The position numbers and the translations under genes are program-made. A stretch of 64,000 bases of DNA from an uncultured Lentisphaerota bacterium. Lineage in GTDB: Bacteria > Verrucomicrobiota > Kiritimatiellia > CAIQIC01. A model generated the notes under the pieces. That model made no database searches. It was not told the DNA's origin and saw only the letters and a program-made list of their open reading frames with translations. How positions within the stretch are numbered: the first letter of the stretch is position 1; every line of letters begins with the position of its first letter. Positions 1-64,000 of this stretch are shown here, piece after piece. Location: assembly GCA_903896925.1 (NCBI GenBank), contig CAITZM010000081.1, positions 12,111 to 76,110 of the forward strand. The letters are read 5' to 3'.

Positions 1-1055
1 AAGTCAGCTTCGAGCATCGCTCGCCCACGGCGGACGATGTGATCGAGGTCGGCATGATTGATCTGCACGAGAACGACAAATGGATTCCCCTCGGCCAATC
101 CAAGGCGTGGTGCTGGCAACAGGGCTGCATGTTGCAATGGATTCCCGGCACGGAGTCGAAAGTGATCTGGAACGACCGCGAGAAGGACCGCTTCGTCAGC
201 CACATCCTCGATGTCAAAACCGGCGCCAAGCGCACGCTGCCGACGCCCATCTACGCGCTCAGCCCAAACGGCAAGGAGGCCGTGTCCTGCGACTTCGCGC
301 GGGTGGCCGACTGCCGCCCGGGCTACGGCTACGCGGGCATCCGCGACCGCTTTTTCGACGACATGGCGCCCGCGGGCAGCGGCGTCACGTACGTCAATCT
401 GGAGACGGGTGAGTCGAAGCTGATCGTCACGCACAAGCGGTTGGCCACGACCGGCGAGGTCATTCAAAACCATCCCAACTCCAAACACCACGCCTACCAC
501 CTGCTATGCAGCCCGGACGGGAAGCGCTTCATCCTGTTTCACCGCTGGACGCAGCCGAAAGGCGGTCAACTCTCGCGCCTCATCACTGCGAACATGGACG
601 GCAGTGACCTGCGCATCGTCATTCCGAACGGTTACGCCTCGCACTTCATCTGGCGGGATGCCACGCACATCCTCTCGCAGGCCAAAGGCTGGCTGGGCAA
701 CAACGCCTGGGGCGATTTCCTTTTCGAGGACAAGGATTCAGGCATCGTCGCGGAGATCGGCAAAGGCGTGCTCGATGCCGGCGGCCACCTCACCTACCTG
801 CGGCACAACGAGTGGCTCCTCAACGACACCTACCCCCAAGGCCCGCAGCGTTTCCAGACTCCGCATCTCTACCACATCGCGAAGAACCGCCGCATCAACC
901 TCGGCAACTTCCCATTGCCGCGTGAATACACCGGCGAATGGCGCGTGGACACCCACCCGCGCCTCAGCCGCGACGAGCGCTGGGTCTGCCTCGACTCTCC
1001 GCACACCGGCCAAGGTCGTCAACTTCACCTGATCGACATCAGCGGAGTCGCCTAA
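1..1055 (+). CDS. 5'-truncated beta-propeller protein, oligogalacturonide lyase (PL22)-like. The ORF opens at 39 but most likely continues upstream of the window.
   Basis: Uninterrupted frame from the window edge. The C-terminal pattern (RVDTHPRLSRDERWVCLDSPHTGQGRQLHLIDIS) and repeated WxxDGK-like blades are typical of TolB-like / Ogl beta-propellers. Assignment by motif recall only. Confidence 0.4.
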   Translation, partial: VSFEHRSPTADDVIEVGMIDLHENDKWIPLGQSKAWCWQQGCMLQWIPGTESKVIWNDREKDRFVSHILDVKTGAKRTLPTPIYALSPNGKEAVSCDFARVADCRPGYGYAGIRDRFFDDMAPAGSGVTYVNLETGESKLIVTHKRLATTGEVIQNHPNSKHHAYHLLCSPDGKRFILFHRWTQPKGGQLSRLITANMDGSDLRIVIPNGYASHFIWRDATHILSQAKGWLGNNAWGDFLFEDKDSGIVAEIGKGVLDAGGHLTYLRHNEWLLNDTYPQGPQRFQTPHLYHIAKNRRINLGNFPLPREYTGEWRVDTHPRLSRDERWVCLDSPHTGQGRQLHLIDISGVA

Positions 1056-1351
1056 GCGCCCAACCATTGGAGAACTACGGCACGATGACTTCCAATGCTT
1101 GGAACTGACTAATCAAATGCAAACGAAAGAACCACCCGTGAAACACGCCTCCACACTTCTCAGCGCCCTACTGTCGGCTGGGCTCGGTTTACTGTAAAAC
1201 ACATTTTGCGTTGTCACATGTAGGCGGTCATGGCGTAATGCGCAGCCATGCAGCCTGCTCTTCAAAACCACGAGCAAGACCAAAGTCATGATCGCCTGAG
1301 CCCAGCCGGTAGTCTGGTCCCCACCGGCATCAACCACTTACACGATCTCTC

Positions 1352-4174
1352 ATGAAACCCACCCCTACCCTTCTTTCTACCTTGCTGTTGGCGTCGCTGG
1401 GCGCGCTACGCGCGGCCGATTCCGGCGCGACGGCTGTTACCGCGTCTGGCAGCGCAGAGCAACTCGCGGCTCCGGTCAAAATGATCCCCGTCTCCTCGTG
1501 GCATCTGTTCCCCGCCACGGAGGGAACGAGTACGGCCTCCTGTGTGGTGGAAGGCAACACCATCAAACTGGCCTGGCAGGACAGCATCGCCGCAGAATGT
1601 GAACTCGGGTCACTCATCAATAACCGGCTCTACACTCTCGAAGGTCGGGCGCTCGCCCGCGAGTCGGGTGCGAAACTGACGCTGGTGATCAAGCAGTTCG
1701 ATACCAAATATCCAGTGGCAGAAAAACCCGATACCACGACAGAACTGACGGTGAACGGATCGCCGGACGGTTCACAGTTCGCCGTTCCTTTCTATCTGCG
1801 TACGCCTAACACCAAGGTGACGATCTCCATCCAGGCACGCGGTGTGGCGAATGCGGTGTCCGTCAGCAATGTATTTGTGCGCGGGGGTGGCCCTTATGTG
1901 TCACCATTTACTGGTACAACACCCGAAAAGTTCGAGGTCCATGATGTGCGGATCAAGGAAACGTTGGCCGGACGGACATGGGAACAGGCGGAAATCACTT
2001 CCGAAAAGGGCACGGTCAGCTTGTGCATCGCCGGGAAACCGGTGCCCCGGTTTTTCTACAATGGACTCAAGCTGGGAGAAGGGGCCGGACACTACGGTCT
2101 ATTTGCCGAAAAAGGCGTTCATCTGCTCTCGATCAACACCGATTTTGTATCAAGTGAGGTCTGGAAGGCACGCGGCCAGTACGACTTCGCTGTCATCGAG
2201 CGCGCGATCAAACGGGTGCTGGCTGTTGATCCTCAAGCACGAATCATTCTCGGCGTCTGGGCCGACACCTATCCCATGTGGAGCGTGGAGAACCCGGACG
2301 ATGTCTGCGCCAACACAGCCGGGCTGAAAGCGATCGGCGACGCGCATTTCAAAAAGTGGGGCACCGACTCGGGAAAGCTACGTTTTCTACCTTCGGTGTT
2401 TTCCACGAAGGCGCAGCACGATGTCGGCGAAATGCTCGCCCGGATTGACGAGTGGACAGACACGCACGAACTCGGCAAGGCCGTGGTCGGATATTATCTT
2501 TGGGGCTTCAATGACGCGGATTTCGGGCACTGGGTTCATCCCGCCACCTCCGGCGGGGAAAAGGACCTCGATGACTACTCGCCCGCCGCGCGGAAGGCGT
2601 TTCAGGTCTGGTTGAAAAAGAAATACGGCGATGATCGCGCCGCGCTGAGCCGTGCGTGGGGCCGTGCCGACCTGTCGTTCGAGGCCGTAACGCTGCCCAC
2701 TCCCGAACGTCGCCGCGTGAAAGCTGGCGACCTGTTTCCCTGGCTGGGACCGTCGGAGCAGGATGTGCGCGACTTCAACCAATTCTACGGCGAGGCGCCG
2801 GGTGTGTTGCTGGATGGAATCACCTCCCAACTGCGCGCCCAGATGAAGCGGAAGAAAATCGTGGTCACGCATTTCGGAAATGTCATGCACGGCTGGCGAG
2901 GCTATGTCGGCTTGGGGAAAATGATCGACGCTCCCGGCATCAATTGCCTTACGGCCACTTCCGACTACGGCGTTCGTTGGCCGGGCTATACCGGAGGATT
3001 CGACTCGCTGCCCGACAGCCTCAGGCTCAACGGGAAGGCCTTCTTTCACGAGTTCGACTACCGGGCCTTCACAAGCCGGAAAAAGGGCCCGGAGGCCTGG
3101 GACTTCGGTGTGGGGCGTGCCAAGGATGCGGCTGCTCATCAGGCCATGTTCCTGCGCGAGGCGGGGAATCTGGCGGCACACGGCCAGGGCATCTATTGCT
3201 TTGATTTGGATCAACCCAGCTATGCGGATGCCGGTATCATGAACGGCGTCGCCAAGGGCTATCAGCTCTTTACCGCACTGGCCGATGTGCGCGACGCCCC
3301 GGAAGCGGACGTGGCCCTGTTCGTCAATGAGCAGAGCGTCAGTTCGCTGTGTGAGGATCCGGAATCATCGCGTTTTCTGATGCGCCTGACGCGCCGCCAT
3401 CGGCCGCAATGGGATACCTCCGGCGTGCCGTATCATGTCTATCTGCAACGCGACATCACCAACCAGCGCCTGCCCGACTACAAGGTTTATGTCTTCCTCC
3501 TGCCGCAGGCCATCAGCCCGGCAGAACTCAAGGCCATCAATGCCTTGAAGCGGGATGGGCACACGCTGGTCTTCCTCCATGCACCCGACTTGTTGAACAA
3601 CACGGCTGCACCGACCGAGTCGCTCTCCGCGATTTTGGAGATGAACGTCATCCGGTTAGCTGGTCCGCAGCCTCTCGCCGGCGTCTGGCGCCAGTCGGAG
3701 CATCCGCTCGTGAAGAATCTGTCGGACCGCTTCGGCGACCGGCCGATTCCGTGGGCGTTCACCGACCGTGAAAGCCGCGGACTGGCCTTTGCCGTTGCGG
3801 ACAAGGCGGCCGTCCCACTTGCGGAATACCGGGACTCGGCGGACATCGCCTGCGCCGTGAAGGAGTTTCCAGAATGGCGCTGCGTATTCATGGGCGTTCC
3901 GTGGCTGGAAGCGCAATTCATGGCCAACCTTGCGCGCACCGCCAGCGCCTGGCGGGCAGGCGAGCCGCACGACGCGGTGTTCGCCAACCAGCACTTGATC
4001 ACCATCCATGCCCTGTCCGCCGGGAAGAAAGCGCTCACTCCTCGCCAGCCTTCTAAGATTACCGATGCTATCACTGGTGAAGTGATCGCCGAAAAGGCCG
4101 GTGAATTCACCGTGGAGATGCCCTTTGGAGAAACACGCGTGTTTCGCACCGAAGCCCAGCCCTTTTCACGATAG
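1352..4174 (+). CDS. secreted glycoside hydrolase, GH42 (beta-galactosidase)-like, 940 aa
   Basis: N-terminal signal peptide (MKPTPTLLSTLLLASLGALRAA). The central stretch DYSPAARKAFQVWLKKKYG..AALSRAWG resembles the GH42 catalytic-domain signature. Long uninterrupted ORF next to a pectin-lyase-like gene. Confidence 0.5.
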   Translation: MKPTPTLLSTLLLASLGALRAADSGATAVTASGSAEQLAAPVKMIPVSSWHLFPATEGTSTASCVVEGNTIKLAWQDSIAAECELGSLINNRLYTLEGRALARESGAKLTLVIKQFDTKYPVAEKPDTTTELTVNGSPDGSQFAVPFYLRTPNTKVTISIQARGVANAVSVSNVFVRGGGPYVSPFTGTTPEKFEVHDVRIKETLAGRTWEQAEITSEKGTVSLCIAGKPVPRFFYNGLKLGEGAGHYGLFAEKGVHLLSINTDFVSSEVWKARGQYDFAVIERAIKRVLAVDPQARIILGVWADTYPMWSVENPDDVCANTAGLKAIGDAHFKKWGTDSGKLRFLPSVFSTKAQHDVGEMLARIDEWTDTHELGKAVVGYYLWGFNDADFGHWVHPATSGGEKDLDDYSPAARKAFQVWLKKKYGDDRAALSRAWGRADLSFEAVTLPTPERRRVKAGDLFPWLGPSEQDVRDFNQFYGEAPGVLLDGITSQLRAQMKRKKIVVTHFGNVMHGWRGYVGLGKMIDAPGINCLTATSDYGVRWPGYTGGFDSLPDSLRLNGKAFFHEFDYRAFTSRKKGPEAWDFGVGRAKDAAAHQAMFLREAGNLAAHGQGIYCFDLDQPSYADAGIMNGVAKGYQLFTALADVRDAPEADVALFVNEQSVSSLCEDPESSRFLMRLTRRHRPQWDTSGVPYHVYLQRDITNQRLPDYKVYVFLLPQAISPAELKAINALKRDGHTLVFLHAPDLLNNTAAPTESLSAILEMNVIRLAGPQPLAGVWRQSEHPLVKNLSDRFGDRPIPWAFTDRESRGLAFAVADKAAVPLAEYRDSADIACAVKEFPEWRCVFMGVPWLEAQFMANLARTASAWRAGEPHDAVFANQHLITIHALSAGKKALTPRQPSKITDAITGEVIAEKAGEFTVEMPFGETRVFRTEAQPFSR

Positions 4175-4395
4175 CCGAAGCAAGAATTTACCCGAAAGGA
4201 AAACAACCCATGAACTCTGTCGAACGGGTCCACACGGCCCTCAAACTCGGCGTCTTCGTCGCCTTGCTGCTGGCGACGTGGGACAGCTTCGGGATCTGCT
4301 AGGAGCTTTTTATGGAGAACACCTCTATGACAACGTGGTCACTGGAACGCCCCAACCGTGGAATTTCTAAAGAAAATTGCCCGTATCTTTCCACG

Positions 4396-4447
4396 GCGAA
4401 AGAAAAAGTCACCCGGCGGCCGTCACGAAAGTGACGGTCGCCGGGTG
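4396..4447 (-). terminator. rho-independent terminator for the minus-strand regulator gene ending at 4457
   Basis: 17-bp near-perfect inverted repeat (CACCCGGCGGCCGTCAC GAAA GTGACGGTCGCCGGGTG, one mismatch) at 4410-4447. On the minus strand it is followed by a U-rich tract (ACUUUUUCUUUCG). Confidence 0.6.
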
Positions 4448-4456
4448 CATCAACCC

Positions 4457-5098
4457 TTACATCGCTCGTGCTGCCCGTAGCCCGGCCCGCCAGGCCGGCA
4501 ACCGGCCGACCTCGCGCACCAGGCTTGCTCCCCAGCAGCCGTTGAGCTTCCGCCCGATCCGCCGCTTGGCCTGCGTCACCGCCGGCGCGCTGACCTGGCA
4601 ACTGAACGCGATCTCGTTGGTGCCACGGCCTTCCACCAGCGCCTGCAGCACCTTGAGCTCGCGGATGGTCAGCAGCGGCTCGATCAGCGACCAGTCGATG
4701 TCGCGCGCCGCCAACGTAGCAGCATCCTCGCCATCCGATGCCAGCAGGTCGCCGAACGTCAACTCCTCGCCGGCCTCGTCATGCGCCGGGGCCTCCATAT
4801 CGGCCATGACCACCTGCTTGTCGAGTGTGGCGCCGGGGCACATGGCGTCCATCCTGCCTGCGTACTGCGACCGATGGCCGGATTTGAGCCGCTGGATCGT
4901 GTAGTAGGCCACGCTCCTGGGCATCAGCTCCTTACCCTGGTTCTCCAACACCTCGATGGCCTGGGCGGCCATGCACATGCCGTCCTGTACCAGCTCTTCG
5001 GGGTCTTCCGCTCCGGTGGTCTTCACTGCCTGCGGCACCACCGCGATCAGCATCGGCTGGATGACGTCCAGCAACAGCTCGCCTGCTCTTGGGCTCAT
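4457..5098 (-). CDS. sigma-70 region-4 / LuxR-type HTH regulator, 213 aa, island-encoded
   Basis: C-terminal segment ELKVLQALVEGRGTNEIAFSCQVSAPAVTQAKRRIGRKL fits the region-4 / LuxR HTH pattern. Dedicated upstream promoter and downstream terminator. Paralogous segment at 7715-8335. Confidence 0.5.
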   Translation of the reverse strand: MSPRAGELLLDVIQPMLIAVVPQAVKTTGAEDPEELVQDGMCMAAQAIEVLENQGKELMPRSVAYYTIQRLKSGHRSQYAGRMDAMCPGATLDKQVVMADMEAPAHDEAGEELTFGDLLASDGEDAATLAARDIDWSLIEPLLTIRELKVLQALVEGRGTNEIAFSCQVSAPAVTQAKRRIGRKLNGCWGASLVREVGRLPAWRAGLRAARAM

Positions 5099-5195
5099 AC
5101 GCCCTCCTGAAATGCAGACGGCCCCACGCGGCCGCCAAGGTTGGTTGGTCGGCCGGCGTGGGCGGCAGGAGGCGAGTGCTAACCCGACTCAGGCT

Positions 5196-5225
5196 ATTAT
5201 GCCGGGGTAACACATGACGGTTTAA
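5196..5225 (-). promoter_or_regulatory. sigma70-like promoter copy 1 (minus strand: TTAAAC, 18-nt spacer, CATAAT)
   Basis: Plus strand reads ..tattatgccggggtaacacatgacggtttaagc... The reverse complement gives TTAAAC-N18-CATAAT about 95 nt upstream of the start codon at 5098. The same module recurs at 7482-7509 and 7575-7602. Confidence 0.45.
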
Positions 5226-5267
5226 GCAGCAGGTGGCGTGGCGTCTGCGGGCCGTCTGTGAGACGGC

Positions 5268-5295
5268 GGGGGGGGCTCCGGCCGGCGCCCCCCCC
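5268..5295. repeat. G8-N12-C8 homopolymer hairpin between two island transcription units
   Basis: GGGGGGGG CTCCGGCCGGCG CCCCCCCC. It sits just after the stop (5305) of the upstream minus-strand operon and before promoter copy 1. No U-tract follows. Confidence 0.4.
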
Positions 5296-5304
5296 CCGCG
5301 CGGT

Positions 5305-5748
5305 TCACGCCGCCGCGCGCAGCTTGAGCTCATCCACCAGGGCGCTCGCCTGCTTGCGGTCGAGCGCGTAGAGGTCGGCGACGCCGAAGTACTGGTGCAC
5401 CTCGGCGTTGAGCTGGCTGAGCGACAGGTCCTGGCGCTCGGCCAGGTCGCGGATGAACCGGAGCTGCTTGGCGCTCGCCTGTTCGGCCGGCCTGCCGACC
5501 GGCACAGCCGCCGCCGGAGCCGCCGGTGGCGCCGCGGGCTGGGCCGCCGTGGGCGCGGCCTGGCCGTGGAGCTCGGTCTCCACCGCCTGCCGCACGAGTG
5601 CGAACGTCTGGCGCATGCGCTCCTGGACCTCCCCGGGCTGGAGCGCGTCGGGGAGCTCGAGCTCCACGGCGGCGTGGTAGCTCTGCGAGCTGAACTCCTG
5701 CCCCGGCACGGGGACTTTCTTGCTGTAGCTGGCACTGAGCTTGAGCAT
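5305..5748 (-). CDS. hypothetical protein, 147 aa, with an Ala/Pro-rich linker and conserved C-terminal helix (KQLRFIRDLAERQDLSLSQLNAEVHQYFG)
   Basis: Clean ORF, start 11 nt after the preceding 70-aa ORF. The architecture resembles small plasmid/phage-associated proteins. No family assigned. Confidence 0.45.
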   Translation of the reverse strand: MLKLSASYSKKVPVPGQEFSSQSYHAAVELELPDALQPGEVQERMRQTFALVRQAVETELHGQAAPTAAQPAAPPAAPAAAVPVGRPAEQASAKQLRFIRDLAERQDLSLSQLNAEVHQYFGVADLYALDRKQASALVDELKLRAAA

Positions 5749-5758
5749 GGGTGTCTCC

Positions 5759-5971
5759 TCAGGGCGCCAGCGCCAGGGTCGGCGCAGGCGGCCGCCGCCG
5801 CACCTGCTGCGCGTGGGTATCTTCGGCCTCGCCCAACGCCTGAGGGGCGAGGTGTTCGGCCACCAGGGCCGTCCGCAGCGGGCCGGAGGCCGTGATGGTC
5901 ATCCGGAGCTTCCGGCCGCTGTCGAGGCGCGCGCCCCGGGCGACGGCCAGCACTACGTGATACGTGTTCAT
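5759..5971 (-). CDS. small hypothetical protein, 70 aa
   Basis: Compact ORF between the clamp-homolog gene and the 147-aa gene on the same strand. Weak support only. Confidence 0.25.
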   Translation of the reverse strand: MNTYHVVLAVARGARLDSGRKLRMTITASGPLRTALVAEHLAPQALGEAEDTHAQQVRRRPPAPTLALAP

Positions 5972-6121
5972 GGGTTCCTTGGGGTGGGGTTGGTCTGCAC
6001 AGCGGCTGCACCGCAGCCGGCGGCGGCCGCCGCCGTGGTGGGCCCGCGTGCGGGCTGGCTGCGGCTGGCTACAAGGCCCAGGGCCACCGGGGTCAACCGG
6101 CGGCCCGTGGGGTGGGGTGGG

Positions 6122-7270
6122 CTAGCGTCCCGGCTGGGGGCGCCGGGGCTGGCCGGGTGTCGGCTGGGAGGCGGGGCTGCGCAGCGGCATCAGCACATGG
6201 AGGCCGCCCTGCCGGTCACGGCTGTACAGCGGGCCCTGCCCATCCGCCCAGCGGAACGCACGGAACCCTGCGGCCAGCGCGGCCAGCAGGTAGGTGCGGT
6301 CCACGCTGAGGTGGGCGGTGTGCGGTTCGAGCGTGCTGCTGGGGAGCCGCAGGCTGGTGGACGGTGGCGCGGGGTCCCCTGCGCGGCTCACCACGACGGC
6401 GCCCGCCTGCCGGTGGAGCGTCACCCCGGCAGGCTCGAGCTCCTGCCCTGTGAACAGCGGGAGCGCCTCGGTCAGCAGTCCGGCATCCGCCTCGCTGATG
6501 GTCAGCACCCACGCCCCTGCGGACGGTGGGATGACCTGGCGCCAGTGCGGGAAGGTGCCGCCGATGGTGCGCACCTGGTAATCCCAGCGGAGCGTCACCA
6601 GCCGGAACCAGCCGCCCGCCTGGTCGGCCGAGTACCCGACCTGCAGCTCCGTGGGCGTGAGCTCGGTCCAGAGCAGGAACTGGCTCGCCGGGACAATGCA
6701 GCTGGTGCGGAACGGCTGGCGGACCGTGTTGAAGGCGCTCAGGCGCCGGCCATCCGTGGCCACGACGTAGTCCCCCTCCGCGCTGCTGTCGAGATACAGG
6801 CCGCCCAGGCTAGGTCGGGACGTGTCGCGCGACGCGAACGGCGCGGCTTTGCGCAGGTGGCCGAGCAAGGCGGGATCGACCGCGCCGACCTCGGGCTTGG
6901 GCGGCAGCAGCGGCCACTCGTCCAGTGGGGTGGCCGTCACCTCGCGGCTGAGCCGCTGGCCGGCGAAGGTCTGGGTGAGTTGGAGGCGGTGGTCTACGGA
7001 GCCAAGCTCGACGGCTTCCGCTCCCCGGCCGTGGGCCAGGCGGCTGAGCTCCGTGAACGGCACGAGGGTCTCACCCGCGGTTTGGATGTGGGCTGATCCG
7101 CAGCGGTAGGCCAGCACGCTGTCGAGATCGGTCGCGGTAAGTGTGAGCCGGCCTGGGTAGGCGCTGAGCCTTACGAGTTGGAACACTGGCAGGGTGGTTT
7201 TAGGGGGCACGACCTTGGACAGGCCGGCCAGGGCGTCACGCAACTCGTGACGCGGGAGTGTTATTTTCAT
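6122..7270 (-). CDS. DNA polymerase III beta sliding-clamp (DnaN) homolog, divergent. Alternative upstream ATG at 7471 would add a 67-aa Pro-rich extension.
   Basis: MKITLPRHELRDALAGLSKVVPPKTTLPVFQLVRL..LTLTATDLD matches the DnaN N-terminus. Later blocks match too: YVVATDGRRLSA corresponds to VATDGHRLAV, GGTFPHWRQVIPP to DGRFPDYRRVLP, and HVLMPLRS to VVMPMRL. Length about 383 aa is clamp-like. Confidence 0.65.
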   Translation of the reverse strand: MKITLPRHELRDALAGLSKVVPPKTTLPVFQLVRLSAYPGRLTLTATDLDSVLAYRCGSAHIQTAGETLVPFTELSRLAHGRGAEAVELGSVDHRLQLTQTFAGQRLSREVTATPLDEWPLLPPKPEVGAVDPALLGHLRKAAPFASRDTSRPSLGGLYLDSSAEGDYVVATDGRRLSAFNTVRQPFRTSCIVPASQFLLWTELTPTELQVGYSADQAGGWFRLVTLRWDYQVRTIGGTFPHWRQVIPPSAGAWVLTISEADAGLLTEALPLFTGQELEPAGVTLHRQAGAVVVSRAGDPAPPSTSLRLPSSTLEPHTAHLSVDRTYLLAALAAGFRAFRWADGQGPLYSRDRQGGLHVLMPLRSPASQPTPGQPRRPQPGR

Positions 7271-7481
7271 GGGTTTCCTGGGGTTGGAGGTGGCGGCGCC
7301 CTTGGTCTGGCGCACAGCTTCGGCGCTGAGCCGGGTGCTGGGCACCCGGCGGGGAGGGCCTGCGCGGACGCCGTGCAGGCGCCGCAAGTCTTCCTCCGAC
7401 AGGGCGGCGGCGGGCCCGGGGAAATACGGCATCAGGCTCCTTGGGTGGGAGTGTGGTGACGGGTTAAACATCCGTCATCTT

Positions 7482-7509
7482 ATTATGCCGGGGTAGGGGG
7501 GTGTTTTAA
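7482..7509 (-). promoter_or_regulatory. sigma70-like promoter copy 2 (TTAAAA-N16-CATAAT) immediately upstream of the clamp-homolog ORF
   Basis: Reverse complement of cttattatgccggggtaggggggtgttttaag. The -10 element ends about 10 nt before the ATG at 7471. This gives either a leaderless transcript from 7471 or an approximately 200-nt leader for the ATG at 7270. Confidence 0.45.
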
Positions 7510-7574
7510 GCGGTGGGGCTTCTGCGGAGGGATCCCTGCTGGTACGCCGGTCAGGGCGTGGTTGCTACCGTAGT

Positions 7575-7602
7575 ATTATGCCGCGGCAAGACGGGCTTTT
7601 AA
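7575..7602 (-). promoter_or_regulatory. sigma70-like promoter copy 3 (TTAAAA-N16-CATAAT), tandem with copy 2
   Basis: Reverse complement of agtattatgccgcggcaagacgggcttttaagg. It lies 93 bp upstream of copy 2 and shares the TATTATGCCG(G/C)GG core. Confidence 0.4.
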
Positions 7603-7714
7603 GGCAGGGCGGAGCAGCGGCCTGCCGGCCCTCTCTGGTAGCTACAGACCGCAGAGCCCCGCTTGGCCGTCCCGCTCGGTCGCGGGCGCCACGGGCCGCA
7701 GAGTCGGCGTGATG

Positions 7715-8335
7715 CTACACCGGAACTCCTTGTGCGGTTCCGCTGCTTGGAACTAAGGCGGCCCAGGCCTTTCGAACTGTGGGGCCGCGGTGTTGCACGC
7801 AGCCAAGCGCCAAGAAAAACAGGCCGACCGCGCCGAGCGCAAGGCTGATGAGCCGCAGTACTTTTTGTTTTGTCAGGGCCGCAAGCGCCCCGAGCGCCCT
7901 GGCGATTTGAAAGGGCGTGACGCTTTTCGCGGGCGTGTTGTGGCGCTGCACAGGCCACGCGGACGACGCTCTCCAGCAGCCGCTGATCTTCCGTCCGCTC
8001 CGCCGCCTGGCCTGGGTGACCGCCGGCGCCGCCACCTGACCGCCGCACGCGCTCTCGCTGGTGCCGGGGCCCGCTACCAAGGCCGGCAGCACCTGTTGCT
8101 CGCGCTCGCTCAGCCCCGGCCGCAGTCCCTGGCGTAGCTGAGGGCGCGCCACGCCGTTCCCTCGGCCTAGCTGCCGGGCTTGCTCCCGGGGGCCTGTTTC
8201 GGCGGCTGTTGCGCCGCCCACAGCAGCCCGGCGGCCTGGGCCAGCAGGCCTGGTTTTCGGGTTGCCAGGGGGCGCGCCCCGAACCGCCGCTGCCGCGGCC
8301 GCCCCCTGGCCGGTGGCCGCACCTGGCCGGCGCAC
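7715..8335 (-). CDS. degenerate paralog of the region-4/LuxR HTH protein, with a C-terminal hydrophobic segment and a low-complexity N-terminus. Possibly frameshifted or pseudogenised.
   Basis: QVAAPAVTQARRRSGRKISGCWRAS aligns with QVSAPAVTQAKRRIGRKLNGCWGAS of the 4457-5098 protein. The ORF overlaps the 8167-8817 ORF by 169 nt in another frame. The Gly/Ala-rich N-terminus looks like a frame artefact. Confidence 0.3.
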   Translation of the reverse strand: MRRPGAATGQGAAAAAAVRGAPPGNPKTRPAGPGRRAAVGGATAAETGPREQARQLGRGNGVARPQLRQGLRPGLSEREQQVLPALVAGPGTSESACGGQVAAPAVTQARRRSGRKISGCWRASSAWPVQRHNTPAKSVTPFQIARALGALAALTKQKVLRLISLALGAVGLFFLALGCVQHRGPTVRKAWAALVPSSGTAQGVPV

Positions 8336-8817
8336 GCCTTCACGTAGGCTTCCAAGCCCTCCAGGGAGATCTGGGCAGCTGGAATGTTCTTATTAACCTG
8401 CTCCCAAGCCAGGCGCTTGAACTTGAGCGAGCCGGGGGCCTGGCGCATGAAGAGCCCCCGCAGATGCTTCAGCTGGCGGGCCCGCGCCCGGTCTTCCGCG
8501 CGGCACGCCTGCTCGTCGGCGCGCAGTTGCGACTCCTGGGCCAGCTCCTCCCGCTTGAGCTCCGTCAGCAGCTGGGCGGCCAGCAGGGCCGGCCCGGTTG
8601 CGCCCAGGCTCAGGGAGCCTTGCCGCTGCCGTCCCTCGGGCGTGGTGACCCGGTAGCGGATGCGCCAGCCAAAGTGCTGGCCCGCTCCGTAGTGCCGGCC
8701 TTGGACGGATCCGTTTTCCAGGAAATGGGGCAGGACGGTGCGCAGTTTATCGCGCACCGCGGGCGGCAAGGCCAGCAGGCGCTCATGCCGCAGGAGCTGG
8801 TCCACGTCCAGCGACAT
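8167..8817 (-). CDS. hypothetical protein, 216 aa
   Basis: ORF starts 2 nt after the upstream ORF (8819-9466). Its low-complexity C-terminal tail overlaps the next ORF, so the 3' boundary is uncertain. Confidence 0.35.
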   Translation of the reverse strand: MSLDVDQLLRHERLLALPPAVRDKLRTVLPHFLENGSVQGRHYGAGQHFGWRIRYRVTTPEGRQRQGSLSLGATGPALLAAQLLTELKREELAQESQLRADEQACRAEDRARARQLKHLRGLFMRQAPGSLKFKRLAWEQVNKNIPAAQISLEGLEAYVKACAGQVRPPARGRPRQRRFGARPLATRKPGLLAQAAGLLWAAQQPPKQAPGSKPGS

Positions 8818-8818
8818 C

Positions 8819-9466
8819 TCAAGCCCTTCGGGCGGACGGGGCCGCTGCGCCCTCCGCCTGCTGGCCCTTCTGCGGTCCTTGGCCTAACAGCAGCGCGTGG
8901 CGGGCGGACGTGTAATCGCGCAAGACCTTCATATAGCTCTGCGTGGCCCGGTCCAGGAGCTCAAACAGCTGCAGGTTCTCCTCATCCGGCGCGTGAACGC
9001 TGGCAATGGACGGGAGCGGGACGGTAGGTGCCTGGGTCGACAGGCCGTAATCGCGGCTGGCGAGGAACAGCCGGAGCCGCATGATGACTTCGGCGAGCAT
9101 TTTCAGATGCGACCCGACGATCTGCTCGGTGAGGCCCATGATGCCCCGCTGGTCCAGCGCGTTCTGCACCGTTTGGCGGATCTCCCGCTCATACGTTAGC
9201 AGCCCGTACTTTAGCATGCCCCCCTGGTTGGACGGCAGGTTGTGCCCGAAGATTGTCTCCAGGTCGCCTTGCGCGATGGCCGCCTGATGCGCCTCCTGGT
9301 ATTCACGCTCGGGATCGCGCGGGGGCTTTTGATGGTCTGGGCGGGCCCTCCGCTCCTCCCGGCGTTTCTTGGAGGACTCTCTGGCGGCCCGCTGCTTGGG
9401 CTTTTGGCCTGCGTGCCCCGCGGGCGGGGGCGGTTGCTGTGCCGATACACCGGGTTCATCAGGCAT
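8819..9466 (-). CDS. hypothetical protein, 215 aa, basic N-terminus (KKRREERRAR) followed by a globular domain
   Basis: ORF with GGAAGGA ribosome-binding site 8 nt upstream of the ATG. First gene of the minus-strand island operon. Confidence 0.4.
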   Translation of the reverse strand: MPDEPGVSAQQPPPPAGHAGQKPKQRAARESSKKRREERRARPDHQKPPRDPEREYQEAHQAAIAQGDLETIFGHNLPSNQGGMLKYGLLTYEREIRQTVQNALDQRGIMGLTEQIVGSHLKMLAEVIMRLRLFLASRDYGLSTQAPTVPLPSIASVHAPDEENLQLFELLDRATQSYMKVLRDYTSARHALLLGQGPQKGQQAEGAAAPSARRA

Positions 9467-9857
9467 GGTTCACGTCCTTCCGCATAAGCTGTTCATCAAT
9501 TTCAGCCTGCGCAGGCTAGCAAGCGCGGCAGATTTTGTCAGCGAAAAATGCACACGATCATGCGCCGTGCTCAGGCAGCCCGCGCGGTTTCGGTATCGTT
9601 TCTATTTGACGCAACGGGCGTGGGAGTGCCCGGCAGCGTGTCCGGAGTCCGGGCTGTCCATGGGGTTGCACGGCTCTCAGCCCTGTGCTAATTTACGTGC
9701 ACATGAAGCGTAGGTATAAACTTGGGTCAAGCTGACCGGTGGCCGCGGAAAAGAAGCGGCTGTTGGCTGGCGCGGTGCAGACGGTCGCGCCAGTCGAGCG
9801 CGCCGCGGACCGGCCGGGTGTGGCGGACGGAAGCCTTTGCCGGCGTGGAGAGCGACG

Positions 9858-9995
9858 CAAATAAAAATATTTAAATTGACCAGGAATGTTTTCTTGTGCC
9901 CGGTGGCTGGAAAAAGAAATCACTTAATTATTTGTTATTATTTTAAATTGAAATACTTGTAAGTTTAATTTAGTCGCGATGTCAAACTGTCCCTG
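9858..9995. other. AT-rich segment (about 140 bp) in a GC-rich background. Likely island boundary or regulatory region.
   Basis: caaataaaaatatttaaattgacc ... ttattattttaaattgaaatacttgtaagtttaatttag. Contains two TTTAAATTGA repeats and -35-like hexamers. No ORF. Confidence 0.5.
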
Positions 9996-9999
9996 CCGC

Positions 10000-10455
10000 C
10001 TTTGCACCGCGCGCAGGGCTTGGCGCAGGTGATGAGGGTTGGGTGCACGCGCCAGCTAGTCCGAGTCCCCAGGAGCGCCGCCCTCCCGACCACCTACCCA
10101 GGGGCCACGATTCGTGGGAAGCTGGCGGATCGTGCAGGTGGCTGCGCTGGGCTGGCGGAGGCTGCCGCTGGCTCTGCCGTTGACGGGGCCCATCCGGCCG
10201 GGCCAAGGCCTTGCGGCTGTCTGCGCCTCCTGACGGGTTCCGTGTCAATATCACGCCGGGTGGGTACACCGGTTCGGTTGACCTGTCCGGCCGCGGCTCA
10301 GGGCCCTGTGGCGGGTGACGGGGCCGGTACTCCGGCGGCCGCTGACCCTGCGCCGTGCGGTGCGCACCAACCAGACTTTTTTCACAACATCTGCCAGCCG
10401 CCGCACACGACGGCCGCCCGTGAGCCATCGCCACCCTGTCGGGTGGTTTTTTTGT
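10000..10455 (+). ncRNA. candidate structured non-coding RNA (unknown family) ending in tandem intrinsic terminators
   Basis: About 450 bp of GC-rich sequence with no credible ORF. The only ORF is Ala/Gly/Pro/Arg-rich and runs into a terminator. A hairpin GGTGCGCACC with T-tract lies at 10359-10382. A second hairpin CCACCC-TGTC-GGGTGG followed by TTTTTTT lies at 10431-10453. Confidence 0.3.
10431..10453 (+). terminator. rho-independent terminator (plus strand)
   Basis: CCACCC TGTC GGGTGG followed by TTTTTTT. Confidence 0.55.
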
Positions 10456-10539
10456 AACTTCCCCTGAGAGCCTCCTGCTGACTTCCGTGACGTCTGCGGT
10501 GAAAGCATGTTCCCAACCCGCGGAAAAGTTTGCGCGCGA

Positions 10540-12699
10540 TCAGGCGAAGGGCATCAGGCGGCCGGGGGGGCCGTTGAGTTCGTCGTTCCAGTCGGCGGGT
10601 TTGGCGCCGGCGATGGTGGCGATGCGGCGCGAGGTCAGCACCGGTGCGCGCGCGTCGCGCTCCCGCACCGGGATGGCCTCGAGCGCGAAAATCTGCTGCG
10701 GGATCGGCGGCTTGCCGGGATCCTTGTAGCGCACGTAGAGCGCGGCCGGGTTGTCGTCGGCGAAGAACCGGACCACCGCGCCCTTGGCGCCGAGGCGGTA
10801 CTCGCGGTTGGTGATCAGCCCGCCGGTGACGAACCGCCGGAGGTGCGTGAAGAGGTCGAACTCGTAGACCACCGTCAGCACGCGCTCGCGGTCGAGGATG
10901 GAGCAGTGGAGCAGCGTGCCATCGACGAACAGCTTGTCGGCCGGCGCGACCACCTTGCAGCGCCCGTCGCGCCAGACGAGCAGCAGCTTGTCGAGCGGCG
11001 AGCAGGTGAGCAGCGGCTCGCCCGCGATCTTGTGGCCCAGGTAGCCCTTCTCGCGGTCGTAGGCGATGGCCAGCGCGTCGGAGGTCAGCTCGCGCTCGGA
11101 GATCTCGCCGAACTGCGCGAGCTGCGTGCGCCGCGGATAGTCCGCGCCGTATTTCTTCAGCAGGTTCCGCAGGTAGCGGATGGCGTAGGGCGCGAGCGCG
11201 TCCAGGTTCTGGCCCACCTCCGCCAGCTCGGCGCGGCTGCGCTCCAGCTCCGCCCGGTTCTTCTCGATGTCGAACAGCGAGATGCGCCGGACGGGGATGC
11301 CGAGCAGCGTCTCCAGGTCGTCCTTGGTCACGTCGCGCTGGAGCTGGTCGCGGAACGGCAGCAGCCCGTCGAGCACGGCCTGCTGCACGGCGGCCGCGGT
11401 GGCGCAGGTCTCGATGCTCTTGTAGATGCGCTGCTCGATGAACAGGCGGACGAGCGTCAGGCCGTGGAGCGCGTCCACCAGCTCGCGGCGCCGGTGCAGC
11501 AGCTCGGCGCGCAGCAGCTCGACCAGCCGCGCCGTGTTGTGGCGCAGGATCTCCGGCACCGTCAGCTCGACCGGCTTCTGGTCGTGGATGACGACGATGC
11601 GGCTGGCGACCTGCACCTGGCACTGCGTGAAGGCGAAGAGCGACTCCATGGCGCGGGCCGGATCCTGGTCCGGCGGCAGCTTGATCTCGATCTCGACCTG
11701 CTCGGCGGTGAAGTCGTTGAGGCTTTTGAGCTTGAGCCGCCCCTTGCGCGACGCCTCCTCGATGGAGGCCATGACCGCGTCGGTCGTGACGCCGAACGGC
11801 AGCGAGCGCAGCACCAACGTCTGTTCATCCTTCTGCTCGATGTGGGCGCGGAGCAGGACGTGCCCGCGCCCGTCGTCGTAGGCGCGCGCGTCCATCAGGC
11901 CGCCCTGCGGGAAGTCGGGCAGCACGCGGAGCGCCTTCTTCTGGAGGATGGCGATCTGCGCCTCGAGCAGCTCCGCGAAGTTGTGCGACAGGATGCGCGT
12001 GGAGATGCCCACGGCGATGCCCTCGGCGCCGAGCATCAGCAGCAGCGGGATCTTCGCCGGCAGGGAGACCGGCTCCTGCTTGCGGCCATCGTAGGACGGC
12101 ACGTACGCCGTGAGCGCGTCGTTGAACAACACTTCGCGCGCCAGGGGCGTCAGCCGGCACTCGATGTAGCGCACCGCGGCGGCCGGGTCGCCGGTGAAGA
12201 TGTTGCCGTAGTTGCCCTGCCGCTCGATCAGGTACTGCTTGTTCGCCAGCGTGACGAGCGCGTCGCCGATCGAGGCGTCGCCGTGCGGGTGGAACTGCAT
12301 GCAGTAGCCGACGATGTTGGCGACCTTGATGAACTTCCCGTCGTCGTTTTCGTGGAGCGAGAACAGGATGCGCCGCTGCACCGGTTTGAGGCCGTCGTCG
12401 AGGTCGGGGATGGCGCGGTCGCGGATGACATAGGCGGCGTACTGGAGAAAGTTGCTGTCCATCATCTGCTTGAGCGCGCCGTCGCCGGTGGCCTTCAGGC
12501 CCGTGGCTGGCGTTGCGGGCGGCATCTGGACAGCGTCCGTCCCGCCTTCGGCCGGGCTGTTGCCTACGGCTGCGGGGATGGCAGCGGCCGGCGCCGGCGG
12601 GGCCTGCATGCCGGGGAGTTCCGGCGCGGGCCCCGGATCGGGGTTTGGCGCGGGGTTGAACAGCGGCAGCTCGCCGGGTTTGTCGTCGGGCGCGCTCAC
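10540..12699 (-). CDS. parC: type IIA topoisomerase subunit A, ParC-like (topoisomerase IV) by size
   Basis: GLKPVQRRILFSL motif, then HPHGDASIGDALV. The active-site Tyr sits in AAVRYIECRL. Length 719 aa with no GyrA-box, so ParC is favoured over GyrA. Start overlaps the parE stop (ATGA). Confidence 0.8.
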   Translation of the reverse strand: MSAPDDKPGELPLFNPAPNPDPGPAPELPGMQAPPAPAAAIPAAVGNSPAEGGTDAVQMPPATPATGLKATGDGALKQMMDSNFLQYAAYVIRDRAIPDLDDGLKPVQRRILFSLHENDDGKFIKVANIVGYCMQFHPHGDASIGDALVTLANKQYLIERQGNYGNIFTGDPAAAVRYIECRLTPLAREVLFNDALTAYVPSYDGRKQEPVSLPAKIPLLLMLGAEGIAVGISTRILSHNFAELLEAQIAILQKKALRVLPDFPQGGLMDARAYDDGRGHVLLRAHIEQKDEQTLVLRSLPFGVTTDAVMASIEEASRKGRLKLKSLNDFTAEQVEIEIKLPPDQDPARAMESLFAFTQCQVQVASRIVVIHDQKPVELTVPEILRHNTARLVELLRAELLHRRRELVDALHGLTLVRLFIEQRIYKSIETCATAAAVQQAVLDGLLPFRDQLQRDVTKDDLETLLGIPVRRISLFDIEKNRAELERSRAELAEVGQNLDALAPYAIRYLRNLLKKYGADYPRRTQLAQFGEISERELTSDALAIAYDREKGYLGHKIAGEPLLTCSPLDKLLLVWRDGRCKVVAPADKLFVDGTLLHCSILDRERVLTVVYEFDLFTHLRRFVTGGLITNREYRLGAKGAVVRFFADDNPAALYVRYKDPGKPPIPQQIFALEAIPVRERDARAPVLTSRRIATIAGAKPADWNDELNGPPGRLMPFA

Positions 12700-14513
12700 G
12701 CGTCGGCCTCCACGACCAGGTGGTTCATGATGTAGGCGCGCCGCTCGGGCGTGTTGCGGCCCATGTAGAAATTCAGCACCGCGGGCACGCTGTGCCGCTG
12801 GCTGACGCGCACCGGCGTCAGCCGCATCGCCGGGCCGATGAACTGCTTGAACTCCGCCGGCGAAATTTCGCCGAGCCCTTTGAACCGCGTCACCTCGGCG
12901 CCGCGCAGGCCCTTGACGGCGGTGTCGCGCTCGGCCTCGGAATAGCAGTAGTGCGTCTGCTTCGCGTTGCGGACGCGGAAGAGCGGCGTTTCGAGGATGT
13001 GGACATGGCCGTTGTGGACCACGGGCTCGAAGAAGCGCAGGAAGAACGTCAGCAGCAGGTTGCGGATGTGCAGGCCGTCCACGTCAGCGTCGGTGGCCAG
13101 GATGACCTTGGCGTAGCGCAGGCGCTCGGGCGACTCCTCGATGTCGAGGCTGCGCATCAGGTTGTAGAGCTCCTCGTTCTTGTACATGATGTCGCGGTTG
13201 AGATCGCAGACGTTCAGCGGCTTGCCGCGCAGCGTGAAGATCGCCTGCTTCATGACGTCGCGGCAGCTGACGATCGAGCCGCCGGCGGACTGGCCCTCGG
13301 TCAGGAAGATCATCGTCCCCTCGCCGGCGCCGGTTTCCGCGTCGAAGTGCTGCTTGCAGTCCTTGAGCTGCGGCACGCGGATCGAGGTGGAGCGGGCGCG
13401 CTCGCGGGCCATCTTCTTGATGGACTGCAGCTCCCGGCGGAGCTTGACGCTTTCCGCGATCTTGGCGAGCGCCTTCTCCGCCGCCAGCGGCTGGCGGTGC
13501 AACAGGTCCACGACGGCCTCGCGGACCTGCCCGACCAGCTCGCCGCGCAGCTCGGAGTTGCCCAGCTTGTTCTTGGTCTGCGACTCGAAGACCGGCTCCT
13601 GCAGGCGGATCGAGATCGCGCCGGCCATGCCCTCGCGGATGTCGTCGCCCTCGAATTTCTCCTTGGAGAACTCGTTGAACGCCTTGACCAGCCCCTCGCG
13701 GAACGCGCTCAGGTGCGTGCCGCCGTCGCGCGTGAACTGGCCGTTGACGAACGAAAAGAAGGTTTCCTCGAAGCGGTTGGTGTGGGCGAAGACCAGCTCC
13801 AGCGTCTTCGAGCGGAACGCCAGCGGCGGGTAGAGCGCCTCGTCGCCGACCTCGTCGCGCAGCAGGTCGCGCAGGCCGTCGCGCGAGTGGTAGACCTCCC
13901 CGTTGTATTCCAGTCGCAGCCCGGCGTTCAGGAACGCGTAGAGCTGCAGCCGGCGGGCGAGGTGCTCCTCGACGTACGCCGCCTTGCCGAAGATCTCCGG
14001 GTCGGGCTCGAAGCAGATGAACGTGCCGTCCGGCTCCCCGGGCGCCTCGCCTTGGGTTTCCTTCTTCAGCTTGCCGCGCGCGAAGACCGCGCCGGCGAAC
14101 ACGCCCGCGCGGAAGCTGCGGACCTCGAAGTGGGCCGAGAGCGCGTTGACCGCCTTGGTGCCGACGCCGTTGAGGCCGACGCTGAACTGGAAGACCTCGT
14201 TGCTGTACTTGGCGCCGGTGTTGATCTTCGAGACGCACTCCACCACCTTGCCCAGCGGGATGCCGCGCCCGAAGTCGCGCACCGTCACCCGCATGCCCTC
14301 GCGCGTCACCGCCACGCGCTGGCCGCAGCCCATGATGAACTCGTCCACGGCGTTGTCGACGATCTCCTTGAGGAGGATGTAGATGCCGTCGTCGTAGTCG
14401 AGGCCGTCGCCGACGCGGCCGATGTACATGCCCGTCCGCTTCCGGATGTGCTCCAGCGGCGAGAGGGTCTTGATCTTGCCCTCGTCGTAGTTGTGTTGTG
14501 GCGGCTTGCTCAT
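12696..14513 (-). CDS. parE: type IIA topoisomerase subunit B, ParE-like (topoisomerase IV)
   Basis: RKRTGMYIG, LLKEIVDNAVDE, QFSVGLNGVGTKAVNALS, EGQSAGGS, ILATDADVDGLHIRNLLLTFF. Length 605 aa without the GyrB insertion. Confidence 0.8.
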   Translation of the reverse strand: MSKPPQHNYDEGKIKTLSPLEHIRKRTGMYIGRVGDGLDYDDGIYILLKEIVDNAVDEFIMGCGQRVAVTREGMRVTVRDFGRGIPLGKVVECVSKINTGAKYSNEVFQFSVGLNGVGTKAVNALSAHFEVRSFRAGVFAGAVFARGKLKKETQGEAPGEPDGTFICFEPDPEIFGKAAYVEEHLARRLQLYAFLNAGLRLEYNGEVYHSRDGLRDLLRDEVGDEALYPPLAFRSKTLELVFAHTNRFEETFFSFVNGQFTRDGGTHLSAFREGLVKAFNEFSKEKFEGDDIREGMAGAISIRLQEPVFESQTKNKLGNSELRGELVGQVREAVVDLLHRQPLAAEKALAKIAESVKLRRELQSIKKMARERARSTSIRVPQLKDCKQHFDAETGAGEGTMIFLTEGQSAGGSIVSCRDVMKQAIFTLRGKPLNVCDLNRDIMYKNEELYNLMRSLDIEESPERLRYAKVILATDADVDGLHIRNLLLTFFLRFFEPVVHNGHVHILETPLFRVRNAKQTHYCYSEAERDTAVKGLRGAEVTRFKGLGEISPAEFKQFIGPAMRLTPVRVSQRHSVPAVLNFYMGRNTPERRAYIMNHLVVEADA

Positions 14514-14758
14514 GCGTCAGGGGCGGTGACTGTAGCAGCCTCGAATCCGGAAACAAGCGCGGAAGCGGCGGCGGCAGATGAACACTCCACCACGAAGGCA
14601 CGCAGCGCCAGCCAGGGCGGTCGTGCGGGGTGCAGCTTCCTGCTTTATGGTCCATGGCTGATTCTCCCCACCTCTGTGCCCTCTGCGGTGGAATTTCCTC
14701 CGCTTCCTCCGGCCGCTCGCGGCTTTGCCAAAGCGGGGAAACGTGCTAGCGTGGGCCC

Positions 14759-16114
14759 GTGACGTTGCGCATTGCCAGCTTCGGGGTCAGGGGGTTCGTC
14801 GGTGTTTCGCTCACGCCGAAAGTCGCGATGGATTTCGCGGGGGCGTTTGCCGCGCACCTCGGCGGCGGCCGCGTGCTGCTCGGCCGCGACACGCGCGGCT
14901 CGAGCGCGATGCTCCACGCCGCGACCTTGAGCAGCCTCGTCGGCGCGGGCTGCGAGGTGCTCGACCTGGGCATCTGCCCGACGCCGCTCCTCCAATATGC
15001 CGTCCGGCCGCGCGGCGCGGCCGGCGCTCTCTCCATTTCCGGCGGCCACAACGCGATGGGCTGGAACTCGCTGACTTTCATCGGGGCGGGCGGCGAATTT
15101 CTCGACCCCGTCGGCGGCGAAGCCGTGCTCGACCGCTACCATGCCGGCGCCTTCCTGCTGGCCGACTGGGCGCACCTGGGCACGGTCCGGGCGGTGAACG
15201 ATGTGGCCGCGCCGTACTTCGAGGCGCTGGTGGAGCGGCTCGATGTGGCGGCGATCCGCGCCGCGCAGCTGACGGTGCTGATCGACCCGGTGGGCGGCGC
15301 GGGCTGCGCGTTTCTCGAGGAGTTCGCGCGGCGGCTCGGCGTCCGCCTGCTGCCCATCAACGCCCACCCTTCGGCCTATCTCGCGCGCGAGCCGGAGCCG
15401 CGGCCGCGCAGCGCGCGGCAGATGGCCGGCATCATCAGCCAGCTCGGCGGCGACGCGGGCTTCCTGCTGTCCAGCGACATGACGCGCCTCTCGCTGGTGT
15501 CCGAGACCGGCGAGCCGGCGAGCGAGGAGTGCACGTTCGCGGTGATCGCCAACCACGTCCTCGGCCGCAACGCCGGCACGGTGGTCACGAACACGTGCAC
15601 GACGCGGATGATCGACGACATCGCCGCGCAGCGCGGGGCGCGGCTGGTGAAGACCTGCGTCGGGCAGGCGTACATCGTTTCGGCGCTGCTCGACGAGCAG
15701 GGCGTCCTGGGCGGTGAGGGCAGCGGCAGCGCGGTGCTGCCGGACTTCAGCCGCGCGTTCGACGGCTTCCTGATGATCGGCCTGGTGCTGGAGGCGATGG
15801 CGCAGCGCTGCCAGAAACTTTCGGCCCTGCTCGGCGCGCTGCCGCGCTACCAGATCGTCAAGCGTCAGATCCGCTGCGATTCGCGCCACGGCTATCGCGC
15901 GCTCGACTTCCTTAAGGCGCAGCTGCGCGCGCGGCCCGATGCCGGCACGCTGGACCAGACCGATGGCCTCCGCATGGACTGGCCCGACGGCTGGGTGCAT
16001 GCGCGCGCCTCGCGGACCGAGCAGCTCGTGCGCGTCATCTCCGAGGCCCAGACGCGCGCCGTCGCCGTGCAGCGCGCGGACGAGGTCGAACGGCTGATCG
16101 AGCAGGAAATCTGA
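14759..16114 (+). CDS. phosphohexomutase-family paralog lacking the catalytic Ser and the metal-binding Asp loop. Probable pseudo-enzyme.
   Basis: Aligns along its full length with the downstream PMM/PGM. The active-site motif reads SGGHNA instead of TASHNA. The DPDGDR metal loop is replaced by SSDMTR. The GEGSG sugar-phosphate loop is retained. Confidence 0.6.
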   Translation: MTLRIASFGVRGFVGVSLTPKVAMDFAGAFAAHLGGGRVLLGRDTRGSSAMLHAATLSSLVGAGCEVLDLGICPTPLLQYAVRPRGAAGALSISGGHNAMGWNSLTFIGAGGEFLDPVGGEAVLDRYHAGAFLLADWAHLGTVRAVNDVAAPYFEALVERLDVAAIRAAQLTVLIDPVGGAGCAFLEEFARRLGVRLLPINAHPSAYLAREPEPRPRSARQMAGIISQLGGDAGFLLSSDMTRLSLVSETGEPASEECTFAVIANHVLGRNAGTVVTNTCTTRMIDDIAAQRGARLVKTCVGQAYIVSALLDEQGVLGGEGSGSAVLPDFSRAFDGFLMIGLVLEAMAQRCQKLSALLGALPRYQIVKRQIRCDSRHGYRALDFLKAQLRARPDAGTLDQTDGLRMDWPDGWVHARASRTEQLVRVISEAQTRAVAVQRADEVERLIEQEI

Positions 16115-16163
16115 TGAACATCGAACACCGAACATTCAACATCGAACATCGAAGTAAAGAGGA

Positions 16164-17552
16164 ATGAAGGAATCGTTAAAGGTCGGCGTATCGGGCGTGC
16201 GCGGCGTGGTGGGCGAGAGCTTCACCCCGCAGCTGGCGGCGACCTTTGCGCAGGCGTTCGGCGCGTTCGTCGGGCGCGGCCCGGTCGTCATCGGGCGCGA
16301 CACGCGGCCCTCCGGCACGATGCTGGAGCAGGCGGTGATCGCCGGCCTGCAGAGCGTCGGCTGCACGCCGGTGCTGCTGGGCATCGTGCCGACGCCGACG
16401 CTGCTGCTGGCGACCAAGGAGCTCGGCGCGCGCGGCGGCATCGCCATCACCGCGAGCCACAACGCCGCCGAGTGGAACGCCCTCAAGTTCGTCGACCGCA
16501 CGGGCCTGTTCCTCGACGAGACGCGCGCCGGCGAGCTCTACGACCTCTATCATCAGGGCGAATTTCCGCTGGTGCCGGAAGCCGAGCTGCCGGGCATCGC
16601 GACGCAGCAGCATGCCTTTGCGCGGCACGCGGCGCGCATCGCCAGCTATGCGGATCTCGGCGCCATCCGGGCGCGGCGCTTCAAGGTGGCGGTGGACTGC
16701 GTCAACGGCGTCGGCGCGGTCTTCACTCCGGAGTGGTTGCGCGAGGCGCTGGGGTGCGAGGTGGTGGCGCTGCACGAGCGGCCGACCGGCTTCTTCGAGC
16801 GCGGCCCGGAGCCGGTGCCGGAAAACCTGACGCGGCTCGGCGATGCGGTGCGCAGCAACGGGTGCGCGGTCGGCTTCGCGCACGATCCCGACGGCGACCG
16901 GCTGGCGCTCGTCAACGAGCGCGGCCAGCCGCTGGGCGAGGACTTCACCCTGGCGCTGGCCGCCTGGCAGGTGCTGGAACGGCACGCCCGCGGGCCGGTG
17001 GTGACGACCATCTCCACGAGCCTGTGCGTGGATGCGGTCGCCAGGAAATTCGGGCAGGAAGTCATCCGCACGAAGATCGGCGAGATCAACGTGGTGGAAA
17101 AAATGCTGCAGCTCGGCGCGCCGGTCGGCGGCGAGGGCTCCGGCGGCGTCATCGTGCCGGCGGTGCACCCGTGCCGCTGCGCCTATATCGCCATGGCGCT
17201 GATCCTGGAACTGCTCGCCGCGCAGCAGCGCGCCCTCAGCGCCGTGCGCGCCGAGATCCCGGAGTTTCACCTCGTCAAACACAAGCTGACCGTCAGCGGC
17301 GACGCCGCGCCGGAGCTGCTGCGGCGGCTGCGGCGGCGCTTCGAGGAGCGGGGTGCGCGCATCTCGCTGCTCGACGGCGTCCATGCGGCGTTTGGCGACC
17401 GCTGGCTCAGCGTGCGCCGCTCGAACACCGAGCCGGTGCTGCGCGTGACGGCCGAGGCGGCGTCGCCCGCGGAGGCCGAGGCCCTGCTGCGCGAGGCGCT
17501 CGATGACCTGGCCGCGGACCCCACTGGATTGGCAACAAGGAAACAAACATGA
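16164..17552 (+). CDS. phosphomannomutase / phosphoglucomutase / phosphoglucosamine-mutase family enzyme
   Basis: TASHNAAEWN active-site Ser motif, DPDGDR metal loop, GGEGSGG. Length 462 aa. Confidence 0.75.
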   Translation: MKESLKVGVSGVRGVVGESFTPQLAATFAQAFGAFVGRGPVVIGRDTRPSGTMLEQAVIAGLQSVGCTPVLLGIVPTPTLLLATKELGARGGIAITASHNAAEWNALKFVDRTGLFLDETRAGELYDLYHQGEFPLVPEAELPGIATQQHAFARHAARIASYADLGAIRARRFKVAVDCVNGVGAVFTPEWLREALGCEVVALHERPTGFFERGPEPVPENLTRLGDAVRSNGCAVGFAHDPDGDRLALVNERGQPLGEDFTLALAAWQVLERHARGPVVTTISTSLCVDAVARKFGQEVIRTKIGEINVVEKMLQLGAPVGGEGSGGVIVPAVHPCRCAYIAMALILELLAAQQRALSAVRAEIPEFHLVKHKLTVSGDAAPELLRRLRRRFEERGARISLLDGVHAAFGDRWLSVRRSNTEPVLRVTAEAASPAEAEALLREALDDLAADPTGLATRKQT

Positions 17553-18526
17553 AAATCAAACGCGGATGTCTGGCACTGATGGGCTTGCTGGCGGGCACGG
17601 GCGGAGCGTACGCCATGCACGCGGGCGAGGGCCTGCCGGTGATGTCGAACGGCTTCATGGCGGTCAGCGTGCAGGGCAGCATCGGGCTGGTCAACGGCAC
17701 GGCCCAGGAGACGGTCTACAGCAGCGTCGGGGGCGGGCGTTATCAGTTGAGCCAGCTCGACTGGGACATCCGCAACGTGGTCATGGTGGGGGCGGAAGTG
17801 ACCGTGGCGCTGCAGAACACCGTCTGGCTCAACGCCGGCCTCTGGGGCGCGGCGACCAAGGGCAACGGCCAGATGAACGATTGGGACTGGTTGTTGGAGG
17901 AGCCCGGTTCGCCGTGGACCGACTGGTCCTTGAGCTCGGTGGATGTGACGCGCGCGTGGCTGCTCGACCTCAACGTCAACATCGAGGTGACGCGCTTTGG
18001 CGGGCTCGGCCTGCGCGGCATCGCCGGCTACAAGTACAACACGTGGTCGTGGGAGGATCATGGGATCCAGCACATCTATTCCTCCAACCCGGCCGTCCCC
18101 GGCGGCTTCCGCAACGATGTGGCGGACGACAGTCCCAACACCGGCATCACCTACGAGCAGGACATCCACATCCCCTACGTCGGCGCGGGATTGAACTGCG
18201 TCGCCGGCCGCTGGAGCCTGGACGCCTATGCGCTCTACAGCCCCTACGTCATCGCGACCGACCATGACGAACACCTGCTTCGTCAGCTGAAATTCCAGGA
18301 GGACTTCAGCGGCGGGCAATACTTCGGCCTCGGCGTGCGGGGCACCTGCACCTTCCTGGAGCGCGGCTTTGCCACGCTCTCGCTTGATGGCCAGATCATC
18401 CCCGAGATCTACGGCGATACGACTGTCATCAACACCCGGACGGGGGCGAGCGATACCAGCACCGGCACCGCCGGTTTGAACAACCAGATCTGGATGCTCT
18501 CGCTCGGCGTCGGCGCCAAATTCTAG
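17549..18526 (+). CDS. outer-membrane beta-barrel protein, omptin (peptidase A26)-like
   Basis: Signal peptide, alternating beta-strand pattern, Asp/His pairs (DWDW, TDHDEH), C-terminal Phe. ATGA-coupled to the upstream mutase gene. Confidence 0.45.
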   Translation: MKIKRGCLALMGLLAGTGGAYAMHAGEGLPVMSNGFMAVSVQGSIGLVNGTAQETVYSSVGGGRYQLSQLDWDIRNVVMVGAEVTVALQNTVWLNAGLWGAATKGNGQMNDWDWLLEEPGSPWTDWSLSSVDVTRAWLLDLNVNIEVTRFGGLGLRGIAGYKYNTWSWEDHGIQHIYSSNPAVPGGFRNDVADDSPNTGITYEQDIHIPYVGAGLNCVAGRWSLDAYALYSPYVIATDHDEHLLRQLKFQEDFSGGQYFGLGVRGTCTFLERGFATLSLDGQIIPEIYGDTTVINTRTGASDTSTGTAGLNNQIWMLSLGVGAKF

Positions 18527-18529
18527 GCT

Positions 18530-18976
18530 TCACTTGGCACGGGTTTCGCTGATCGCCCACAGCAGGGCGTCGCGCAGGTCATCGTCCAGCGCGGCCATGC
18601 GTTGCGCCAGCTCGCGGGCGAGGCCGCGGTAGGTCTTCAGCCCGATGGCCGGATGCTGCTCCACGAGGCGCGCAAAGGCGGCGCGTGAAAATTCCAGCGC
18701 CGTGCCCTCGGTCAGCGCCACGACGCTGGCCGAGCGGGCGGGCACGCCCAGGAAACAGATTTCACCGAAGATGTCGCAGGGGCCCAGCTCGGCCAGCCGG
18801 CGGTATTGCCCGCCGCCGATGTGCTTGCGGACCTCCACGCGGCCGGCGATGACCATGAAGAAGGCGTCGCCGGTTTGGCGCTCCTCCACGATCCGCGTGC
18901 CCTGCGGATAGTGACGCGGCACGCCGGCGCGATCCACCAGGTCCAATTCCGCCTGCGTCAGTTCGTCGAAGATCAT
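18530..18976 (-). CDS. cyclic-nucleotide-binding domain protein (stand-alone cNMP domain)
   Basis: GDAFFMVIAGRVEV ... FGEICFLGVPARSASVVAL matches the cNMP-binding beta-roll. 148 aa. Confidence 0.65.
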   Translation of the reverse strand: MIFDELTQAELDLVDRAGVPRHYPQGTRIVEERQTGDAFFMVIAGRVEVRKHIGGGQYRRLAELGPCDIFGEICFLGVPARSASVVALTEGTALEFSRAAFARLVEQHPAIGLKTYRGLARELAQRMAALDDDLRDALLWAISETRAK

Positions 18977-19139
18977 CGCGTTCTCCCCAAAATGAGCCGT
19001 GTGGCGTTTTTAAAGGCGTGCGGCGTGGGGTGCAAGCCAAACTTCCTCTTTTGTGGCGGGGCCTGCCTGCCCTGCACAGGCATACGGGCGGGGCGCGCGG
19101 CCCGCCCTCAAGGGCCAAGGGCTGATATGACCGCGCCAT

Positions 19140-20495
19140 TCAGCGGCGCGGGAGACGCAGCGTGACGCTCTTGCCGTCGCGCTGGAGCTGCGAGGTGAGT
19201 TCGTAGCTGTCGCCGTCGGGGCGGCAGCTGAAGGGGGCACCTTCGCCCCACGGGTCGCGGCTGCGGGCGGCGGCGGCGGGGCCGTCGCGCATCACCTCCA
19301 GGGCCGTGCGCAGCATCAGCTCCTTTGCGCGCGCCGCATCCATGCTGGCGCGGACGCCGCCCGCGATGGGGAAGTACAGCCCCGCGATCGCGTTCTGGTT
19401 TGTCACCTGCGCGGCGACGTTCTGGGACCAGGCGGCGGCATCCTTGACCGGCGTGGCGCCGGCTTCCGCGATGGCGCCCATGAGCTCGGAGGCTTCCATC
19501 AGCTGCTGGACCAGCCGCGTCGAGTTGGTGCCGACGCCGCCGAGGACCTTTTGCGCGTCCTTGTCGCCGAGCAGCCGGAACAGCTCGCCGCGGATCAGCT
19601 TCACGTTGATGGGCTCGATGCGTTTCTCCTGCAGCAGGACCAGCGCGGCCTGTCCGTCCTTGAACAGGAGCGCCTCGCCGCGCCGCACGTCGGCGGAGAG
19701 CAGCGCGATGCCGCGCTTGCGCTGGCCGAGGCCGAGCCAGAAGCTGTCGCCGCCGTTTTCCTCCAGCCCGATCTTCAGGCCGACCGGGCCGCCCGCGGCC
19801 ACCGCGCTCAGGCGCAGGCTGGCGGCGAAGTTCGTCGCCGCCGCGCCCGCCTGCTGCTCGCGGCTGACGGCAACGAGGTGCCGCATGAACCAGTCGATGC
19901 CGAAGGCTTTCTCGGCGAGCATCGCCTGGCGGAAATCCACGCACGGCGGGATGGCGTTGAGCTGTGCGTCCAGCCGGGCGAGCAGGTCCGGCGGCAGCGC
20001 GGCGAGGTTGGCCGAGAGCGCCTCAAGCGACCGCTGCCGGATCGTGGCGTCGAACAGCCCGGAGATCAGCGGCCAGCCCTCGCCGGCGTGTCCCGCCGAG
20101 CGCAGCGCGTCCGCGTGCAGCGCGACGAACGCCGCCGGGTCGCTTTTCTTCACGCGTTCCGCCTCCCACGCGGCGACGTTCGCAAGCTGGTTGAGCGGCG
20201 CCATGTGCGGGAGCAGCGACTTGAAGCTGAGGTCCTGCTTTTCCAGGTCAATCCCCCAGTCGCAGCGCGGTGTGTTCGCGGCCTGGCGGTAAAGCGCCAG
20301 GGCCGGCGCCAGCTTGCTGCTCAAGGCGGCGGCGCTGGCGTCGGCCGCCGGCTTTTGCAACAGCTGCTCTTCCGCGGCGGTCAGCTTCGGCAGGGCCTCG
20401 AAGGCGCGGCGATAGACCTCGGCCGCGTTGGGCGTCTCGGCGGCGCGGCCGGCCGCCGCCAGCAGCAGGAGGGTCCAGAACAGGGGCGCTTTCAT
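19140..20495 (-). CDS. secreted hypothetical protein, about 450 aa
   Basis: Internal start MKAPLFWTLLLLAAAG gives a signal peptide. Long ORF. No family recognised. Confidence 0.45.
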   Translation of the reverse strand: MKAPLFWTLLLLAAAGRAAETPNAAEVYRRAFEALPKLTAAEEQLLQKPAADASAAALSSKLAPALALYRQAANTPRCDWGIDLEKQDLSFKSLLPHMAPLNQLANVAAWEAERVKKSDPAAFVALHADALRSAGHAGEGWPLISGLFDATIRQRSLEALSANLAALPPDLLARLDAQLNAIPPCVDFRQAMLAEKAFGIDWFMRHLVAVSREQQAGAAATNFAASLRLSAVAAGGPVGLKIGLEENGGDSFWLGLGQRKRGIALLSADVRRGEALLFKDGQAALVLLQEKRIEPINVKLIRGELFRLLGDKDAQKVLGGVGTNSTRLVQQLMEASELMGAIAEAGATPVKDAAAWSQNVAAQVTNQNAIAGLYFPIAGGVRASMDAARAKELMLRTALEVMRDGPAAAARSRDPWGEGAPFSCRPDGDSYELTSQLQRDGKSVTLRLPRR

Positions 20496-20704
20496 CCCCC
20501 TATATTCCAAGCCTTGGGCGCGCTTGGCCAGCTTTTTCCATGGTCTGGAAAAGGTCGGGGCCGTTGTCCTGGAGCTGTGCAAACCGCAGGCCCCGGTGGT
20601 GCCCAAGGCGGGGCCGCCCCGGAAAAGCGCGGCTGGCGGAGGGCTTTTCTCTGCCTCGACAGCGGCAGGGGGTTCCGCTATCGTTCCGGCCTTCGAGAGC
20701 AGCC

Positions 20705-21820
20705 ATGAGCAAGAATATCCATGAGTTGGCGCACCCGTGGGTGCGGTCGTTGACCGTTTATGAGCCGGGCCGGCCCATCGAGGAGGTCGCGCGCGAGCTG
20801 GGCTTTGCCGACGCGGAGGAGATCATCAAGCTGGCCTCCAACGAGAACGCGATCGGCCCCGCGCCCAAGGCCGTCGCGGCGATGCGCCGCGCCGTCCGGC
20901 AGATGCACCTCTATCCCGATGGCGGCGCGTTCTACCTGCGCCGCGCGCTGGCCAAGAAGCTCGGCGTCGAGATGGACCAGATCATGGTCGGCCACGGCAG
21001 CAACGAGATCCTCGCGCTGCTGGGCCAGGCCTTCCTCGGGCCGGACACCGAAATCGTCATGGCGCAGGGCGCGTTCATCGTCTACCGCCTTGTCGCCGAC
21101 GCGTTCCGCGCGCGGACGATCGCGGTGCCGATGCAGCAGTTCACGCACGACCTCGAGGCGATGCTGGCGGCGATCACGCCGCAGACCAAGCTGGTGTTCA
21201 TCGCCAACCCGAACAACCCGACCGGGACCGTGGTGGACAACGCTGCGCTCGAACGCTTTATGGACCAGGTTCCGCCGCATGTGGCGGTGGTGCTCGACGA
21301 GGCGTATATCGAGCTGCTGCCGCCCGCGCGGCAGCCGGACACGCTGCGCTATGTCCGCGAGGGCCGGCATGTCTTTGTGTTGCGCACCTTTTCCAAGACC
21401 TATGGCCTGGCCGGGCTGCGCGTCGGCTATGCCGTCGGGCCGCGCGCGGGGGTGGAACTGCTCAACAAGGTCCGGCAGCCGTTCAACGTGAATGCGATGG
21501 CGCTGGCCGCGGCCGAGGCCGCGCTGGCCGACGAGGCGCATGTGGCGCGCACGCGGCGGATGGTGGCCGCCGGCCTGCGGCAGCTCGAGCGCGGCTGCGC
21601 CAGGCTCGGCCTGGCGTTCGTGCCCTCGGTGGTGAATTTCATGCTCGTCAAAGTCGGGCGCGGCCGCCAGGTCTGCAAGGCGCTCGAGCGCGAGAAGGTG
21701 ATTGTGCGGCCGGTGGACGGCTACGGGCTGCCGGAATACATCCGTGTCACGGTGGGCACGCGCGCCGAGAACACGCACTTTTTGAAGGCGCTGGAGAAAG
21801 TAATGAAAGAGAATGGTTGA
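20705..21820 (+). CDS. hisC: histidinol-phosphate aminotransferase
   Basis: Class II aminotransferase pattern: NENAIGP, the PLP-lysine context FSKTYGLAGLRVGY, YPD, NPNNPTG. Confidence 0.8.
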   Translation: MSKNIHELAHPWVRSLTVYEPGRPIEEVARELGFADAEEIIKLASNENAIGPAPKAVAAMRRAVRQMHLYPDGGAFYLRRALAKKLGVEMDQIMVGHGSNEILALLGQAFLGPDTEIVMAQGAFIVYRLVADAFRARTIAVPMQQFTHDLEAMLAAITPQTKLVFIANPNNPTGTVVDNAALERFMDQVPPHVAVVLDEAYIELLPPARQPDTLRYVREGRHVFVLRTFSKTYGLAGLRVGYAVGPRAGVELLNKVRQPFNVNAMALAAAEAALADEAHVARTRRMVAAGLRQLERGCARLGLAFVPSVVNFMLVKVGRGRQVCKALEREKVIVRPVDGYGLPEYIRVTVGTRAENTHFLKALEKVMKENG

Positions 21821-21917
21821 TGGAGGATGGTGCATGGCGGATGGAAAGCGTCACAAGCGCGATCCATCATCCATCCGCCATACACCCTCAACCATGCACC
21901 CTTAACCCTTGGTGTTT

Positions 21918-22958
21918 ATGATTATTGTCCTGAAGAAGTCGGCGACCGAGAAAGATGCCCAGCACATCGTGGAGGCGGCGCGGGCGTGGGGTCTGAAGAC
22001 CAACGTCAGCCGCGGCGTCGAGCGCACGATCATCGGGCTGATCGGCGACGAGCGGATCATCCACGGCAAGCCGCTCGACATGTTGCCGGGCGTCGAGTCC
22101 GTGCTGGCCGTGCTCAAGCCCTACAAGCTGGCGGCGGCGGAGGGCCGGCCCGAAGGCACGCGCATCAAGCTGGCGCCGGTCAAGAAGGGCGGCCGCACGG
22201 TCGTCATCGGCGGGCCGGAAGTGATCGTCATGGCCGGGCCGTGCTCGATCGAGAGCCGCGAGATGCTGCTCGACCTGGCGCAACTGGTGAAGAAGAGCGG
22301 CGCGCACCTGCTGCGCGCCGGCGCCTTCAAGCCGCGGACCTCGCCGTACTCGTTCCAGGGCATGGGCAACGAGGGCCTGCGCCTGCTGGCCGAGGCGCGC
22401 GAGGCCGTCGGCATCCACGTGATCACCGAGGTCATGGACGTGCGCGATCTCGACGCCGTCGCCGCGGTGGCCGACGTGCTCCAGGTCGGCGCGCGCAACA
22501 TGCAGAATTTCACGCTGCTCAAGGCGATCGGCAAGCTGCACAAGCCGGTGATGATCAAGCGCGGGCTGGCCAACACGATGGAAGAGCTGCTGATGAGCGC
22601 GGAGTACGTGATGAGCGAGGGCAACCACGAGGTGCTGCTCTGCGAGCGCGGCATCCGCACGTTCGAGACGATGACGCGCAACACGCTCGACCTCGCCGCC
22701 GTGCCGGTGCTCCAGCGCGAGAGCCACCTGCCGGTGATCGTGGACCCGAGCCACGGCACGGGCCACTGGGATCTCGTCGTGCCGATGGCGCGTGCCGCGG
22801 TCGCGGCCGGCGCCGATGGCATCATGGTGGAAATCCACCCGAAGCCGGCGGAGGCCATGTCCGACGGCTCGCAGGCGCTGCTGCCGAAAACCTATTTGAA
22901 GATGATGAAGGAACTCGACCGCGTCGCGCGGGTGCTCGGGCGGAAAGTGACCAGGTGA
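21918..22958 (+). CDS. 3-deoxy-7-phosphoheptulonate (DAHP) synthase, type I-beta with N-terminal regulatory domain
   Basis: KdsA/AroG I-beta core ([37 protein letters not shown]) preceded by an approximately 70-aa ferredoxin-like domain. Confidence 0.8.
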
Positions 22959-22986
22959 AGGGCTCCCTGGTACAGCTTAACCCTCA

Positions 22987-23874
22987 TTGAGAGTGCTGAT
23001 GGACAAGGTTGCCATACTGGGATTGGGCCTGATGGGCGGTGCGCTGGGGCTGGCGCTGAAGGCGCGCGGCGGCGTCACGGTGGCGGGCTATGCGCGGCGC
23101 GAGGCGACGCGCGCGGACGCCGTGCGGCTCCAGGCGGTGGACGCCGTGTTTGCCGACCCGGCCGAGGCCGTGCGCGGCGCGGACCTCGTGGTCCTGTGCG
23201 TGCCGGTTTTTTCGATGCAGGCGCTGGCGGCCGCGTGTCGCGCCGGGCTCCAGCCCGGCTGTCTCGTCACGGACGTGGGCAGCACGAAGGCTTTGCTGAC
23301 CGAACAAATCCGGCTATCGTTGCACGGCTCCGGGGCGGTCTTCGTCGGCAGCCATCCGATTGCGGGTTCCGAACAGCAGGGGTTGGAGGCGGCGCGGGGC
23401 GACCTGTATGCGGACGCCGTGACGATCGTGACGCGCGACGGCAGCGAGCCGCCGGCGGCCGTCGACAAGCTGTGTGCGTTCTGGCGCGGCGTCGGCGCGG
23501 TGGTGCGCGTGATGACGCCGGCGGACCACGACCGGATCATGGCGCGGACGAGCCACCTGCCGCACGTGGCGGCGGCGCTGGTCGCGGCGACGGTCGGGCG
23601 CGCGAACGGCACCGAGAACCTCGGCCTGTTCTGCGGGTCTGGTTTTCGCGACGTGACGCGCGTGGCGGAAGGTTCGCCGGACGTCTGGCTGGATATTTTA
23701 CAGAGCAACCGCCCGGCGGTGGCGGAAGAAGTGAAGGCGCTGCAGGTCCGGCTGGATGCCGTGCTGGCGGCGCTGGAAGGCAACGACGCCGCGGCGCTGC
23801 GCCGGTTTCTGGAAGAGAGCCGCAGCGCGCGCCGCGCGCTGCGCGACAAAAACAACGTAAGAGGTGAAGAATGA
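22987..23874 (+). CDS. tyrA: prephenate dehydrogenase
   Basis: Rossmann motif ILGLGLMGGALG and the HPIAGSE catalytic region. Sits between the DAHP synthase and aroA genes. Confidence 0.7.
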   Translation: MRVLMDKVAILGLGLMGGALGLALKARGGVTVAGYARREATRADAVRLQAVDAVFADPAEAVRGADLVVLCVPVFSMQALAAACRAGLQPGCLVTDVGSTKALLTEQIRLSLHGSGAVFVGSHPIAGSEQQGLEAARGDLYADAVTIVTRDGSEPPAAVDKLCAFWRGVGAVVRVMTPADHDRIMARTSHLPHVAAALVAATVGRANGTENLGLFCGSGFRDVTRVAEGSPDVWLDILQSNRPAVAEEVKALQVRLDAVLAALEGNDAAALRRFLEESRSARRALRDKNNVRGEE

Positions 23875-25196
23875 GCCAAGTGACCCAATCGGTGATCGTC
23901 CACCCGGCCCAGTCGTTCGGGGGACAGTTGCAGCAGCCGCCGGGCGACAAGAGCATCTCGCACCGCATCGCCATGCTGGCCGCGCTGGCGGACGGCGAAA
24001 GCGTGGTGAAAAACTTCCTCCCCAGCGAGGATTGCGTGAACACGCTGCGCGCGATGGAGGCGCTCGGGGCGCGCATCCACTCCAACGACGCCGGCGACCT
24101 CGTGATCAACGGCACCGCCGGCAAGGCGCTGGAGCCGGCGAACCCGCTCGACCTGGGCAACTCCGGCACCAGCATGCGCCTGCTCGCCGGCCTGATGGCG
24201 GGCTTCCCGATCAAGGTCGAGATGACCGGCGACGAGTCGCTGCGCTCGCGCCCGATGATCCGCATCCAGGCCCCGCTCGAACAGATGGGCGCGAAGATCG
24301 AATTGCTCGGCGCCAACAACTGCGCGCCGCTGCGCATCACCGGCGGGGGCCTCAAGGGCATCACCTATGCCCTGCCGATGGCGTCCGCCCAGGTCAAGAG
24401 CTGCGTCCTGCTCGCCACGCTCTACGCCGAGGGCACCACGGTGGTCATCGAGCCGCGCCCGACGCGCGACCACACCGAGCGCCTGCTGCAGTCGCTCGGC
24501 GTGCCGGTGACGGTGGACGGCCTGCGCATCACGCTCCAGGGCTTCGGCGCGAAGGGGCCGACGCTGCTCGCGCGCGAGTGGACCGTGCCCGGCGATTTTT
24601 CCTCGGTCGCCTTCTGGATGGTCGCCGCCGCCGCGCGGCCCGGCGCCCGCCTGACGCTCGACCACGTGGGCCTCAACCCGCGCCGCACGGCGCTGCTGGA
24701 CGTGCTCCGGCGCATGGGCGCCAAGGTCACCCTCACCCCGGAGCAGCGCCCGGACGCCGAGCCGGTCGGCACGATCGTCATCGAGGGCGTCGGCCTGCGC
24801 GCGACCGAAATCGGGGGCGACGAGATCCCGAACCTGATCGACGAGCTGCCGGTCATCGCCATCGCCGGCGCGCTGGCCGAGGGCGAGACGATCATCCGGG
24901 ACGCCGCCGAGCTGCGCGTCAAGGAATCGGACCGGATTGCCGCGATGGCCGCCAACATGCGCCTGCTCGGCGTCGACGTCGAGGAGCGCGCGGACGGCAT
25001 GTGCATCCGCGGCCCCGCCACGCTGAAGGTCGGGGGCGGCGTCCGCAGCTACGGCGACCACCGCATCGCGATGGCGATGGCCGTGCTGGCGCTGTCCGCG
25101 CCGGAGCCGGTCTGCATCAACAACGTCGGCTGCGTGCAAACCTCCTATCCCAACTTCTGGACGGACCTCAAAACCCTCGGCGGCCATGTCGAATAA
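23871..25196 (+). CDS. aroA: 3-phosphoshikimate 1-carboxyvinyltransferase (EPSP synthase)
   Basis: PGDKSISHR, LGNSGTSMRLL, RPMIR, KESDRI motifs. 441 aa. Confidence 0.85.
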   Translation: MSQVTQSVIVHPAQSFGGQLQQPPGDKSISHRIAMLAALADGESVVKNFLPSEDCVNTLRAMEALGARIHSNDAGDLVINGTAGKALEPANPLDLGNSGTSMRLLAGLMAGFPIKVEMTGDESLRSRPMIRIQAPLEQMGAKIELLGANNCAPLRITGGGLKGITYALPMASAQVKSCVLLATLYAEGTTVVIEPRPTRDHTERLLQSLGVPVTVDGLRITLQGFGAKGPTLLAREWTVPGDFSSVAFWMVAAAARPGARLTLDHVGLNPRRTALLDVLRRMGAKVTLTPEQRPDAEPVGTIVIEGVGLRATEIGGDEIPNLIDELPVIAIAGALAEGETIIRDAAELRVKESDRIAAMAANMRLLGVDVEERADGMCIRGPATLKVGGGVRSYGDHRIAMAMAVLALSAPEPVCINNVGCVQTSYPNFWTDLKTLGGHVE

Positions 25197-25878
25197 ACCG
25201 GTCACCGTGGTCGCGATCGATGGGCCCGCCGCGTCGGGCAAATCCACCGTCGCCCGCCAGACGGCGCAGGCGCTCGGCTGGGTCTATGTCGATTCCGGCG
25301 CGCTCTACCGCGGCCTGACGTGGAAGGCGCTGCGCGAGAACGTGGACACGACCCGGCCCGCGGACGTCATCGCGCTCCTCGCGCGGATCAAGTGGGACTT
25401 TTTCGATGACCAGCACTCCATCCGCTTCACGCTCGACGGCGAGGACCCCGGCCAGCAGCTCCGCTCCGAAATCGTGAGCAAGGCGGCCAGCGACATCGCC
25501 GTCGTGCCGGAGGTGCGGACCTTCATCGTCGGCGAGCTGCGCAAGATGACCGAGTTCGGGTCGCTGGTCATGGAAGGCCGCGACATCGGCTCGGTCGTGT
25601 TTCCGGACACCCCGTTCAAATTCTACCTCGACGCCAACCCCGCCGAGCGCGCGCGCCGGCGCGCGGCCGAACTCGCGCGGCCCGAGAATGAGGGCCGTGG
25701 CGACGTCGCCCAGGTGCTCTCCTTGCTGACGCAGCGCGACCAGAAGGACAGCGGTCGCAAGACCGCGCCGCTGCAGATCCCGCTCGGCGCACGCGTGATC
25801 GATTCCACGCAGCTGGGCATCGCGGACGTCGTCGCCCTGGTCCTCGGCGAACTGCGCCAGGCGGGGGCCGCGCCATGA
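25186..25878 (+). CDS. cmk: cytidylate kinase
   Basis: P-loop IDGPAASGKST, and the DSGALYR motif. Conserved aroA-cmk adjacency. Confidence 0.85.
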   Translation: MSNKPVTVVAIDGPAASGKSTVARQTAQALGWVYVDSGALYRGLTWKALRENVDTTRPADVIALLARIKWDFFDDQHSIRFTLDGEDPGQQLRSEIVSKAASDIAVVPEVRTFIVGELRKMTEFGSLVMEGRDIGSVVFPDTPFKFYLDANPAERARRRAAELARPENEGRGDVAQVLSLLTQRDQKDSGRKTAPLQIPLGARVIDSTQLGIADVVALVLGELRQAGAAP

Positions 25879-26513
25879 TGCTCAACGACCACCCCAGCCA
25901 GCGCTCCTACAACCGCTTCCGCCGCCTGTGCAAGTGTGGGCTGACGCTGTGGAACCGGTTCGCCTCGCGCGGCTCCGAGCACGTGCCCGCCGCCGGCGGC
26001 TGCGTCATCTGCGCCAACCATGCCAGCTTCCTCGATCCGCCCGTCGTCGGCGTCGGCGTCGCCCACCGCCAGGTCCGCTTCATGGCGCGCGACACCCTGT
26101 TCAAGGGGCGCTTCATGAACTGGCTGCTGCCGGCCATCGGCGTCATCGCGCTCGACCGCACACGCGGCGACATCAGCGCGCTGCGCAACGCGATCCAGAG
26201 CCTGAAGAGCGGAGCGGTCATCGGCCTGTTCCCCGAGGGCACCCGTTCGCCCGACGGCCAGTTGCAGGAGCCGAAAGGCGGCGTCGGGTTCCTGATCGCG
26301 AAGGCCGGCGTGCCGGTGGTGCCCGCCTACATCAGCGGCACCTTCCGGGCCTATCCGAAGGGCGCGCGTTTCATCCGCCCCGGCCGGGTTTCCATCACCT
26401 ACGGCCCGCCGATCACGCCCGCCGAGGTCGCCGCGCTGGCCGACCAGGACGACGGCTACACGAAGATCGCCCGGCTGATCATGGCCCGCATCGCCACGCT
26501 CAAACCGCAGTGA
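25875..26513 (+). CDS. plsC: 1-acyl-sn-glycerol-3-phosphate acyltransferase
   Basis: HxxxxD acyltransferase motif (ANHASFLD) and FPEGTRS block. Confidence 0.75.
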   Translation: MMLNDHPSQRSYNRFRRLCKCGLTLWNRFASRGSEHVPAAGGCVICANHASFLDPPVVGVGVAHRQVRFMARDTLFKGRFMNWLLPAIGVIALDRTRGDISALRNAIQSLKSGAVIGLFPEGTRSPDGQLQEPKGGVGFLIAKAGVPVVPAYISGTFRAYPKGARFIRPGRVSITYGPPITPAEVAALADQDDGYTKIARLIMARIATLKPQ

Positions 26514-26608
26514 TGGCGCCGCGGGGTGGAATTCTTGCTTGCGATGGGCCGTGAATTGCGGCACGTTTGCGCCGCCGCCTGTGGGCGGAGCCACGAAGGG
26601 ACCTTATG

Positions 26609-27502
26609 CAAAAGTCAGCACACGCCGTCCGGAACCTGAACCGACGTAATCTCCTCAAGAGCGCCCTCGGTGGCACCGCTGCGTTGTCGGCGCTGCGCGC
26701 TGGCGCCGCCGGGGGTTCCGCCCCGACGCAGGGTGGGGGGCGCATCAAGCAGACGGTTTGCCAGTGGTGCTACGGCAAGCAGACGAAGACCCCTGAGGAT
26801 CGGGAGAAGTTCTATGAAGCCGTCGCCGCGATGGGCATCAAGGGCGTGGACCTGACCGGGCCGGGCGACTGGCCGGCGATGAAAAAGCACGGGCTGGTCT
26901 GTTCGATGGTCCCCTCGCACGGCATCGGCAAGGGGTTCAACCGCAAGGAAAACCATGCCGGCTGCATCGAGGCCGTCAAGAAGGGCATCGACCAGGCCGC
27001 CGAGCACGGCTGGCAGAACGTCATCTGCTTCTCCGGCAACCGCGCGGGCCTGGGCGACGAAGAGGGCGCCAAGGTTTGCATCGAGGGCCTCAAGCAGGTC
27101 ATCGGCTATGCCGAGGAGAAGAAGGTCACGCTCTGCATGGAGCTGCTGAATTCCAAGCGCAACCACAAGGATTATCAGTGCGACCGTACCGCGTGGGGCG
27201 TGGCCGTCTGCAAGGGCGTCGGCAGCCCGCGCATGAAGCTGCTCTACGACATCTATCACATGCAGGTCCAGGAGGGCGATGTCATCGCCACGATCAAGGA
27301 AAGCATCCAGTACATCGGCCACTTCCACACCGCCGGGGTGCCGGGCCGCAACGAGATCGACGAGACGCAGGAGCTGGATTATCCGCCGATCATGCGCGCG
27401 ATCGTCGAGCTCAAATACGAGGGCTTCGTCGGCCAGGAGTTCATCCCCAAGCGGGATGCGCTCGCTTCGCTGGCGCAGGCCGTGAAGATCTGCGACGTGT
27501 GA
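26609..27502 (+). CDS. Tat-secreted xylose-isomerase-like TIM-barrel protein (hydroxypyruvate isomerase / sugar-phosphate epimerase family)
   Basis: Twin-arginine signal (NRRNLLKSALGGTAALSALRAGAA). TIM-barrel family pattern (E and H metal ligands, HFHTAG). Confidence 0.6.
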   Translation, partial: QKSAHAVRNLNRRNLLKSALGGTAALSALRAGAAGGSAPTQGGGRIKQTVCQWCYGKQTKTPEDREKFYEAVAAMGIKGVDLTGPGDWPAMKKHGLVCSMVPSHGIGKGFNRKENHAGCIEAVKKGIDQAAEHGWQNVICFSGNRAGLGDEEGAKVCIEGLKQVIGYAEEKKVTLCMELLNSKRNHKDYQCDRTAWGVAVCKGVGSPRMKLLYDIYHMQVQEGDVIATIKESIQYIGHFHTAGVPGRNEIDETQELDYPPIMRAIVELKYEGFVGQEFIPKRDALASLAQAVKICDV

Positions 27503-27630
27503 GCGGTCTGCCCGCCGCCGGGCTGTCCGGCGGCGGCCGGCGCGCCCGGGCCGGGTTTTCTGGGAGCTTGACCTAGGGCTGCTTGGCCTTATACTCCGCC
27601 GGCTGTTCGACCTACTGACAGGAGATCTAG

Positions 27631-28338
27631 ATGCCTACGAAAGACGAAAAGAAAACAGATGCCGTGAATCCGACGGTTTCGCCCTATGCCTTGGTCGTGG
27701 AGCTCGAAGGCGCTCTCACGGGCGGCCGGCGTACTCTGTTCGACACCCTCAAGAAGCTGCTCAAGAAGGAAAAGCTCAACCTCGACGAGGTGACCTTCAT
27801 GCGCCATGCCATCGTGCCCTCGCCGGTGGAGGCGATTCCGGAGCTGATCGCGGCGCTCGAGGGCGATGGCGTCTCCACCGACAAGATGCAGGCCGCGCTG
27901 CTCGAGGCGTTGAAGTCCGGCGAGGCCGCTTTCACCCCCGCGCCCGCCCTGCGCAAAATGATTGAAACCGCCAAGAAGCAGAACGTACCGGTTGTCGTTG
28001 TCTCGTGCCTGCCGGTCGAAGCCGCCGAGGCCGTGTTCCAGAAAACCGGCCTGGAAGAGCTGGGCGTGCAGCTGCATGTCGCCAAGAGCGCCAGCACATC
28101 CTGCCCCGGCAAGAAGGATTGGCAGGAGATCTGCCGCACGCTGACCCGCATCCCCCGCAACTGCTTTGCCCTCGTCGGCACCGGCGCCGCGTGCCACACC
28201 GCCTTGAGCGTGGACATGCGCGTCATCGCCATCGCCGACGAGTTCACGGCGGCGCAGGATTTCGGCGGCGCGGAAGCGGTCTGCGAGACGGTCGCCGACT
28301 TCACGGCCGACGATCTGTTTGCGCGCATGACGGCTTGA
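27631..28338 (+). CDS. HAD-like fold protein with motif I reading ELEG instead of DxDG
   Basis: hhhhELEGALT, a VVVVSC motif II and a late IADEF..D motif IV fit HAD topology. The nucleophile Asp is replaced by Glu. Confidence 0.35.
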   Translation: MPTKDEKKTDAVNPTVSPYALVVELEGALTGGRRTLFDTLKKLLKKEKLNLDEVTFMRHAIVPSPVEAIPELIAALEGDGVSTDKMQAALLEALKSGEAAFTPAPALRKMIETAKKQNVPVVVVSCLPVEAAEAVFQKTGLEELGVQLHVAKSASTSCPGKKDWQEICRTLTRIPRNCFALVGTGAACHTALSVDMRVIAIADEFTAAQDFGGAEAVCETVADFTADDLFARMTA

Positions 28339-28343
28339 GGCCG

Positions 28344-29228
28344 ATGAGCGCGCGCCGCCAGCCGCAGCCGACGCGCGCCCAGCGCGCCAGCGCGGAAGCC
28401 CTCGCCCAACTCCTGGCGCTCATGGCGCGCCTGCGCGCGCCCGGCGGGTGCCCGTGGGACCGCGAGCAGACGCACGCCAGCATCAAGCCGAACCTGATCG
28501 AGGAGAGCTATGAAACGCTCGACGCGATCGATTCCGGCGATCCCCGGAAACTGAAGGAAGAACTCGGCGACGTGCTGCTGCAGGTCGTCTTCCACGCGCA
28601 GATGGCCGCCGAGCGCAAGGCGTTCGACTTCGGCGATGTCGCCAAGGTTCTCGCCGCCAAGCTGGTCCGCCGCCATCCGCACGTCTTCGGCGCGGTCAAG
28701 GTCTCCGGCTCCGGCGAGGTCCTGAAGAACTGGGACCAGATCAAGCGCGGCGAGAAGAAAGCCGCCCAGGAATTTCCCTCCGTCGTGGCCGGCATCCCGC
28801 GCCACCTGCCCGCGCTGCTCAAGGCCGAGCAGGTCCAGCGCCGGGCCTCGCGGGTCGGGTTCGACTGGAAAACCATCGCGCCGGTAGCGGCGAAGGTGGA
28901 AGAGGAACTCGCCGAGGTCCGCCGCGCCGTCGCGCGCCGCCAGCCCGCGGAGGTGCGCGAGGAAATCGGCGACCTCCTGTTCGCCGTCGTCAACCTCGGC
29001 CGTTTCCTCGGGCACAGCGCCGAGGAGGCGCTCGACGGCACCATCAACAAGTTTATCCGCCGCTTCCAGGAGATCGAGCGCCGGCTCCATGCGGAAGACC
29101 GCGAGATGACCGCCTGCTCGCTCGCCGAGCTCGACGCGATCTGGGACCAGATCAAGTGCGAGGAGAAGCGGCAGAAGAAGACCCACCGCCAAGGCGCCAA
29201 GGCCGCCAAGGGCCGGAAGAAGAACTAG
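28344..29228 (+). CDS. mazG: nucleoside triphosphate pyrophosphohydrolase MazG
   Basis: Tandem MazG repeats: EESYETLDAID...ELGDVLLQVVFHAQ, then EEELAEVRRAV...EIGDLLFAVVNL. Confidence 0.8.
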   Translation: MSARRQPQPTRAQRASAEALAQLLALMARLRAPGGCPWDREQTHASIKPNLIEESYETLDAIDSGDPRKLKEELGDVLLQVVFHAQMAAERKAFDFGDVAKVLAAKLVRRHPHVFGAVKVSGSGEVLKNWDQIKRGEKKAAQEFPSVVAGIPRHLPALLKAEQVQRRASRVGFDWKTIAPVAAKVEEELAEVRRAVARRQPAEVREEIGDLLFAVVNLGRFLGHSAEEALDGTINKFIRRFQEIERRLHAEDREMTACSLAELDAIWDQIKCEEKRQKKTHRQGAKAAKGRKKN

Positions 29229-30475
29229 CGCCCCGACCGGGCGTCTGGACGGCTGGTTTTGGACGTCACCGCTTCCTTGCCGTACACCGCAAACCAGATC
29301 GTTCCCGCCGCGCCGAAGGCGGCCGCCGCCAGCAGGTTGATGAGCGGGGCCATGCTCCACAGCCACGCGCCGCCGAACGCGGCCAGCGCCACGATCACGT
29401 CGCGGATCAGGTAATACAGCCCGAACGTCGCCGCACGCGCGTCGGGGGGCGCGAGGTCGAGGATCATGGACTTGCGCGTCGGCTCGCCGAACTCCTTCAG
29501 CCCGCGCAACACAAACGCCACCACCAGCATGGGGAAGCTGCGCGAAAAGAGCAGCACCAGCGGGAACGCCGTGAAGAAGACGAAGGTGATGATCACGAAC
29601 GGCTTCTTCGCGCCGCGGTCGGCGAGCCGGGCCACCGGCAGGTAGATCAGCGCCGCCGTCGTCATCTCGATCGCCGTCAACACGCCGAACTGCAACGCGG
29701 TGATGCCGTGCAGCCGCATGGCCCAGACGATGACGAAGGCGTAGGGGATCTGCTCGCAGAAACGGATGAGGATGTCGGACACCAGCAGGCTGCGCAGCGC
29801 GGGATCGAAGCGCCGGAACAGGCGCAGCGGCGGCAGCGTTTCCCGGGGCGCGGCGGGCGGATCCTCCGGGATGAACGCGAGCACCAGCGCGATGCCCGCC
29901 AGGCACAGCACCGCGGCGATGCCGAAGGCGACGCGCAGGCCCGTCACGGTGCCGCAGCCCGCGATCAGCGCGCCGCCCAGCAAGGGGCCGAGCGCCATCG
30001 GGAGTCGGCGCACGAGCGAGTGCAGGCTGACGCCCGTCACGCGCTTGTGTTGCGGCAACACGCGGCCGACCAGGCTCATGATCGCCGGCAGCGTCACCGC
30101 CGACCAGGCGATGAAGAAGGTCGCGCCCAGCAGCACCGCCCACCACCGCGGCACCGCGAGCACGATGACGAAGCCGAGCAGCGCGACCAGGTTGAACGCG
30201 ACCAGCGCGCGGCGGTGGCCCCAGCGGTCGCTCGCCCAGCCGCCGGGCAGCGAATAGAGCGCGCCGAGCAGGTTCTGCAGGCCGCTGAGCGCTCCGATGA
30301 CGGAGTTGGTGCCGCCGAGCGCGAGCAGGTAGATCGGCAGGAACCGCTCGCCGATGCGCTCGCCCATGCCGACGCAGACGACCATGACGAGCATGGCGCT
30401 CATGCTGGCGTTCAGCCCGAGGTGCGCGGCCATCCGCCGCCAGCCTCCCGCGAGATGTCCGGTGCCTTCGGCCAT
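29225..30475 (-). CDS. MFS transporter
   Basis: 12 predicted TM helices. The MFS loop motif GxxSDRxGRR is present as GWASDRWGHRR. The stop overlaps the convergent mazG stop. Confidence 0.75.
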   Translation of the reverse strand: MAEGTGHLAGGWRRMAAHLGLNASMSAMLVMVVCVGMGERIGERFLPIYLLALGGTNSVIGALSGLQNLLGALYSLPGGWASDRWGHRRALVAFNLVALLGFVIVLAVPRWWAVLLGATFFIAWSAVTLPAIMSLVGRVLPQHKRVTGVSLHSLVRRLPMALGPLLGGALIAGCGTVTGLRVAFGIAAVLCLAGIALVLAFIPEDPPAAPRETLPPLRLFRRFDPALRSLLVSDILIRFCEQIPYAFVIVWAMRLHGITALQFGVLTAIEMTTAALIYLPVARLADRGAKKPFVIITFVFFTAFPLVLLFSRSFPMLVVAFVLRGLKEFGEPTRKSMILDLAPPDARAATFGLYYLIRDVIVALAAFGGAWLWSMAPLINLLAAAAFGAAGTIWFAVYGKEAVTSKTSRPDARSGR

Positions 30476-30590
30476 GCCCCCACTATGGCGCAGCGCGCGC
30501 ACTTTTCCAATGACGGATGGCCCGCGCGCGTTTCTTCGGCTTGCGGGGGGCGGAGGGCGGGAGTAGGCTCGCGCCCATGCAAGTCATTGT

Positions 30591-31262
30591 GTGGAGGCAA
30601 GCGTGAACGGGTTCAATGCGGTGGATATCGTGGCCGTGCTCTGGCTGCTGATCGGCCTGTGGCGCGGCGTGCGCCAGGGCCTGGCCGGCGCGCTGCTGCG
30701 CCTGCTGGCGGTCGGAGCGGCGGTGGGCGTGGGGTTGCTGGGCTATGCGTGGCTCGGCGAAAAAATGTCGGGCACGGGCCGGCTCGCGGGCGCCGCGAGC
30801 GACCTGCTCGCGTTTCTCCTCATCACGACCGCGGTCTATGCGGTGCTGCGCCTGCTCGGGCTGCTGCTCAAGAACACGGTGACGTTCGCGTTCAAGGGCA
30901 AGCTGGAACCGCTCGGCGGCGGCTTCGTCGGGCTGCTGGTCTCGGCCTGCGTCATCACCTTCGTGCTGCTGCTGGCGGGCCAGTGGCCCCAGCCGCAGAT
31001 GAAACAGTGGTTTGCCGAGGAGTCCTGGAGCGGGCGCCTGGTGGCGGAGCAGCTCGGCCCCGCGTGGCAACATCTGGAGAAAAAGTACCCGGCGCTCCGG
31101 CTGCCGGAAGGCCCCGCGGCGGAGCCGTCCGACAACATCCTCAAGGATGTGAAGGAGGACGCGGCGCAGGCGGCCGGGAAGACCGGCCAGGCCGTTGTGA
31201 AAAAAGCGAAGAAGGCGAAAAAGCACGTGAGCGACGCGGTGGTGGAAGGCAGCAAGAAGTAA
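30591..31262 (+). CDS. CvpA-family membrane protein
   Basis: Four TM helices and a lysine-rich C-terminal tail, as in colicin V production protein. Confidence 0.55.
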   Translation: MEASVNGFNAVDIVAVLWLLIGLWRGVRQGLAGALLRLLAVGAAVGVGLLGYAWLGEKMSGTGRLAGAASDLLAFLLITTAVYAVLRLLGLLLKNTVTFAFKGKLEPLGGGFVGLLVSACVITFVLLLAGQWPQPQMKQWFAEESWSGRLVAEQLGPAWQHLEKKYPALRLPEGPAAEPSDNILKDVKEDAAQAAGKTGQAVVKKAKKAKKHVSDAVVEGSKK

Positions 31263-31342
31263 AACCTGAGACCTGAAACCTGGGACCGGACAGCCATGGC
31301 GGCCGGGTGCCAGACCAGGCTGTTGAGTTCCGGATTGTTCCC

Positions 31343-33151
31343 ATGAGCGGCATCATTCCAAAAAATTTGATCGAGGACATCCGGGCGCGGTGCGACGTGG
31401 TGGAGGTGCTCGGGTCCTACCTCCAGCTCAAGCGCGCGGGCAACACCTTCCGCGCGCTCTGCCCGTTCCACAAGGAGAAGACGCCGTCCTTCCACGTCAA
31501 CCCGCAGCGCCAGATCTTCCACTGCTTCGGCTGCGGCGAGGGCGGCGATGTGTTCAAGTTCGTGATGAAGTACGAGAACGTGGATTTCGGGGCGGCGGCA
31601 CGGATCCTGGCGCAGCGCGCCGGCGTGCGCCTCGAGTTCGAGGAGTCCGGCCGCGAGCGCAGCCCGGGCGGCATCGAGAAGGACGCGCTTCTCCGGGTCC
31701 ACGAGGACGTCGCCCAGCTTTATCACCGCTGCCTGCTCGACGAGAAGCACGGCGCGGCGGCGCGCAAATACCTGGCCGGCCGCGAGCTCAGCCTGGAGAA
31801 CGCGCAGGACTTTCTCATCGGCTACGCGCCCGACCGCTGGGACACGCTGCTGCTCTGGGCCGAGAAGAAACAGGTGTCCGTCAAGCTGCTTGAGGCCGCC
31901 GGGCTGGTGGTGGCGAAGGAGGCGGGCGGCTACTACGACCGCTTCCGCAACCGCCTGATGTTCTCGATCCGCGACGAGCTCGGCCGCGTCATCGCCTTCA
32001 GCGGCCGCGTGATGAACCCGGACGAGAAGACGGCCAAGTACGTCAACAGCCCGGAGACGCTGCTGTTCAAGAAGGGCCGCCTCCTCTTCGCCCTGGACCG
32101 CGCGCGGCGCGCGATCGCCGACGAGCGCCGCGCCATTTTGTGCGAGGGCCAGATCGACTGCATCCGCTGCCACCTCGCGGGCTTCACCAACGTCGTCGCC
32201 TCGCAGGGCACGGCGCTGACGGAGGACCACGCCCGGCTGCTCAAGCGCTATGCCGACGAGGTGCTGATCGTGCTCGACGCCGACACCGCCGGCCAGAACG
32301 CCGCCTTGCGCGCGGCCGAGGTGCTGCTGGCCGCGGGGCTGAGCATCCGCATCGCCGCGCTGCCGGCCGGCGACGACCCGGACTCGCTGATCCGCAAGCA
32401 GGGGCGCGAGGCCTTCGAGCGCGTGCTGGCCGGCGCGGTGGGCGCGCTCGACTTTCAGGCCGGGCTGATGCGCGCCCGCGGCGAGCTCGACAGCGAGGCC
32501 GGCAAGAACCGCAGCGCCCGCGCGATGCTGGAACTGATCGCGCGCGCACCGACGGCGGTGCAGCGCGACCTGCTGCTCCACCAGGCGGCGGAACTGCTCC
32601 AGGTGTCCGAGGAGGCCTTGCGGCAGGACGCGCAGCGGGTGAACCGCCCGCCCCCGGTGCGCGCGCCCGAGGCGCCGCCGCCCGCGAAACCGGTGGCGCA
32701 TCCGCCGGGCGAGGTCAGCTTGCTCGAGCTGATCGTGCAACATCCGGACGTCGCGGCGGAGATCGAAAAATATCTGCCGCCGGAGCTGCTGACCGATGCC
32801 GACTGCCGCGCGATCTACCGGCAGCTGCGCGCCGCCCCCGAGGCGTTCAGCGCCGCGGTGACGGCGATGAGCGCGGAGTGCCAGCGGCTGGCCGCGCAGG
32901 TCCAGATGACGCCGACGCGGGTGATGGGCGGGGAGTTCACGCCGCTGCAGGCCGCGCGCGACCTGGTCCTGGCCATCGCCCGTGCGGCCCTCGAGCGGCA
33001 GCGCGTGGCGAAGAAGCAGCAGCGCGAAACCGCGACCGGGGCCGTTTTCGACCAGCTGACGCAGGAGATTTCCCAGCTGACGCTCGACCTCACGAACCTG
33101 CGGCAAGGCTGGGCGAAGGCGGAAATGATTCTCGCCTCGCTCGTCGTCTGA
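31343..33151 (+). CDS. dnaG: DNA primase
   Basis: Zinc ribbon CPFHKEKTPSF..CFGCG, then the TOPRIM domain (EGQIDCI, VLDADTAG). Confidence 0.85.
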   Translation: MSGIIPKNLIEDIRARCDVVEVLGSYLQLKRAGNTFRALCPFHKEKTPSFHVNPQRQIFHCFGCGEGGDVFKFVMKYENVDFGAAARILAQRAGVRLEFEESGRERSPGGIEKDALLRVHEDVAQLYHRCLLDEKHGAAARKYLAGRELSLENAQDFLIGYAPDRWDTLLLWAEKKQVSVKLLEAAGLVVAKEAGGYYDRFRNRLMFSIRDELGRVIAFSGRVMNPDEKTAKYVNSPETLLFKKGRLLFALDRARRAIADERRAILCEGQIDCIRCHLAGFTNVVASQGTALTEDHARLLKRYADEVLIVLDADTAGQNAALRAAEVLLAAGLSIRIAALPAGDDPDSLIRKQGREAFERVLAGAVGALDFQAGLMRARGELDSEAGKNRSARAMLELIARAPTAVQRDLLLHQAAELLQVSEEALRQDAQRVNRPPPVRAPEAPPPAKPVAHPPGEVSLLELIVQHPDVAAEIEKYLPPELLTDADCRAIYRQLRAAPEAFSAAVTAMSAECQRLAAQVQMTPTRVMGGEFTPLQAARDLVLAIARAALERQRVAKKQQRETATGAVFDQLTQEISQLTLDLTNLRQGWAKAEMILASLVV

Positions 33152-33358
33152 GCGCCGGCCGGCCGGCGGAACGTGGCGGCCCTCCCGCGGATGGTTTCCT
33201 TGTACCAGGGCCTTGGGATTCTCTGCGCCGCTGATTATTTGATTGATTGCCGGCCTGCCGGCAGGACATGATAGGCCACCATGTTTACCCAGAACAACAA
33301 CGCGCGTGCTCCCAGGTCTGCGCGGCCGGCGGGCGGGGCTTTCCAAGGTCTGGAAAAT

Positions 33359-35905
33359 ATGAGTTTATTATTTTCCAGGTTTAGAAAGCCGGCCTGGCTT
33401 CTGCTGGTGCTGTGGCCGGTCATGACGGGCGTCCGGGCTTGGGCCGCGGATGAGCAGCCGGAATATGGGCGGGCTGAAGCGGCGGCGGAGCAAGCCCCGG
33501 AACTTTACATCGACTCGCGTGAACTCCTGCAGCAGCTGGAGAAAGAGATCGCCCTCAGCAGCCGGCAGGAACTTCGGGAGGCCCTCCGCCACTACAAAGC
33601 CGGCGAACTGCCGGAGGCGATCGGGGCGTTGGAGGGCTTGCTGGAGCGCGACCCGACGGTGATGACGGCGTGGGACTTCCTCGGCCAAGCCTATTGGAAG
33701 GCTGGGCGGCCGGCGGACGCGTTCAAGTTGTGGGGCAATCTCAAGGTCATCAAGCCGGATTTTTTCCCGCTCTACAACTGGACCGGCCGGGGACACATGC
33801 TGCGGGGCGACTATCCGGCGGCCATCGAAGCTTTCCGCGCCAGCCTGCGGCTGCAGCCGATCCAGGACCGGGACAACACCAAGCTGAACCTCGCGCGGCT
33901 GCTGCGCTGGAGTGGCAACCTGGAGGAGGCGATCACGATGCTGCGGCCCCTGCATCAGGTCGCGCCCCAGAACCAGAGCATCACGCGCGACCTGGCCAGC
34001 GCCCTGCTCTCGAACCGCGAATATGACGAAGCGCTGCCGCTGTGGAGTGCGCTGCAGGCCGGCGAGCCCACGAACCTGTTCTTTCTGGCCAAGGAGGCCG
34101 TGGCTTTGCTGCACACCGGGCACATCACCGAAGCGGTGGCTGGAGCGCGGCGCGTGCTGGCGGAGGACCCCAACAGCCTGGATGCGCTCCGCATCATGGC
34201 GGACGAGACGCAGTTCCATGGCGCCCAGCGGGAGGAGGCGCTGGTCTGGTTGCGGCGGATGATCGATCAAACCACGGCCTTCAAGCTCAAGCGGCAACTA
34301 TCGTTGCGCTACGTGTTCCTGTATACGCAGCTCAAGGGCCAGGCTCCGGAACGTTTCCCCCTCGCCCGGCCGGCCGCCATGCTGGGCCAGCTGGTGGAGG
34401 CCGATCCCTTCGATGTGGATGTCATCATGGCTTATGCCGAAGTGCTCAGCGGCGACCAGCGGTACGCGGAGGCGCGGCAACAGCTGGAGCGTGTGCTCAA
34501 GGAGTTGAATCCCAACAGCGTCCGTGCCCAAAACAACCTGTTTGAAATGGCGCTGGAGGAAAAGAAGTTCCCTGAGGCGCTGGCGCACTATGAGCAGCGC
34601 GCCGCCTTTAACCCGGCGGATCCATATCTGCACTACATGCTGGCCCGCTGGCATGCCGCGCAAGGGCGGTATCCGGCCGCCCACCGGGAACTGGATCAAC
34701 TGGAGGCCGCGGGGCGCCGCGGCGCGGTGGCGGTGCTGCTCTACCATGGTCTGTCCTCCAGCGAGAACGGCGAAGTGCTGCCCGTGGCGCGGTTGCGCGA
34801 GCAGCTGGCGGGGCTCAAGCAGGCGGGTTTCCGCTTCATCGCGGCGCACGAGCTGCCGGCGTATTTCGCCAGGTGCGCCAAGCTGGCCGCGACGCTGGGC
34901 GAGCCCGACCTTGAGCGCGTCGCCTGCGTCACGTTTGACGATGCGCGGCGCGATTCGATGCGCTATGGCACGCCGCTCGGCACCGAGCTGAAAATACCGT
35001 TCTCCATGCATGTCCCCGTGGGCTACGTGTTGCAGCGGCACCCGTTCATCTGCACCTGGGAGATGCTGCGCGAATACCAGCAGGCGGGTTGCTGGCACTT
35101 CGGCGGGCACACCCTGTACGCACACGACCGCGTGCCGATCGACGCGGCGCAGCGCCTGGGCTTTGCGCTGCCCAACCATCTCTGGCTCGCGCCGGCCCAG
35201 CGGCTGGAAACGGACGCGGAGTATGCGGCGCGGCTGACGCGTGAATATGACGAGTGCCACGACCTGCTCATCCGGCAGCTCGGCCACACCAACGAGTGCA
35301 ACTTCTTCGCCTATCCCTTCGGGGACATCGGCCAGATCACGCGCAATAATGACAGCGCTGCGCCCCGCAAGAATCTGGAGCATGCCGCCCGTTCCTACGC
35401 GGTGGGCTTTATCCAGACCGGCTATGGCTATGCCGTCGCCGGCGACCACCCGCTGCTGCTGCAGCGCTATGAGCCCGACCGCAACGATTCCGCCGAGGCC
35501 GTGCTCGAACATGTGCTCGACAGGCATCCGGTCCAGTTGGCTCGCCGCTTGCGCGCCCAGTTTGCCGCCCTGGAGGATAAACGGCATCTGTTGTTGGGCA
35601 CCTTGCGCGCCATGCAGAAGGATGGATATCCGGAGCCGTTCTTCCAGAAGCTGGTTTTAGACCTCGAGGGGAAGCTCGGCCGCCACATCCCGGTGGCTGA
35701 AATCGAACGCGCCGAACCCGCGGCGCCCGTGAAGATCGCGCCGGAGGCGGCGCAGCCGCCCCCGAAACCGCCGGAAAAACCCGTTGCTGTCGTGATGCCG
35801 GCCCCGGCCGAAAAGCCGGTGGCACCCAGCCAGCCCAGGCGCCGGCCGGCGGATTTCGAGGCGGGACGGTCCGGCTTGCGCGATTTACACAATCCGTTGA
35901 AATAA
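33359..35905 (+). CDS. secreted TPR-repeat + polysaccharide deacetylase (CE4/NodB-like) protein, paralog 1
   Basis: Signal peptide, then at least 8 TPR-like repeats. Deacetylase-type domain follows (AVAVLLYHGL, VTFDDARRDS, FSMHVPVG, YPFGDIGQ). Pro/Ala-rich C-terminal tail. Confidence 0.65.
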   Translation: MSLLFSRFRKPAWLLLVLWPVMTGVRAWAADEQPEYGRAEAAAEQAPELYIDSRELLQQLEKEIALSSRQELREALRHYKAGELPEAIGALEGLLERDPTVMTAWDFLGQAYWKAGRPADAFKLWGNLKVIKPDFFPLYNWTGRGHMLRGDYPAAIEAFRASLRLQPIQDRDNTKLNLARLLRWSGNLEEAITMLRPLHQVAPQNQSITRDLASALLSNREYDEALPLWSALQAGEPTNLFFLAKEAVALLHTGHITEAVAGARRVLAEDPNSLDALRIMADETQFHGAQREEALVWLRRMIDQTTAFKLKRQLSLRYVFLYTQLKGQAPERFPLARPAAMLGQLVEADPFDVDVIMAYAEVLSGDQRYAEARQQLERVLKELNPNSVRAQNNLFEMALEEKKFPEALAHYEQRAAFNPADPYLHYMLARWHAAQGRYPAAHRELDQLEAAGRRGAVAVLLYHGLSSSENGEVLPVARLREQLAGLKQAGFRFIAAHELPAYFARCAKLAATLGEPDLERVACVTFDDARRDSMRYGTPLGTELKIPFSMHVPVGYVLQRHPFICTWEMLREYQQAGCWHFGGHTLYAHDRVPIDAAQRLGFALPNHLWLAPAQRLETDAEYAARLTREYDECHDLLIRQLGHTNECNFFAYPFGDIGQITRNNDSAAPRKNLEHAARSYAVGFIQTGYGYAVAGDHPLLLQRYEPDRNDSAEAVLEHVLDRHPVQLARRLRAQFAALEDKRHLLLGTLRAMQKDGYPEPFFQKLVLDLEGKLGRHIPVAEIERAEPAAPVKIAPEAAQPPPKPPEKPVAVVMPAPAEKPVAPSQPRRRPADFEAGRSGLRDLHNPLK

Positions 35906-35980
35906 AAAGCAACTCATGAGCGGACTTCCGCAGGGTAAACCAGGTTCGCAGCAGCAGGGCGCCAGAAAGCCCGGTGAGGG

Positions 35981-38386
35981 ATGAGGCAAGTCGCGTCCGG
36001 CGGCGGTTTCAGGGACTTGCTTTTGCGGGGTGGGGTGCGCCTCCGGTTCTGGACCGTAGTCTGTTTATCGACAGGACTGCTGGGGGGCCGGGCTCAGGAG
36101 CAGCTGGATTATGCGCAGGCGGAAGCCGGGACGTTGGGGGGCTATTATCACGCCATGCCGGACGAGACGGAGCCGCAGCTGCGGCAGGAGCTGGGCATCA
36201 ACGACAGCGTGTACCCCGTGCTTAAGCAGGCCCGGGCCGCTTTTGAGGACAGGCGCTGGGCGGCCGCGATCAGCGTGTTGGAGAGCTTGCTGGAACATTC
36301 ACCGGAGGTCATGCCGGCGTGGGATGTGTTGGGCGATGCCTACTGGATGTCCGGGCGGCAGGATGACGCGCTGAAGTTGTGGAACCGGCTGATCGCCATC
36401 CGGCCCGATTTTGCGCCGGTCTACGGCTGGCTGGGGCGCGCGTATCTGTCGCGTGGTGAGTCCGGACCCGCGCGTCTGGCGTTCCAAAAAGGCTTGGAGC
36501 TCGGTGGCCTGAAGGGGATGGAGCGGTTGAATTATGCGCGGGTCTTGCGCTGGAGCGGCGATCATGAAGCGGCGGCGGAATTGTTGCGGCCCATGGCTCA
36601 AGAACATCCGGACCGGTTGAGCGTGGTGTTGGAACTGGCCAGCGCACTGTTGTCCAACCGCGACTATGCGGAAGCGTTGCCCTGGTGGCAGCTCCTGCAA
36701 AAAGCCGAGCCGGCCAACCTCATCATCCGGGCGCGCGCCGCCATGGCCCTGTTGCATACCGGCCATGTCCAGGAGGCGCTCACCCAGGCGCGAGCGGTGC
36801 TGGCCGAAAACGCACGGGATGTGAACGCCCTCGGCGTTCTGGCCGACCACGCCCAGTTCCGTGGCGGACAGCCCGCCGAGGCCCTGCCCTGGTTGCAGCA
36901 AATGATGGCAGCGACCGATGCGCCCGTGCGGCAGCGGCAATTTACGCTGCGTTATGTCAATCTATACAGCGCCCTGCACTACAAGGACCCGGCGCGCTAT
37001 CCGTTGGCGGTGGCGGTGACCATGCTGCAGAAGCTGGTCACGCGGGAGCCGGCCGACTCGGATTTGCGGCTGGCGCTCGGCGAGCTGCTGATGATGTCCG
37101 AACGTTTTCCCGAGGCGCGCGAACAGTTCGGGTGGGTGCTGGAGCGGCTGAATCCCGGCAACATCCGGGCGCTGCGCAATCTGTTTGAGATCGCCCTGGC
37201 CGAGGGCCGGCACGCTGAGGCGCGAGCGTATCTGGACCGCAAGCTGGCCTTCAACCCGCTGGACCCCTACCGCCATTATCTGCTGGCGCGGTGGTATGCG
37301 GCGCAGGAGAACTATCCCAAGGCCCAGGCGGAGGCGGATGAACTGGAGGCCGCAGGCTTGCGCGGCGCGGTGGCCGTGTTGTTGTATCACGGCTTGTCCA
37401 GCAGCGAAAACGGGGTGCTCCTGCCGGCCAAGCTGTTCCGCGAGCATTTGCTGGCCCTGCGCCAGGCGGGCTTCCGCTTTGTGACCGCCCCCAAATTGAC
37501 GGCGACCTTGGCGGCGGGGGGCCAGGCGCCACAACGCTTTGTGGACGCACGCGTGGACCGTGCCGTCTGCGTGACCTTTGATGATGCGCGGCGCGACAGC
37601 CTGCGGTACGGCACCCCGGTGGGCCGCGAGCTGGGCCTGGTTTTTTCCATGCATATCCCCGTGGGCAATGTAGAGATGAAACACCCGTTCATTTGTACGT
37701 GGAACCAATTGCGCGACTACCAAAAAAACAAGTGCTGGCTGTTTGGCGGGCACTCGTTTGACGCCCATGAACGCACGGCGGTAGACGCCGAGCAGCATCT
37801 GGGCTTTGCCCTGGCCAACCATCGGTGGCTGGCCAAGGCCGGCCGGGTGGAGACCCCTGAGGAATATGCTCTCCGCCTCGAGCGGGAATATGGCGACAGC
37901 CGCGCCAAAATTGCGAGCGAACTGGGGCTGGGGCAGCCGTGTAACTTCATGGCCTATCCGTTCGGCGATATCGGGCAGCTCGCGGTCAGCAATGACCCGG
38001 ACGCGCCGCGCATGAACCTGGAGCAGTGTCGCCGGACGTTCAGCACGGGCTTCATCCAGAGCGCCTACGGCTATGCGCTGGCGGATGACAATCCGCTGCT
38101 CTATCAGCGTCTGGAGCCGGAGCGCATGGCCAGCGGGGCGGACGTCGTCCGGCAGATCCTGGAAAATCATCCGGTCAACATGGCCCGCCGGTTGCGCGCC
38201 GAATGTTCCGCGGCCCAGGGCAAACGGCATGCCGTGATCGACACGTTGCGCGTGTTGGCCCGCGATGGCTACCCGCCGGACACCTTGCGCAACCTGCGGA
38301 CCAGCCTTGAGCACAAGCTCGGGCGCGGCTTGGCGGTCCCCGAGCTGGATGACGAGTCCGCACCTGCCAGAACTGCCGCGCCGTGA
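35981..38386 (+). CDS. secreted TPR-repeat + polysaccharide deacetylase (CE4-like) protein, paralog 2
   Basis: Same architecture and motifs as paralog 1 (AVAVLLYHGLSSSENG, VTFDDARRDSLRYGTP, YPFGDIGQ). Tandem duplicate. Confidence 0.65.
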   Translation: MRQVASGGGFRDLLLRGGVRLRFWTVVCLSTGLLGGRAQEQLDYAQAEAGTLGGYYHAMPDETEPQLRQELGINDSVYPVLKQARAAFEDRRWAAAISVLESLLEHSPEVMPAWDVLGDAYWMSGRQDDALKLWNRLIAIRPDFAPVYGWLGRAYLSRGESGPARLAFQKGLELGGLKGMERLNYARVLRWSGDHEAAAELLRPMAQEHPDRLSVVLELASALLSNRDYAEALPWWQLLQKAEPANLIIRARAAMALLHTGHVQEALTQARAVLAENARDVNALGVLADHAQFRGGQPAEALPWLQQMMAATDAPVRQRQFTLRYVNLYSALHYKDPARYPLAVAVTMLQKLVTREPADSDLRLALGELLMMSERFPEAREQFGWVLERLNPGNIRALRNLFEIALAEGRHAEARAYLDRKLAFNPLDPYRHYLLARWYAAQENYPKAQAEADELEAAGLRGAVAVLLYHGLSSSENGVLLPAKLFREHLLALRQAGFRFVTAPKLTATLAAGGQAPQRFVDARVDRAVCVTFDDARRDSLRYGTPVGRELGLVFSMHIPVGNVEMKHPFICTWNQLRDYQKNKCWLFGGHSFDAHERTAVDAEQHLGFALANHRWLAKAGRVETPEEYALRLEREYGDSRAKIASELGLGQPCNFMAYPFGDIGQLAVSNDPDAPRMNLEQCRRTFSTGFIQSAYGYALADDNPLLYQRLEPERMASGADVVRQILENHPVNMARRLRAECSAAQGKRHAVIDTLRVLARDGYPPDTLRNLRTSLEHKLGRGLAVPELDDESAPARTAAP

Positions 38387-38464
38387 AGCGCGCCCGGCCC
38401 GCGCTGGTCCGAATTTATTCTTGCGAACGGTGGTTTTATGAGCGAGGATTCGCAAAACTAAGAG

Positions 38465-41400
38465 GTGCGTGTGATACATCCGCGAGCCGTATTGAGCCTG
38501 AATTTTGTCAGCGTGAGTCTGGGGTCTTTGGTGCTGCTGCTGGCTGCGCAAGCGCAAACGCCGTCAGCCGGGCGCGCGGCCCTGGCCCAGAAGGCGGTCC
38601 CGCCGCCGGCCGCACCTGTGTCGTTCATTTTGAAGCCCCTCAGCCCGGCAGTCGCGGTTCCGACCAACGCCCCGGTCAGGTCCGAGCTTCCTGCTGTCGA
38701 GGCCCCGGTGGCCGTTGCCCCGACCAATGCGCCCGTCAAGTTTGAAGGGCGTTCGGAGCTGGCCGATATCCAGGATGATTTGGCGGCAGGACGACAGAAG
38801 CAGGCCATCGCCAAGCTGGAGGCGGTCATCGTCAGGAATCCCGGCATGCACCGTGCGTGGGAACTGCTCGGCTGGACCTATTGGCAGGCCGGGCGGCAGG
38901 ATGACGCCATAAAGCTGTGGGAAAAATTACGCGAGCTGGATCCGGGCTTGCCCACGGCCTACAACATGCTGGGGCAGGCCTATTCCTCGCGCAACGAGCT
39001 GAACAAAGCGGCCGCCAGTTTCCTCAAGAGCCTGAGCCTGAATCCCGACCAATATGAGGTGTCGTTTGGCCTGGCGCGCATTTACCGGTGGATCGGCGAA
39101 ACGGATCGGTCCATCGAGATGTTTCGTGCGCTGTTGGTCAAGGATCCGCAACGGGTGGATGTGCAGCGGGAACTGGCCCGCGCGCTGATGGACAACCGGA
39201 ATTACGATGAAGCCGCGCCCCTGTGGGCCGAGGCCGTGCGGGCCAGTCCCACGAACGAAGAATTCATGATCCGGCAGGCCGTCGCCCTGTTGCATACCGG
39301 GCATATCAAGGAAAGCCAGGACATGGCCGCCAAGGTGCTGGAGCGCGATCCGACCAATGTGCAGATTTATCTGGTGCAGGCCGACATGGCGCAGCGCAGC
39401 GAGCATCCTGAGGAGGCGCTGGAACCTTTGCGGAAGATTGTGCAAGTGGCGAAGGATGACCTGCAACGGCGCCAGGCCCGTACGCGTTTGATCCGCTTGT
39501 TGGTGAGCATCCACAAGCGGGCCTCGTTGAAGCCTTCGCTGAGCGAGCCCGTCCGGCTGGTGCGCGACATCCTGCACGAAACGCCCAACAACGTGGACGC
39601 CAACCTGATGCTGGGCGAATTGCTGTTGCTGGACGGGAAACTGGACGATGCCGAGCGCCTGTTCCTGCATGTGCTGAAGAATTACAACGTCGGCAACCAG
39701 CGGGCGCGGCGCGACCTGTTCGAAACCTATACCGCCATGCGCCGCTATACGGACGCCAAGCAGCAATACAAGATCATCGAGGCGTTCAACCCCCAGGACC
39801 CCTTCCTGTTTGTCCGGCAGGCGCGCCTCGAAGAATGCCGGGGGAATTATAGCGGCATGGACAAGGCGTTGAAAAAGCTGGAAAGTTCAGCCAATGCCGG
39901 CGCCGTCGCCGTGCTGATCTATCACGGTTTGACGACCAGCGAATGGTTGGATATCACCTCGGTGCACCAGTTCCGGCAGCATCTGACGGCGCTGAAAAAA
40001 GCGGGCTTCCGCTTTATAACACCGGATGAGATCCCCGCCTATTTCGCCAAGCAGGGCAAGGCCAGTCCTGAATCGCGGCGTGCCGTGCCGGAGCGGGTGG
40101 TGTGCGTGACCTTCGACGATGCGCGTCGGGATGCCATGGCTCTGGCTACGCCCATCGCCCGCGAGTTGGGGGTCAGGCTCGCCATGCACGTCCCCGTGAC
40201 CGCGATCGAGCACAACGAGCCGTTTATGTGCACCTGGGATATGCTGCGGGAATATCAGAAATCAGGCTGCTGGGCGCTGGGGAGCCACATGCTGGATGCA
40301 CACGACCCGTCGCCTGTCGATGCCCAAGGGGAGGAGAAAGTTTATCCTGCGACCAGCCGCCTGTGGCTCGCAGGTCAGAACCGGCTGGAGACGCCGGAAG
40401 AATTCCAGACGCGACTCCATCTGGAATATACCGAAAGCCGTAAAGTCATGGAAGCGAAGCTGGGCCGGCCGGTGACGTTCATCGCCTATCCCTTCGGCGA
40501 CATCGGCCAGGAAACTTTTGCCAACGTGGACGATGCCTTTGCCGAGAATCTGCGCCAAGCCGGCGCGGTCTATGCGGTGGGCTTCATTCAAAATACGCAC
40601 GGTTATGCGGTGAACGGAGACAATCCGCTGCTGTATCAGCGCTACGAGGTGGAGCGGGATGTCACGAGCACGGAGCTCGTGGAACACCTGCTCGACAACC
40701 ATCCTTACTATCTGGCCCTGGCCATGCGCGCCCAGATGGCGGCGCTCTCCGGCAAGGTGTATCTCGCGAAAGAACTGCTGGAGGAACTCAAGCAGAGCGG
40801 CTATCCGGAAGCGCTCCAGGTGAAAATGGAGCAACAGGTCCAGGAGCACCTCGCCGGCCGGTATGCGGCCGACGCCAAGACGGAGATGGCCGATAAAAGC
40901 CCCCTGCAGATCCAGTTGGCGCATCCCTACGTGGGTGTGCATGGCGAGTATTTTCAGGACAACCTGGATTCGCGCAACTGGCGGATTTACGGGTTGGGCG
41001 GCCTGAACCTCACGCCCAATTTGAAGGTTGAAGGGCGCGCCGGTGCGGGGCAGATGCGCCAGCCCATGACCAACAGCTTGCCGCCCTTCCCGACGCCGCC
41101 GCCCATCCCGGACATCAAATTGACCGAGAAGATGGCTGGCGTGGCGCCCGCGTTCACCTTCCCCAACGGTTGGGTGTTGATGGGTGAATTGTCCGGTCGT
41201 AATTTCTCGGGCGATGTGCCCACCGACCTGAACGGGAAAACCAAAGCCTTTGACAAAACAGTCATCCAGTACGCGGTCGAGGGCCAGGCCAAGCCGCTCC
41301 TCCCTCTGGATATCGCCGCCCGTTGGGAGCATGATGTGATGCCGAATGCCCGCGAGGTCGTCAATGAAACCACCTACAACCTGGCCTCGGTCAACGCAGT

Positions 41401-41938
41401 GTACAGCCTGTATGATTCGTGGAGCCTGTGGGGTTCGGGGCAGCATTATGCGATCTCGGATGGCAACAAGCGCGATCATCTGGCCCTGAGTTCCGATTGG
41501 CTGGTCTGGGAGGAAATCGGGTTGCATGCCGGCCTGCGTTACGCCTATGCCAACGCCAGCACGCCTAGCTCCGACTACTGGACACCCTATCGCCTGAACC
41601 GGTATTTGGCGGAATTGGGCTTGCGCGGCAATTACCTGCGGGCGATCTACCATCTGCGACTGCACGCCGGCATCGGCAAGCAGAGCGTGCGGACCGAGTC
41701 GGAACAGCGCTACCAGGATCTGTTAAAAGTGGCGCAGACCCAGCACTGGCCGCAGAGCGCCGTCGATCAACTGATGGCCACCAAGCCGGAGGAAAAATGG
41801 CAGGCCGCGGTGGGCGTCAGTGCCTCCAGCGTCATCAAGCTGACAGGGAACTGGGATGCTGATTTTGAGGTCTCCTACAACAAGGTGCCGGATTACAATG
41901 AGCTCACCGTGACGGCCGGTGTGAAATACAACTTCTAA
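38465..41938 (+). CDS. secreted TPR + CE4-like deacetylase + C-terminal outer-membrane beta-barrel fusion protein (PgaA-like plus PgaB-like in one chain), 1157 aa
   Basis: Signal peptide, TPR region and deacetylase motifs (AVAVLIYHGL, VTFDDARRDA, YPFGDIGQ). The last 330 aa or so show alternating amphipathic beta-strands ending ..TAGVKYNF with a terminal Phe. Confidence 0.6.
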   Translation: MRVIHPRAVLSLNFVSVSLGSLVLLLAAQAQTPSAGRAALAQKAVPPPAAPVSFILKPLSPAVAVPTNAPVRSELPAVEAPVAVAPTNAPVKFEGRSELADIQDDLAAGRQKQAIAKLEAVIVRNPGMHRAWELLGWTYWQAGRQDDAIKLWEKLRELDPGLPTAYNMLGQAYSSRNELNKAAASFLKSLSLNPDQYEVSFGLARIYRWIGETDRSIEMFRALLVKDPQRVDVQRELARALMDNRNYDEAAPLWAEAVRASPTNEEFMIRQAVALLHTGHIKESQDMAAKVLERDPTNVQIYLVQADMAQRSEHPEEALEPLRKIVQVAKDDLQRRQARTRLIRLLVSIHKRASLKPSLSEPVRLVRDILHETPNNVDANLMLGELLLLDGKLDDAERLFLHVLKNYNVGNQRARRDLFETYTAMRRYTDAKQQYKIIEAFNPQDPFLFVRQARLEECRGNYSGMDKALKKLESSANAGAVAVLIYHGLTTSEWLDITSVHQFRQHLTALKKAGFRFITPDEIPAYFAKQGKASPESRRAVPERVVCVTFDDARRDAMALATPIARELGVRLAMHVPVTAIEHNEPFMCTWDMLREYQKSGCWALGSHMLDAHDPSPVDAQGEEKVYPATSRLWLAGQNRLETPEEFQTRLHLEYTESRKVMEAKLGRPVTFIAYPFGDIGQETFANVDDAFAENLRQAGAVYAVGFIQNTHGYAVNGDNPLLYQRYEVERDVTSTELVEHLLDNHPYYLALAMRAQMAALSGKVYLAKELLEELKQSGYPEALQVKMEQQVQEHLAGRYAADAKTEMADKSPLQIQLAHPYVGVHGEYFQDNLDSRNWRIYGLGGLNLTPNLKVEGRAGAGQMRQPMTNSLPPFPTPPPIPDIKLTEKMAGVAPAFTFPNGWVLMGELSGRNFSGDVPTDLNGKTKAFDKTVIQYAVEGQAKPLLPLDIAARWEHDVMPNAREVVNETTYNLASVNAVYSLYDSWSLWGSGQHYAISDGNKRDHLALSSDWLVWEEIGLHAGLRYAYANASTPSSDYWTPYRLNRYLAELGLRGNYLRAIYHLRLHAGIGKQSVRTESEQRYQDLLKVAQTQHWPQSAVDQLMATKPEEKWQAAVGVSASSVIKLTGNWDADFEVSYNKVPDYNELTVTAGVKYNF

Positions 41939-42248
41939 AGGATGGCTGTCGGCGTTTTCTACTGCGCAATTTCATCCGGTCGGGTCAGAAGCGGCCGAAG
42001 GTCGGTTTGCCGTTTGTGTGGGAAGTGTGGCTTTTTCCCGGGGCGTTTTATCCTTGAAAGGGTAACGATGGGCCAAGGCACTCTACGGTCGGGATTAGGG
42101 GCCCGGTTCTCCTCTATTTCCGCCACCACTTTGCAAGAGCACTCAGCCCCGCGCAATCCTTGCCTGTGCGCACGGTTAGTGCGGCCGCGGCGCCAGCCCG
42201 GCACCATACACGCCCGCGGGCAGCCGCGGCGTGCTTGCTTTTGCAATT

Positions 42249-43220
42249 TCAGTCGCGCCGTCGGGCCGGCCCCAACCGAACAGGCGAAACGAATCCCTCC
42301 GGCTTAACGGCCAGCACGGAGCAGCGCACATGGCTCAGAACCGTCTCTGCTGTGTTTCCAATGAGCAGGCCATCCAAGCCTGAGCGGCCCGCGGTGCCCA
42401 TCACAATAAGTTCTGCACTGCGTTGGGCCGCCAGTGCATTGATCACCTGGGCTGGTTCGCCTTTCAGCACTTTGACCTGAACCCCTCGGCCCGGAAGATC
42501 GCAGGTTTCCACAAGACCGCCCAACCAGCGCCTGTGGGTGGCCGCCATAGCCCGAACAATATTTTCAAGGTCAACCCCAGGCGGTCGCACGCGCTCAGCC
42601 CACTGTTTGACCATGTCTTCTTTATACACGTTCCACACGTGGACAATCCAAAGCTCGCTGCCCTCCGAACGCGCCAACGCGGCCGCCAGGGCGATGATCT
42701 TGGCGGCCAGTGCGAGCTTCTGGCCGTCACCCGGGTCCGGATCTACCGCCGCAAGGATGCGTCTGAACGGCCTCTCCATGCCGGGCTTGAACGCCCATAA
42801 GGGGCACGGACACTTGCGCATCAGATGCATGGTCGTACTGCCGAAGAGCTGCGCGCGCAATCCGCTTGAACCCGCAGCCGTCCACATCAGCAAATCACGG
42901 TTGTGCTCGATAACATCGCGGATGACCTCGATATGGGGCGTACCGTAACGCACCACAAGCTCGATCTGCTGCCCTTTCAAACGCAGCGGCTTGACCAGAA
43001 GCGCCAGCTGGTTGCGCAGCTCCTTCAGTGCAAAGTTCTGTAGGTTAGCCGGCAGGGTGGCGGCCAGGAACAGCTGAAGGTCACGCGGCAAATGTTGCAA
43101 CACACCCAGAACAGTCAGCCGTGCGCGGTTACACTGTGCCAGCGTCACCGCACGTTCCAAGGCGACCCGGTTCTCGACCCTGTCATCAACGAAATACACT
43201 ATGTTTTTAAATCGCTTCAT
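42249..43220 (-). CDS. tandem universal stress protein (UspA) domains
   Basis: Two Usp-fold halves, each ending with the G-x2-G-x9-G(S/T) ATP motif (GTAGRSGL..GNTAETVL). Start overlaps the histidine-kinase stop. Confidence 0.7.
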   Translation of the reverse strand: MKRFKNIVYFVDDRVENRVALERAVTLAQCNRARLTVLGVLQHLPRDLQLFLAATLPANLQNFALKELRNQLALLVKPLRLKGQQIELVVRYGTPHIEVIRDVIEHNRDLLMWTAAGSSGLRAQLFGSTTMHLMRKCPCPLWAFKPGMERPFRRILAAVDPDPGDGQKLALAAKIIALAAALARSEGSELWIVHVWNVYKEDMVKQWAERVRPPGVDLENIVRAMAATHRRWLGGLVETCDLPGRGVQVKVLKGEPAQVINALAAQRSAELIVMGTAGRSGLDGLLIGNTAETVLSHVRCSVLAVKPEGFVSPVRLGPARRRD

Positions 43221-45933
43221 GCACAGTTCCTCCGCGTTTGCTTGCGCCACAGGGTTTGCCGGCAGGCAGGATACAGCCAAGCGCGGTGCGCAGTTCCTTT
43301 AACGTATAGGGCTTGCCCAGGTAGGCTTGGGGCCGTTCGGGATGCGCACCCTCCATCATGCCCGTCACAGCGTAGCCGCTGGCCATGATCACCGGCAAGT
43401 CCGCGCACAGCGTCCGGAGCGCGGCAATCGTTTCCCAGCCGTTCCGGCGCGGCATGGTCAGGTCAGTCAGGACGCAGCGAATTTCAGATTGGTGCTGCTG
43501 GAACACCTCCACCGCTTCGACACCATCCTGGGCGGTCAGGACCGTAAACCCCAGCGAGGTGAGCATGGTCGCTGCCAATTTGCGCAACGCCGCATCGTCA
43601 TCGACCACCAGCACCGTACCGCCCACTTCGAATGCCGCATCCGGGGTCGCGCTGGCTGGCGGAGGGCTGGTAATTGAGGTTGCTACCGGAAAATAGACGC
43701 GGAAGGCGCTGCCGTGGCCCGGTTCACTATCCACCGTAATGGCCCCGTTGTGCGTCCGTAAAATGCCCAGAACCACAGGCAGGCCCAAGCCCCGGCCAAT
43801 AAACTTTCTGGAGAAAAATGGGTCGAAGATCTTTTCGATGTCCGTGACTGCGATCCCGCAACCGGTATCAACCACGGCGAGGCAGGCGTAGGTCTGCGCC
43901 AGGGGTTGCCAATCGACCGGGAAACGATGCGTGGTGGGGATGTCCCGCGCAGAAACCGTTTTGACGGATAGGCGCACGGCACCCCGACTGGCCCCGCCGG
44001 ATTCCCAAGCATTGGTGACCAGGTTGGTGAGCACTTGTTGGATCTGGTTGGCGTTGGAGTTGATGACCGGTCCTGGCGTGGCCAGATCGGTTTCCAGAAC
44101 CACCGGCTGGGAGCTCCTGAGCAAGGGCAGGCTTTGGAGGCAAAGCGCTGCAAGATCCAGTGGCTTGTTTTCGTGGGGAGCCTGTCCCAAGTAGGTCAGC
44201 ATCAACCCGCTCGTCTTCGCTGCCTGCCGGGCCGCGTGCATGGCTTCGTTCAGGCTCGCGGTGGTTTTTGGATCCCGCGAACTGACCCCAGCCAGAGCCA
44301 GCTCCAGATTCCCGATCACCGCCTGGAGTTTATTGTTAAATTGGTGGGCGATGGCACCGGCCATACGGCCCAGGCTTTCGGCCTTTTGCAGGTGCTGATT
44401 CTGGGCTTCGAGTTGCGCCCGCTCTGCCGCGGCCCGTTTTGCTTCGGTGATATCGCGGAAGTGGCCTTGAATCACCTTGTGTTGGTTCACCAAGAAAGCG
44501 TGGCTGGCGAAATCCACCTCGATCCGGCGCCCCTTGGCGGTTTCCAACGCCAGCGCTTCGGGACGGATATATTCTTTCGCCTGCAATCCCGCAAAGTCGG
44601 CTGCACTGGTGGCGATACCCTTAAAGGGGGCCAGTTCCCAAATCTTCTTGCCGAGGGAGGCCTCGCGTACGCAGCCCAACAGCTCGATCAAAAAGGGATT
44701 CATGTCCTCGATCGTCCCGGTCTCGGCATCGAGAATCAGAATGCCGTCTTTGGCCGACTCAAAGAGCCTCCGATAGCGGAACTCCGAAGCGCGCAACGCC
44801 TCGGCCAACGCACAACGCTCTTTATAAAACTGAACGCGCTGGTGTCTCCAGATGTGTCCCAAGCACGCCGCTATGCCGATGAGCAAAGCGCCGATCAGGA
44901 TAACGGTCTCCCAGAGACGTATTCTTAACGGCGCACAGACCTCCGCGATATCCATGCGGGCGACCAGATGCCATGGTGAATCGGGAATGCTGCGCAAGGC
45001 AGCCACAACCGACTCGCCCCGGTAGTCGCGGCCTTCCATGACGCCTTCGCGTCCCAAGGCGGCCTGAGCCGCAGATGATGTTTCTTGATCCAAATCCGCG
45101 CGCAAGGTCAGTATGGTATTCGTCTGAAACCGCAACTCATTCAGGAAGACGACTTCGTTGCCGTCCCGGCGGACCAGCAGTGTCTCGGCGGTTCGACTGG
45201 GCGTTGGCCAGCGTTTGATGAAGGGGTAGAGGTAGATTTCAGGATCAATGCGTAGCGAGAGGACGCCCAGCGGTCGGTGGCCATCCGCAGCTTCAAAAAT
45301 GGGCACCAGCACCGACAAATAGATACGCTGGTCGTTTTCGTGGCGGTAAAAATCCTGCATGATCACTTGGCCCGCTTGTAGGATTTCTGGAATGCGCTGC
45401 AAAACAGCGGCGGATACAAGACGCTGGTCGTTGGGGACAGCCATGCGCACGACGCCTTGAGCATCCAGCAGGCGCACCTGATCATACCGATTATAAGTCT
45501 GGACCTTGCCGATCCAGTCCTGAAGCTGTCGTTGGACGTCTGCGTCCTCCGGTTGCGCGAAGAAACGTCGCACCAGATCGGAAAAGCTGGCGTTCTTGAA
45601 AAACTCGAGGCCATCGCCCATCCGCTCCTTGCGCCACTGCGTCAGCTCATCCACCTTCAGATCCGCAATGGCACACAGCTCGCGCTCCACCTCCTCCCGG
45701 TAGTGCCTTTCGTAGTGCCGATAGGAGTAGTAACCGGCGCCCAGCAGTCCTGTGCCGAGGGCGGTAAAGAGCAGCATGAAAAGCTTGCTGGTGCCACGAC
45801 CTCCAACCGGGCCTGGCACCCAAGCTGGCCTTTTAGTTTCAACCCGGCATGGGTTGGGGCCTGCGCTCCGGGCATTTCGTCCCGGCCTCAAAATATGGAG
45901 GAACAGGTCAAGGAACTTCTTTATCGTCTCCAT
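43207..45933 (-). CDS. hybrid sensor histidine kinase (periplasmic sensor, PAS, HisKA, HATPase, receiver). Possible internal start at 45777.
   Basis: H-box AIAHQFNNKLQAV, G-box GRGLGLPVV, receiver VLVVDDDAALRKL..D, two TM segments. Confidence 0.8.
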   Translation of the reverse strand: METIKKFLDLFLHILRPGRNARSAGPNPCRVETKRPAWVPGPVGGRGTSKLFMLLFTALGTGLLGAGYYSYRHYERHYREEVERELCAIADLKVDELTQWRKERMGDGLEFFKNASFSDLVRRFFAQPEDADVQRQLQDWIGKVQTYNRYDQVRLLDAQGVVRMAVPNDQRLVSAAVLQRIPEILQAGQVIMQDFYRHENDQRIYLSVLVPIFEAADGHRPLGVLSLRIDPEIYLYPFIKRWPTPSRTAETLLVRRDGNEVVFLNELRFQTNTILTLRADLDQETSSAAQAALGREGVMEGRDYRGESVVAALRSIPDSPWHLVARMDIAEVCAPLRIRLWETVILIGALLIGIAACLGHIWRHQRVQFYKERCALAEALRASEFRYRRLFESAKDGILILDAETGTIEDMNPFLIELLGCVREASLGKKIWELAPFKGIATSAADFAGLQAKEYIRPEALALETAKGRRIEVDFASHAFLVNQHKVIQGHFRDITEAKRAAAERAQLEAQNQHLQKAESLGRMAGAIAHQFNNKLQAVIGNLELALAGVSSRDPKTTASLNEAMHAARQAAKTSGLMLTYLGQAPHENKPLDLAALCLQSLPLLRSSQPVVLETDLATPGPVINSNANQIQQVLTNLVTNAWESGGASRGAVRLSVKTVSARDIPTTHRFPVDWQPLAQTYACLAVVDTGCGIAVTDIEKIFDPFFSRKFIGRGLGLPVVLGILRTHNGAITVDSEPGHGSAFRVYFPVATSITSPPPASATPDAAFEVGGTVLVVDDDAALRKLAATMLTSLGFTVLTAQDGVEAVEVFQQHQSEIRCVLTDLTMPRRNGWETIAALRTLCADLPVIMASGYAVTGMMEGAHPERPQAYLGKPYTLKELRTALGCILPAGKPCGASKRGGTVHEAI

Positions 45934-45957
45934 CAGCGTCTCCTCGCGGTGTGGTTT

Positions 45958-46257
45958 TCAGGGGCGGTGTTCACCGGGGGGGCTCTGCTCACCCGGTGAC
46001 GGGGGTGGCGGTCCGCCGGTTTTCGCAAGTCCCTTCCGCTTGCGAAACCAGGCCCTGATGCGGACTAGCCACCGGCGCAGCCAAGTTGCCACCCGGGACT
46101 TGGGCCACAGCAAGAGGATGCCTGAAATGATAAAAGGCCATCCTGGGAGCAACGGGAGGATCAGGCCCAGCACACCAATCAGCAGCAGGATACTGCCCGC
46201 AGCGATCCGCAGTACGTGGCCAACCGTCCTATGAAAGATGGTCTTATGAAGCTCCAT
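45958..46257 (-). CDS. small inner-membrane protein, DUF454/YbaN-like
   Basis: LPLLPGWPFIISGILLL motif typical of the YbaN family. 99 aa. Confidence 0.45.
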   Translation of the reverse strand: MELHKTIFHRTVGHVLRIAAGSILLLIGVLGLILPLLPGWPFIISGILLLWPKSRVATWLRRWLVRIRAWFRKRKGLAKTGGPPPPSPGEQSPPGEHRP

Positions 46258-46292
46258 GGCTCACCTCTTTGTTCATCCTGCTCAGGCAGTCT

Positions 46293-46592
46293 TCACAGCC
46301 CGCGCGCCAGCAGCTCGAGCCGCCGGATGCGTTCCTCGACCGGGGGATGTGTGCTGAACATTCGAGTCAGGCCCCCACTGGAAAAAGGGTTAATGATGAA
46401 GAGCGATGCGGTGGCAGGCGTGCCGACAGACAGCGGGGTGCGGGCGGCTGCCTCGTGGAGCTTGCGAAGTGCACCGGCCAAGGCCACCAAGAGGGCCACC
46501 AAGGCGCCCTTTTGACCTCCAATCCAGCCGCCGATGAGAACAAAGATGCTTGTGAGAGCGGCCAACAGCAGCGTGGTCTTGATGTAGTTCAT
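46293..46592 (-). pseudogene. htpX: htpX (M48 protease) remnant, with an in-frame internal deletion that removes the HEXXH zinc site
   Basis: N-terminal TM helix (MNYIKTTLLLAALTSIFVLIGG) is fused to the HtpX C-terminus (RMFSTHPPVEERIRRLE). About 190 codons including the catalytic motif are missing. 99 aa total. Confidence 0.5.
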
Positions 46593-46722
46593 AGCAGCCT
46601 TCCCGTTCCCCTCGACCTTGTCGCAAGCATGGCCACAGCGTGACCGCCAGAAGATGGCGATAGCGCCTCTATAGCTGTGGCCGACTGAGGGCGGCCGTCA
46701 CACGACACAAGGTTGCATGGCT

Positions 46723-49305
<2,583 letters not shown>

Positions 49306-49328
49306 ACACTTGTCCCTGCTCATATCCA

Positions 49329-50069
49329 TCATCCCAGGCCGGCCAGCAGCAGCCGGTTCTCCTGCCCACAACTGCGCCAGACTCTTTCGCCCACGCGGTC
49401 CGGCGGTGACCGCCCAGCATGGCAGGCTTCCCCTCCGGCCACATGCAGAGCGGCCGGAACCTGTCCTCGCCATGCGGGGCGTGGGGGCAGTCCGGTGGAC
49501 TTCCCGGCCACACGTAATGGCCCGAGGTTATCGAGGCGCAGCCATGCACGTCCTGCCGATAAGGGCCACTGGCTGGCATCCACCTCGACGCTGTGAATCT
49601 TCCATGTGTGGTCGTCACTCATCAAATCGCGTAAGCAGCCAAGGTCTTCCTCACCGGCAAGGAGATGACAGTCGAGCGCGTCCTGCTGGCTGTGCAAGCG
49701 CAGGCTGCAGGACGGCTCGCCTCCCTGTTCAAGCCCTGGTGGGCCGGACCAGTAATTTGGTAACTCGTAGTAAGCGCGCAACAGCTTCTCATCCTGACAC
49801 GAGAGGCCCCGCGCGGCGGTGAAGACCGGGCTGTTATGAATGGTGGCGGTAGGCAACCACGAGGAAAGCCAGCCAATTTCCCGGTCAATGCGGCTGATCA
49901 TCTCCGGAGGCAGCAGAAACGTGCGTGGTAACGATTTTTCGGGACCCGTAACGGCCAGGTACCGGACACTCCAATACACGTCGTCAAAATACAGATCCGT
50001 AACGGTCCCGAGTCTCCCGTCGCGCGTGTGCACCTGATAGCCTGGCAGCTCGCTTAAAGCCCATTTCAT
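49329..50069 (-). CDS. PRC-barrel domain protein
   Basis: N-terminal LPGYQVHTRDGRLGTVTDLYFDDVYWSVRYLAV is a PRC-barrel. Remainder is low complexity, so the 3' end is uncertain. Confidence 0.45.
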   Translation of the reverse strand: MKWALSELPGYQVHTRDGRLGTVTDLYFDDVYWSVRYLAVTGPEKSLPRTFLLPPEMISRIDREIGWLSSWLPTATIHNSPVFTAARGLSCQDEKLLRAYYELPNYWSGPPGLEQGGEPSCSLRLHSQQDALDCHLLAGEEDLGCLRDLMSDDHTWKIHSVEVDASQWPLSAGRAWLRLDNLGPLRVAGKSTGLPPRPAWRGQVPAALHVAGGEACHAGRSPPDRVGERVWRSCGQENRLLLAGLG

Positions 50070-50086
50070 GTCCGAACTCCTTTCCC

Positions 50087-50467
50087 CTACATCAACAGGT
50101 CGTCTGGCGCGAGCTGCGCCCCCGTGCAAGCGAACCGCTGCCGGCGCACCTGCCGCACGCCCCCGCGCCGGACCCTATCGACGGCGCGGCTCACAGCCAT
50201 GGCGAGCCGTCCGGACGCCCGGTCAATAACGCTGAAAAGCTCGACGCCTTCCTCTTTTATGACGATGCCCGCGGTCCGGCGCAGGCGCAGTTCAACAAGG
50301 CAATGCTTGTCTGGTCCGCCTTTGGGCCCGTTGGCATCGCTTAGCAGGATGCGCCCATGCAGGATGTGATGTGCGAAGCGATCCAGAGCCCGCTCAAAGC
50401 GGTCTCGGATACGGTTCACAGCGTCACGGTCCAGCGCTATGTGCAGCTTCCGAATCTCGATTCTCAT
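50087..50467 (-). CDS. putative ribosome-associated inhibitor (RaiA/HPF-like) small protein
   Basis: Beta-alpha-beta-beta-beta-alpha pattern (IEIRKLHIALDRD..IRDRFERAL..HCLVELRL..SVIDRASGRL) resembles the HPF fold. Low certainty. Confidence 0.35.
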   Translation of the reverse strand: MRIEIRKLHIALDRDAVNRIRDRFERALDRFAHHILHGRILLSDANGPKGGPDKHCLVELRLRRTAGIVIKEEGVELFSVIDRASGRLAMAVSRAVDRVRRGGVRQVRRQRFACTGAQLAPDDLLM

Positions 50468-50574
50468 GTCCTTGCTCCTGTGTTTGCGGTCGGTTTCATT
50501 GTTCACCGGTTGCTTTTCGTGACACCCTAGCGCCGGCCCTACAGTTTGAATATTAGATAATGAAGTCGTAATAG

Positions 50575-50589
50575 TTCGATATTATCGAA
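50575..50589. promoter_or_regulatory. dyad TTCGAT-N3-ATCGAA in the divergent AT-rich intergenic region. Candidate LysR-type (T-N11-A) operator.
   Basis: ttcgatattatcgaa, 70 bp upstream of the NhaR-like gene and about 110 bp upstream of the divergent HPF-like gene. Confidence 0.4.
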
Positions 50590-50658
50590 CATTCAAGCGC
50601 GGGCCGGCTTGCGGGCGGTTGCGTTCCAGGGGTGGCCCCGCTACACTGCGGCGGTACG

Positions 50659-51546
50659 ATGAACCGGCTGAACTATCATCATCTGCAGTACTTCTGGCTG
50701 GTGGCCAAGGAACGCAGCTTGGCGCGCGCCGCGGCCCTTCTGCGGCTGGCACCGTCCACCTTGAGCGGACAGATCCACGCCTTCGAGGGGGTGTTGGGGC
50801 AGGCACTGTTTGCGCGCGTGGGCCGCCGGCTCGAACTCACGGATGCCGGCCGGCTGGTGTACCGGTATGCCGACGATATCTTCACGTTGGGCACCGAATT
50901 GCAAGATGCGCTCCTTGACCGCCCTGTGGGACGGCCGCTCCGGCTGCAAGTCGGCATTGCGGACGCAGTTCCCAAGATGCTGGCGAGCACGCTGTTGCAG
51001 CCCGTCCTCGCCCTTGCGGATCGCGTGATCTTAACCTGTGTCGAAGGTTCCCCGGAGCGCCTGCTTGCCGCCCTGACCGCGCACGAGGTGGATGTCGTTT
51101 TCGCGGATGCGCCCTGCACAGCCCATCCGGGGCTTCAGGTGCTCAGCCACCTGCTGACGCGCTGTCCTGTCGTGATCCTCGGGACGAAGGCGCTGGCACA
51201 GCGCTACAGGAAGAATTTCCCCCGCTCGCTGCGCGGAGCGCCGCTGCTGCTGCCCACGCCGCAAGCCACGCTGCACCGGTCCATGGAGCAGTGGCTGTCT
51301 GAGCACGCCCTGACCCCTCAAATTATGGGGGAATTCGACGATCAGGCGCTGCTGGTTGAACTGGGGCAGGCAGGGCTCGGCCTTTTTCCGGTACCGGCCG
51401 CCATCGAGCGCACCATCCGCGCCCGCTTTCCGGTCCATCGCGTCGGCGTCATCAGCGAAGTCCACGAGTCCTTCTACGCCATTACCGTGGAGCGTCGCAT
51501 TGCGCACCCTGCTGTCGTGGCCATTTGCAAGCACCACATTCACTAG
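50659..51546 (+). CDS. LysR-family transcriptional regulator, NhaR-like
   Basis: N-terminus MNRLNYHHLQYFWLVAKERSLARAAALL parallels E. coli NhaR. A LysR substrate-binding domain follows. Confidence 0.7.
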   Translation: MNRLNYHHLQYFWLVAKERSLARAAALLRLAPSTLSGQIHAFEGVLGQALFARVGRRLELTDAGRLVYRYADDIFTLGTELQDALLDRPVGRPLRLQVGIADAVPKMLASTLLQPVLALADRVILTCVEGSPERLLAALTAHEVDVVFADAPCTAHPGLQVLSHLLTRCPVVILGTKALAQRYRKNFPRSLRGAPLLLPTPQATLHRSMEQWLSEHALTPQIMGEFDDQALLVELGQAGLGLFPVPAAIERTIRARFPVHRVGVISEVHESFYAITVERRIAHPAVVAICKHHIH

Positions 51547-51927
51547 GAAATGAACTGACAGAGGAGCGATGAGGCGGACAAGCCGTGTAAGCAGGTGCAC
51601 GCGGGAAGGTTGAGTGTATTCGGCGGTCTATGAGGGCGGTTTTCACCATGAGCTTCGCGCCATAAAACCCCCGCACCCGGGTCGAACTGCTTGAATCCAG
51701 GTGCGACATACGCGGGCGGGCCCTGTGCGTCGCCGCGTGGACCGCCCATCCCTGGTTGAGCGCGAGTGCCCGAACACCGCAGGCGTCTTCCGAGAGACGA
51801 ACGCTGCTGAACTGGCGAGGCAAAGGCTGGTCCCGCCAGTCCTCAGGCGGAACCAGTCGCCCGAGAACCAGCGTTTCCGTCGCGAGGACCAGTGTTCCAG
51901 ATTATCGGTGTCGGGCGCTTGAGGGCG

Positions 51928-54900
51928 TCACAGCTTCAGGATGGCGACTTTCGCGGGCGGCAGGTCGGCCAGGGGTTTGTGCGTGCCCGGCGGGGTGTCC
52001 CACTGCTGCACGATCGCTTCCTGCGTGCCTTCACTGCCGGTGGAAAGGAGATCTGATCCGGCCGCCATCCCACGGACTTGTGCCGTACCCTTGTCGGGCG
52101 TCAGCGCCGCAGCCACCAACTTGATATTTGAATGGCCCAAACTGCGCTCCATGGTGTCGAACCAGGTTTTGTCCGGCAGGGCGGGGAAGAGCAAGATGAA
52201 GCCATCGACTCTGTACTTGGCGGCCGCACCAATGAGGTCCTCGGCGCGCAGCGCGGCGCCGGGTTCTACGGTTACGGCCGGCATCAGGCGGATGCGGTGG
52301 TAACGCGTAAATAGGCGCAGCAGCTGGTCTTCGCTGCCGATGCTGGGCTGCCAAACGCCTTCTGCACTGATATTGAACCACGCGGGCGCCATGTCCGTGA
52401 CGCGATCGATTTCCGGGCGTACGGCCGCGAGGGCGGTGTCGAGCATGGCCTCGCTCTTGATGCCAGGCAGCAGGAGCATGCGGGGCGCCAACGGGCCGGC
52501 GCTGGCGCGCTCCATGACGACCTGGGCCTTGCCCAGCTCAGCGCTGAAGGCCGCCAGACCGAGCCAGCCGAGATCGAAGTCGGCCGGAACTTCGAGGGGC
52601 GAGGAGAACGCGGGCTGGTCGTTTATATAACCCATCAGACCTTCACCTCGCACCTCCAGGCGCAGGCGCACGGCGGCTTTCGTATCGGGCCACGGGCGGC
52701 TGCGTTGATCCACAATGTGGTTGTTGCGCCAGAGCTGCAGGTAGATGGTGCCGGATTCATCCCAGCCAAAGCGCACCATGTGCTCGGACGTGCGGCGCGC
52801 ATAGAGCCAGAAGGCACCCAGTTTCCGCTGGACCACGCCCTCCACGTAGGCGTCGCGGAAGTGTTCGGAACCCAGCAGGCGCATGGTGGCCTCGCTATGG
52901 GTGTCGTCGGAATGGATCAGCAGTTTGCCGGATTCGGCCTTGAAGACGCCGCCATCCAGCCACCAAGCCGGGGATATTTTACCGCCGGCGAAGTTTTCGG
53001 AGACCTGGTCTTTGCGCGGCAACAAGCGCTCGTAGAGCGTCGCGATGCGTGCATCCTTGGTTTGCGCAGCGATCTGCTGGACGAGTTTCACGAGGGCTCG
53101 GCTGCCGGGCAGGCTGAACAGGTCATACTTCCAGATGGCTTGTCCCAGTTCATACTGGAACTCGGGCTGCGCCCCGATGCGTGCCAAGGTTCCCATCTGC
53201 GTGCGATAATCAGCAGGGGCGATAGGCAGCCGCAACATGAAGGCCACAGCCTCGAAATTATTGGTATCCACCTGGATGATGTGCTGCACGATCGGGATGG
53301 CTTCGGCGCTGCGGTCATGCCGGCGCAGCCATTCCGCCTGTGCGAGCATGATGCTGGTGTTGTCCGGGAACAAGCGGGCGTAAATGTTAAGCTCGTTCAT
53401 CGCTTCTTCAATGCGGCCGGCGGTATCCAGCAGGCCGGCGCGGCGCAGGGCCAGCCGAATCTGCCCCGGGTCCAGATCCAAGCTCGTGGAGTAGTTGGTC
53501 AGGGCCTGTTTGAGGTCACCCAGCCGCAGGAAGGCATCGCCGATCAGCATGGGCGGCCGGGGGTTGTTGGGCTCCGCGGCGAACCATTGCTGCCAGAGCG
53601 TGACGGCTTTGCTGTAGTCGCCATCCATGAAGGCCGCCTGGCCGTCCTGCAGCAGTCGGGATGTCTTGAAAACCGAGGAGGTCAGGCTTTGGTTTTCGGC
53701 CATGGCGTTCAGCTCATAGAACATGGGCATGTCCTTGTCCTGGTCGGGAATCGGCACCTGCTCCAGTTTCGCCGTGGGCACGCTCGGGCCTTTGGGCGTG
53801 ATCGCACGCAAAGGCGAACCCGGCTCGGCCACAACCTGGATGGAAGGGATCACGGCCAGCAGGGAGCGCACAAAAACCGGGGTTTCCAGCGAGGGGGGCA
53901 GCCGCACCTTCAGTTCCAAGCCGCGCGCGCGCAGGTCGTTGGCACATTGCTGCAGCCAGGTCATAATGCGGGTCGTCGTCGGCTTCTGCATCTCGTCCAT
54001 CGTGACAAACATGCCCTGCGCTTTGATCTCGGAGAGCTTGTCGGCCAGTTGGGAGGGCGTCACGCGCGTCAGCGACTGCTCGTCGCCGATGTTGACGCGC
54101 GGCAACAAGCGGAAGTGATACATGCGGGCGATCATCGCGTAGGCGGTCGAATCCCAGACGCTCTTCAGCATCTGCCCGGAGGGTGAGAAGTTGATCCAGG
54201 ACGGGCTGATGTCCGTCAAACTATAAGCATGTTGATGGATCCAGCGAAACACGCCGGCATCATGCTGGCTGGAGCGGGAATCCCATGTGGCGACCGACCG
54301 TTCCGGCGGTTTGAGCGTGACCTCGGAGATGGTCACTTTCGCGCGGCCCTTGTCGGCCTGCCAGATGCTCAAGCCGATCATGCCGGGCTTCATGTCGCCG
54401 CGCAGGAGCACCCGCTCGGAGAAGATGGGTTTGCCATCCAGGCGCGCAAACAGGAGCGGGCCGCGGGCGTTGATGTCCAGCACATGTTCGCCCTTGGTGG
54501 CATCCACGTTCACATGCGACGAAGCGAGTGTGAACCGTTCCAGCGTGGCTTGTTTTTGCCGCAGCCACACGCCCATGTCCAAGCTTTCCTCGGCTTCCAT
54601 GCGCGTCGCGTCCTGCCCGAATTTGGTCTGCCGCAAACAGGCGGTGCCTTTGGAGTCCAGTCCGAGGTAGACGTACGATTCCTCGTCGGCCGCGGCGCGG
54701 GCATAGATGCCCAACTGGCCGCTGAGCTGGCTGAACACCACGCGGGAGTAGAAATCCTTGGTCAAATCGCTGCCCGCCAGCCACATTTTGGCGCCGGTGT
54801 TTTGTTCCGGCGCATAGAGGGTCATGCCGGCTTTGTCGTCTTTCACCGCGCCCCAGTCCACGATCCAGGCCGCGGCGATGCGCGAGGTGTTGGTGACGGA

Positions 54901-55920
54901 TGAGATGGATTCGTCCACCGGCCAGGAGCGGTCCAGGAAGTCCACCAGGTCCTCTCCGGACCATTCCGGTTTTACGCGCAGCCGGTTGAGCCGCTTCGGA
55001 TCGCTATAGCGGGTGTTGACGGACAGGTTGCCGGTCAAGAACCCCAGGCTGTAATACTTGCTCGCCAGCTGCAGGTTGACCAGGCGGGCGAATACGGCGC
55101 GCGATTCAAACTGGCCGAAGTCGCCATAGGGATAGGCGTACGCCTTGGGCTTGATCCCGGTCTTCTTCTCGATGACCTGCAGGCAGGCCTCATGATCCTG
55201 CGCCAACCGGTCGGCGAACTCGGCCGGGGTCTCGAACCGATTCTCCTCCGCCAGCCATTTGGCGGTGGTCATGAAATGCCCCAGATAGCCCTGCTGGCTG
55301 GCCGGGACCGCCGCAAAACCATTGAAGCTTTGCGCGCCCAGTTCCCAGGTGCCCGACCGCGACATGATCTGTATGTAGGGCCACAGCAAAGCGGCAGGAT
55401 CCTTGTCGATGATCGGATGGGTCCACAGGAACATCACGGCTTTCCAGCCCGCGCTCTTGAGGATGGGGTCCGCCGCGAAATACGAACTCTTCCGGCCGTG
55501 ATCGAAGGTCAGCAGCACGGACTTTTGGGGTACAGGCTTGCCTTCGTAAAGCAACTGGCGCACATCCTCCAGTTGGATCGGCACATAGCCCCGGCTCCGC
55601 AGTTCCTTCAGGTGCTCCGTGAACAAGGCGGTATTGACCTCGTTGGTGCGCTGCGAAACGCCCTCGTAGGCCAGCGCCACAAAGGCGTACGAGGTGCGCG
55701 GCCCGGCTTTGACGTCGGGATACATCCAGTGTGAAATCAGGGCCCGCAGGGGGAAATACCAGGCCACCACCAGGCAGAGCACAATCATGAAGTGCATCCA
55801 CGAGGAGGTGTAGACCACGGTGACCGGCTGAATAATCGTCCGCCCCCCGGCGCCATCTCCGCCGCTCTTCGGCGGGGTTTGGTCGGGCGTGGACTGCGGC
55901 GCTTGCGGCTTCGTAATCAT
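51928..55920 (-). CDS. large membrane-anchored multidomain exopolysaccharide-modifying protein (TM helix, CE4-like deacetylase, TPR region, further carbohydrate-active-like domains), about 1330 aa
   Basis: Start ATG overlaps the synthase stop (ATGA at 55917-55920). TM helix WMHFMIVLCLVVAWYF. Deacetylase-like block VLLTFDHGRKSS...YAYPYGDFGQ echoes the paralogs at 33-42 kb. TPR-like repeats around TLWQQWFAAEPNN..DAFLRLGDLKQALTNY. The ORF could extend to 56274 but would then overlap the synthase by 357 nt. Confidence 0.6.
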   Translation of the reverse strand: MITKPQAPQSTPDQTPPKSGGDGAGGRTIIQPVTVVYTSSWMHFMIVLCLVVAWYFPLRALISHWMYPDVKAGPRTSYAFVALAYEGVSQRTNEVNTALFTEHLKELRSRGYVPIQLEDVRQLLYEGKPVPQKSVLLTFDHGRKSSYFAADPILKSAGWKAVMFLWTHPIIDKDPAALLWPYIQIMSRSGTWELGAQSFNGFAAVPASQQGYLGHFMTTAKWLAEENRFETPAEFADRLAQDHEACLQVIEKKTGIKPKAYAYPYGDFGQFESRAVFARLVNLQLASKYYSLGFLTGNLSVNTRYSDPKRLNRLRVKPEWSGEDLVDFLDRSWPVDESISSVTNTSRIAAAWIVDWGAVKDDKAGMTLYAPEQNTGAKMWLAGSDLTKDFYSRVVFSQLSGQLGIYARAAADEESYVYLGLDSKGTACLRQTKFGQDATRMEAEESLDMGVWLRQKQATLERFTLASSHVNVDATKGEHVLDINARGPLLFARLDGKPIFSERVLLRGDMKPGMIGLSIWQADKGRAKVTISEVTLKPPERSVATWDSRSSQHDAGVFRWIHQHAYSLTDISPSWINFSPSGQMLKSVWDSTAYAMIARMYHFRLLPRVNIGDEQSLTRVTPSQLADKLSEIKAQGMFVTMDEMQKPTTTRIMTWLQQCANDLRARGLELKVRLPPSLETPVFVRSLLAVIPSIQVVAEPGSPLRAITPKGPSVPTAKLEQVPIPDQDKDMPMFYELNAMAENQSLTSSVFKTSRLLQDGQAAFMDGDYSKAVTLWQQWFAAEPNNPRPPMLIGDAFLRLGDLKQALTNYSTSLDLDPGQIRLALRRAGLLDTAGRIEEAMNELNIYARLFPDNTSIMLAQAEWLRRHDRSAEAIPIVQHIIQVDTNNFEAVAFMLRLPIAPADYRTQMGTLARIGAQPEFQYELGQAIWKYDLFSLPGSRALVKLVQQIAAQTKDARIATLYERLLPRKDQVSENFAGGKISPAWWLDGGVFKAESGKLLIHSDDTHSEATMRLLGSEHFRDAYVEGVVQRKLGAFWLYARRTSEHMVRFGWDESGTIYLQLWRNNHIVDQRSRPWPDTKAAVRLRLEVRGEGLMGYINDQPAFSSPLEVPADFDLGWLGLAAFSAELGKAQVVMERASAGPLAPRMLLLPGIKSEAMLDTALAAVRPEIDRVTDMAPAWFNISAEGVWQPSIGSEDQLLRLFTRYHRIRLMPAVTVEPGAALRAEDLIGAAAKYRVDGFILLFPALPDKTWFDTMERSLGHSNIKLVAAALTPDKGTAQVRGMAAGSDLLSTGSEGTQEAIVQQWDTPPGTHKPLADLPPAKVAILKL

Positions 55921-57497
55921 CTCGTCCCCCATGTAGTTCTGCGCATCGTGGCAAAGGCGTAATAGCCCTGCCAGCTGAAAAAGAAAACGTAAGTCAAAAC
56001 AAAGATGAACCCGGTCCACCAATGCCGCCGGCCGGTTTTTTCCAAATAGTAGAGCGACCACAGCAGGGTCACGACCAACACGCCGCCAATATAGAAACCA
56101 GGGAGGCGGTGCATGGCCAGCGGCGCCATGATGAGCGCGTTGAACATCACGAGCGGCGCAATCGTCGGCAGAATGGTCATGGCGTACCAGGAGATGGCCG
56201 CCACAGGATGCTTGCGCCACATAAACTGACCGGCGAGAAACATCTCCCGCCCCCACGAGCGTTTCCAGCGGCACTGCTGGTTGACATATTTGCGCCAGTC
56301 TTCCGGCACGATCGTGGTGGCGAGCGCCTCGTCGTCATAGAGGATGCGGTAGTTCTTCAGCAGCATGTTCGTCAGTGCGCGGTCATCTCCGAACGTCGCG
56401 TAGTTGCCCAGAAATTTCTGGTAGAGCCACTTGTCGAGCACGTGCAGCACGCACGATTTACGGTAGGCCGAGAAGCAGCCCGGGCAGCAGCTGACCGCGC
56501 CGAACAGGCTCTCCGCGGCCTTCATTACGCGATAGGATACGAAGTAGCGCACGTCCTGCATCTTGGTCAGGACATTGACCTCCACGTTTTCCACATCGGT
56601 GTGTCCGGCCACGGCCGCGACGGTGGGATCCACCAGCCCTTGCACCACCTTGTGGATGGAGCCCGGCAAGAGAAAGCTGTCGGAATCCACATAGACCAGC
56701 ACTTCGCTGCGCGCCAGCCGTGCGCCCACCGCCATGCCATGGCGCTTGCCCTTGTTCTGCTCGAAATCCACGACGATCAGGCTGGGGTGCCGGGCTTGGG
56801 CGCGCATCATGTCAGCCAGGGTGTTGTCGGTGGAGCCGTCATTCACGGCGACCACTTCCAGCTTGGAATGCGGATAGCCTTCGCCATAGATCCGGCCGAT
56901 GGTTTTCTCGATGGAGCCTTCTTCGTTGCGACAGGCCACGATCACGGCCACCGTGGGTTCGTAGCCGACATCGGACGGGGCCATGTAGAAGGCGGCCAGG
57001 AAAAACCTGGAAAGAATGAATACGCCCACGGTCAGGCTGTAGAGGTTGACCAGCGGTTGATACCAGTAATAGGTCAGATTGTGGAGTTTCAGGAAAACGG
57101 CCAGGGCCAGGAGCAGGATGATCGCGAAAATGAGGAAGATAGCCACCGGCTTGGCGGGTTGGCGATAATTCTCGGAGCCCGCGCGAGCTTCGAACATGTT
57201 CGCAGGCTCAGGGCTGGCTGGCGGGACCACAAACGTCTCCCGCGTCATGCGTGCCTGGCAAAACGGGCAGACCATAGGGGAGGGGGCACGGATGACCCGT
57301 ATCCCCAGCAAGCAATGCGGACAGTAATCGGTAGTGCCGGTTAAGCGTTCCGTCGCCAACGTGCTGCCCTGAAGGCGCACGGCTGTCTCCACCGCTAAAC
57401 TATTGGCTCCACTTTGAAGCGGCGCCGACGAAGCAATGACCATATGCCCTCTTGTTCTATTTCGATTATACTGTATACGAAGAGCGTTCAAACGCAA
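55917..57497 (-). CDS. membrane-embedded processive family-2 glycosyltransferase (PgaC/IcaA/BcsA-like polysaccharide synthase) with an N-terminal zinc-ribbon
   Basis: GT2 DxD region (VNDGSTDNT, YVDSDS), the QCRWKRSW signature (QxxRW) and flanking TM helices. The N-terminus carries CPHC...CPFC. Confidence 0.75.
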   Translation of the reverse strand: MRLNALRIQYNRNRTRGHMVIASSAPLQSGANSLAVETAVRLQGSTLATERLTGTTDYCPHCLLGIRVIRAPSPMVCPFCQARMTRETFVVPPASPEPANMFEARAGSENYRQPAKPVAIFLIFAIILLLALAVFLKLHNLTYYWYQPLVNLYSLTVGVFILSRFFLAAFYMAPSDVGYEPTVAVIVACRNEEGSIEKTIGRIYGEGYPHSKLEVVAVNDGSTDNTLADMMRAQARHPSLIVVDFEQNKGKRHGMAVGARLARSEVLVYVDSDSFLLPGSIHKVVQGLVDPTVAAVAGHTDVENVEVNVLTKMQDVRYFVSYRVMKAAESLFGAVSCCPGCFSAYRKSCVLHVLDKWLYQKFLGNYATFGDDRALTNMLLKNYRILYDDEALATTIVPEDWRKYVNQQCRWKRSWGREMFLAGQFMWRKHPVAAISWYAMTILPTIAPLVMFNALIMAPLAMHRLPGFYIGGVLVVTLLWSLYYLEKTGRRHWWTGFIFVLTYVFFFSWQGYYAFATMRRTTWGTR

Positions 57498-57940
57498 TGT
57501 TTCTTTATCAAAAGGGCTTGGTGGAAGTGCTGAGAGGAACGGTAGTGCTGTGGCCGCCGGAGCAGGCCATTTTTACGCGGACAGCGGGTCCGGCGGCGGT
57601 GCACAACGGACCGGGTTTGCCGCACGCTTTGGCACCCTGAACGCGAGCTGCCGCCGCCGGGCCGCCGTGTGCGAACGGCAGGCGAGGGAGTCGCCGGTAA
57701 CTGGTGTGGGGTGCGCTGGTGCCCCGCAAGGGTCGCAAGGGGGCGGCTCTTCAGGGTATCCTGTGTCGCTGGCCCCCTGCCTCCTGCGCCCGTTCCGAGT
57801 CACCACCACTCCCGTTCCGCATGGAAAAAAGCCCCCCCCCATATGCGGGGTCAAGCAAGGAAATACTTTATTGCTTACCAAGGCTAAAACTGTATAGTCA
57901 CGCCCCAAGTAAACTTGTACGTCGATTTGAAAGGGCGCTC

Positions 57941-58348
57941 ATGAGCATGGCCAAAATTTTGATCATTGAAGACGAGCCGGTGGTGTGGTCGTTGCTGCGG
58001 CGTATCATCACCGGGATGGGGCACCAAGTGGAACTGGCCAGCGACGGGCAGAAGGGTCTGGCCTTGGCCGGCCAAGGCCAATTCGATGTGATCGTTTCCG
58101 ACTTGCACATGCCGGGACAACCCGCCGGCATGGAACTCATCCGGCAGTTGCACAACCTGTGCCCGAAGTGCCCGATCGTCATCGTCTCCGGATACCCCTC
58201 CGCGGAGACGCTGAGCGAGTGTGAACAGTTGGGCATCACAGATTTCCTGACCAAACCCTTTGAGATGACCTTTGTGCAGGCCAGTATTGAGAAAATCCTG
58301 AAAACAAAGGCGGGCATGGCTCCCGTGCCGGCCAAGGGGAATGCATGA
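57941..58348 (+). CDS. single-domain response regulator (CheY-like receiver)
   Basis: KILIIEDEP...VIVSDLHMPG...TKP. 135 aa, no output domain. Confidence 0.7.
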   Translation: MSMAKILIIEDEPVVWSLLRRIITGMGHQVELASDGQKGLALAGQGQFDVIVSDLHMPGQPAGMELIRQLHNLCPKCPIVIVSGYPSAETLSECEQLGITDFLTKPFEMTFVQASIEKILKTKAGMAPVPAKGNA

Positions 58349-59277
58349 TTGGTAAAACTCCCATAGGTGTTCCGTTCTTCGACGCCGAATTCGGCGGCGT
58401 CTACCCTAACCGGGTGTCGTTGGTCACGGGCCGCGCCGGGTCGGGGAAAACCATCTTGGGTTTACACTTTCTTGACCAAGGCTTGCGGCAGCACGAACGG
58501 GCTTTGATGTTGTCGGCCCGGCCGGCGCAGGATCTGGTCATCACCGCGGAATCGCTGGGGATGTCGTTTGCCCCCTCGATCGAGTCGGGCGCGTTGACCC
58601 TGTTGGAGTACAACGAATTTGTCCCCGGCCGCGACCATGAAGCGAACATCAACCTGCCACCCGACGGGTTCATCCAGCTCAAAGAGGTGATCGAGCAGCA
58701 GGCCGTCAATCGCGTTGTGATTGATACCGTCTTGCCGTGGATCACCCTGTCGGATTCCGCCCATCTCCCCGAGCATATTTTCTCCTTGGTGCGCGCCTTC
58801 GAGCGCCTGGGTGTCACCGCGCTGTTCACCTTGCCCAAGCCGGTTTCGACCACGGCGGGCCGGCTGCGCAAGCTGGTGGAGGATGTGGTGCCGGTGTCCC
58901 TGACGCTGTTGCGCGAGCCCGACGCTCCCTCGCGACAGATGCTGGTAACCAAGTACCTGGGCGTGAATGCGCGGCCGGAAGGCTTCGCCTACGACATCGT
59001 CGCCCAAAAGGGGTTTGTCCTGTATCAGCCCGCACCCCAGGAGTCGCCGGCCCTCGGCGCCCCGACCTTCTTCGCCTCAGCCGCGGCGCGGACAGCGCCG
59101 GTCATGGCGCCGGAAGTTGCGCCCGTGGCTCCGCCTCCTGCGCCGCCTGCGGGCAAGGGCCGTATCAGCTTTGCTTCCATGGTGCTTGATCAATCACTCT
59201 CCGCCCGCTCTGGCGCAACGCGGCCAGTTGCGGCACCCCCTATGCGAGGGGGGGCGGGGACCGGCGGAGGGAGTTAA
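58345..59277 (+). CDS. KaiC/RecA-superfamily single-domain ATPase with a Pro/Ala-rich tail
   Basis: GVPFFDAEFGGVYPNRVSLVTGRAGSGKT Walker A in the KaiC/RadA-like context. ATGA-coupled to the receiver gene. Confidence 0.6.
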   Translation: MIGKTPIGVPFFDAEFGGVYPNRVSLVTGRAGSGKTILGLHFLDQGLRQHERALMLSARPAQDLVITAESLGMSFAPSIESGALTLLEYNEFVPGRDHEANINLPPDGFIQLKEVIEQQAVNRVVIDTVLPWITLSDSAHLPEHIFSLVRAFERLGVTALFTLPKPVSTTAGRLRKLVEDVVPVSLTLLREPDAPSRQMLVTKYLGVNARPEGFAYDIVAQKGFVLYQPAPQESPALGAPTFFASAAARTAPVMAPEVAPVAPPPAPPAGKGRISFASMVLDQSLSARSGATRPVAAPPMRGGAGTGGGS

Positions 59278-60141
59278 ATGTATTTCAAATACTGGGGTCT
59301 GCGGGAGCGACCGTTTCAAAACATAGCCGATGTGCGGTTTGCCTATCTTTCCGAGCAGCATCGGGAAGGTTTGGCGCGTTTGTTGTACCTGGTGGAGGAG
59401 CAGAAGCTGGGCGGAACCTTGGTGGGCCCCTACGGCGTCGGCAAGTCGATGATCATCGAGTTGCTGGCCGAAAACGTGCGTGGCAAGATCGGTGAACGTT
59501 ATCTGCAGTTCGACGCACCCCTGACCGGTGCGCTGTCGCTGGCCAAGCAAATCGTCGCGCATCTGGGTCATACCGAGACCGTCTATGACATCTCCGGCGC
59601 TTTGGAGGCGCTGCAAAACCACTTTACCGAAACCAACGGCGGTGTGGCCCATCTGGTGCTGGTCATTGACGAGGCCCAGATGCTGCGGGCGTCCTCGGAC
59701 TACGAATTTCTCCATCTCTTGTGCAATATGCGCATGCGTCGGCGCGATGGGAGCCTCGGTGCCCCGGCGATCACGTTGTTGCTGGTGGGCCATCAGGATT
59801 TGGTGCAACATCTGGCCGCGGAACAGTCGCTGGCCCAGCGCCTGCAGCTTTTCTGGCGCCTGGAGCCGCTCAACGCCCGCCAATGCATCGAATATGTGCA
59901 GCACCGCGTGCGCGCTTCCGGCGGGGATATCTGGATTTTCGATGAAGGCGCACTGGCCGCGGTCCATGAGGCCACGCAGGGCGTGCCGCGCCTGATCAAC
60001 AACATTTGCGACACCGCCCTGCTGATCGGTTGCGCCATGCATGCCCCGCGGATCACCGCGGACATCATGCGGCAGGCCATTGCCGAGACACAGTCACCCT
60101 TGCTGCCGCCGACCGTGTCACCCCCTGGAGTTCCCGTATGA
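59278..60141 (+). CDS. ExeA/MshM-like AAA ATPase (secretion-ATPase family seen in PEP-CTERM/EPS loci)
   Basis: ERPF motif, GPYGVGKS Walker A, VIDEAQ Walker B. 287 aa. Confidence 0.6.
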   Translation: MYFKYWGLRERPFQNIADVRFAYLSEQHREGLARLLYLVEEQKLGGTLVGPYGVGKSMIIELLAENVRGKIGERYLQFDAPLTGALSLAKQIVAHLGHTETVYDISGALEALQNHFTETNGGVAHLVLVIDEAQMLRASSDYEFLHLLCNMRMRRRDGSLGAPAITLLLVGHQDLVQHLAAEQSLAQRLQLFWRLEPLNARQCIEYVQHRVRASGGDIWIFDEGALAAVHEATQGVPRLINNICDTALLIGCAMHAPRITADIMRQAIAETQSPLLPPTVSPPGVPV

Positions 60142-60518
60142 ACGAACTAAGCTCCTCCATGCTCACCACCACCGGCATCATTGCCACGCTCATCAGCGTC
60201 CTGTTTGCCATCGCCGCGCTCGTGATCGCCAACCGTCGCAAGAAACATCATCAGGCGATGCAACATGCGGTAGCCCCGGTGAGCCAGGCCCATCAAGGTG
60301 CACGGCCCGAGAATCCCATGGCGTTTGTGGCCCCCCATCCGGAGCCCCTCCCCGTGGCGGCGGCGCCGACCACGGCGGCCGATAATTTGGTCTATGACTC
60401 CACGCGGTCCACCTCCTCGCCGCTCTTCAAGCGCTTGGGCCGGGTGGGTGTGGAACAAGTCACGCCGTCCGCGACCGAAACCACGGCGGCCGACAGTCAG
60501 AAGGCGGCTTGGGAATAA
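60138..60518 (+). CDS. small single-pass membrane protein with a Pro/Thr/Ala-rich tail
   Basis: TM helix TTGIIATLISVLFAIAALVIANRRKK. ATGA-coupled to the ATPase gene. Confidence 0.4.
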   Translation: MNELSSSMLTTTGIIATLISVLFAIAALVIANRRKKHHQAMQHAVAPVSQAHQGARPENPMAFVAPHPEPLPVAAAPTTAADNLVYDSTRSTSSPLFKRLGRVGVEQVTPSATETTAADSQKAAWE

Positions 60519-60794
60519 GGCGCCTCGCCGTTCCCCCGCTTGGAAAGCAGTTCTGGCTGCCGCGGTCCGCAGGGCCAGCCTCTCGTCGTCGTCTTTACGC
60601 CCGCGGAAACCCTGCCCTCGTCATGCTCTTTTCGCCCTCCCGTCGGACCGGTCTCGACATGACCGCTTAACGGCAGATGGGGTTGGCATGCTCGAGGAAG
60701 ATGTGCGACACCCTCCCCGCCTTGCTCGGGCACCGTTTTTTCCGCTTGGCACCCGCTGGGGGTTGGCCCGCCGTGGGGCCGGTTGCTGGGGTTG

Positions 60795-61403
60795 TCAACC
60801 GGTGAGCACGCGGCGGCCGGCGAGGCGCAGCTTCTGTTGCGCGATGAGCCGCAGCGCGGCGGGATAGGCCTCGTACTCCTGCTCCTGGATGCGCGCGTGC
60901 AGCGTCGCGGGTGTGTCGCCGTCGAGCACAGGCACGGCGCGCTGCACGATGATCGGCCCGGTGTCGGTGCCGGCGTCCACAAAATGCACGGTGCAGCCGG
61001 CGACCTTGGCGCCGTAGTCGAGCGCCTGCTTCCACGCCTCCAGCCCCGGAAACGCGGGCAGGAGCGCAGGGTGAATATTGATGATGCGGCCGGCGTAGGC
61101 GGCGAGCAGGCCGCCTTTGATGAGGCGCATGAAGCCGGCGAGCACGAGCACCTCGGCGCCGTGCTGCCGCAAAATTTCGATGACGCGCTGCTCGGCGGCA
61201 CCGTCGAGCTTGGTCTTGAACGGCGCGCAGTCCACGTGGAGCGCGGGGATGCCGTGCTGCCGCGCGCGCGCGAGGATGAAGGCGTCGGCGACGTCCGAAA
61301 GGACGCAGACAATGTTGGCGTCCAGCGTGTGCGCGGCGATCGCGTCGAGGATCGCCTGCGCGTTGCTGCCCTTGCCGGAACCGAGAATGGCGATGTTTAA
61401 CAT
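60795..61403 (-). CDS. purN: phosphoribosylglycinamide formyltransferase
   Basis: ILGSGKGSN, GFMRLI, NIHPALLPAF and DAGTDTGPII motifs. 203 aa. Confidence 0.8.
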   Translation of the reverse strand: MLNIAILGSGKGSNAQAILDAIAAHTLDANIVCVLSDVADAFILARARQHGIPALHVDCAPFKTKLDGAAEQRVIEILRQHGAEVLVLAGFMRLIKGGLLAAYAGRIINIHPALLPAFPGLEAWKQALDYGAKVAGCTVHFVDAGTDTGPIIVQRAVPVLDGDTPATLHARIQEQEYEAYPAALRLIAQQKLRLAGRRVLTG

Positions 61404-61530
61404 GGTTTGTTCCCGTGCGCTCAGTATGCCAAGCAAGCCGCCGAACACAAGGCTGTAACCTTTCGCCGGCGCACGGCGTAGTGGTCGGGTGCAGGCGGCG
61501 CCGGATTGGCGCGGCCGCGGAGAACTCAAG

Positions 61531-62472
61531 ATGAAACGTAGCATGTGGTTGGTGGCGGTGGCGTTGCTCGCGCTCGGCGCGCAGGGCAGCCCGTTGAAGC
61601 CGGAACTGGTGCCGGGGCAGGCGACGTGGTTCGTGCACCTCGATGTCGAAAAGCTGCTCGCGTCGCAGGTCGGCGCGCAACTGCTCGATGCCATCAAGGC
61701 GGAGCCGAAATTCTCGGCGCAGCTCGATATGATCCAGAACGCCGTCGGCGTGGACCTGCGCAAGGACATCAAGGGGCTGTCGCTCTTCGGCCCGGACGCG
61801 CACAAGGATCATGGTGTGATGGTCTTCAGCGGCCTGCCGAACACCGACAAATTACTCACGACCATCAAGGCCAACCCGACGCACGAGGAGCAGGCCGGGG
61901 ACGGCCTGACCATGCACAAGTGGAACGACAAGGGCCACGACAACTTCGGCACCATCCTGCCCGGCGGCGTCTGCATCATCAGCGGCTATGCCGAGGCCGC
62001 GCGCGTCACCGCGCAGGTGATGCACAGCGGGCAGGGCGGGCTGACGGCTGCCAGCACGCTTGGCGGCTTGGCGAAAAGCGGCGGCGACGGTATGCTGCGC
62101 GCTGCCGTGGATGGCAGCGCCGGTCTGCCCGGCGGCCAGCCGCAGGCGGCGGTGCTCAAGAAAGTGATCTCCGCCGAGTTGCAGTTGAACGAGCGCGACG
62201 CGAAGGTCTCCGCCGAGCTGACCCTGGCCACCGACGCGCCTGCGTCGGCGGTGCAGATCGCGGACGTGGTGCGGGGGCTGATCGCCTACGGCCAGCTCGC
62301 CGAGGACGCCGCGCCGCAGTGGAAACAGCTGGCGCAGGCGGCCACCGTCACGCAGAGCGGAGCGCAGGTGAAGCTCACGGCCGGCTGTACGGCCGCCGAA
62401 CTCGTGGAATGGATCAGGAAAGCCCGTGGTGCAAAACAGCAAGCCAAGTCCGCCGCCGCCAGCGGCATCTGA
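61531..62472 (+). CDS. secreted hypothetical protein
   Basis: Signal peptide MKRSMWLVAVALLALGAQG. 313 aa. No family recognised. Confidence 0.45.
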   Translation: MKRSMWLVAVALLALGAQGSPLKPELVPGQATWFVHLDVEKLLASQVGAQLLDAIKAEPKFSAQLDMIQNAVGVDLRKDIKGLSLFGPDAHKDHGVMVFSGLPNTDKLLTTIKANPTHEEQAGDGLTMHKWNDKGHDNFGTILPGGVCIISGYAEAARVTAQVMHSGQGGLTAASTLGGLAKSGGDGMLRAAVDGSAGLPGGQPQAAVLKKVISAELQLNERDAKVSAELTLATDAPASAVQIADVVRGLIAYGQLAEDAAPQWKQLAQAATVTQSGAQVKLTAGCTAAELVEWIRKARGAKQQAKSAAASGI

Positions 62473-63055
62473 GTCCGGGCCGACCGACGGCTGGCTCGTC
62501 CAGCAGGCCGTGTCCGGCTGCAGCGCGAGCTTCGAGCGGCTCGTGGAGCGGCATACGCCGCGCCTCCTGCGCTACCTGCAGCGCCGCACCGGCAGCCGCC
62601 ATGACGCCGAGGATCTCGCACAGGAAACGTGGGCGCGCGCGTTCCGCTACCTGGAGCGCTGTGATGTGGGGCGCAGCTTCCCCGCGTGGCTCTGGACGAT
62701 CGCGGCGCGGCTGGCGGTGAGCCGCCACCGCAAGCAGACGCTGCCGCTGGCGGTGTGGGGCGCCGACGTGGCCGCCGCCGGCCCCGACGCGCGGATGCAA
62801 CTCGCCGACGCGGAAGAGCGCGCCGGCCTGTGGGCGCTCGCGGAGCGCGTACTCAAACCTGCGCAGCGCGAAGCCCTGTGGCTGTTTTATGTCGAGGAAA
62901 TGTCCGTGAAGGAAGTCGCCCAGATCCTGTCGATCGGCACCATCTCCGCCAAGGTGCTGCTGCATCGTGCGCGCCGCCGGCTGGGCGTGGCCTTGCAAGG
63001 CGACAGCGCGGCGCTGCCCGTGTTCAGCGCCTGCGCGGAAGGAGCGGAACCATGA
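62426..63055 (+). CDS. RNA polymerase sigma factor, ECF subfamily. An alternative GTG start near 62510 would avoid the 47-nt overlap with the upstream gene.
   Basis: Region 2 (DAEDLAQETWARAF) and region 4 (SVKEVAQILSIGTISAKVLLHRARRRL). Confidence 0.75.
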   Translation: MVQNSKPSPPPPAASESGPTDGWLVQQAVSGCSASFERLVERHTPRLLRYLQRRTGSRHDAEDLAQETWARAFRYLERCDVGRSFPAWLWTIAARLAVSRHRKQTLPLAVWGADVAAAGPDARMQLADAEERAGLWALAERVLKPAQREALWLFYVEEMSVKEVAQILSIGTISAKVLLHRARRRLGVALQGDSAALPVFSACAEGAEP

Positions 63056-63630
63056 TCTGCACATTCCACCGCTGGCTGCTCTCGCAAGCCGCCGACGCGC
63101 GCCGCGCCGCGCCGCGCCCCACGCAAGCACATCTCGTCGCCTGCGCCGACTGTCGCGCCTATGCCGCACTCTGCACGCGCCTGCCCCGGGCGTTCGCCGC
63201 CGGCGTGCCGGAGGTGGCCGAGGGTTTCGACACCAGCCTGCTGCGTCAGCGCATCCTGGCGCGCACCGTGCTCGCGCCGGACGTTGCCAAGCCCTGGCAA
63301 CCGCATGCGCCTTTTTTCCCAAGCCTTGGAAGAAACGGAGCCATATTTTCCAAGCCTTGGAGACCGGCGCTCGCCGCCGCCGCGCTCGTCTGCGTGGTGC
63401 TCGCGGCCGGCGGCCTGGTCCGGCAGCAGTTGTCCCGTGCGCAGCAGCAGACGACGCTCGCCGCCTTGCAGTCCGTGCGGCTCGCCTATGACGATGCGCT
63501 GCAGCAGGGCCCCGCCGCCGTCGCCGGGCTGCTCGATACCGCCGCCCAGCAGATCGCCGCCGACGCCGCGTCCGCCGTGGGTTTCCTCGGTGCCGCGCTC
63601 CCGCCCGCCGCACAACCCAACCGCTCGTAG
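63052..63630 (+). CDS. anti-sigma factor (zinc-finger type, single TM)
   Basis: ATGA-coupled to the ECF sigma gene. HLVACADCRAY zinc motif and the TM helix ALAAAALVCVVLAAGGLV. Confidence 0.6.
   Translation: MICTFHRWLLSQAADARRAAPRPTQAHLVACADCRAYAALCTRLPRAFAAGVPEVAEGFDTSLLRQRILARTVLAPDVAKPWQPHAPFFPSLGRNGAIFSKPWRPALAAAALVCVVLAAGGLVRQQLSRAQQQTTLAALQSVRLAYDDALQQGPAAVAGLLDTAAQQIAADAASAVGFLGAALPPAAQPNRS
63286..63365 (+). repeat. imperfect approximately 31-bp tandem repeat (3 units sharing AAGCCYTGG), AT-richer than the surroundings, inside the anti-sigma CDS
   Basis: gccaagccctggcaaccg / ttttttcccaagccttggaagaaacgg / ttttccaagccttggagaccgg. Confidence 0.5.
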
Positions 63631-63643
63631 AGGCACGGACACC

Positions 63644-64000
63644 ATGACAAAAAAATGGCAGCGCACCGAACTGTTGGACTTTGCGCGCGCGTTCCAGCCC
63701 GTATGCGTGCTGGCCGCCGCCGCCGAACTCGAGCTCTTCGCCGCGCTCGCGCGCCGGCCGCTGACCGCCGCGCAAACCGCGAAAAAACTGGCCGGTGACC
63801 CGCGCGCCACCGCCCTCCTCCTCGACGCGCTTGCCGCCCTGCGCCTGCTCGCAAAAACCGGCGACCGCTACGCGCTCGCGCCCGGCGTCGCCGGGACGCT
63901 GACGGCCGACGGTCAGCACAGCGTCCTCGCCATCATCCAGCACCAGGCGAACTGCCTGCGGCGCTGGGCCCAGCTGGCGGGCGTCGTCAAGACCGGCCGG
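63644..64000 (+). CDS. O-methyltransferase (family 2, N-terminal dimerisation domain), 3'-truncated at the window edge
   Basis: Open frame to the end of the window. LLDFARAFQPVCVLAAAAELELFAAL resembles the OMT dimerisation/winged-helix domain. Confidence 0.4.
   Translation, partial: MTKKWQRTELLDFARAFQPVCVLAAAAELELFAALARRPLTAAQTAKKLAGDPRATALLLDALAALRLLAKTGDRYALAPGVAGTLTADGQHSVLAIIQHQANCLRRWAQLAGVVKTGR

What the first reader, a model, noticed from the sequence alone, without database searches (positions are those of the whole stretch)
33359..41938. Tandem array of three secreted TPR + CE4-deacetylase proteins, the last fused to an outer-membrane beta-barrel
In synthase-dependent EPS systems (Pga, Pel), the TPR-porin export scaffold (PgaA, PelB) and the periplasmic deacetylase (PgaB, PelA) are separate proteins.
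- Here the TPR scaffold and a NodB-like deacetylase domain are fused, repeated three times in tandem and co-directional.
- Only the third copy carries a C-terminal beta-barrel ending in Phe.
- One polypeptide could therefore couple deacetylation to export. The two barrel-less paralogs may act as periplasmic partners or substrate-specific variants.
- This architecture is not standard and may represent an undescribed variant of the PNAG/Pel export machinery.
Basis: partly seen in the sequence, partly recalled or inferred. Interest (0 to 1): 0.8.

Follow-up and report, generated by a model that had tools for sequence, protein, structure and literature searches.

The report
Sugar-polymer export pore with built-in deacetylase
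Three neighbouring genes encode secreted repeat-scaffold proteins that each carry a PgaB-like sugar deacetylase, and the third ends in an outer-membrane pore of the type that exports biofilm polysaccharides, so an enzyme and an export channel that are separate proteins in the studied systems are one chain here, in a widespread but unstudied protein family.

Summary
A (33359-35905), B (35981-38386) and C (38465-41938) are co-directional paralogues. Each has a signal peptide, about 11 TPR repeats and a PgaB/IcaB-type CE4 domain with all five catalytic or metal residues.

- **Synthase link.** The window also holds a HAS/NodC-like GT2 synthase and an inner-membrane protein (D) with a degenerate CE4 domain, about 10-14 kb downstream. 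In 24 of 41 related loci these genes lie within about 7 kb of the C-type gene.
- **Not recent duplicates.** A and B belong to an old barrel-less clade (100% bootstrap). The A-B-C array recurs with 1:1 orthologues at about 70% identity in another metagenome.
- **Not unique.** At least 160 protein clusters, mostly from PVC-group MAGs, share TPR-CE4-barrel. All carry generic names, and I found no paper describing it.

Verdict: a new variant of synthase-dependent exopolysaccharide export. Function is inferred, not shown. Interest is moderate.

The parts
33359..35905 (+). Gene A: secreted TPR + CE4 protein without a barrel (848 aa). It has a signal peptide (…VRAWA|ADEQ), TPR repeats, a CE4 domain and a Pro-rich tail.
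   Evidence: ORF and translation. Pfam TPR families and Polysacc_deac_1 at 26.4 bits against a 23.1 cut-off. Motifs YHG, TFDDARRD, GGHTLYAHD and AYPFGD. Orthologues in L009 (71%), L058 (67%) and L006.
35873..35902 (+). Conserved C-terminal peptide of A-type proteins, GLRDLHNPLK, following a Pro-rich linker of about 60-100 aa.
   Evidence: The same ending, L[HR][ND]PL[KR]*, occurs in L006, L009, L039, L048 and L058. Its function is unknown.
35981..38386 (+). Gene B: second TPR + CE4 protein without a barrel (801 aa). It has no Pro-rich tail and no terminal motif.
   Evidence: ORF and translation. Pfam TPR families; Polysacc_deac_1 only 14.6 bits. It is 55% identical to A and 44% to C over CE4, with TFDDARRD, GGHSFDAHE and AYPFGD intact. 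A 1:1 orthologue at 70% identity is in L058.
38465..41938 (+). Gene C: TPR + CE4 + outer-membrane beta-barrel protein (1157 aa).
   Evidence: An identical protein, P0001, is held in NCBI/ENA assemblies.
38750..39895 (+). C: TPR superhelix, 22 helices (aa 96-477).
   Evidence: AF2 secondary structure. Pfam TPR_19, TPR_16, TPR_2 and others. Foldseek hits to the OGT and SPY TPR domains.
39902..40654 (+). C: CE4 de-N-acetylase domain of PgaB/IcaB type (aa 480-730). Key residues are H487, D551, D552, H608 and H613.
   Evidence: Pfam 36.4-39.7 bits. PDB sequence hits IcaB 4wcj, BpsB 5bu6, PgaB 4u10 and 3vus, with aligned TFDD and H-x4-H motifs. Foldseek TM 0.77-0.83.
40667..40852 (+). C: four-helix connector between CE4 and the barrel (aa 735-796), followed by a low-confidence linker (aa 800-816). 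A and B also have this connector.
   Evidence: AF2 model. Alignment of the A and B tails.
40919..41935 (+). C: 16-stranded beta-barrel porin (aa 819-1157) with a helical insert between strands 13 and 14 and a C-terminal Phe.
51928..55932 (-). Gene D: single-pass inner-membrane protein (about 1334 aa) with a degenerate PgaB-like CE4 domain, unassigned domains and TPRs. It is the likely periplasmic partner of C.
   Evidence: Pfam and NCBIfam, PgaB N-domain 99 bits. PDB hit 3vus E 5e-21, with catalytic residues replaced (AYEG, TFDH, GAQSFNGF). The same replacements occur in 21 orthologues. One TM segment at aa ~44-62. It sits next to C-type genes in relatives.
55917..57497 (-). Processive GT2 synthase of HAS/NodC/chitin-synthase type, overlapping the start of D. 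Its true start may be the ATG at 57443.
   Evidence: Pfam Glycos_transf_2 and Chitin_synth_2. NCBIfam NodC 167 bits and PgaC 121 bits, both below cut-off. PDB hyaluronan synthase 7sp7 E 8e-32. QQCRWKRSW motif in the translation. Hydrophobic segments predicted at aa ~112-173 and ~432-485.
57947..60141 (+). Response-regulator receiver (57947-58309), KaiC-like ATPase (58345-59277) and AAA_22 ATPase (59278-60141). This module is conserved beside the GT2-D operon.
   Evidence: Pfam. tblastn of the L059 receiver protein. KaiC-like and AAA_22 co-occur in L004, L007, L010, L016, L020, L029 and L059.

Best explanation
C is the outer-membrane export and modification subunit of a synthase-dependent exopolysaccharide system. 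A and B are its soluble periplasmic paralogues.

Proposed path:
1. The HAS/NodC-like GT2 synthase (55917-57497) polymerises a GlcNAc-containing glycan and threads it across the inner membrane.
2. The inner-membrane-anchored protein D, whose CE4 domain has lost its catalytic residues, binds and guides the chain in the periplasm.
3. The TPR superhelix of C receives the chain.
4. The CE4 domain of C, wedged between the TPR array and the pore, removes some N-acetyl groups.
5. The chain leaves through C's 16-strand PgaA/BcsC/PelB-type barrel.

This is a covalent version of the PgaB-PgaA and PelA-PelB complexes. A and B keep a full catalytic set and would add deacetylase capacity or a different specificity, probably by docking through their TPRs or A's conserved tail.

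Shown here: the domain content, the folds, the intact catalytic residues, the barrel class and the conserved gene neighbourhood. Inferred: the polymer identity, enzyme activity, localisation, protein contacts and the roles of A and B.
For: - **Domains and folds.** Pfam and NCBIfam. AF2 model at pLDDT 80 with 22 TPR helices, a CE4 domain and 16 strands. Barrel-only model at pLDDT 88, pTM 0.81.
- **CE4 type.** The significant PDB sequence hits of the CE4 domain (E below 0.001) are all PNAG deacetylases, IcaB and PgaB/BpsB. TFDD and H-x4-H align to PgaB D114/D115 and H184/H189. Foldseek TM to PgaB is 0.77-0.79.
- **Catalytic set.** H487, D551, D552, H608 and H613 are present in A, B and C.
- **Synthase.** QQxRW motif, best PDB hit hyaluronan synthase at E 8e-32, NodC, PgaC and Chitin_synth_2 hits.
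- **Synteny.** A GT2 homologue lies within 7.3 kb in 24 of 41 related loci that have at least 6 kb of flank. D is usually 100-700 nt from the C-type gene. This includes distant Phycisphaerales, Omnitrophota and Proteobacteria loci.
- **D is degenerate.** Its CE4 is degenerate in 21 of 21 orthologues examined. Within this window's cluster, A, B and C therefore carry the only complete CE4 catalytic sets.
- **No other porin.** No other candidate outer-membrane pore was found beside GT2-D among the genes scanned here.
- **A and B are maintained.** A-B-C recurs with 1:1 orthologues at 67-70% identity in L058. The barrel-less clade has 100% bootstrap support.
- **Literature.** Binding of modification enzymes to the TPRs of the porin is described as a common feature of these pathways (PMC12022489).
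Against: - In this window the three genes are not next to the synthase. About 9.6 kb of unrelated genes (Usp, hybrid kinase, P-type ATPase, LysR) intervene. In the closest relative (L009) no GT2 or D lies within 10 kb.
- Several related loci have no GT2 within the sequence held.
- Only 72 of 138 family representatives keep all five catalytic residues. 21 have Ser and 6 have Ala at the second His. Catalysis is therefore not universal in the family.
- Scores against PgaA, PgaB and PgaC equivalog models are far below their cut-offs, so this is not a pga system and the polymer is unknown.
- No promoter or terminator signal above chance was found, so operon structure is unproven.
- Every sequence comes from an uncultured organism, and there are no expression or biochemical data.
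Confidence: 0.7

Rival explanations
1. The CE4 domains do not catalyse anything. They act as glycan-binding modules, so A, B and C are only scaffold and pore, and any deacetylation is done by an enzyme encoded elsewhere.
For: Nearly half of the family representatives lack a complete catalytic set (HDDHS 21, HDDHA 6, and many more degenerate). Close orthologues P0006-P0010 have Ser, and P0017-P0022 have Ala, at the second His. The partner protein D shows that a degenerate CE4 domain can be conserved.
Against: A, B and C in this window, and their 1:1 orthologues, keep all five residues and the PgaB-like H-x4-H spacing. H487, D551, D552 and H608 are invariant across the 24 aligned sequences.
Confidence: 0.15
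2. The A-B-C array is functionally unrelated to the GT2-D operon. It acts on another glycan, for example peptidoglycan turnover products, or it imports chito-oligosaccharides. The shared window is a coincidence.
For: About 10 kb of unrelated genes separate C from D in this window. Relatives L001, L003, L009 and L019 have no GT2 within 10 kb. In L001 and L058 the downstream neighbours are MBOAT and SGNH-like genes instead.
Against: GT2 and D are neighbours of C-type genes in 24 of 41 loci across several phyla. The barrel matches exporters rather than uptake porins, with a Z gap of 22.5 against 16.6. L059 joins MBOAT, GT2, D and a C-type gene in a single cluster.
Confidence: 0.1
3. A and B are decaying, truncated duplicates of C with no role of their own.
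For: They lack the barrel. B scores below the Pfam CE4 cut-off.
Against: - Both ORFs are intact, with coding-type GC3 and plausible signal peptides.
- All catalytic residues are kept.
- They form a distinct clade with 100% bootstrap support that is not nested within C's clade. A+B as sisters has 0% support.
- About 25 barrel-less clusters of 800-920 aa exist.
- 1:1 orthologues of A and B sit in the same order in L058.
- A-type proteins share a conserved C-terminal peptide.
Confidence: 0.03
4. C is a Slam-like translocon for surface lipoproteins (TPR + barrel) rather than a glycan porin.
For: Pfam TPR_Slam scores 41.5 bits in C, above its 35.2 cut-off.
Against: That hit lies in a stretch matched far better by generic TPR families. 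The barrel has no DUF560 hit even at E 10. The barrel has 16 strands and matches BcsC, PgaA and PelB. The CE4 domain and the GT2 synteny have no place in a Slam system.
Confidence: 0.02

Closest known systems
PgaA + PgaB of the E. coli pgaABCD PNAG system (and Bordetella BpsA/BpsB)
   Same: - The CE4 domain has PgaB's H-x4-H metal motif, TFDD, and the PgaB-specific helical insert.
- The modification enzyme works at the TPR of the porin (PMC12022489).
   Different: - Here the TPR, deacetylase and porin are one polypeptide.
- No GH153-like C-terminal PgaB domain was detected in A, B or C.
- Equivalog scores are far below cut-off: PgaA 53.7 against 366.65, PgaB 55.3 against 321.9, PgaC 120.7 against 422.3.
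- No PgaD was seen (not searched for).
- The synthase is closer to HAS and NodC.
- There are extra barrel-less paralogues and a pseudo-CE4 inner-membrane partner.
PelB + PelA of the Pseudomonas Pel system
   Different: PelA's esterase domain founds family CE21 and is a separate multi-domain protein (PMC12022489). The domain here is PgaB-type CE4. No PelC-like lipoprotein and no PelDEFG were seen in the window.
BcsC, and the BcsZ-BcsC fusion reported in Zymomonas
   Different: The fused enzyme there is a hydrolase, not a deacetylase, and the polymer is cellulose made by BcsA/BcsB. Here the enzyme is inserted between the TPRs and the barrel.
IcaB-like PgaB clades of Gram-negatives with N-terminal fusions (Bundalovic-Torma et al. 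2020)
   Same: These are PgaB-family CE4 domains without the hydrolase domain, fused to other modules, in operons that lack a recognisable pgaA (PMC7112194). IcaB 4wcj is the best PDB sequence hit for C's CE4.
   Different: The fusions described there are mainly to glycosyltransferase domains at the inner membrane. A TPR-CE4-porin fusion is not mentioned in the passages I read.
Class I hyaluronan synthase / NodC / chitin synthases (for the linked GT2)
   Same: The QQxRW motif, a GT2 catalytic core followed by a membrane channel region, and an E of 8e-32 to Chlorella-virus HAS.
   Different: NodC scores 167 bits against a cut-off of 550. There is an N-terminal Cys-rich extension. The product is unknown.

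Membership tests
CE4 (NodB-fold) polysaccharide deacetylase, PgaB/IcaB subgroup | Pfam PF01522 match above the gathering threshold | tested here: met
   A scores 26.4 bits and C 36.4 bits against a 23.1 cut-off. B scores only 14.6 bits but is 55% identical to A and 44% to C over this domain.
CE4 (NodB-fold) polysaccharide deacetylase, PgaB/IcaB subgroup | Distorted (beta/alpha) barrel fold superposable on solved CE4 enzymes | tested here: met
   Tested for C only. Foldseek TM (target-normalised) is 0.79 to 3vus, 0.77 to 4u10, 0.83 to 6dq3 and 0.68 to 5bu6. A and B were not modelled.
CE4 (NodB-fold) polysaccharide deacetylase, PgaB/IcaB subgroup | Asp-His-His metal triad plus catalytic Asp and His (PgaB D115/H184/H189, D114, H55; numbering from memory of Little et al. 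2012) | tested here: met
   YHG, TFDD and H-x4-H are present in A, B and C, and align to the same motifs of IcaB, BpsB and PgaB. They are not met in D, nor in about half of the wider family.
CE4 (NodB-fold) polysaccharide deacetylase, PgaB/IcaB subgroup | Metal-dependent de-N-acetylase activity | not testable with these tools
   Needs recombinant protein and an assay.
TPR-porin exporters of synthase-dependent EPS systems (PgaA/BcsC/PelB class) | Periplasmic N-terminal TPR array | tested here: met
   Pfam TPR families. 22 helices at aa 96-477 in the AF2 model.
TPR-porin exporters of synthase-dependent EPS systems (PgaA/BcsC/PelB class) | C-terminal 16-stranded beta-barrel similar to the solved exporters | tested here: met
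   [not shown]
TPR-porin exporters of synthase-dependent EPS systems (PgaA/BcsC/PelB class) | C-terminal aromatic residue (outer-membrane insertion signal) | tested here: met
   C ends ...VKYNF. Most of the 162 homologues that match the barrel model end in an aromatic residue, usually Phe.
TPR-porin exporters of synthase-dependent EPS systems (PgaA/BcsC/PelB class) | Genomic linkage to a processive inner-membrane GT2 synthase | tested here: met
   24 of 41 related loci have a GT2 homologue within 7.3 kb. In this window the GT2 is about 14 kb away.
PgaA orthologue (NCBIfam TIGR03939 / PRK10049) | Score above the equivalog cut-off | tested here: not met
   C scores 53.7 bits against 366.65, and 21.8 against 1043.
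PgaB orthologue (TIGR03938) | Score above the equivalog cut-off, with a C-terminal GH153 domain | tested here: not met
   A 31.5, B 34.9 and C 55.3 bits against 321.9. The matches cover only the N-terminal deacetylase part of the model.
pgaABCD operon | PgaC equivalog synthase and PgaD adjacent | tested here: not met
   The GT2 scores 120.7 bits against 422.3 for PgaC, and scores higher for NodC (167 bits). No PgaD-like gene was noted, but PgaD was not searched for specifically.
Slam (surface lipoprotein assembly modifier) | DUF560 14-strand barrel after the TPR domain | tested here: not met
   No DUF560 hit at E up to 10 on the C-terminal 377 aa. The model has 16 strands.

The most novel reading that the evidence does not exclude
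The window carries a self-contained, undescribed synthase-dependent exopolysaccharide system typical of Kiritimatiellia and other PVC bacteria. Its components would be:
- a HAS/NodC-like synthase;
- an inner-membrane pseudo-deacetylase/TPR protein (D);
- an outer-membrane TPR-CE4-porin on which the only active deacetylase has been moved onto the pore polypeptide;
- dedicated soluble TPR-CE4 partners (A and B, with A docking through a conserved C-terminal peptide);
- a receiver/KaiC-like/AAA ATPase control module.

It would make a partly deacetylated, in some species also O-acetylated, GlcNAc-type polymer.
Probability: 0.45. Interest if true: 0.7.

Novelty: new variant of a known kind. Interest (0 to 1): 0.55.

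Why it matters
In the studied synthase-dependent biofilm systems (Pga, Pel, alginate), polymer modification and export are coupled by non-covalent binding of the enzyme to the TPRs of the porin. How that coupling works is still being worked out (PMC12022489).

A natural single-chain TPR-deacetylase-porin is independent, fusion-based evidence for that coupling. It fixes the order of events as TPR, then enzyme, then pore. It also offers a one-protein target for structural work.

The finding points to a large unannotated family, currently labelled 'tetratricopeptide repeat protein', and a conserved gene cluster. These probably account for matrix or capsule production in Kiritimatiellia, Lentisphaerae and Verrucomicrobiota, groups that are abundant in sediments, lakes and guts and have almost no genetics.

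The paired active and degenerate CE4 domains (C against D, and His against Ser or Ala within the family) are a ready-made case of enzyme-to-binding-module evolution.

Tried and rejected
- **Wasted homologue search.** Searching with the C-terminal 390 aa of A returned only 5 hits, probably because the Pro-rich tail dominated the word index.
- **First whole-protein search.** It was swamped by generic TPR proteins and did not return A or B. Repeating it without the TPRs fixed this.
- **The afdb50 library** was not available.
- **Pfam on the unassigned parts of D** (aa 331-750 and 891-1334) found nothing at E up to 1.
- **Promoter and terminator scan** of 33000-42600 gave counts at or below the shuffle expectation, so it says nothing about operon structure.
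- **The 121-aa ORF after C** (41942-42307) has no family hit and an Arg-rich, non-protein-like sequence. I treat it as non-coding.
- **Slam-like translocon reading** rejected.
- **Recent tandem duplication of C** as the origin of A and B rejected.
- **MBOAT, GHL10 and DUF459 genes** found next to C-type genes in L001, L058 and L059 have no homologue in this window.
- **Five literature searches** found no description of a TPR-CE4-porin protein. That covers only the library held here.

Full report
**1. What is in the window**

Three co-directional ORFs occupy 33359-41938 on the + strand.
- B is 35981-38386 (801 aa).
- C is 38465-41938 (1157 aa).

The gaps between them are 75 and 78 nt. The window has about 65% G+C and many spurious long ORFs. 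These three have the third-position GC bias of real genes (0.78-0.82).

The N-termini look like Sec signal peptides, read directly from the sequence:
- A: ...LLLVLWPVMTGVRAWA|ADEQ
- C: ...LVLLLAAQAQ|TPS
- B: a hydrophobic stretch followed by GRAQ

Upstream lie housekeeping genes (aromatic amino-acid synthesis, cmk, MazG, an MFS transporter, CvpA and dnaG at 31307-33151). Downstream lie a Usp protein, a hybrid histidine kinase, a P-type ATPase and a LysR regulator. No glycosyltransferase is adjacent.

**2. Domains**

Pfam finds a dense TPR region in the N-terminal half of all three. It finds Polysacc_deac_1 in A (26.4 bits) and C (36.4 bits), both above the 23.1 cut-off, and in B only at 14.6 bits. 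B is nevertheless 55% identical to A and 44% to C across the CE4 region.

NCBIfam gives only partial, sub-threshold hits to the PgaB deacetylase domain and the PgaA TPRs.

Against solved structures, the significant sequence hits of the CE4 domain (E below 0.001) are all PNAG deacetylases: Ammonifex IcaB 4wcj, Bordetella BpsB 5bu6, Aggregatibacter PgaB 4u10 and E. coli PgaB 3vus/4f9d. The printed alignments place C's VCVTFDDA on PgaB's VVLTFDDG, and C's GSHMLDAHD on PgaB's ASHTWNSHY. This is the Asp-Asp pair and the H-x4-H spacing typical of PgaB. They also share the helical insert that follows.

In an alignment of 24 family members, H487, D551, D552 and H608 (C numbering) are invariant. H613 is His in A, B, C and their closest orthologues, Ser in P0006-P0010 and Ala in P0017-P0022.

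**3. Structure**

An AlphaFold2 model of C built on that alignment has pLDDT 80 and pTM 0.69. It shows:
- 22 TPR helices (aa 96-477);
- an alpha/beta domain (aa 480-730);
- four helices (aa 735-796);
- a disordered linker (aa 800-816);
- 16 beta strands (aa 819-1156), with a helical insert between strands 13 and 14.

Foldseek superposes the alpha/beta domain on PgaB, BpsB and PplD at TM 0.68-0.83.

The barrel therefore belongs to the porin class used by synthase-dependent polysaccharide exporters.

**4. The rest of the system**

About 10-14 kb downstream on the minus strand the window holds a GT2 synthase (55917-57497).
- It has Glycos_transf_2 and Chitin_synth_2 domains.
- Its best curated-model hits are NodC (167 bits) and PgaC (121 bits), both below cut-off.
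- Its best solved relative is hyaluronan synthase (E 8e-32).
- It carries a QQCRWKRSW motif and hydrophobic segments at aa ~112-173 and ~432-485.

Its stop overlaps the start of D (51928-55932, about 1334 aa). D has one N-terminal membrane helix, a PgaB-like CE4 domain (3vus, E 5e-21), about 400 aa of unassigned sequence, TPRs, and another unassigned C-terminal part.

In D the catalytic positions are replaced:
- AYEG in place of YHG;
- TFDH in place of TFDD;
- GAQSFNGF in place of SHxxxxH.

The same pattern holds in all 21 orthologues I extracted. D is therefore most likely a binding module rather than an enzyme. The complete CE4 catalytic sets in this window's cluster are those of A, B and C.

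On the other side of the GT2 lie a receiver domain (57947-58309), a KaiC-like ATPase and an AAA_22 ATPase.

**5. Comparative evidence for the link**

A pattern scan of one genome per species returned 50 loci. Nearly all come from Kiritimatiellia, Lentisphaerae or Verrucomicrobiota MAGs. A few come from Phycisphaerales, Omnitrophota and Proteobacteria.

I ran tblastn with the window's proteins against these and other fetched loci. The layout [C-type gene +][D -, GT2 -][KaiC-like +, AAA_22 +], or part of it, appears in L004, L007, L010, L011, L014, L016, L020, L022, L025, L027-L029, L031, L033, L035, L036 and L043-L047. A co-directional GT2, D-like, TPR-CE4 order appears in the distant L046 and L051-L053, and in L055 with a wider gap before the TPR-CE4 gene.

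Of 41 loci with at least 6 kb of flank, 24 carry a GT2 homologue within 7.3 kb. D usually lies 100-700 nt from the C-type gene.

In L004, whose C-type protein is 71% identical to C overall (79% across CE4), the gene order is C, a small ORF, D, GT2, KaiC-like, AAA_22. This matches the window except for the window's roughly 9.6 kb block of Usp, kinase, ATPase and LysR.

L059 combines, in one cluster, a receiver/KaiC-like/AAA_22 module, DUF459, a C-type gene, a GHL10 hydrolase-like gene, MBOAT, GT2 and D.

This is strong guilt-by-association evidence that C works with the synthase. It is still not proof.

**6. The paralogues**

A and B are 50% identical to each other and 36% identical to C.

I built a neighbour-joining tree of 58 family members over the TPR + CE4 region. 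All barrel-less proteins (A, B, L009a, L039, L040) fall in one clade with 100% bootstrap support, outside C's clade.
- A pairs with its L009 orthologue (100%).
- A+B as sisters receives 0% support.
- C groups with L004, L006 and L009 (100%).

About 25 further barrel-less clusters of 800-920 aa exist.

The array size varies between genomes:
- one gene in most loci;
- an A-type plus a C-type gene in L006, L009 and L010;
- two barrel-bearing copies in L028/L029 and L031;
- three barrel-bearing copies in L025.

In L058 the full A-B-C order occurs with 1:1 orthologues at 67%, 70% and 70% identity. The three-gene array is therefore an old, maintained unit and not a recent amplification.

A-type proteins share a Pro-rich tail that ends in a conserved peptide, GLRDL[HR][ND]PL[KR]. 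B lacks this tail.

**7. How common is the architecture**

An exhaustive HMMER search with CE4 + barrel (C residues 470-1157) against 1.84 billion representative proteins gave 2611 hits at E up to 0.001 and 166 at E up to 1e-30.

Most of these are 1000-1700 aa long and end in an aromatic residue, usually Phe. Some come from Nitrospirales and Binatota.

Every source name is generic: 'tetratricopeptide repeat protein', 'polysaccharide deacetylase family protein' or 'hypothetical protein'.

Among 138 representatives with an aligned CE4 domain, 72 keep all five catalytic residues, 21 have Ser and 6 have Ala at the last His, and the rest are more degenerate.

**8. Literature**

The systematic survey of synthase-dependent operons (PMC7112194) reports IcaB-like PgaB clades fused mainly to glycosyltransferase domains in operons without pgaA, and a BcsZ-BcsC hydrolase-porin fusion. 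The passages I read do not mention a TPR-CE4-porin.

Five full-text searches found no description of the present family.

**9. Interpretation**

The best-supported reading is that C is the outer-membrane subunit of a synthase-dependent exopolysaccharide system, with a PgaB-type deacetylase built into the export scaffold immediately before the pore. It works with the HAS/NodC-like synthase and the pseudo-deacetylase D.

A and B are maintained periplasmic TPR-CE4 partners of unknown specific role.

The polymer is probably GlcNAc-based, judging by the relatives of both the synthase and the CE4 domain. Its linkage and composition cannot be told from sequence.

It is not a pga or pel system by any curated-model criterion. 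I file it as a new variant of a known kind, with confidence of about 0.7 in the mechanism as stated.

**Limits**
- All relatives are uncultured.
- The models rest on shallow alignments (24 and 13 sequences).
- The tree is a simple distance tree.
- Synteny was scored by tblastn.
- No expression or biochemical data exist.

Noticed in passing
window 51928-55932 (-): Protein D carries a PgaB-like CE4 domain in which four of the five catalytic or metal positions are replaced (AYEG, TFDH, GAQSFNGF). The same pattern is conserved in 21 orthologues, so this is a conserved pseudo-deacetylase. About 800 aa of D have no Pfam match.
   Followed up: partly
window 35873-35902 (+); also L006, L009, L039, L048, L058: Barrel-less A-type proteins end in a Pro-rich linker of 60-100 aa followed by a conserved peptide, GLRDL[HR][ND]PL[KR]*. 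B-type proteins lack it. It may be a docking or sorting signal.
   Followed up: partly
family-wide (C residue 613); P0006-P0010, P0017-P0022, 138 representatives: The second metal-binding His of the CE4 domain is Ser or Ala in whole subclades. Only 72 of 138 representatives keep all five catalytic residues. This suggests repeated loss of catalysis within the fusion family.
   Followed up: partly
window 57947-60141 (+): A receiver domain, a KaiC-like ATPase and an AAA_22 (ExeA/TniB-like) ATPase sit beside the GT2-D operon here and in many relatives (L004, L007, L010, L016, L020, L029, L059). They may form a control module for the system.
   Followed up: partly
L001 13430-15803; L058 13419-15770; L059 9231-10004 and 13493-17668: In some relatives the C-type gene is followed by an MBOAT acyltransferase, a roughly 90-aa protein and an SGNH/DUF459 protein, the kind of set that O-acetylates alginate. 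In L059 a GHL10 hydrolase-like gene is also present. The window has no homologue of these.
   Followed up: partly
window 55917-57497 (-), N-terminal ~100 aa: The GT2 synthase has an N-terminal extension with a CPHC...CPFC motif that looks like a zinc ribbon. It lies ahead of the first membrane segments.
   Followed up: no
window 42249-51546: A roughly 9.6 kb block (Usp, hybrid histidine kinase with dCache/PAS/receiver domains, P-type cation ATPase, LysR regulator) separates C from D. It is absent at this position in L004, L007 and L010. G+C drops from about 0.69 upstream to about 0.60 across 38-46 kb.
   Followed up: partly
L025 2158-13552; L028/L029; L031 5263-13600: Other Kiritimatiellia genomes carry tandem arrays of two or three family members that all keep the barrel. 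These copies are lineage-specific duplicates (100% bootstrap).
   Followed up: partly
window 41942-42307 (+): A 121-aa ORF directly after C is Arg-rich, has no family hit and looks non-coding. Relatives have unrelated small ORFs at this position.
   Followed up: partly
window 14759-18526 (+): Two adjacent phosphoglucomutase/phosphomannomutase-family paralogues (14759-16114 and 16164-17552) are followed by an omptin-family outer-membrane protease (17549-18526). The mutases could feed sugar-nucleotide supply.
   Followed up: no
L004 8353-9822; L031 13625-14878: Some relatives have a second paralogous GT2 synthase directly flanking the C-type gene, in addition to the one paired with D.
   Followed up: no

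Follow-up and report, generated by a model that had tools for sequence, protein, structure and literature searches.

A GT2 synthase gene coupled to a giant pseudo-deacetylase-like protein points to a variant exopolysaccharide secretion system in PVC bacteria

Results

Overview of the locus

Within a 64,000-nucleotide stretch of DNA from an uncultured Lentisphaerota bacterium (GCA_903896925.1 CAITZM010000081.1:12111-76110; hereafter the window), we found a membrane glycosyltransferase (GT2) synthase gene whose stop codon overlaps the start of a gene for a multidomain protein of 1330 aa (hereafter the giant), both on the minus strand (Table 1). In our judgement this pair probably forms the core, at the inner membrane, of a synthase-dependent exopolysaccharide (EPS) secretion system conserved among PVC bacteria, in which the giant would serve as a non-catalytic guide or scaffold. 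We read the synthase/giant system as a previously undescribed form of synthase-dependent EPS secretion, its polymer and mechanism being inferred.

Table 1 Features of the synthase/giant locus and associated genes in the window
Feature	Position	Strand	Basis
T1 TPR-CE4	33281-35905	+	Pfam, NCBIfam
T2 TPR-CE4	35981-38386	+	Pfam, NCBIfam
T3 TPR-CE4, extra ~350-aa C-terminal domain ending ...VKYNF	38465-41938	+	Pfam, NCBIfam
Giant gene	51928..55920	-	1330 aa plus stop; ~120 homologues, 1280-1340 aa
Alpha/beta domain 2, second copy of alpha/beta domain 1	51931..52482	-	aligned with domain 1
Beta-sandwich 2, duplicate of beta-sandwich 1	52489..53004	-	
TPR segment, res ~750-895	53236..53673	-	Pfam TPR_14, TPR_19, TPR_16 (matches ~790-865)
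Alpha/beta domain 1, ~185 aa, weakly GH18-like	53749..54297	-	AF2 model, Foldseek
Beta-sandwich 1, ConA-like/CBM66-like	54304..54876	-	AF2 model, Foldseek
PgaB-type circularly permuted CE4 fold, apparently catalytically degenerate	54916..55689	-	3vus match, Foldseek
TFDH, res 138-141 of giant	55498-55509	-	within CE4 domain
Single TM helix of giant, res ~38-62, after 37-aa tail	55735..55809	-	hydropathy scan
ATGA stop/start overlap (translational coupling)	55917..55920	-	read from sequence
GT2 synthase gene	55917..57443	-	508 aa; Pfam, NodC model, CvHAS match, public-contig gene call
WGTR gating-loop motif, C-terminal end of synthase, res 505-508	55920..55931	-	aligned to CvHAS 455-458 of 568
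GT-A catalytic domain	56259..56957	-	Pfam Glyco_tranf_2_3, res 164-396
QQCRW	56265-56279	-	within GT-A domain
GDDR	56379-56390	-	within GT-A domain
DSD	56676-56687	-	within GT-A domain
Two N-terminal hydrophobic TM segments of synthase, res ~94-155	56979..57164	-	Kyte-Doolittle scan
CPHC-x14-CPFC zinc-ribbon-like motif, res 41-62, predicted cytoplasmic	57258..57323	-	sequence
Receiver, divergently oriented gene	57944-58348	+	Pfam
KaiC-like ATPase	58345-59277	+	Pfam
ExeA/AAA_22 ATPase	59278-60141	+	Pfam; TIGR03015-like, 116 bits

A coupled pair of genuine genes

A mechanical ORF list gives two minus-strand ORFs, at 55917..57497 and 51928..56274. The synthase most likely begins at the ATG at 57443, yielding the 508 residues called on the public contig, rather than at the TTG at 57497. 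For the giant, the initial annotation had proposed a length of about 1330 residues and had weighed a start at 55920 against an upstream ATG at 56274. The former is borne out, giving exactly 1330 residues, and its equivalent is used in independent gene calls and in ~120 homologues (1280-1340 aa); the latter turned out to be a GTG, in frame with the giant, which falls within the synthase coding region in a different frame. The junction reads ...GGG ACG AGA TGA, with the giant's ATG at 55920-55918 and the synthase stop at 55919-55917, and the proposed ATGA overlap is thus directly visible.

Homologues at 33-78% identity over the full length (E = 0) indicate that these are real genes and not chance ORFs; the giant, with ~120 homologues of similar length, is a single multidomain gene, as had been assumed, and no assembly artefact. 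In at least 57 of 66 loci, the synthase gene immediately precedes that of the giant. Among the 57 related loci scored for overlap type, 49 have ATGA (47) or GTGA (2), and 6 have a TGATG/TAATG-type junction.

A synthase of the NodC/hyaluronan-synthase/chitin-synthase clade

The synthase had been described as a processive-type GT2 with QxxRW and DxD motifs and flanking TM helices, and this description holds: DSD (res 253-255), GDDR (352-355) and QQCRW (389-393) align to their counterparts in the Chlorella-virus hyaluronan synthase (CvHAS), and hydrophobic segments lie on both sides of the GT domain. The accompanying comparison with PgaC- or BcsA-type enzymes did not survive. Pfam returned Glycos_transf_2 (5.6e-23) and Chitin_synth_2 (8.6e-20; 71 bits, cut-off 27), residues 228-508 match CvHAS (7sp6/8snc) at E ~7e-32, and the best NCBIfam model is NodC (TIGR04242, 167 bits). 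The PgaC/IcaA model TIGR03937 reached 121 bits, again far short of its equivalog cut-off of 422, and PgaC was rejected; so was BcsA, as the synthase has no PilZ or Cellulose_synt Pfam match and scores only 26 bits with the CelA model. Judged by its sequence, the protein is a membrane GT2 of the NodC/hyaluronan-synthase (HAS)/chitin-synthase clade with all catalytic motifs kept, its NodC score lying far below the 550-bit cut-off for a NodC equivalog proper. Membership of this clade suggests a beta-1,4 GlcNAc or hyaluronan-like chain, a linkage with which the CE4 domains of the locus, of the PNAG (beta-1,6) deacetylase subtype, are at odds. No UDP-glucose dehydrogenase gene was found among the neighbours scanned.

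Two features set the family apart. The N-terminal CPHC..CPFC ribbon, singled out as unusual by the initial annotation, is conserved as Cx2C-x14-CPFC in 103 of 104 full-length synthase homologues and has no Pfam family match. At the other end, the R of WGTR is the last residue of the chain, which in CvHAS runs ~110 residues further, and WGTR or WGTRG is the C-terminal end in nearly all of 120 homologues. In HAS, WGTR is the gating-loop motif, between IFH3 and TMH5 (PMC11750622). The pair might accordingly be read as a split synthase, in which the giant's TM helix replaces HAS TMH5/6 in trans and completes the translocation channel, and the giant is an obligatory synthase subunit and more than a guide further along the path. 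The loop that in HAS joins IFH3 to TMH5 is here the end of the protein family-wide, the next gene begins on the overlapping ATG and encodes a short tail followed by a conserved TM helix, and GT2-CE4 fusions occur in PNAG-type operons (PMC7112194). Against this, no synthase-giant fusion was seen among the long homologues and the NodC profile ends at about the same point, so the short C-terminus may be plain NodC-type architecture. We regard a split synthase as possible but doubtful, and are more hesitant still about its fuller form, a dedicated trans-envelope machine for a chitin/chitosan-like polymer, made of a split chitin/hyaluronan-type synthase with the giant's helix as channel helix and controlled through zinc ribbon and KaiC-like/ExeA-like ATPases and not by c-di-GMP.

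The giant carries a degenerate CE4 domain and a duplicated module

The giant consists of a TM helix, a PgaB-type CE4 fold, a beta-sandwich plus alpha/beta module, a TPR segment and then the same module again. The TM anchor, CE4-like domain (Polysacc_deac_1, E 1.4e-11), TFDH and TPR that had been reported are all present; the TM helix has Y, W, A, W and P positions with 80-90% conservation among 61 homologues. The ~900 residues of additional domains are also there, but no longer stand unassigned, as they comprise the duplicated ConA/CBM66-like beta-sandwich and ~185-aa alpha/beta domain. Beta-sandwich 1 was modelled with an AF2 pLDDT of 86 and matches 4b1m by Foldseek (E 3e-10, TM 0.8), and alpha/beta domain 1, which has no Pfam match, gives weak GH18-like signals, with Foldseek matches to 4s3k and 4q6t (~4e-6) and profile matches to GH18 chains at E 0.08-0.8. 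HMM and structure-based parsing did not recover the GH114/GH153-like barrel that had been suggested, the alpha/beta domains being only ~185 aa long; there is no GHL13 Pfam match, nor any Pfam/NCBIfam match in the giant beyond CE4 and TPR.

The CE4 domain matches PgaB (3vus; phmmer E 5e-21), with Foldseek TM scores of 0.76-0.80 to 3vus and 4u10, and the PgaB model TIGR03938 covers it at model positions 20-214 only, with 99 bits against an equivalog cut-off of 322. The reported deviation, TFDH in place of TFDD, is genuine but is one of many departures from the consensus (for CE4 motif roles, see PMC5855634). PgaB H55, D115, H184 and H189 correspond to E86, H141, Q197 and F202 in the window's giant, and across 62 relatives H55 is replaced by E/A/D, D115 by H/Q, H184 by Q/E and H189 by F. 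Of the PgaB residues compared, the family retains only the equivalent of D114, the catalytic base (D140, kept in 58 of 62 relatives and Glu in the other 4). On these substitutions the CE4 domain appears to be catalytically dead, and because no relative retains the Asp-His-His metal site or the catalytic His, the giant is better viewed as a scaffold or guide than as the PgaB/PelA-like modifier proposed initially. It was rejected both as a full PgaB, since it has neither the metal triad nor a C-terminal GH153 (beta/alpha)8 domain, and as PelA, since there is no GH166 match and the fold matches are to a lectin-like sandwich and, weakly, GH18.

We nevertheless weighed whether the giant might be an active modifying enzyme, a deacetylase with or without hydrolase activity joined to a scaffold, which would give the locus four active deacetylase domains. 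The model shows an intact CE4 fold with good confidence, D140 persists, the polar residues E230, R238, D242, H243 and D267 are invariant and H141 is frequent, such that D140, H141, E230, R238, D242 and H243 could form an alternative site; a few relatives also have D-x-E at the GH18 catalytic positions of the middle alpha/beta domain. However, the three metal ligands are all replaced family-wide, as is the catalytic acid, the GH18-equivalent positions of the window's own giant are T/D and L/P, and the paralogous CE4 domains at the same locus are intact (see below). An active giant is therefore unlikely.

An array of TPR-CE4 paralogues

The three TPR-CE4 proteins encoded at 33-42 kb, T1-T3, are mutually 40-49% identical, carry signal peptides and retain canonical YHG, TFDD, GGHxxxAH and YPFGD motifs. 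They keep every residue lost by the giant, which is the pattern expected of a pseudo-enzyme among active paralogues. The initial annotation correctly counted four CE4-like domains at the locus, but the motifs make four active deacetylases for one synthase less likely than three active deacetylases (T1-T3) and one pseudo-deacetylase (the giant), which is probably what the locus encodes.

In this window, T1-T3 sit 10 kb from the pair, with unrelated genes between. Their assignment to the same system was upheld by other genomes, where such an array adjoins the synthase/giant pair directly and many loci have a T3-like gene next to the pair. The T3 TPR region scores 54 bits with TIGR03939 (PgaA; cut-off 367). 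Its C-terminal 357 aa have no PDB or Pfam match; they show an alternating hydrophobic pattern, and from the C-terminal Phe and the composition this domain is a putative outer-membrane barrel.

Neighbouring genes and conservation

Upstream of the pair, the receiver, KaiC-like and ExeA-like ATPase genes are the conserved neighbours and candidates for control. We found no c-di-GMP elements (PilZ domain or riboswitch), and nothing points to the c-di-GMP control raised earlier. Of the 39 related loci for which 7 kb or more of upstream sequence is available, 27 have both a KaiC-like and an AAA_22 gene. The pair, its start/stop overlap, the TPR-CE4 proteins and the regulator trio recur in ~80 PVC genome bins from Lentisphaerae, Kiritimatiellae and Verrucomicrobia, and we found no published description of this secretion system. 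Outside PVC, a simpler giant with one module occurs, next to either a CHS-like GT2 that ends in WGTR or a TPR-CE4 protein whose last residue is Phe.

NodC-length enzymes can yield short oligosaccharides, not polymers, and the best family model for the synthase is that of an oligosaccharide synthase. We thus considered that no EPS is secreted at all, and that the locus makes chito-oligosaccharides or remodels peptidoglycan; the weak GH18 matches of the alpha/beta domain include the spore-cortex enzyme SleL/YaaH, and CE4 and GH18-like folds of the SleL/YaaH type act on peptidoglycan. This strikes us as improbable, given a NodC score of 167 bits against 550 and no other nod-type genes among the neighbours; the TM-anchored periplasmic partner, signal-peptide TPR proteins and putative outer-membrane domain fit synthase-dependent secretion instead.

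Discussion

If the pair is indeed the core of a secretion system, the synthase would polymerise a GlcNAc-containing beta-glycan from UDP-sugars and drive it through the inner membrane. The giant, made in step with the synthase, would pack its TM helix against it and hold the nascent chain in the dead CE4 groove and the lectin-like domains, while its TPR segment would dock the three active deacetylases T1-T3. As a guide it would be comparable to BcsB in cellulose synthesis or to the C-terminal PNAG-binding domain of PgaB. The T3 C-terminal domain may provide the outer-membrane exit, and the receiver, KaiC-like and ExeA-like proteins probably control or power assembly, with the zinc ribbon as a possible point of action.

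Several parts of this machinery have known counterparts. The synthase shares DxD, GDDR, QxxRW, WGTR and two TM helices before the GT domain with Class I HAS (CvHAS, Xenopus HAS1), NodC and chitin synthases, but adds a ribbon head and one extra TM helix, and its locus also encodes periplasmic and putative outer-membrane partners absent there; unlike Class I HAS, it ends at WGTR and lacks TMH5 and TMH6. With the Pga (PNAG) system the locus shares a GT2 synthase, the circularly permuted PgaB-type CE4 (T1-T3 keeping the PgaB catalytic residues), TPR and a putative outer-membrane component. It differs in having no PgaD or GH153 domain, a synthase that is not PgaC, a triplicated deacetylase, a fusion of TPR, CE4 and putative barrel in T3, and an additional inner-membrane-anchored pseudo-CE4 giant. 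BcsB, which partners a processive GT2 in the periplasm, packs one TM helix on its synthase and has two jelly-roll plus alpha/beta repeats, recalling the giant's duplicated module and single conserved helix; the giant's anchor is N-terminal rather than C-terminal, however, and it has an extra CE4-like domain and TPR. No BcsB Pfam match was found in the giant, and BcsB is not among the structural matches listed by the fold searches.

Inactive CE4 proteins with a structural role are known from Bacillus anthracis (BA0330/BA0331; PMC4505593), although those are small cell-wall lipoproteins outside any synthase complex. GT2-CE4 fusions have been described in PNAG-type operons without pgaA/pgaD (Bundalovic-Torma et al. 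2020, PMC7112194), a survey that does not mention the PVC phyla; here, by contrast, two ATGA-coupled genes encode the parts, the CE4 domain is degenerate and a large scaffold is added.

The locus adds an arrangement that is widely conserved in Lentisphaerae, Kiritimatiellae and Verrucomicrobia; slime and biofilm polymers of these groups are, to our knowledge, essentially unstudied. Our understanding of synthase-dependent secretion comes from four proteobacterial systems, for cellulose, PNAG, Pel and alginate. In the present one, a chitin/hyaluronan-type synthase is joined to Pga-like periplasmic parts, a deacetylase fold has apparently been co-opted as a non-catalytic guide for the polymer, alongside three active paralogues, and a synthase ending at its own gating loop is met as a natural case. 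Were the synthase truly split, Bcs, Pga, Pel and Alg would be joined by a fifth kind of Gram-negative synthase-dependent system, with polymerisation, translocation and periplasmic hand-over hard-wired in one complex. If the product is a secreted chitin/chitosan-like polymer, these bacteria would offer a source of such material and a tractable model for how a gating loop and a partner helix control polymer translocation.

A conserved pair of overlapping genes

The two long minus-strand open reading frames of the initial annotation were recovered with the same boundaries, and the sequence bears out the ATGA overlap that it reported between them. The synthase, which starts at ATG 57443 in the gene call of the public contig, ends with the codons ACG AGA TGA, the A at the stop being common to ATG 55920, the codon that opens the frame of the giant protein. 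An upstream start for the giant at 56274 had also been considered. This codon is a GTG whose reading frame crosses the C-terminal coding region of the synthase in another frame, and we rejected it, as both the lengths of ~120 giant homologues (1280–1340 aa) and independent gene calls, which use the 55920-type start, favour ATG 55920. The window matches a contig assembled from a metagenome; its closest relative in the species-level genome set is a Lentisphaerae bin (78% identical across the 700 N-terminal residues). We also looked for a natural synthase–giant fusion, and found that the longest homologues (1446–1581 aa) carry C-terminal extensions with no synthase sequence.

Five public contigs and 79 loci obtained by scanning one genome per species were compared. 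Of the 66 loci with enough flank, at least 57 have the synthase gene immediately before the giant gene and in the same orientation. The nine apparent exceptions comprise four artefacts of coordinate estimation, three loci with the synthase after the giant and two in which none was found; in the reversed loci (L044, L079 and L081) the synthase gene is downstream. The stop/start junction among the 57 loci is ATGA in 47, GTGA in 2 and of the TGATG/TAATG type in 6. The hosts are Lentisphaerae, Kiritimatiellae or Verrucomicrobiota bins, together with an isolate and a small number of bins with odd names. Locus L052 comes from a cultured Kiritimatiellaeota strain, B1221. The system is conserved and clearly real. 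Six bins hold two diverged copies of the pair on different contigs (L023/L037, L028/L031, L027/L032, L014/L040, L030/L034 and L039/L055), which suggests two paralogous subfamilies.

The initial annotation had counted the 33–42 kb array, the TPR-CE4 genes T1–T3, as part of the same locus, and the comparison agrees: T3-like proteins of 1100–1200 aa are encoded beside the synthase–giant pair in ~35 loci, and in a Lentisphaerae GWF2 contig (L002) their genes abut that of the giant. Because of this adjacency elsewhere, the ~10 kb stretch that separates T3 from the giant in the window, made up of unrelated genes, looks like a local insertion. G+C content is 0.66–0.71 at ~4–34 kb and 0.59–0.65 at ~36–60 kb, and it is in the second stretch that the genes for the polysaccharide and the insertion both fall. 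Transcribed away from the synthase are genes for three proteins: a stand-alone receiver, a RecA-superfamily ATPase of the KaiC-like kind, and an ExeA/AAA_22 ATPase whose nearest match is the PEP-CTERM-associated ATPase TIGR03015 (116 bits). Most related loci conserve this trio along with the system; where 7 kb or more of upstream sequence is available, both ATPase genes occur in 27 of 39 loci. Two reading frames downstream of them have no Pfam match and, given the high G+C, may or may not be genes. A scan for promoters and terminators gave background levels.

Features of the locus, of the giant protein and of its short relatives
Feature	Position	Strand	Length or content
T1	33281-35905	+	874 aa
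T2	35981-38386	+	801 aa
T3	38465-41938	+	1157 aa
Block between T3 and giant	42249-51546		tandem Usp protein, dCache-PAS hybrid histidine kinase, P-type cation ATPase, LysR regulator
Giant	55920-51928	-	1330 aa
Giant, short tail	residues 1-37
Giant, single TM helix	residues ~38-62
Giant, CE4 fold	residues ~78-335
Giant, beta-sandwich 1	residues 349-539
Giant, alpha/beta domain 1	residues 542-724
Giant, TPR	residues ~750-895
Giant, beta-sandwich 2	residues 973-1144
Giant, alpha/beta domain 2	residues 1147-1330
Synthase	57443-55917	-	508 aa
Receiver, KaiC-like and AAA_22 ATPases	57944-60141	+
Reading frame	60667-61812	-	381 aa
Reading frame	62414-63943	-	509 aa
Short giant, L085	8001-9938		~645 aa; outside PVC group
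Short giant, L086	8001-9944		~645 aa; outside PVC group
Short giant, L087	2977-4920		~645 aa; outside PVC group

A NodC/HAS-like synthase without the last two HAS helices

The synthase matches Glycos_transf_2, Glyco_tranf_2_3 and Chitin_synth_2 in Pfam; in NCBIfam it scores highest with NodC (167 bits) and PgaC (121 bits), and neither score comes near the equivalog cut-off of its model. Its best solved-structure matches are class I hyaluronan synthases (HAS), and Chlorella virus HAS, which matches residues 228–508 with E ~7e-32, aligns residue for residue at GDDR, QQxRW and WGTR. Based on these Pfam, NCBIfam and HAS matches, we assign the enzyme to the NodC/HAS/chitin-synthase clade, and not as an orthologue of PgaC or BcsA. 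The earlier comparison with PgaC/BcsA-type enzymes was right that the N-terminal ribbon is unusual but misplaced the relationship. The ribbon itself, Cx2C-x14-CPFC, precedes two N-terminal TM segments and is found in 103 of 104 synthase homologues of at least 470 aa; no Pfam model fits it, and a scan of the segment gave nothing above noise.

In nearly all homologues, WGTR or WGTRG is the C-terminal end. In HAS, the gating loop between interface helix 3 and TMH5 contains WGTR, a motif that contacts UDP and that activity requires (PMC11750622). Since the synthases end at this motif, the family lacks the final two TM helices of HAS. The profile of NodC stops at about the same point, and the synthase core is therefore of NodC-like length. 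The protein fails the defining tests for NodC, PgaC, BcsA and full-length HAS.

Degenerate and canonical CE4 domains

Domain order in the giant was derived from sequence and from two AlphaFold2 models, each computed from an alignment of 62 sequences (residues 60–760, pLDDT 86, pTM 0.79; residues 965–1330, pLDDT 94, pTM 0.91). Its CE4 domain has the circular permutation of the PgaB/IcaB type (phmmer against PgaB 3vus, E 5e-21; Foldseek TM ~0.8). In CE4 enzymes, motif 1 (TFDD) provides the catalytic base and a metal ligand and motif 2 two His ligands, with another His as the catalytic acid (PMC5855634). The initial annotation had noted TFDH in place of TFDD, and this substitution is present, but the degeneration goes further, the equivalents of three PgaB histidines also being replaced.

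CE4 residue states in the PgaB alignment, with counts over 62 family members
PgaB	Window	Family
H55	E86	E in 44/62, else A/D/S/G
D114	D140	D in 58/62, E in 4/62
D115	H141	H in 43/62, Q in 17/62
H184	Q197	Q in 51/62, E in 10/62
H189	F202	F in 55/62

The giant is unlikely to be the PgaB/PelA-like modifier first proposed: it fails for PgaB at the metal site, the GH153 domain and the score, and it fails the PelA tests. T1, T2 and T3 retain YHG, TFDD, GGHxxxAH and YPFGD, and a single degenerate CE4 in the company of active paralogues is what one usually sees with a pseudo-enzyme. There is precedent for CE4 proteins that are inactive and play a structural part (PMC4505593). Because other polar residues are invariant in the giant domain (E230, R238, D242 and H243), we infer, rather than assert, that it is inactive.

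Of the two sandwich and alpha/beta modules, one is a duplicate of the other within the protein (BLASTP E 2e-14), and Pfam scans of the isolated segments gave nothing above noise. A profile of both alpha/beta copies returned weak GH18 chains (4q6t, 0.08; 4s3k, 0.088; also 4wiw, 5jh8 and 3bxw), two of which recur in an independent Foldseek search (E ~4e-6). We tentatively call the domain GH18-like, the fold being weakly supported because beta-sandwich matches saturated both Foldseek searches with the C-terminal module. The GH18 catalytic D-x-E positions are T/D and L/P in the window's giant. A minority of the family might retain hydrolase activity. In the alignment of homologues over the middle alpha/beta domain (A4), one relative (DGIFLDLE) has D and E at these positions and several others retain D alone; the window's giant does not (AQGMFVTMD).

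The three T proteins are tandem paralogues (40–49% identical), each with an N-terminal hydrophobic leader, a TPR array and a PgaB-type CE4 with canonical catalytic motifs. T3 alone has a further C-terminal 357 residues, ending in VKYNF, with an alternating hydrophobic pattern. Given this pattern and no known relative (nothing was found among PDB sequences), the region is a candidate outer-membrane barrel, and its restriction to the third paralogue makes T3 a candidate PgaA-plus-PgaB-like fusion.

A proposed route for the polymer

Each part is of a known kind: GT2 synthase, CE4, TPR, lectin-like sandwich and probable porin. None of Bcs, Pga, Pel and Alg has this combination; the initial annotation had likewise placed domain redundancy and fusion on this scale outside the described systems. 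A 2020 survey of synthase-dependent operons reports GT-CE4 fusions without mention of these PVC phyla (PMC7112194), and the bacterial chitin synthases published in 2016 form a separate group, found in Proteobacteria and derived from eukaryotes. Literature searches turned up no account of such a system from PVC bacteria, and in databases its proteins carry generic names ('polysaccharide deacetylase family', 'TPR protein', 'glycosyltransferase', 'hyaluronan synthase'). We consider it of solid specialist interest.

The folds, the state of the motifs, the coupling of the genes and their conservation together are observed; the route that follows is inferred. The synthase would make and translocate a GlcNAc-containing beta-glycan, and the giant would be made in step with it by termination-reinitiation at the ATGA. 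The TM helix of the giant is unusually conserved (Y, W, A, W and P positions, 80–90%), which suggests a specific contact within the membrane; through this helix the giant would bind the synthase. A possible but rather doubtful variant is a split synthase, in which the helix takes the place of the TMH5/6 that follow the gating loop in HAS; the HAS alignment, WGTR termini, gene overlap, conserved helix and role of the gating loop (PMC11750622) are all consistent with it.

With the giant as a membrane-bound partner, its dead CE4 groove and lectin-like modules would hold the nascent chain. Such guidance would be BcsB-like, BcsB guiding cellulose in the BcsA-BcsB structure; BcsB has no sequence match to the giant and is not among the listed structural matches. 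The TPR segment would recruit T1–T3, which would partially de-N-acetylate the chain, and T3 would give the exit. The evidence on linkage is divided: the synthase clade points to a beta-1,4 or hyaluronan-like polymer and the CE4 subtype to a PNAG deacetylase. Nothing indicates control by c-di-GMP: the synthase has no PilZ domain, and an Rfam scan of 49–61 kb gave no match (E up to 0.1), neither to a c-di-GMP riboswitch nor to another leader RNA.

Short giants and the age of the core

The C-terminal module of the giant matched only 144 clusters among 1.84 billion representative proteins. Besides giants, these include a group of ~600–650-aa proteins without Pfam match that align to giant residues ~30–710, from the TM helix through a degenerate CE4, whose motif 1 reads LLFEE instead of TFDD, to a single sandwich and alpha/beta module. 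One of these short giants is attributed to Candidatus Binatia. On one contig, a short giant directly follows a chitin-synthase-like GT2 that is ~50% identical to the window's synthase and has the WGTR end without the zinc ribbon; on two others it lies beside a TPR-CE4 protein of ~1210–1225 aa, and the one examined (L085) has canonical motifs and a C-terminal Phe. Judging from these neighbours, the core of synthase, pseudo-CE4 partner and TPR-CE4 protein is older than the PVC version, in which the zinc ribbon, the TPR and a second module are additions.

Follow-up and report, generated by a model that had tools for sequence, protein, structure and literature searches.

Cellulose, PNAG, Pel and alginate are produced by synthase-dependent systems that have become the textbook cases of secretion machines gated by c-di-GMP. 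ATP-dependent switching is known from ORC/Cdc6, TnsC and MuB, AAA+ proteins that serve as assembly factors or matchmakers according to their ATP state and are not unfoldases. Three further systems bear on the genes described here: in Myxococcus xanthus the single-domain response regulator EpsW directly activates the EPS enzyme EpsZ (PMC12802240), in Pseudomonas KaiC homologues bind a neighbouring single-domain response regulator as well as a kinase (bioRxiv 10.1101/2022.01.26.477890), and the ExeAB proteins assemble the secretin of the type II secretion system (PMC4098917). The locus analyzed for the current report combines a receiver, a KaiC-like protein, an AAA+ ATPase and a small membrane protein in a four-gene cassette, of which the publications searched contain no account. 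In Verrucomicrobia-related bacteria this cassette is conserved as the partner of a deacetylase and of the synthase of a GlcNAc-type polysaccharide.

The window is a stretch of 64,000 nucleotides from a contig of an uncultured Lentisphaerota bacterium. Its ORF list places four co-directional genes at exactly the coordinates given in a preliminary description of this DNA, which was also correct in the domain-level labels that it attached to all four proteins (Table 1). The same description had the genes chained by overlapping stops and starts, and this applies to two of the junctions as read from the sequence: ATGA overlaps connect the receiver with the KaiC-like gene (58345-58348) and the AAA+ gene with the tail gene (60138-60141), whereas the KaiC-like and AAA+ genes merely abut, as TAA/ATG with a 0-nt gap (59275-59280). 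The spacer that separates the cassette from the divergently transcribed synthase gene measures 497 bp with ATG 57443 as the first codon of the synthase, as the public gene call has it, and 443 bp with TTG 57497 in that place. Its length varies from ~90 to 460 bp among orthologous loci and is not conserved, and neither a sigma-70-like promoter or terminator consensus nor an Rfam family at E<=1 was detected in it.

Table 1. Features of the cassette and of the adjoining polysaccharide genes in the window
Feature	Coordinates	Strand	Description
Deacetylase-TPR giant	51928..55920	-	1330 aa, signal-anchored periplasmic
GT2 synthase	55917..57443	-	508 aa, membrane-embedded processive, HAS/NodC/chitin-synthase class
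Divergent intergenic region, cassette versus synthase gene	57444..57940		read from sequence
Gene 1, receiver	57941-58348	+	135 aa, first residues MSMAKILIIEDE
Gene 2, KaiC-like	58345-59277	+	310 aa
Gene 3, AAA+ (AAA_22)	59278-60141	+	287 aa
Gene 4, membrane-tether/tail protein	60138-60518	+	126 aa

The synthase matches the Glycos_transf_2 and Chitin_synth_2 families, and its best solved relative is the hyaluronan synthase of a Chlorella virus (E 7e-32, over residues 227-508). The giant protein begins 4 nt before the end of the synthase gene. Its N-terminal TM helix is accompanied by a CE4 deacetylase domain of PgaB-like type (Polysacc_deac_1; PDB relatives PgaB 3vus and 4f9d), TPR repeats (TPR_14/19) and further domains without an assignment, and it is kept beside the synthase at orthologous loci. 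Together the two proteins provide the inner-membrane processive GT2, the periplasmic TPR and the polymer-modifying CE4 enzyme of a synthase-dependent exopolysaccharide system. With the poly-N-acetylglucosamine systems PgaABCD/IcaADBC and the HAS/NodC class of synthases they have in common a processive GT2, embedded in the membrane, to which a PgaB-like CE4 deacetylase and TPR are coupled, the translational coupling of the synthase and deacetylase genes, and an overall architecture of the synthase-dependent kind. In contrast to the Pga system, the deacetylase and TPR are here fused in one signal-anchored protein, and the four-gene cassette comes along with them. Every Pga or NodC equivalog cutoff is missed, since the synthase scores 167 bits against NodC TIGR04242 (cutoff 550) and 121 bits against PgaC TIGR03937 (cutoff 422), and the CE4 part of the giant protein scores 99 bits against PgaB TIGR03938 (cutoff 322). 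The synthase is nearer to HAS/NodC than to PgaC and is set apart by a zinc ribbon that is conserved in its cytoplasmic N-terminal part, C41-x2-C44...C59-P-x-C62 (about 57258-57323). The synthases of 36 among 48 orthologous loci match this CxxC...CPxC pattern; of the remaining 12 sequence stretches, most break off within the motif. The same ribbon occurs in a synthase of subfamily B (locus L106). None of the six proteins of the module contains a PilZ, GGDEF or MshEN domain, and PgaD, PelD and Alg44 were not detected. Nor did Pfam or NCBIfam matches reveal a PgaA-type outer-membrane beta-barrel porin in the module, in which the giant protein's last 450 aa carry no assigned domain.

The linkage between cassette and polysaccharide genes was surveyed at 78 genome loci of the PVC superphylum (Kiritimatiellia, Lentisphaeria, Verrucomicrobiota) and at 36 metagenome loci, and nearly all family members come from uncultured MAGs. 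Among the 78 genome loci, the receiver gene lies immediately upstream of the KaiC-like gene in 67 of 75 informative cases, and the AAA+ gene immediately downstream of it in 61 of 66. A GT2 synthase is present within the locus in 29 of the 41 cases in which the upstream sequence extends over 8 kb or more. The co-occurrence test of the earlier proposal came out positive, and its central idea, by which the cassette is an accessory module of a GT2/deacetylase polysaccharide system, holds. The cassette and the adjoining GT2 and deacetylase genes recur amid otherwise unrelated flanking genes. A distant subfamily, whose KaiC-like proteins are ~25% identical to that of the window, has the genes in another order, with REC-PAS, KaiC-like, AAA_22, TM-tail, GHL10, Zn-ribbon GT2 and deacetylase genes all co-directional. 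In ~30% of informative loci there is no GT2 within 10 kb of the cassette, which can therefore operate from afar or serve further clients; several such copies adjoin other polysaccharide-modifying genes (TPR-CE4, MBOAT, DUF459/SGNH, GHL10), and five are found amid housekeeping genes.

Fusions and rearrangements indicate which of the four genes travel together. The KaiC-like and AAA_22 proteins are naturally fused in two sequences (P0258 and P0348), and at locus L085 the fusion gene is followed by the gene for the TM-tail protein. The AAA+ and tail genes are jointly absent from four loci and jointly moved at a further one, whereas five other loci show a shift of the tail gene alone, to a place directly upstream of the receiver gene. 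Pairs of receiver and KaiC-like genes are found on their own or in the company of histidine kinases. Relatives that carry fusions to degenerate GGDEF and REC domains also occur.

The receiver is a stand-alone CheY-like protein without an output domain (PF00072, Response_reg, 87.1 bits versus a cutoff of 30.2). Its phospho-acceptor Asp (SDL), acidic-pocket Asp, Ser/Thr and Lys (FLTKPFE) are kept across 70 orthologues. A cognate kinase for it was not identified. The hybrid kinase that had been called adjacent lies at 43207-45933, past the deacetylase gene by 6 kb and at a distance of 12 kb from the receiver; genes for a P-type ATPase and a LysR protein intervene, and the kinase is not conserved at other cassette loci.

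The second protein belongs to the KaiC/RecA-like family PF06745 (96.4 bits versus a cutoff of 26.6), and the closest solved fold identified with Foldseek is the CI domain of KaiC, at a target-normalised TM-score of 0.80-0.83. Its single-domain core (residues 1-230; AF2 pLDDT >90) is followed by a disordered, Pro/Ala-rich tail (residues 231-310; pLDDT <50, with a short helix at 277-281) in which a motif [KR]x[SR]F[AS][SDN] is conserved, here as ISFASMV (about 59164-59184). With KaiC and its single-domain homologues (the archaeal ArlH/FlaH, SSO2452 and PH0186/PH0284) the protein shares the RecA-like fold, the P-loop (Walker A GxxGxGK[TS]) and the Walker B Asp (Asp127), and with many non-cyanobacterial KaiCs the pairing with a response-regulator gene (bioRxiv 10.1101/2022.01.26.477890). 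It differs from KaiC in its long tail with the F-containing motif, in being coupled and sometimes fused to an AAA_22 ATPase, and in its active site. The catalytic Glu-Glu pair (KaiC E77/E78) is replaced family-wide by R/K-P (S-A-R-P in the window protein, versus F-E-E-x), and the arginine finger K-L-R-G by K-Y-L/Q-G (here K-Y-L-G); both features are lost in every single-domain family representative examined, whereas all two-domain KaiCs from the same search have kept them. Judged from these residues, the protein can still bind nucleotide but has probably lost hydrolysis. That the canonical catalytic residues are gone is no proof of lost hydrolysis, and an invariant Glu88 could substitute for them.

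The third protein is a soluble member of the ExeA/GspA/MshM superfamily. It matches AAA_22 (PF13401) with 48.7 bits in an ATPase domain homologous to that of ExeA, its orthologues have been named GspA/ExeA by JGI, and it shares the conserved N-terminal region, the Walker A motif and the DEAQ box with ExeA, GspA, MshM and TIGR03015. Its motifs are intact, with G50xxG53xG55K56, D131-E132-A133-Q134, R188, R210 and R238 invariant. The preliminary description had called it an ExeA/MshM-family ATPase of the PEP-CTERM type, and the first half of that name is borne out while the second is not. Its best NCBIfam match is indeed TIGR03015, to which it aligns colinearly over its full length (1-272 against 1-267 of 269), but the score of 115.8 bits lies far below the cutoff of 324.5, and a regex scan of the six-frame translation found no ORF with a PEP-CTERM motif in the window. 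No exosortase is present among the annotated neighbours in the window and at five annotated loci, and a secretin is likewise not seen here. The AF2 model (pLDDT 88.7) depicts all 287 aa as an AAA+ base and lid. There is no sequence match in the PDB; the best structural neighbours are ORC/Cdc6, RuvB, MuB and TnsC, and the query-normalised TM-scores of 0.6-0.7 to the switch-type proteins ORC/Cdc6, TnsC and MuB denote a likeness at the level of fold class only, at 15-20% identity. Those proteins act on DNA, whereas the cassette has no DNA-related context, and no DNA-binding domain was found in its four proteins with Pfam and NCBIfam.

The fourth protein, without a match in Pfam, NCBIfam or PADLOC, had been labelled a membrane protein, which is correct but conceals the informative part, a conserved cytoplasmic C-terminal element. 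By the positive-inside rule it is oriented N-out/C-in: a 12-aa N-terminus outside, one TM helix (about 60174-60236), an RRKKHH cluster and a disordered, Pro/Ala-rich cytoplasmic tail that ends in FKRL...AAWE-COOH (60426-60515). The family form of this element is F[KR]Q[LF]...YxWE-COOH. Positional equivalents at 58 loci yielded 57 distinct sequences after removal of duplicates, of which 55 end in W[ED] and 52 in [YFHA]xW[ED], and 48 contain F[KR][KQR][LFVYI] at 21-33 (mostly 24-25) residues from the C-terminus.

What the cassette does can be read in several ways, two of which take their cue from the better known relatives of its ATPases. The KaiC fold, the PF06745 membership and the response regulator as a partner, a pairing that other KaiC systems outside the cyanobacteria also show, are what might be expected of a genuine KaiC-type timer, in which cycles of ATP hydrolysis and autophosphorylation would time the production of the polysaccharide. 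We consider such a timer, as put forward in the preliminary description, very improbable: KaiC-style ATPase or autokinase timing is unlikely because the catalytic glutamates and the arginine finger have been replaced throughout the family. The protein also has one domain of 230 aa where KaiC has two RecA domains in tandem, it scores 66.3 versus 408 and 38.2 versus 546 bits against the KaiC equivalogs (NF006799 / TIGR02655), and no KaiB or KaiA domains are encoded among the neighbour genes in the window and at five annotated loci. By a similar analogy, the AAA+ protein and the small membrane protein might remodel or bind peptidoglycan with ATP and so promote assembly of the exporter's trans-envelope or outer-membrane part, in the manner of ExeAB/GspAB. 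Both pairs consist of an ATPase and a small bitopic inner-membrane protein, which here always accompanies the AAA+ protein, and both are associated with an envelope export machine; besides the superfamily membership of the ATPase, there are a few loci in which the cassette has a T2SSE(MshEN)/T2SSF gene pair upstream. These loci number only four, however, and three of them are closely related. The AAA+ protein of the cassette lacks a TM segment and has no match to the PG_binding, SPOR or OmpA domains, unlike the ExeA-type homologues recovered in the search, which carry PG_binding_1, SPOR or OmpA domains. The tail protein is inverted relative to ExeB/GspB, with ~12 residues outside and all of its conserved parts in the cytoplasm instead of a periplasmic domain, so that peptidoglycan is out of reach for both proteins, and the module is without a secretin. 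An ExeAB-like role is thus improbable in our estimation.

Other readings loosen the tie to the polysaccharide. The receiver and the KaiC-like protein, with or without the AAA+ protein, might constitute a general signalling hub that acts as a phosphate sink or kinase modulator and controls gene expression indirectly, the polysaccharide genes being one output among several. We regard this as unlikely, even though receiver and KaiC-like pairs are found beside histidine kinases and a NarL-type regulator in the absence of AAA+ and GT2 genes (L014, L005), and the copies among housekeeping genes and the relatives fused to degenerate GGDEF and REC domains also fit such a role. Against it, the linkage to GT2, deacetylase and GHL10 genes holds in two deeply diverged subfamilies and in two gene orders, the dedicated membrane tether and the synthase-specific zinc ribbon point to action at a machine in the membrane, and the module has no conserved DNA-binding component. 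That the cassette came to lie beside polysaccharide genes by accident, be it as a fortuitous neighbour or as a mobile or defence element, is scarcely credible. AAA_22 is related to the transposition ATPases of the TniB/TnsC type, and the GC content of the region is lower than that of the rest of the window. Neither ATPase has a match in PADLOC, however, no transposase or integrase occurs in the annotated flanks of the five loci examined, and the conservation data effectively refute this reading, synteny being maintained over >100 loci with varying flanks and the genes being sometimes fused.

The interpretation that we favour, at about even confidence, is that the cassette is a cytoplasmic, membrane-tethered module for control and assembly that is dedicated to a synthase-dependent machine for GlcNAc-type exopolysaccharide. 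This machine consists of the GT2 synthase with its Zn ribbon and the PgaB-like deacetylase-TPR protein, and a GHL10 hydrolase-like protein often belongs to it. A histidine kinase would phosphorylate the stand-alone receiver, whose catalytic residues are complete, and the receiver might then bind its translationally coupled KaiC-like partner, which would serve as a ring or scaffold and not as a clock. This scaffold would work with the ExeA-type AAA+ protein, an association to which the fusions and synteny lend support, and the ATP state of the latter, as a member of the switch-type ORC/Cdc6/TnsC/MuB structural class, might set the system on or off. The tail protein would hold the complex at the inner membrane in the predicted topology, with F[KR]Q[LF]...YxWE-COOH as a putative docking site. 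The output might be that the synthase is activated post-translationally or assembled in an ordered manner, its zinc ribbon being the most obvious contact, and the module would stand in for PilZ, PgaD, PelD and Alg44, with which synthase-dependent systems elsewhere sense c-di-GMP. The EpsW-EpsZ pair of M. xanthus resembles this arrangement in its stand-alone receiver and in a phosphorylation-dependent, post-translational control of polysaccharide without a DNA-binding output (PMC12802240). That pair belongs to a Wzx/Wzy pathway, in which the regulator makes direct contact with a phosphoglycosyl transferase, whereas the receiver of the cassette would be separated from a processive synthase by two P-loop proteins and a membrane tether. 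A bolder version, which we put forward as doubtful but possible, is that the cassette represents a novel class of control of processive glycan synthases, a c-di-GMP-independent on/off switch in which a receiver gates a catalytically dead KaiC-like ring and a tail-tethered, ORC/TnsC-like AAA+ protein, with YxWE and the zinc ribbon completing the circuit.

The system of the window has the same overall layout as the machines gated by c-di-GMP, with no receptor for that nucleotide detected, and its permanent link to a receiver, a pseudo-KaiC, an AAA+ protein and a tether suggests another control logic, one of phosphorylation and nucleotide switching. If this is true, it would be the first role assigned to a degenerate KaiC as a scaffold, and the relatives with GGDEF-like and REC fusions would suggest that the same core has been reused in other biofilm circuits. 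In lakes, sediments and digesters, bacteria of the PVC superphylum abound, both as processors of polysaccharide and as producers of exopolymer; to our knowledge almost none of them has been genetically characterised, and the module might offer a testable entry point. It also provides a handle on the poorly understood soluble ATPases of the ExeA/MshM/TIGR03015 type, and on the many single-domain homologues of KaiC, one clade of which is defined here by the loss of its catalytic residues.

The four genes of the cassette encode a receiver, a KaiC-like protein, an AAA+ protein of the ExeA type and a small protein with a transmembrane (TM) segment and tail, and they diverge from the genes for a GT2 synthase and a deacetylase-TPR giant (see the table). 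Reading of the ORFs and junctions from the sequence bore out the four-gene observation of the preliminary description. Its account of chained overlaps between stops and starts holds for two of the three junctions, the other being an abutment, and its divergent region of 440 bp corresponds to one choice of synthase start, which leaves a spacer of 443 bp between the receiver and GT2 genes, and not to the alternative start, which leaves 497 bp. The 497-bp spacer matched no Rfam family at E<=1, by which a regulatory RNA or riboswitch at this position was rejected, and consensus sequences for sigma-70 promoters and intrinsic terminators were not found in it, a result that is uninformative for PVC promoters.

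Coordinates and database matches of the cassette, its divergent partners and other features of the window
Feature	Coordinates	Strand	Length	Matches or remarks
Cassette	57941-60518	+		four same-strand ORFs
Receiver		+	135 aa	Pfam Response_reg, 87 bits
KaiC-like protein		+	310 aa	Pfam KaiC PF06745, 96 bits
AAA+ protein		+	287 aa	AAA_22, 49 bits; top NCBIfam match TIGR03015, 115.8 bits (cutoff 324.5)
Fourth (TM-tail) protein		+	126 aa	no Pfam or NCBIfam match
Receiver stop and KaiC-like start	58345-58348	+		common ATGA
KaiC-like stop	59275-59277	+		TAA
AAA+ start	59278	+		ATG directly abutting the KaiC-like stop
AAA+ stop and fourth-gene start	60138-60141	+		common ATGA
GT2 synthase gene	55917-57443	opposite to cassette	508 aa (public gene call)	Pfam/NCBIfam: GT2, Chitin_synth_2, NodC-like, PgaC-like
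Deacetylase-TPR giant gene	51928-55920	-	1330 aa	Pfam/NCBIfam: PgaB-like CE4 and TPR; start overlaps GT2 stop by 4 nt
Tandem trio of genes encoding large TPR proteins	33281-41938	+	874, 801, 1157 aa	Polysacc_deac_1 after the TPR block in two of the three
Hybrid histidine kinase	43207-45933	-	908 aa	dCache-PAS-HATPase-REC
Hybrid kinase, then tandem-Usp protein	42249-45933	-		
Lower-GC region	38000-60000			GC 0.59-0.63; TPR genes, kinase, whole module
Flanks	6-34 kb and 62-64 kb			GC 0.66-0.72

Exact and homologous look-ups, drawing on a Lentisphaerae MAG, a Kiritimatiellae MAG and three metagenome contigs given without taxonomy, found the set of six genes surrounded by unrelated flanks. A genome scan with the family alignment, in which each GTDB species was represented by one genome, yielded 78 loci, nearly all of them from MAGs and one from an isolate, Kiritimatiellaeota B1221 (locus L046); where a lineage is named it is Lentisphaerae, Kiritimatiellae, Verrucomicrobiota or the PVC group, and the remainder are labelled only as uncultured bacteria. 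When the six window proteins were compared with these loci by tblastn and the informative loci alone were counted, the receiver gene was immediately upstream of the KaiC-like gene in 67 of 75 and the AAA+ gene immediately downstream in 61 of 66, while GT2 was present in 29 of the 41 loci that have at least 8 kb of upstream sequence. Several genomes contain two copies of the cassette. Some of the copies without GT2 adjoin genes for a 1244-aa TPR and CE4 protein, MBOAT, DUF459/SGNH and GHL10, and others lie amid housekeeping genes (DnaG, RlmN, topoisomerase VI). The recurrent six-gene linkage upholds the association that had been proposed between the cassette and a GT2/deacetylase polysaccharide system, to which it is very probably dedicated in function.

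The unity of the gene set is also seen in distant relatives. An exhaustive profile search returned 96 cluster representatives at E<=1e-30, and inspection of their sequences distinguished a subfamily B of KaiC-like proteins that are about 25% identical to the window protein and whose long tails, rich in Pro, terminate in [KR]FS[SND][IV]I[KRQ]-COOH. When metagenomes were scanned with this subfamily, 36 loci were obtained, two of which (L104 and L106) show, on a single strand, genes for REC-PAS, KaiC-like, AAA_22, TM-tail (ending YKWN), GHL10, zinc-ribbon GT2 and deacetylase proteins in that order. That the same set is kept there in another order and orientation argues strongly for a functional unit. 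The GHL10/DUF4015 glycosyl-hydrolase-like gene (~650-780 aa) comes immediately after the tail gene in all of the longer subfamily-B loci and in ~25 loci of the window-type family (the two groups together include L015, L020, L036, L041, L045, L050, L056, L075 and L112), and is not present in the window. The 715-aa synthase of L106 (13081-15228) retains the N-terminal zinc ribbon of its relatives and has ~200 extra residues, with added hydrophobic segments, in its C-terminal membrane part. Directly upstream of the subfamily-B cassette in L106 (4828-7658), and also in L090, L094 and L084, are genes for a T2SSE ATPase with the c-di-GMP-binding MshEN domain and for a T2SSF platform protein, an arrangement that recalls the surroundings of mshM/mshE in MSHA pilus operons and was seen in just these four loci, of which three are close relatives of one another.

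Among solved structures, the GT2 protein is most closely related to the hyaluronan synthases of Chlorella virus and vertebrates (E 7e-32) and next to chitin synthases, and NodC is its top NCBIfam match. Together with the PgaB-like CE4 domain of the giant, this kinship indicates a predicted product that contains GlcNAc and is partly deacetylated, the linkage and further composition of the polymer being beyond the reach of sequence. In their N-terminal, cytoplasmic part the orthologous synthases have a zinc ribbon, CxxC-x14-17-CPxC; of 48 loci, 36 show the complete pattern, most of the stretches from the remaining 12 being cut short inside the motif. Pfam and NCBIfam searches of the six module proteins revealed no PilZ, GGDEF or MshEN domain, nor was an outer-membrane barrel recognised in the module, in which ~900 aa of the giant are without an assigned domain. 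By eye, two internally repeated blocks, covered by no Pfam match, can be discerned at residues ~300-750 and 900-1330 of the giant, each with a jelly-roll-like stretch and then D[IM][SA]P[SA]W[IF]N[FI]S...R[LI].[PL]. The three tandem TPR genes, 10-19 kb upstream of the deacetylase-TPR gene and 16-25 kb from the cassette, share their architecture with TPR-CE4 proteins beside the cassette in two other loci (L003, 274-3597; L074, 874-4608), and may encode additional components of this polysaccharide system.

The KaiC-like protein aligns with both KaiC domains of PDB entries; superposed on KaiC CI, its model reaches a target-normalised TM-score of 0.80-0.83. It keeps the Walker A motif and the Walker B Asp, whereas the F-E-E of KaiC strand 2 is replaced by S-A-R-P and the arginine finger K-L-R-G by K-Y-L-G. 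The losses of glutamate and arginine finger are common to every single-domain representative examined, and the two-domain KaiCs in the comparison table all keep FEE and K[ML]RG. Glu88, which might reach the nucleotide site, is invariant. The last 80 residues are predicted to be disordered (pLDDT <50), except for a short helix at a conserved [KR]x[SR]F[AS][SDN] motif, which is probably not the docking site for the AAA+ protein because it is still present in loci that have no AAA+ gene.

In the AAA+ protein, GxxGxGK, DEAQ and three arginines are invariant. Its sequence found no match in the PDB; a search with its confident model (pLDDT 88.7) placed it nearest to ORC/Cdc6, RuvB, MuB and TnsC at query-normalised TM-scores of 0.6-0.7. 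ORC/Cdc6, MuB and TnsC are ATP-dependent loaders or matchmakers. The proposal that this is an ATPase of the PEP-CTERM type was rejected, in view of a score below the TIGR03015 cutoff and the lack of a PEP-CTERM motif in a scan of the window. Natural fusions of KaiC-like and AAA_22 domains, as defined by Pfam, were found in two proteins from NCBI assemblies that are 77% identical (P0258 and P0348), and in locus L085 such a fusion gene overlaps a TM-tail gene downstream.

Positional equivalents of the fourth protein, taken from 58 loci (57 distinct sequences), have in common a short N-terminus, a single TM helix (TG[LVI]IAT.LS..FA.AA), a cluster of basic residues and a linker rich in Pro and Ala, and by the positive-inside rule their tails are predicted to be cytoplasmic. 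Two parts make up the C-terminal element: F[KR][KQR][LFVYI] occurs 21-33 residues from the end (mostly 24-25) in 48 of the 57, and a terminal [YFHA]xW[ED]-COOH in 52, with 55 ending in W[ED]. The loci without a fourth gene are exactly those without an AAA+ gene (L014, L029, L048, L049); in five others the fourth gene has been relocated to the opposite side of the cassette. One KaiC-like relative, P0238, itself ends in GYRWE, a motif otherwise found on a separate tail protein, which suggests that the terminal motifs are modular.

The receiver protein has no output domain, and its phospho-acceptor Asp, acidic-pocket Asp, Ser/Thr and Lys are kept across 70 orthologues. The hybrid kinase that the preliminary description placed adjacent to the cassette was rejected as its cognate partner, as a P-type cation ATPase, two small ORFs and a LysR regulator stand between it and the module and it is not conserved in other loci. 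In locus L005 (5966-9436), an extra receiver and KaiC-like pair and then a multi-PAS histidine kinase separate the synthase gene from the regular cassette, which may hint at the type of the cognate kinase.

None of the four cassette proteins contains a DNA-binding domain. Given this, the membrane tether, the fusions between the P-loop proteins and the family-specific cytoplasmic domain of the synthases, the best-supported reading of the sequences is that the cassette might act at the membrane, where it would control the synthase post-translationally or assemble it. The gene linkage, the fusions, the motif states and the topology logic are seen in the sequences, whereas every physical contact, the direction of signalling and the output are our inference. 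The phosphorylated receiver would act on a KaiC-like scaffold that binds nucleotide and is probably hydrolysis-dead; the scaffold would act together with the AAA+ switch, and the complex, tethered at the membrane by the tail protein, would act on the synthase. The chances that this specific switch or assembly mechanism is correct are about even. Precedents for the receiver step are EpsW-EpsZ, in which a single-domain response regulator directly activates an EPS enzyme (PMC12802240), and the Pseudomonas KaiC homologues that bind a neighbouring kinase as well as a single-domain response regulator (bioRxiv 10.1101/2022.01.26.477890).

Other readings have to be weighed against control or assembly of the synthase. 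The KaiC timer that was envisaged in the preliminary description is contradicted by the active site, with its loss of the catalytic Glu-Glu and arginine finger; the polysaccharide association in that interpretation stands, without its timer and PEP-CTERM details. An aid of the peptidoglycan/secretin kind, as documented for ExeAB (PMC4098917), is disfavoured, because the AAA+ protein is soluble and lacks the PG_binding_1, SPOR or OmpA domain carried by the ExeA-type homologues recovered, and the predicted topology of the tail protein is opposite to that of ExeB/GspB, so that neither could reach the periplasm; moreover, the module has no secretin. For the receiver and KaiC-like pair, a role as a general signalling hub is plausible in view of kinase-linked and GGDEF-fused relatives, but it leaves the tether, the AAA+ protein and the persistent GT2/GHL10 linkage unexplained. 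An anti-phage defence or mobile element finds no support: PADLOC matched neither the KaiC-like nor the AAA+ ATPase, by which the defence element was rejected, and the annotated flanks of the look-up loci showed neither a transposase nor an integrase.

Degenerate KaiC-like domains are fused to GGDEF-like domains in five relatives (P0266, P0298, P0276, P0287 and P0292), the GGDEF-like part being above the Pfam cutoff in P0266 and weak in P0298 and P0276, and P0276 has a REC-like domain between the two. These fusions hint that the scaffold is wired into c-di-GMP-type circuits elsewhere. The N-terminal extensions of P0256 and P0261 look receiver-like by eye and are unrecognised by Pfam, and we do not claim them as fusions.

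Each part falls into a known superfamily, and the client machine is likewise of a known type; the accessory module itself is undescribed in the literature searched. Neither the cassette nor a pairing of KaiC-like and ExeA-type proteins with a polysaccharide synthase is described in the literature searched in full text, including the paper on the Pontiella exopolymer, which makes no mention of the cassette, and public annotations read hypothetical, KaiC/GvpD/RAD55 family ATPase or general secretion pathway protein A. The module, which occurs almost only in uncultured bacteria, is well conserved, mechanistically suggestive and testable, and may represent a c-di-GMP-independent control of synthase-dependent exopolysaccharide. 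In the window, the module lies within the region of lower GC content, which could be an acquired island or a mere effect of gene content.
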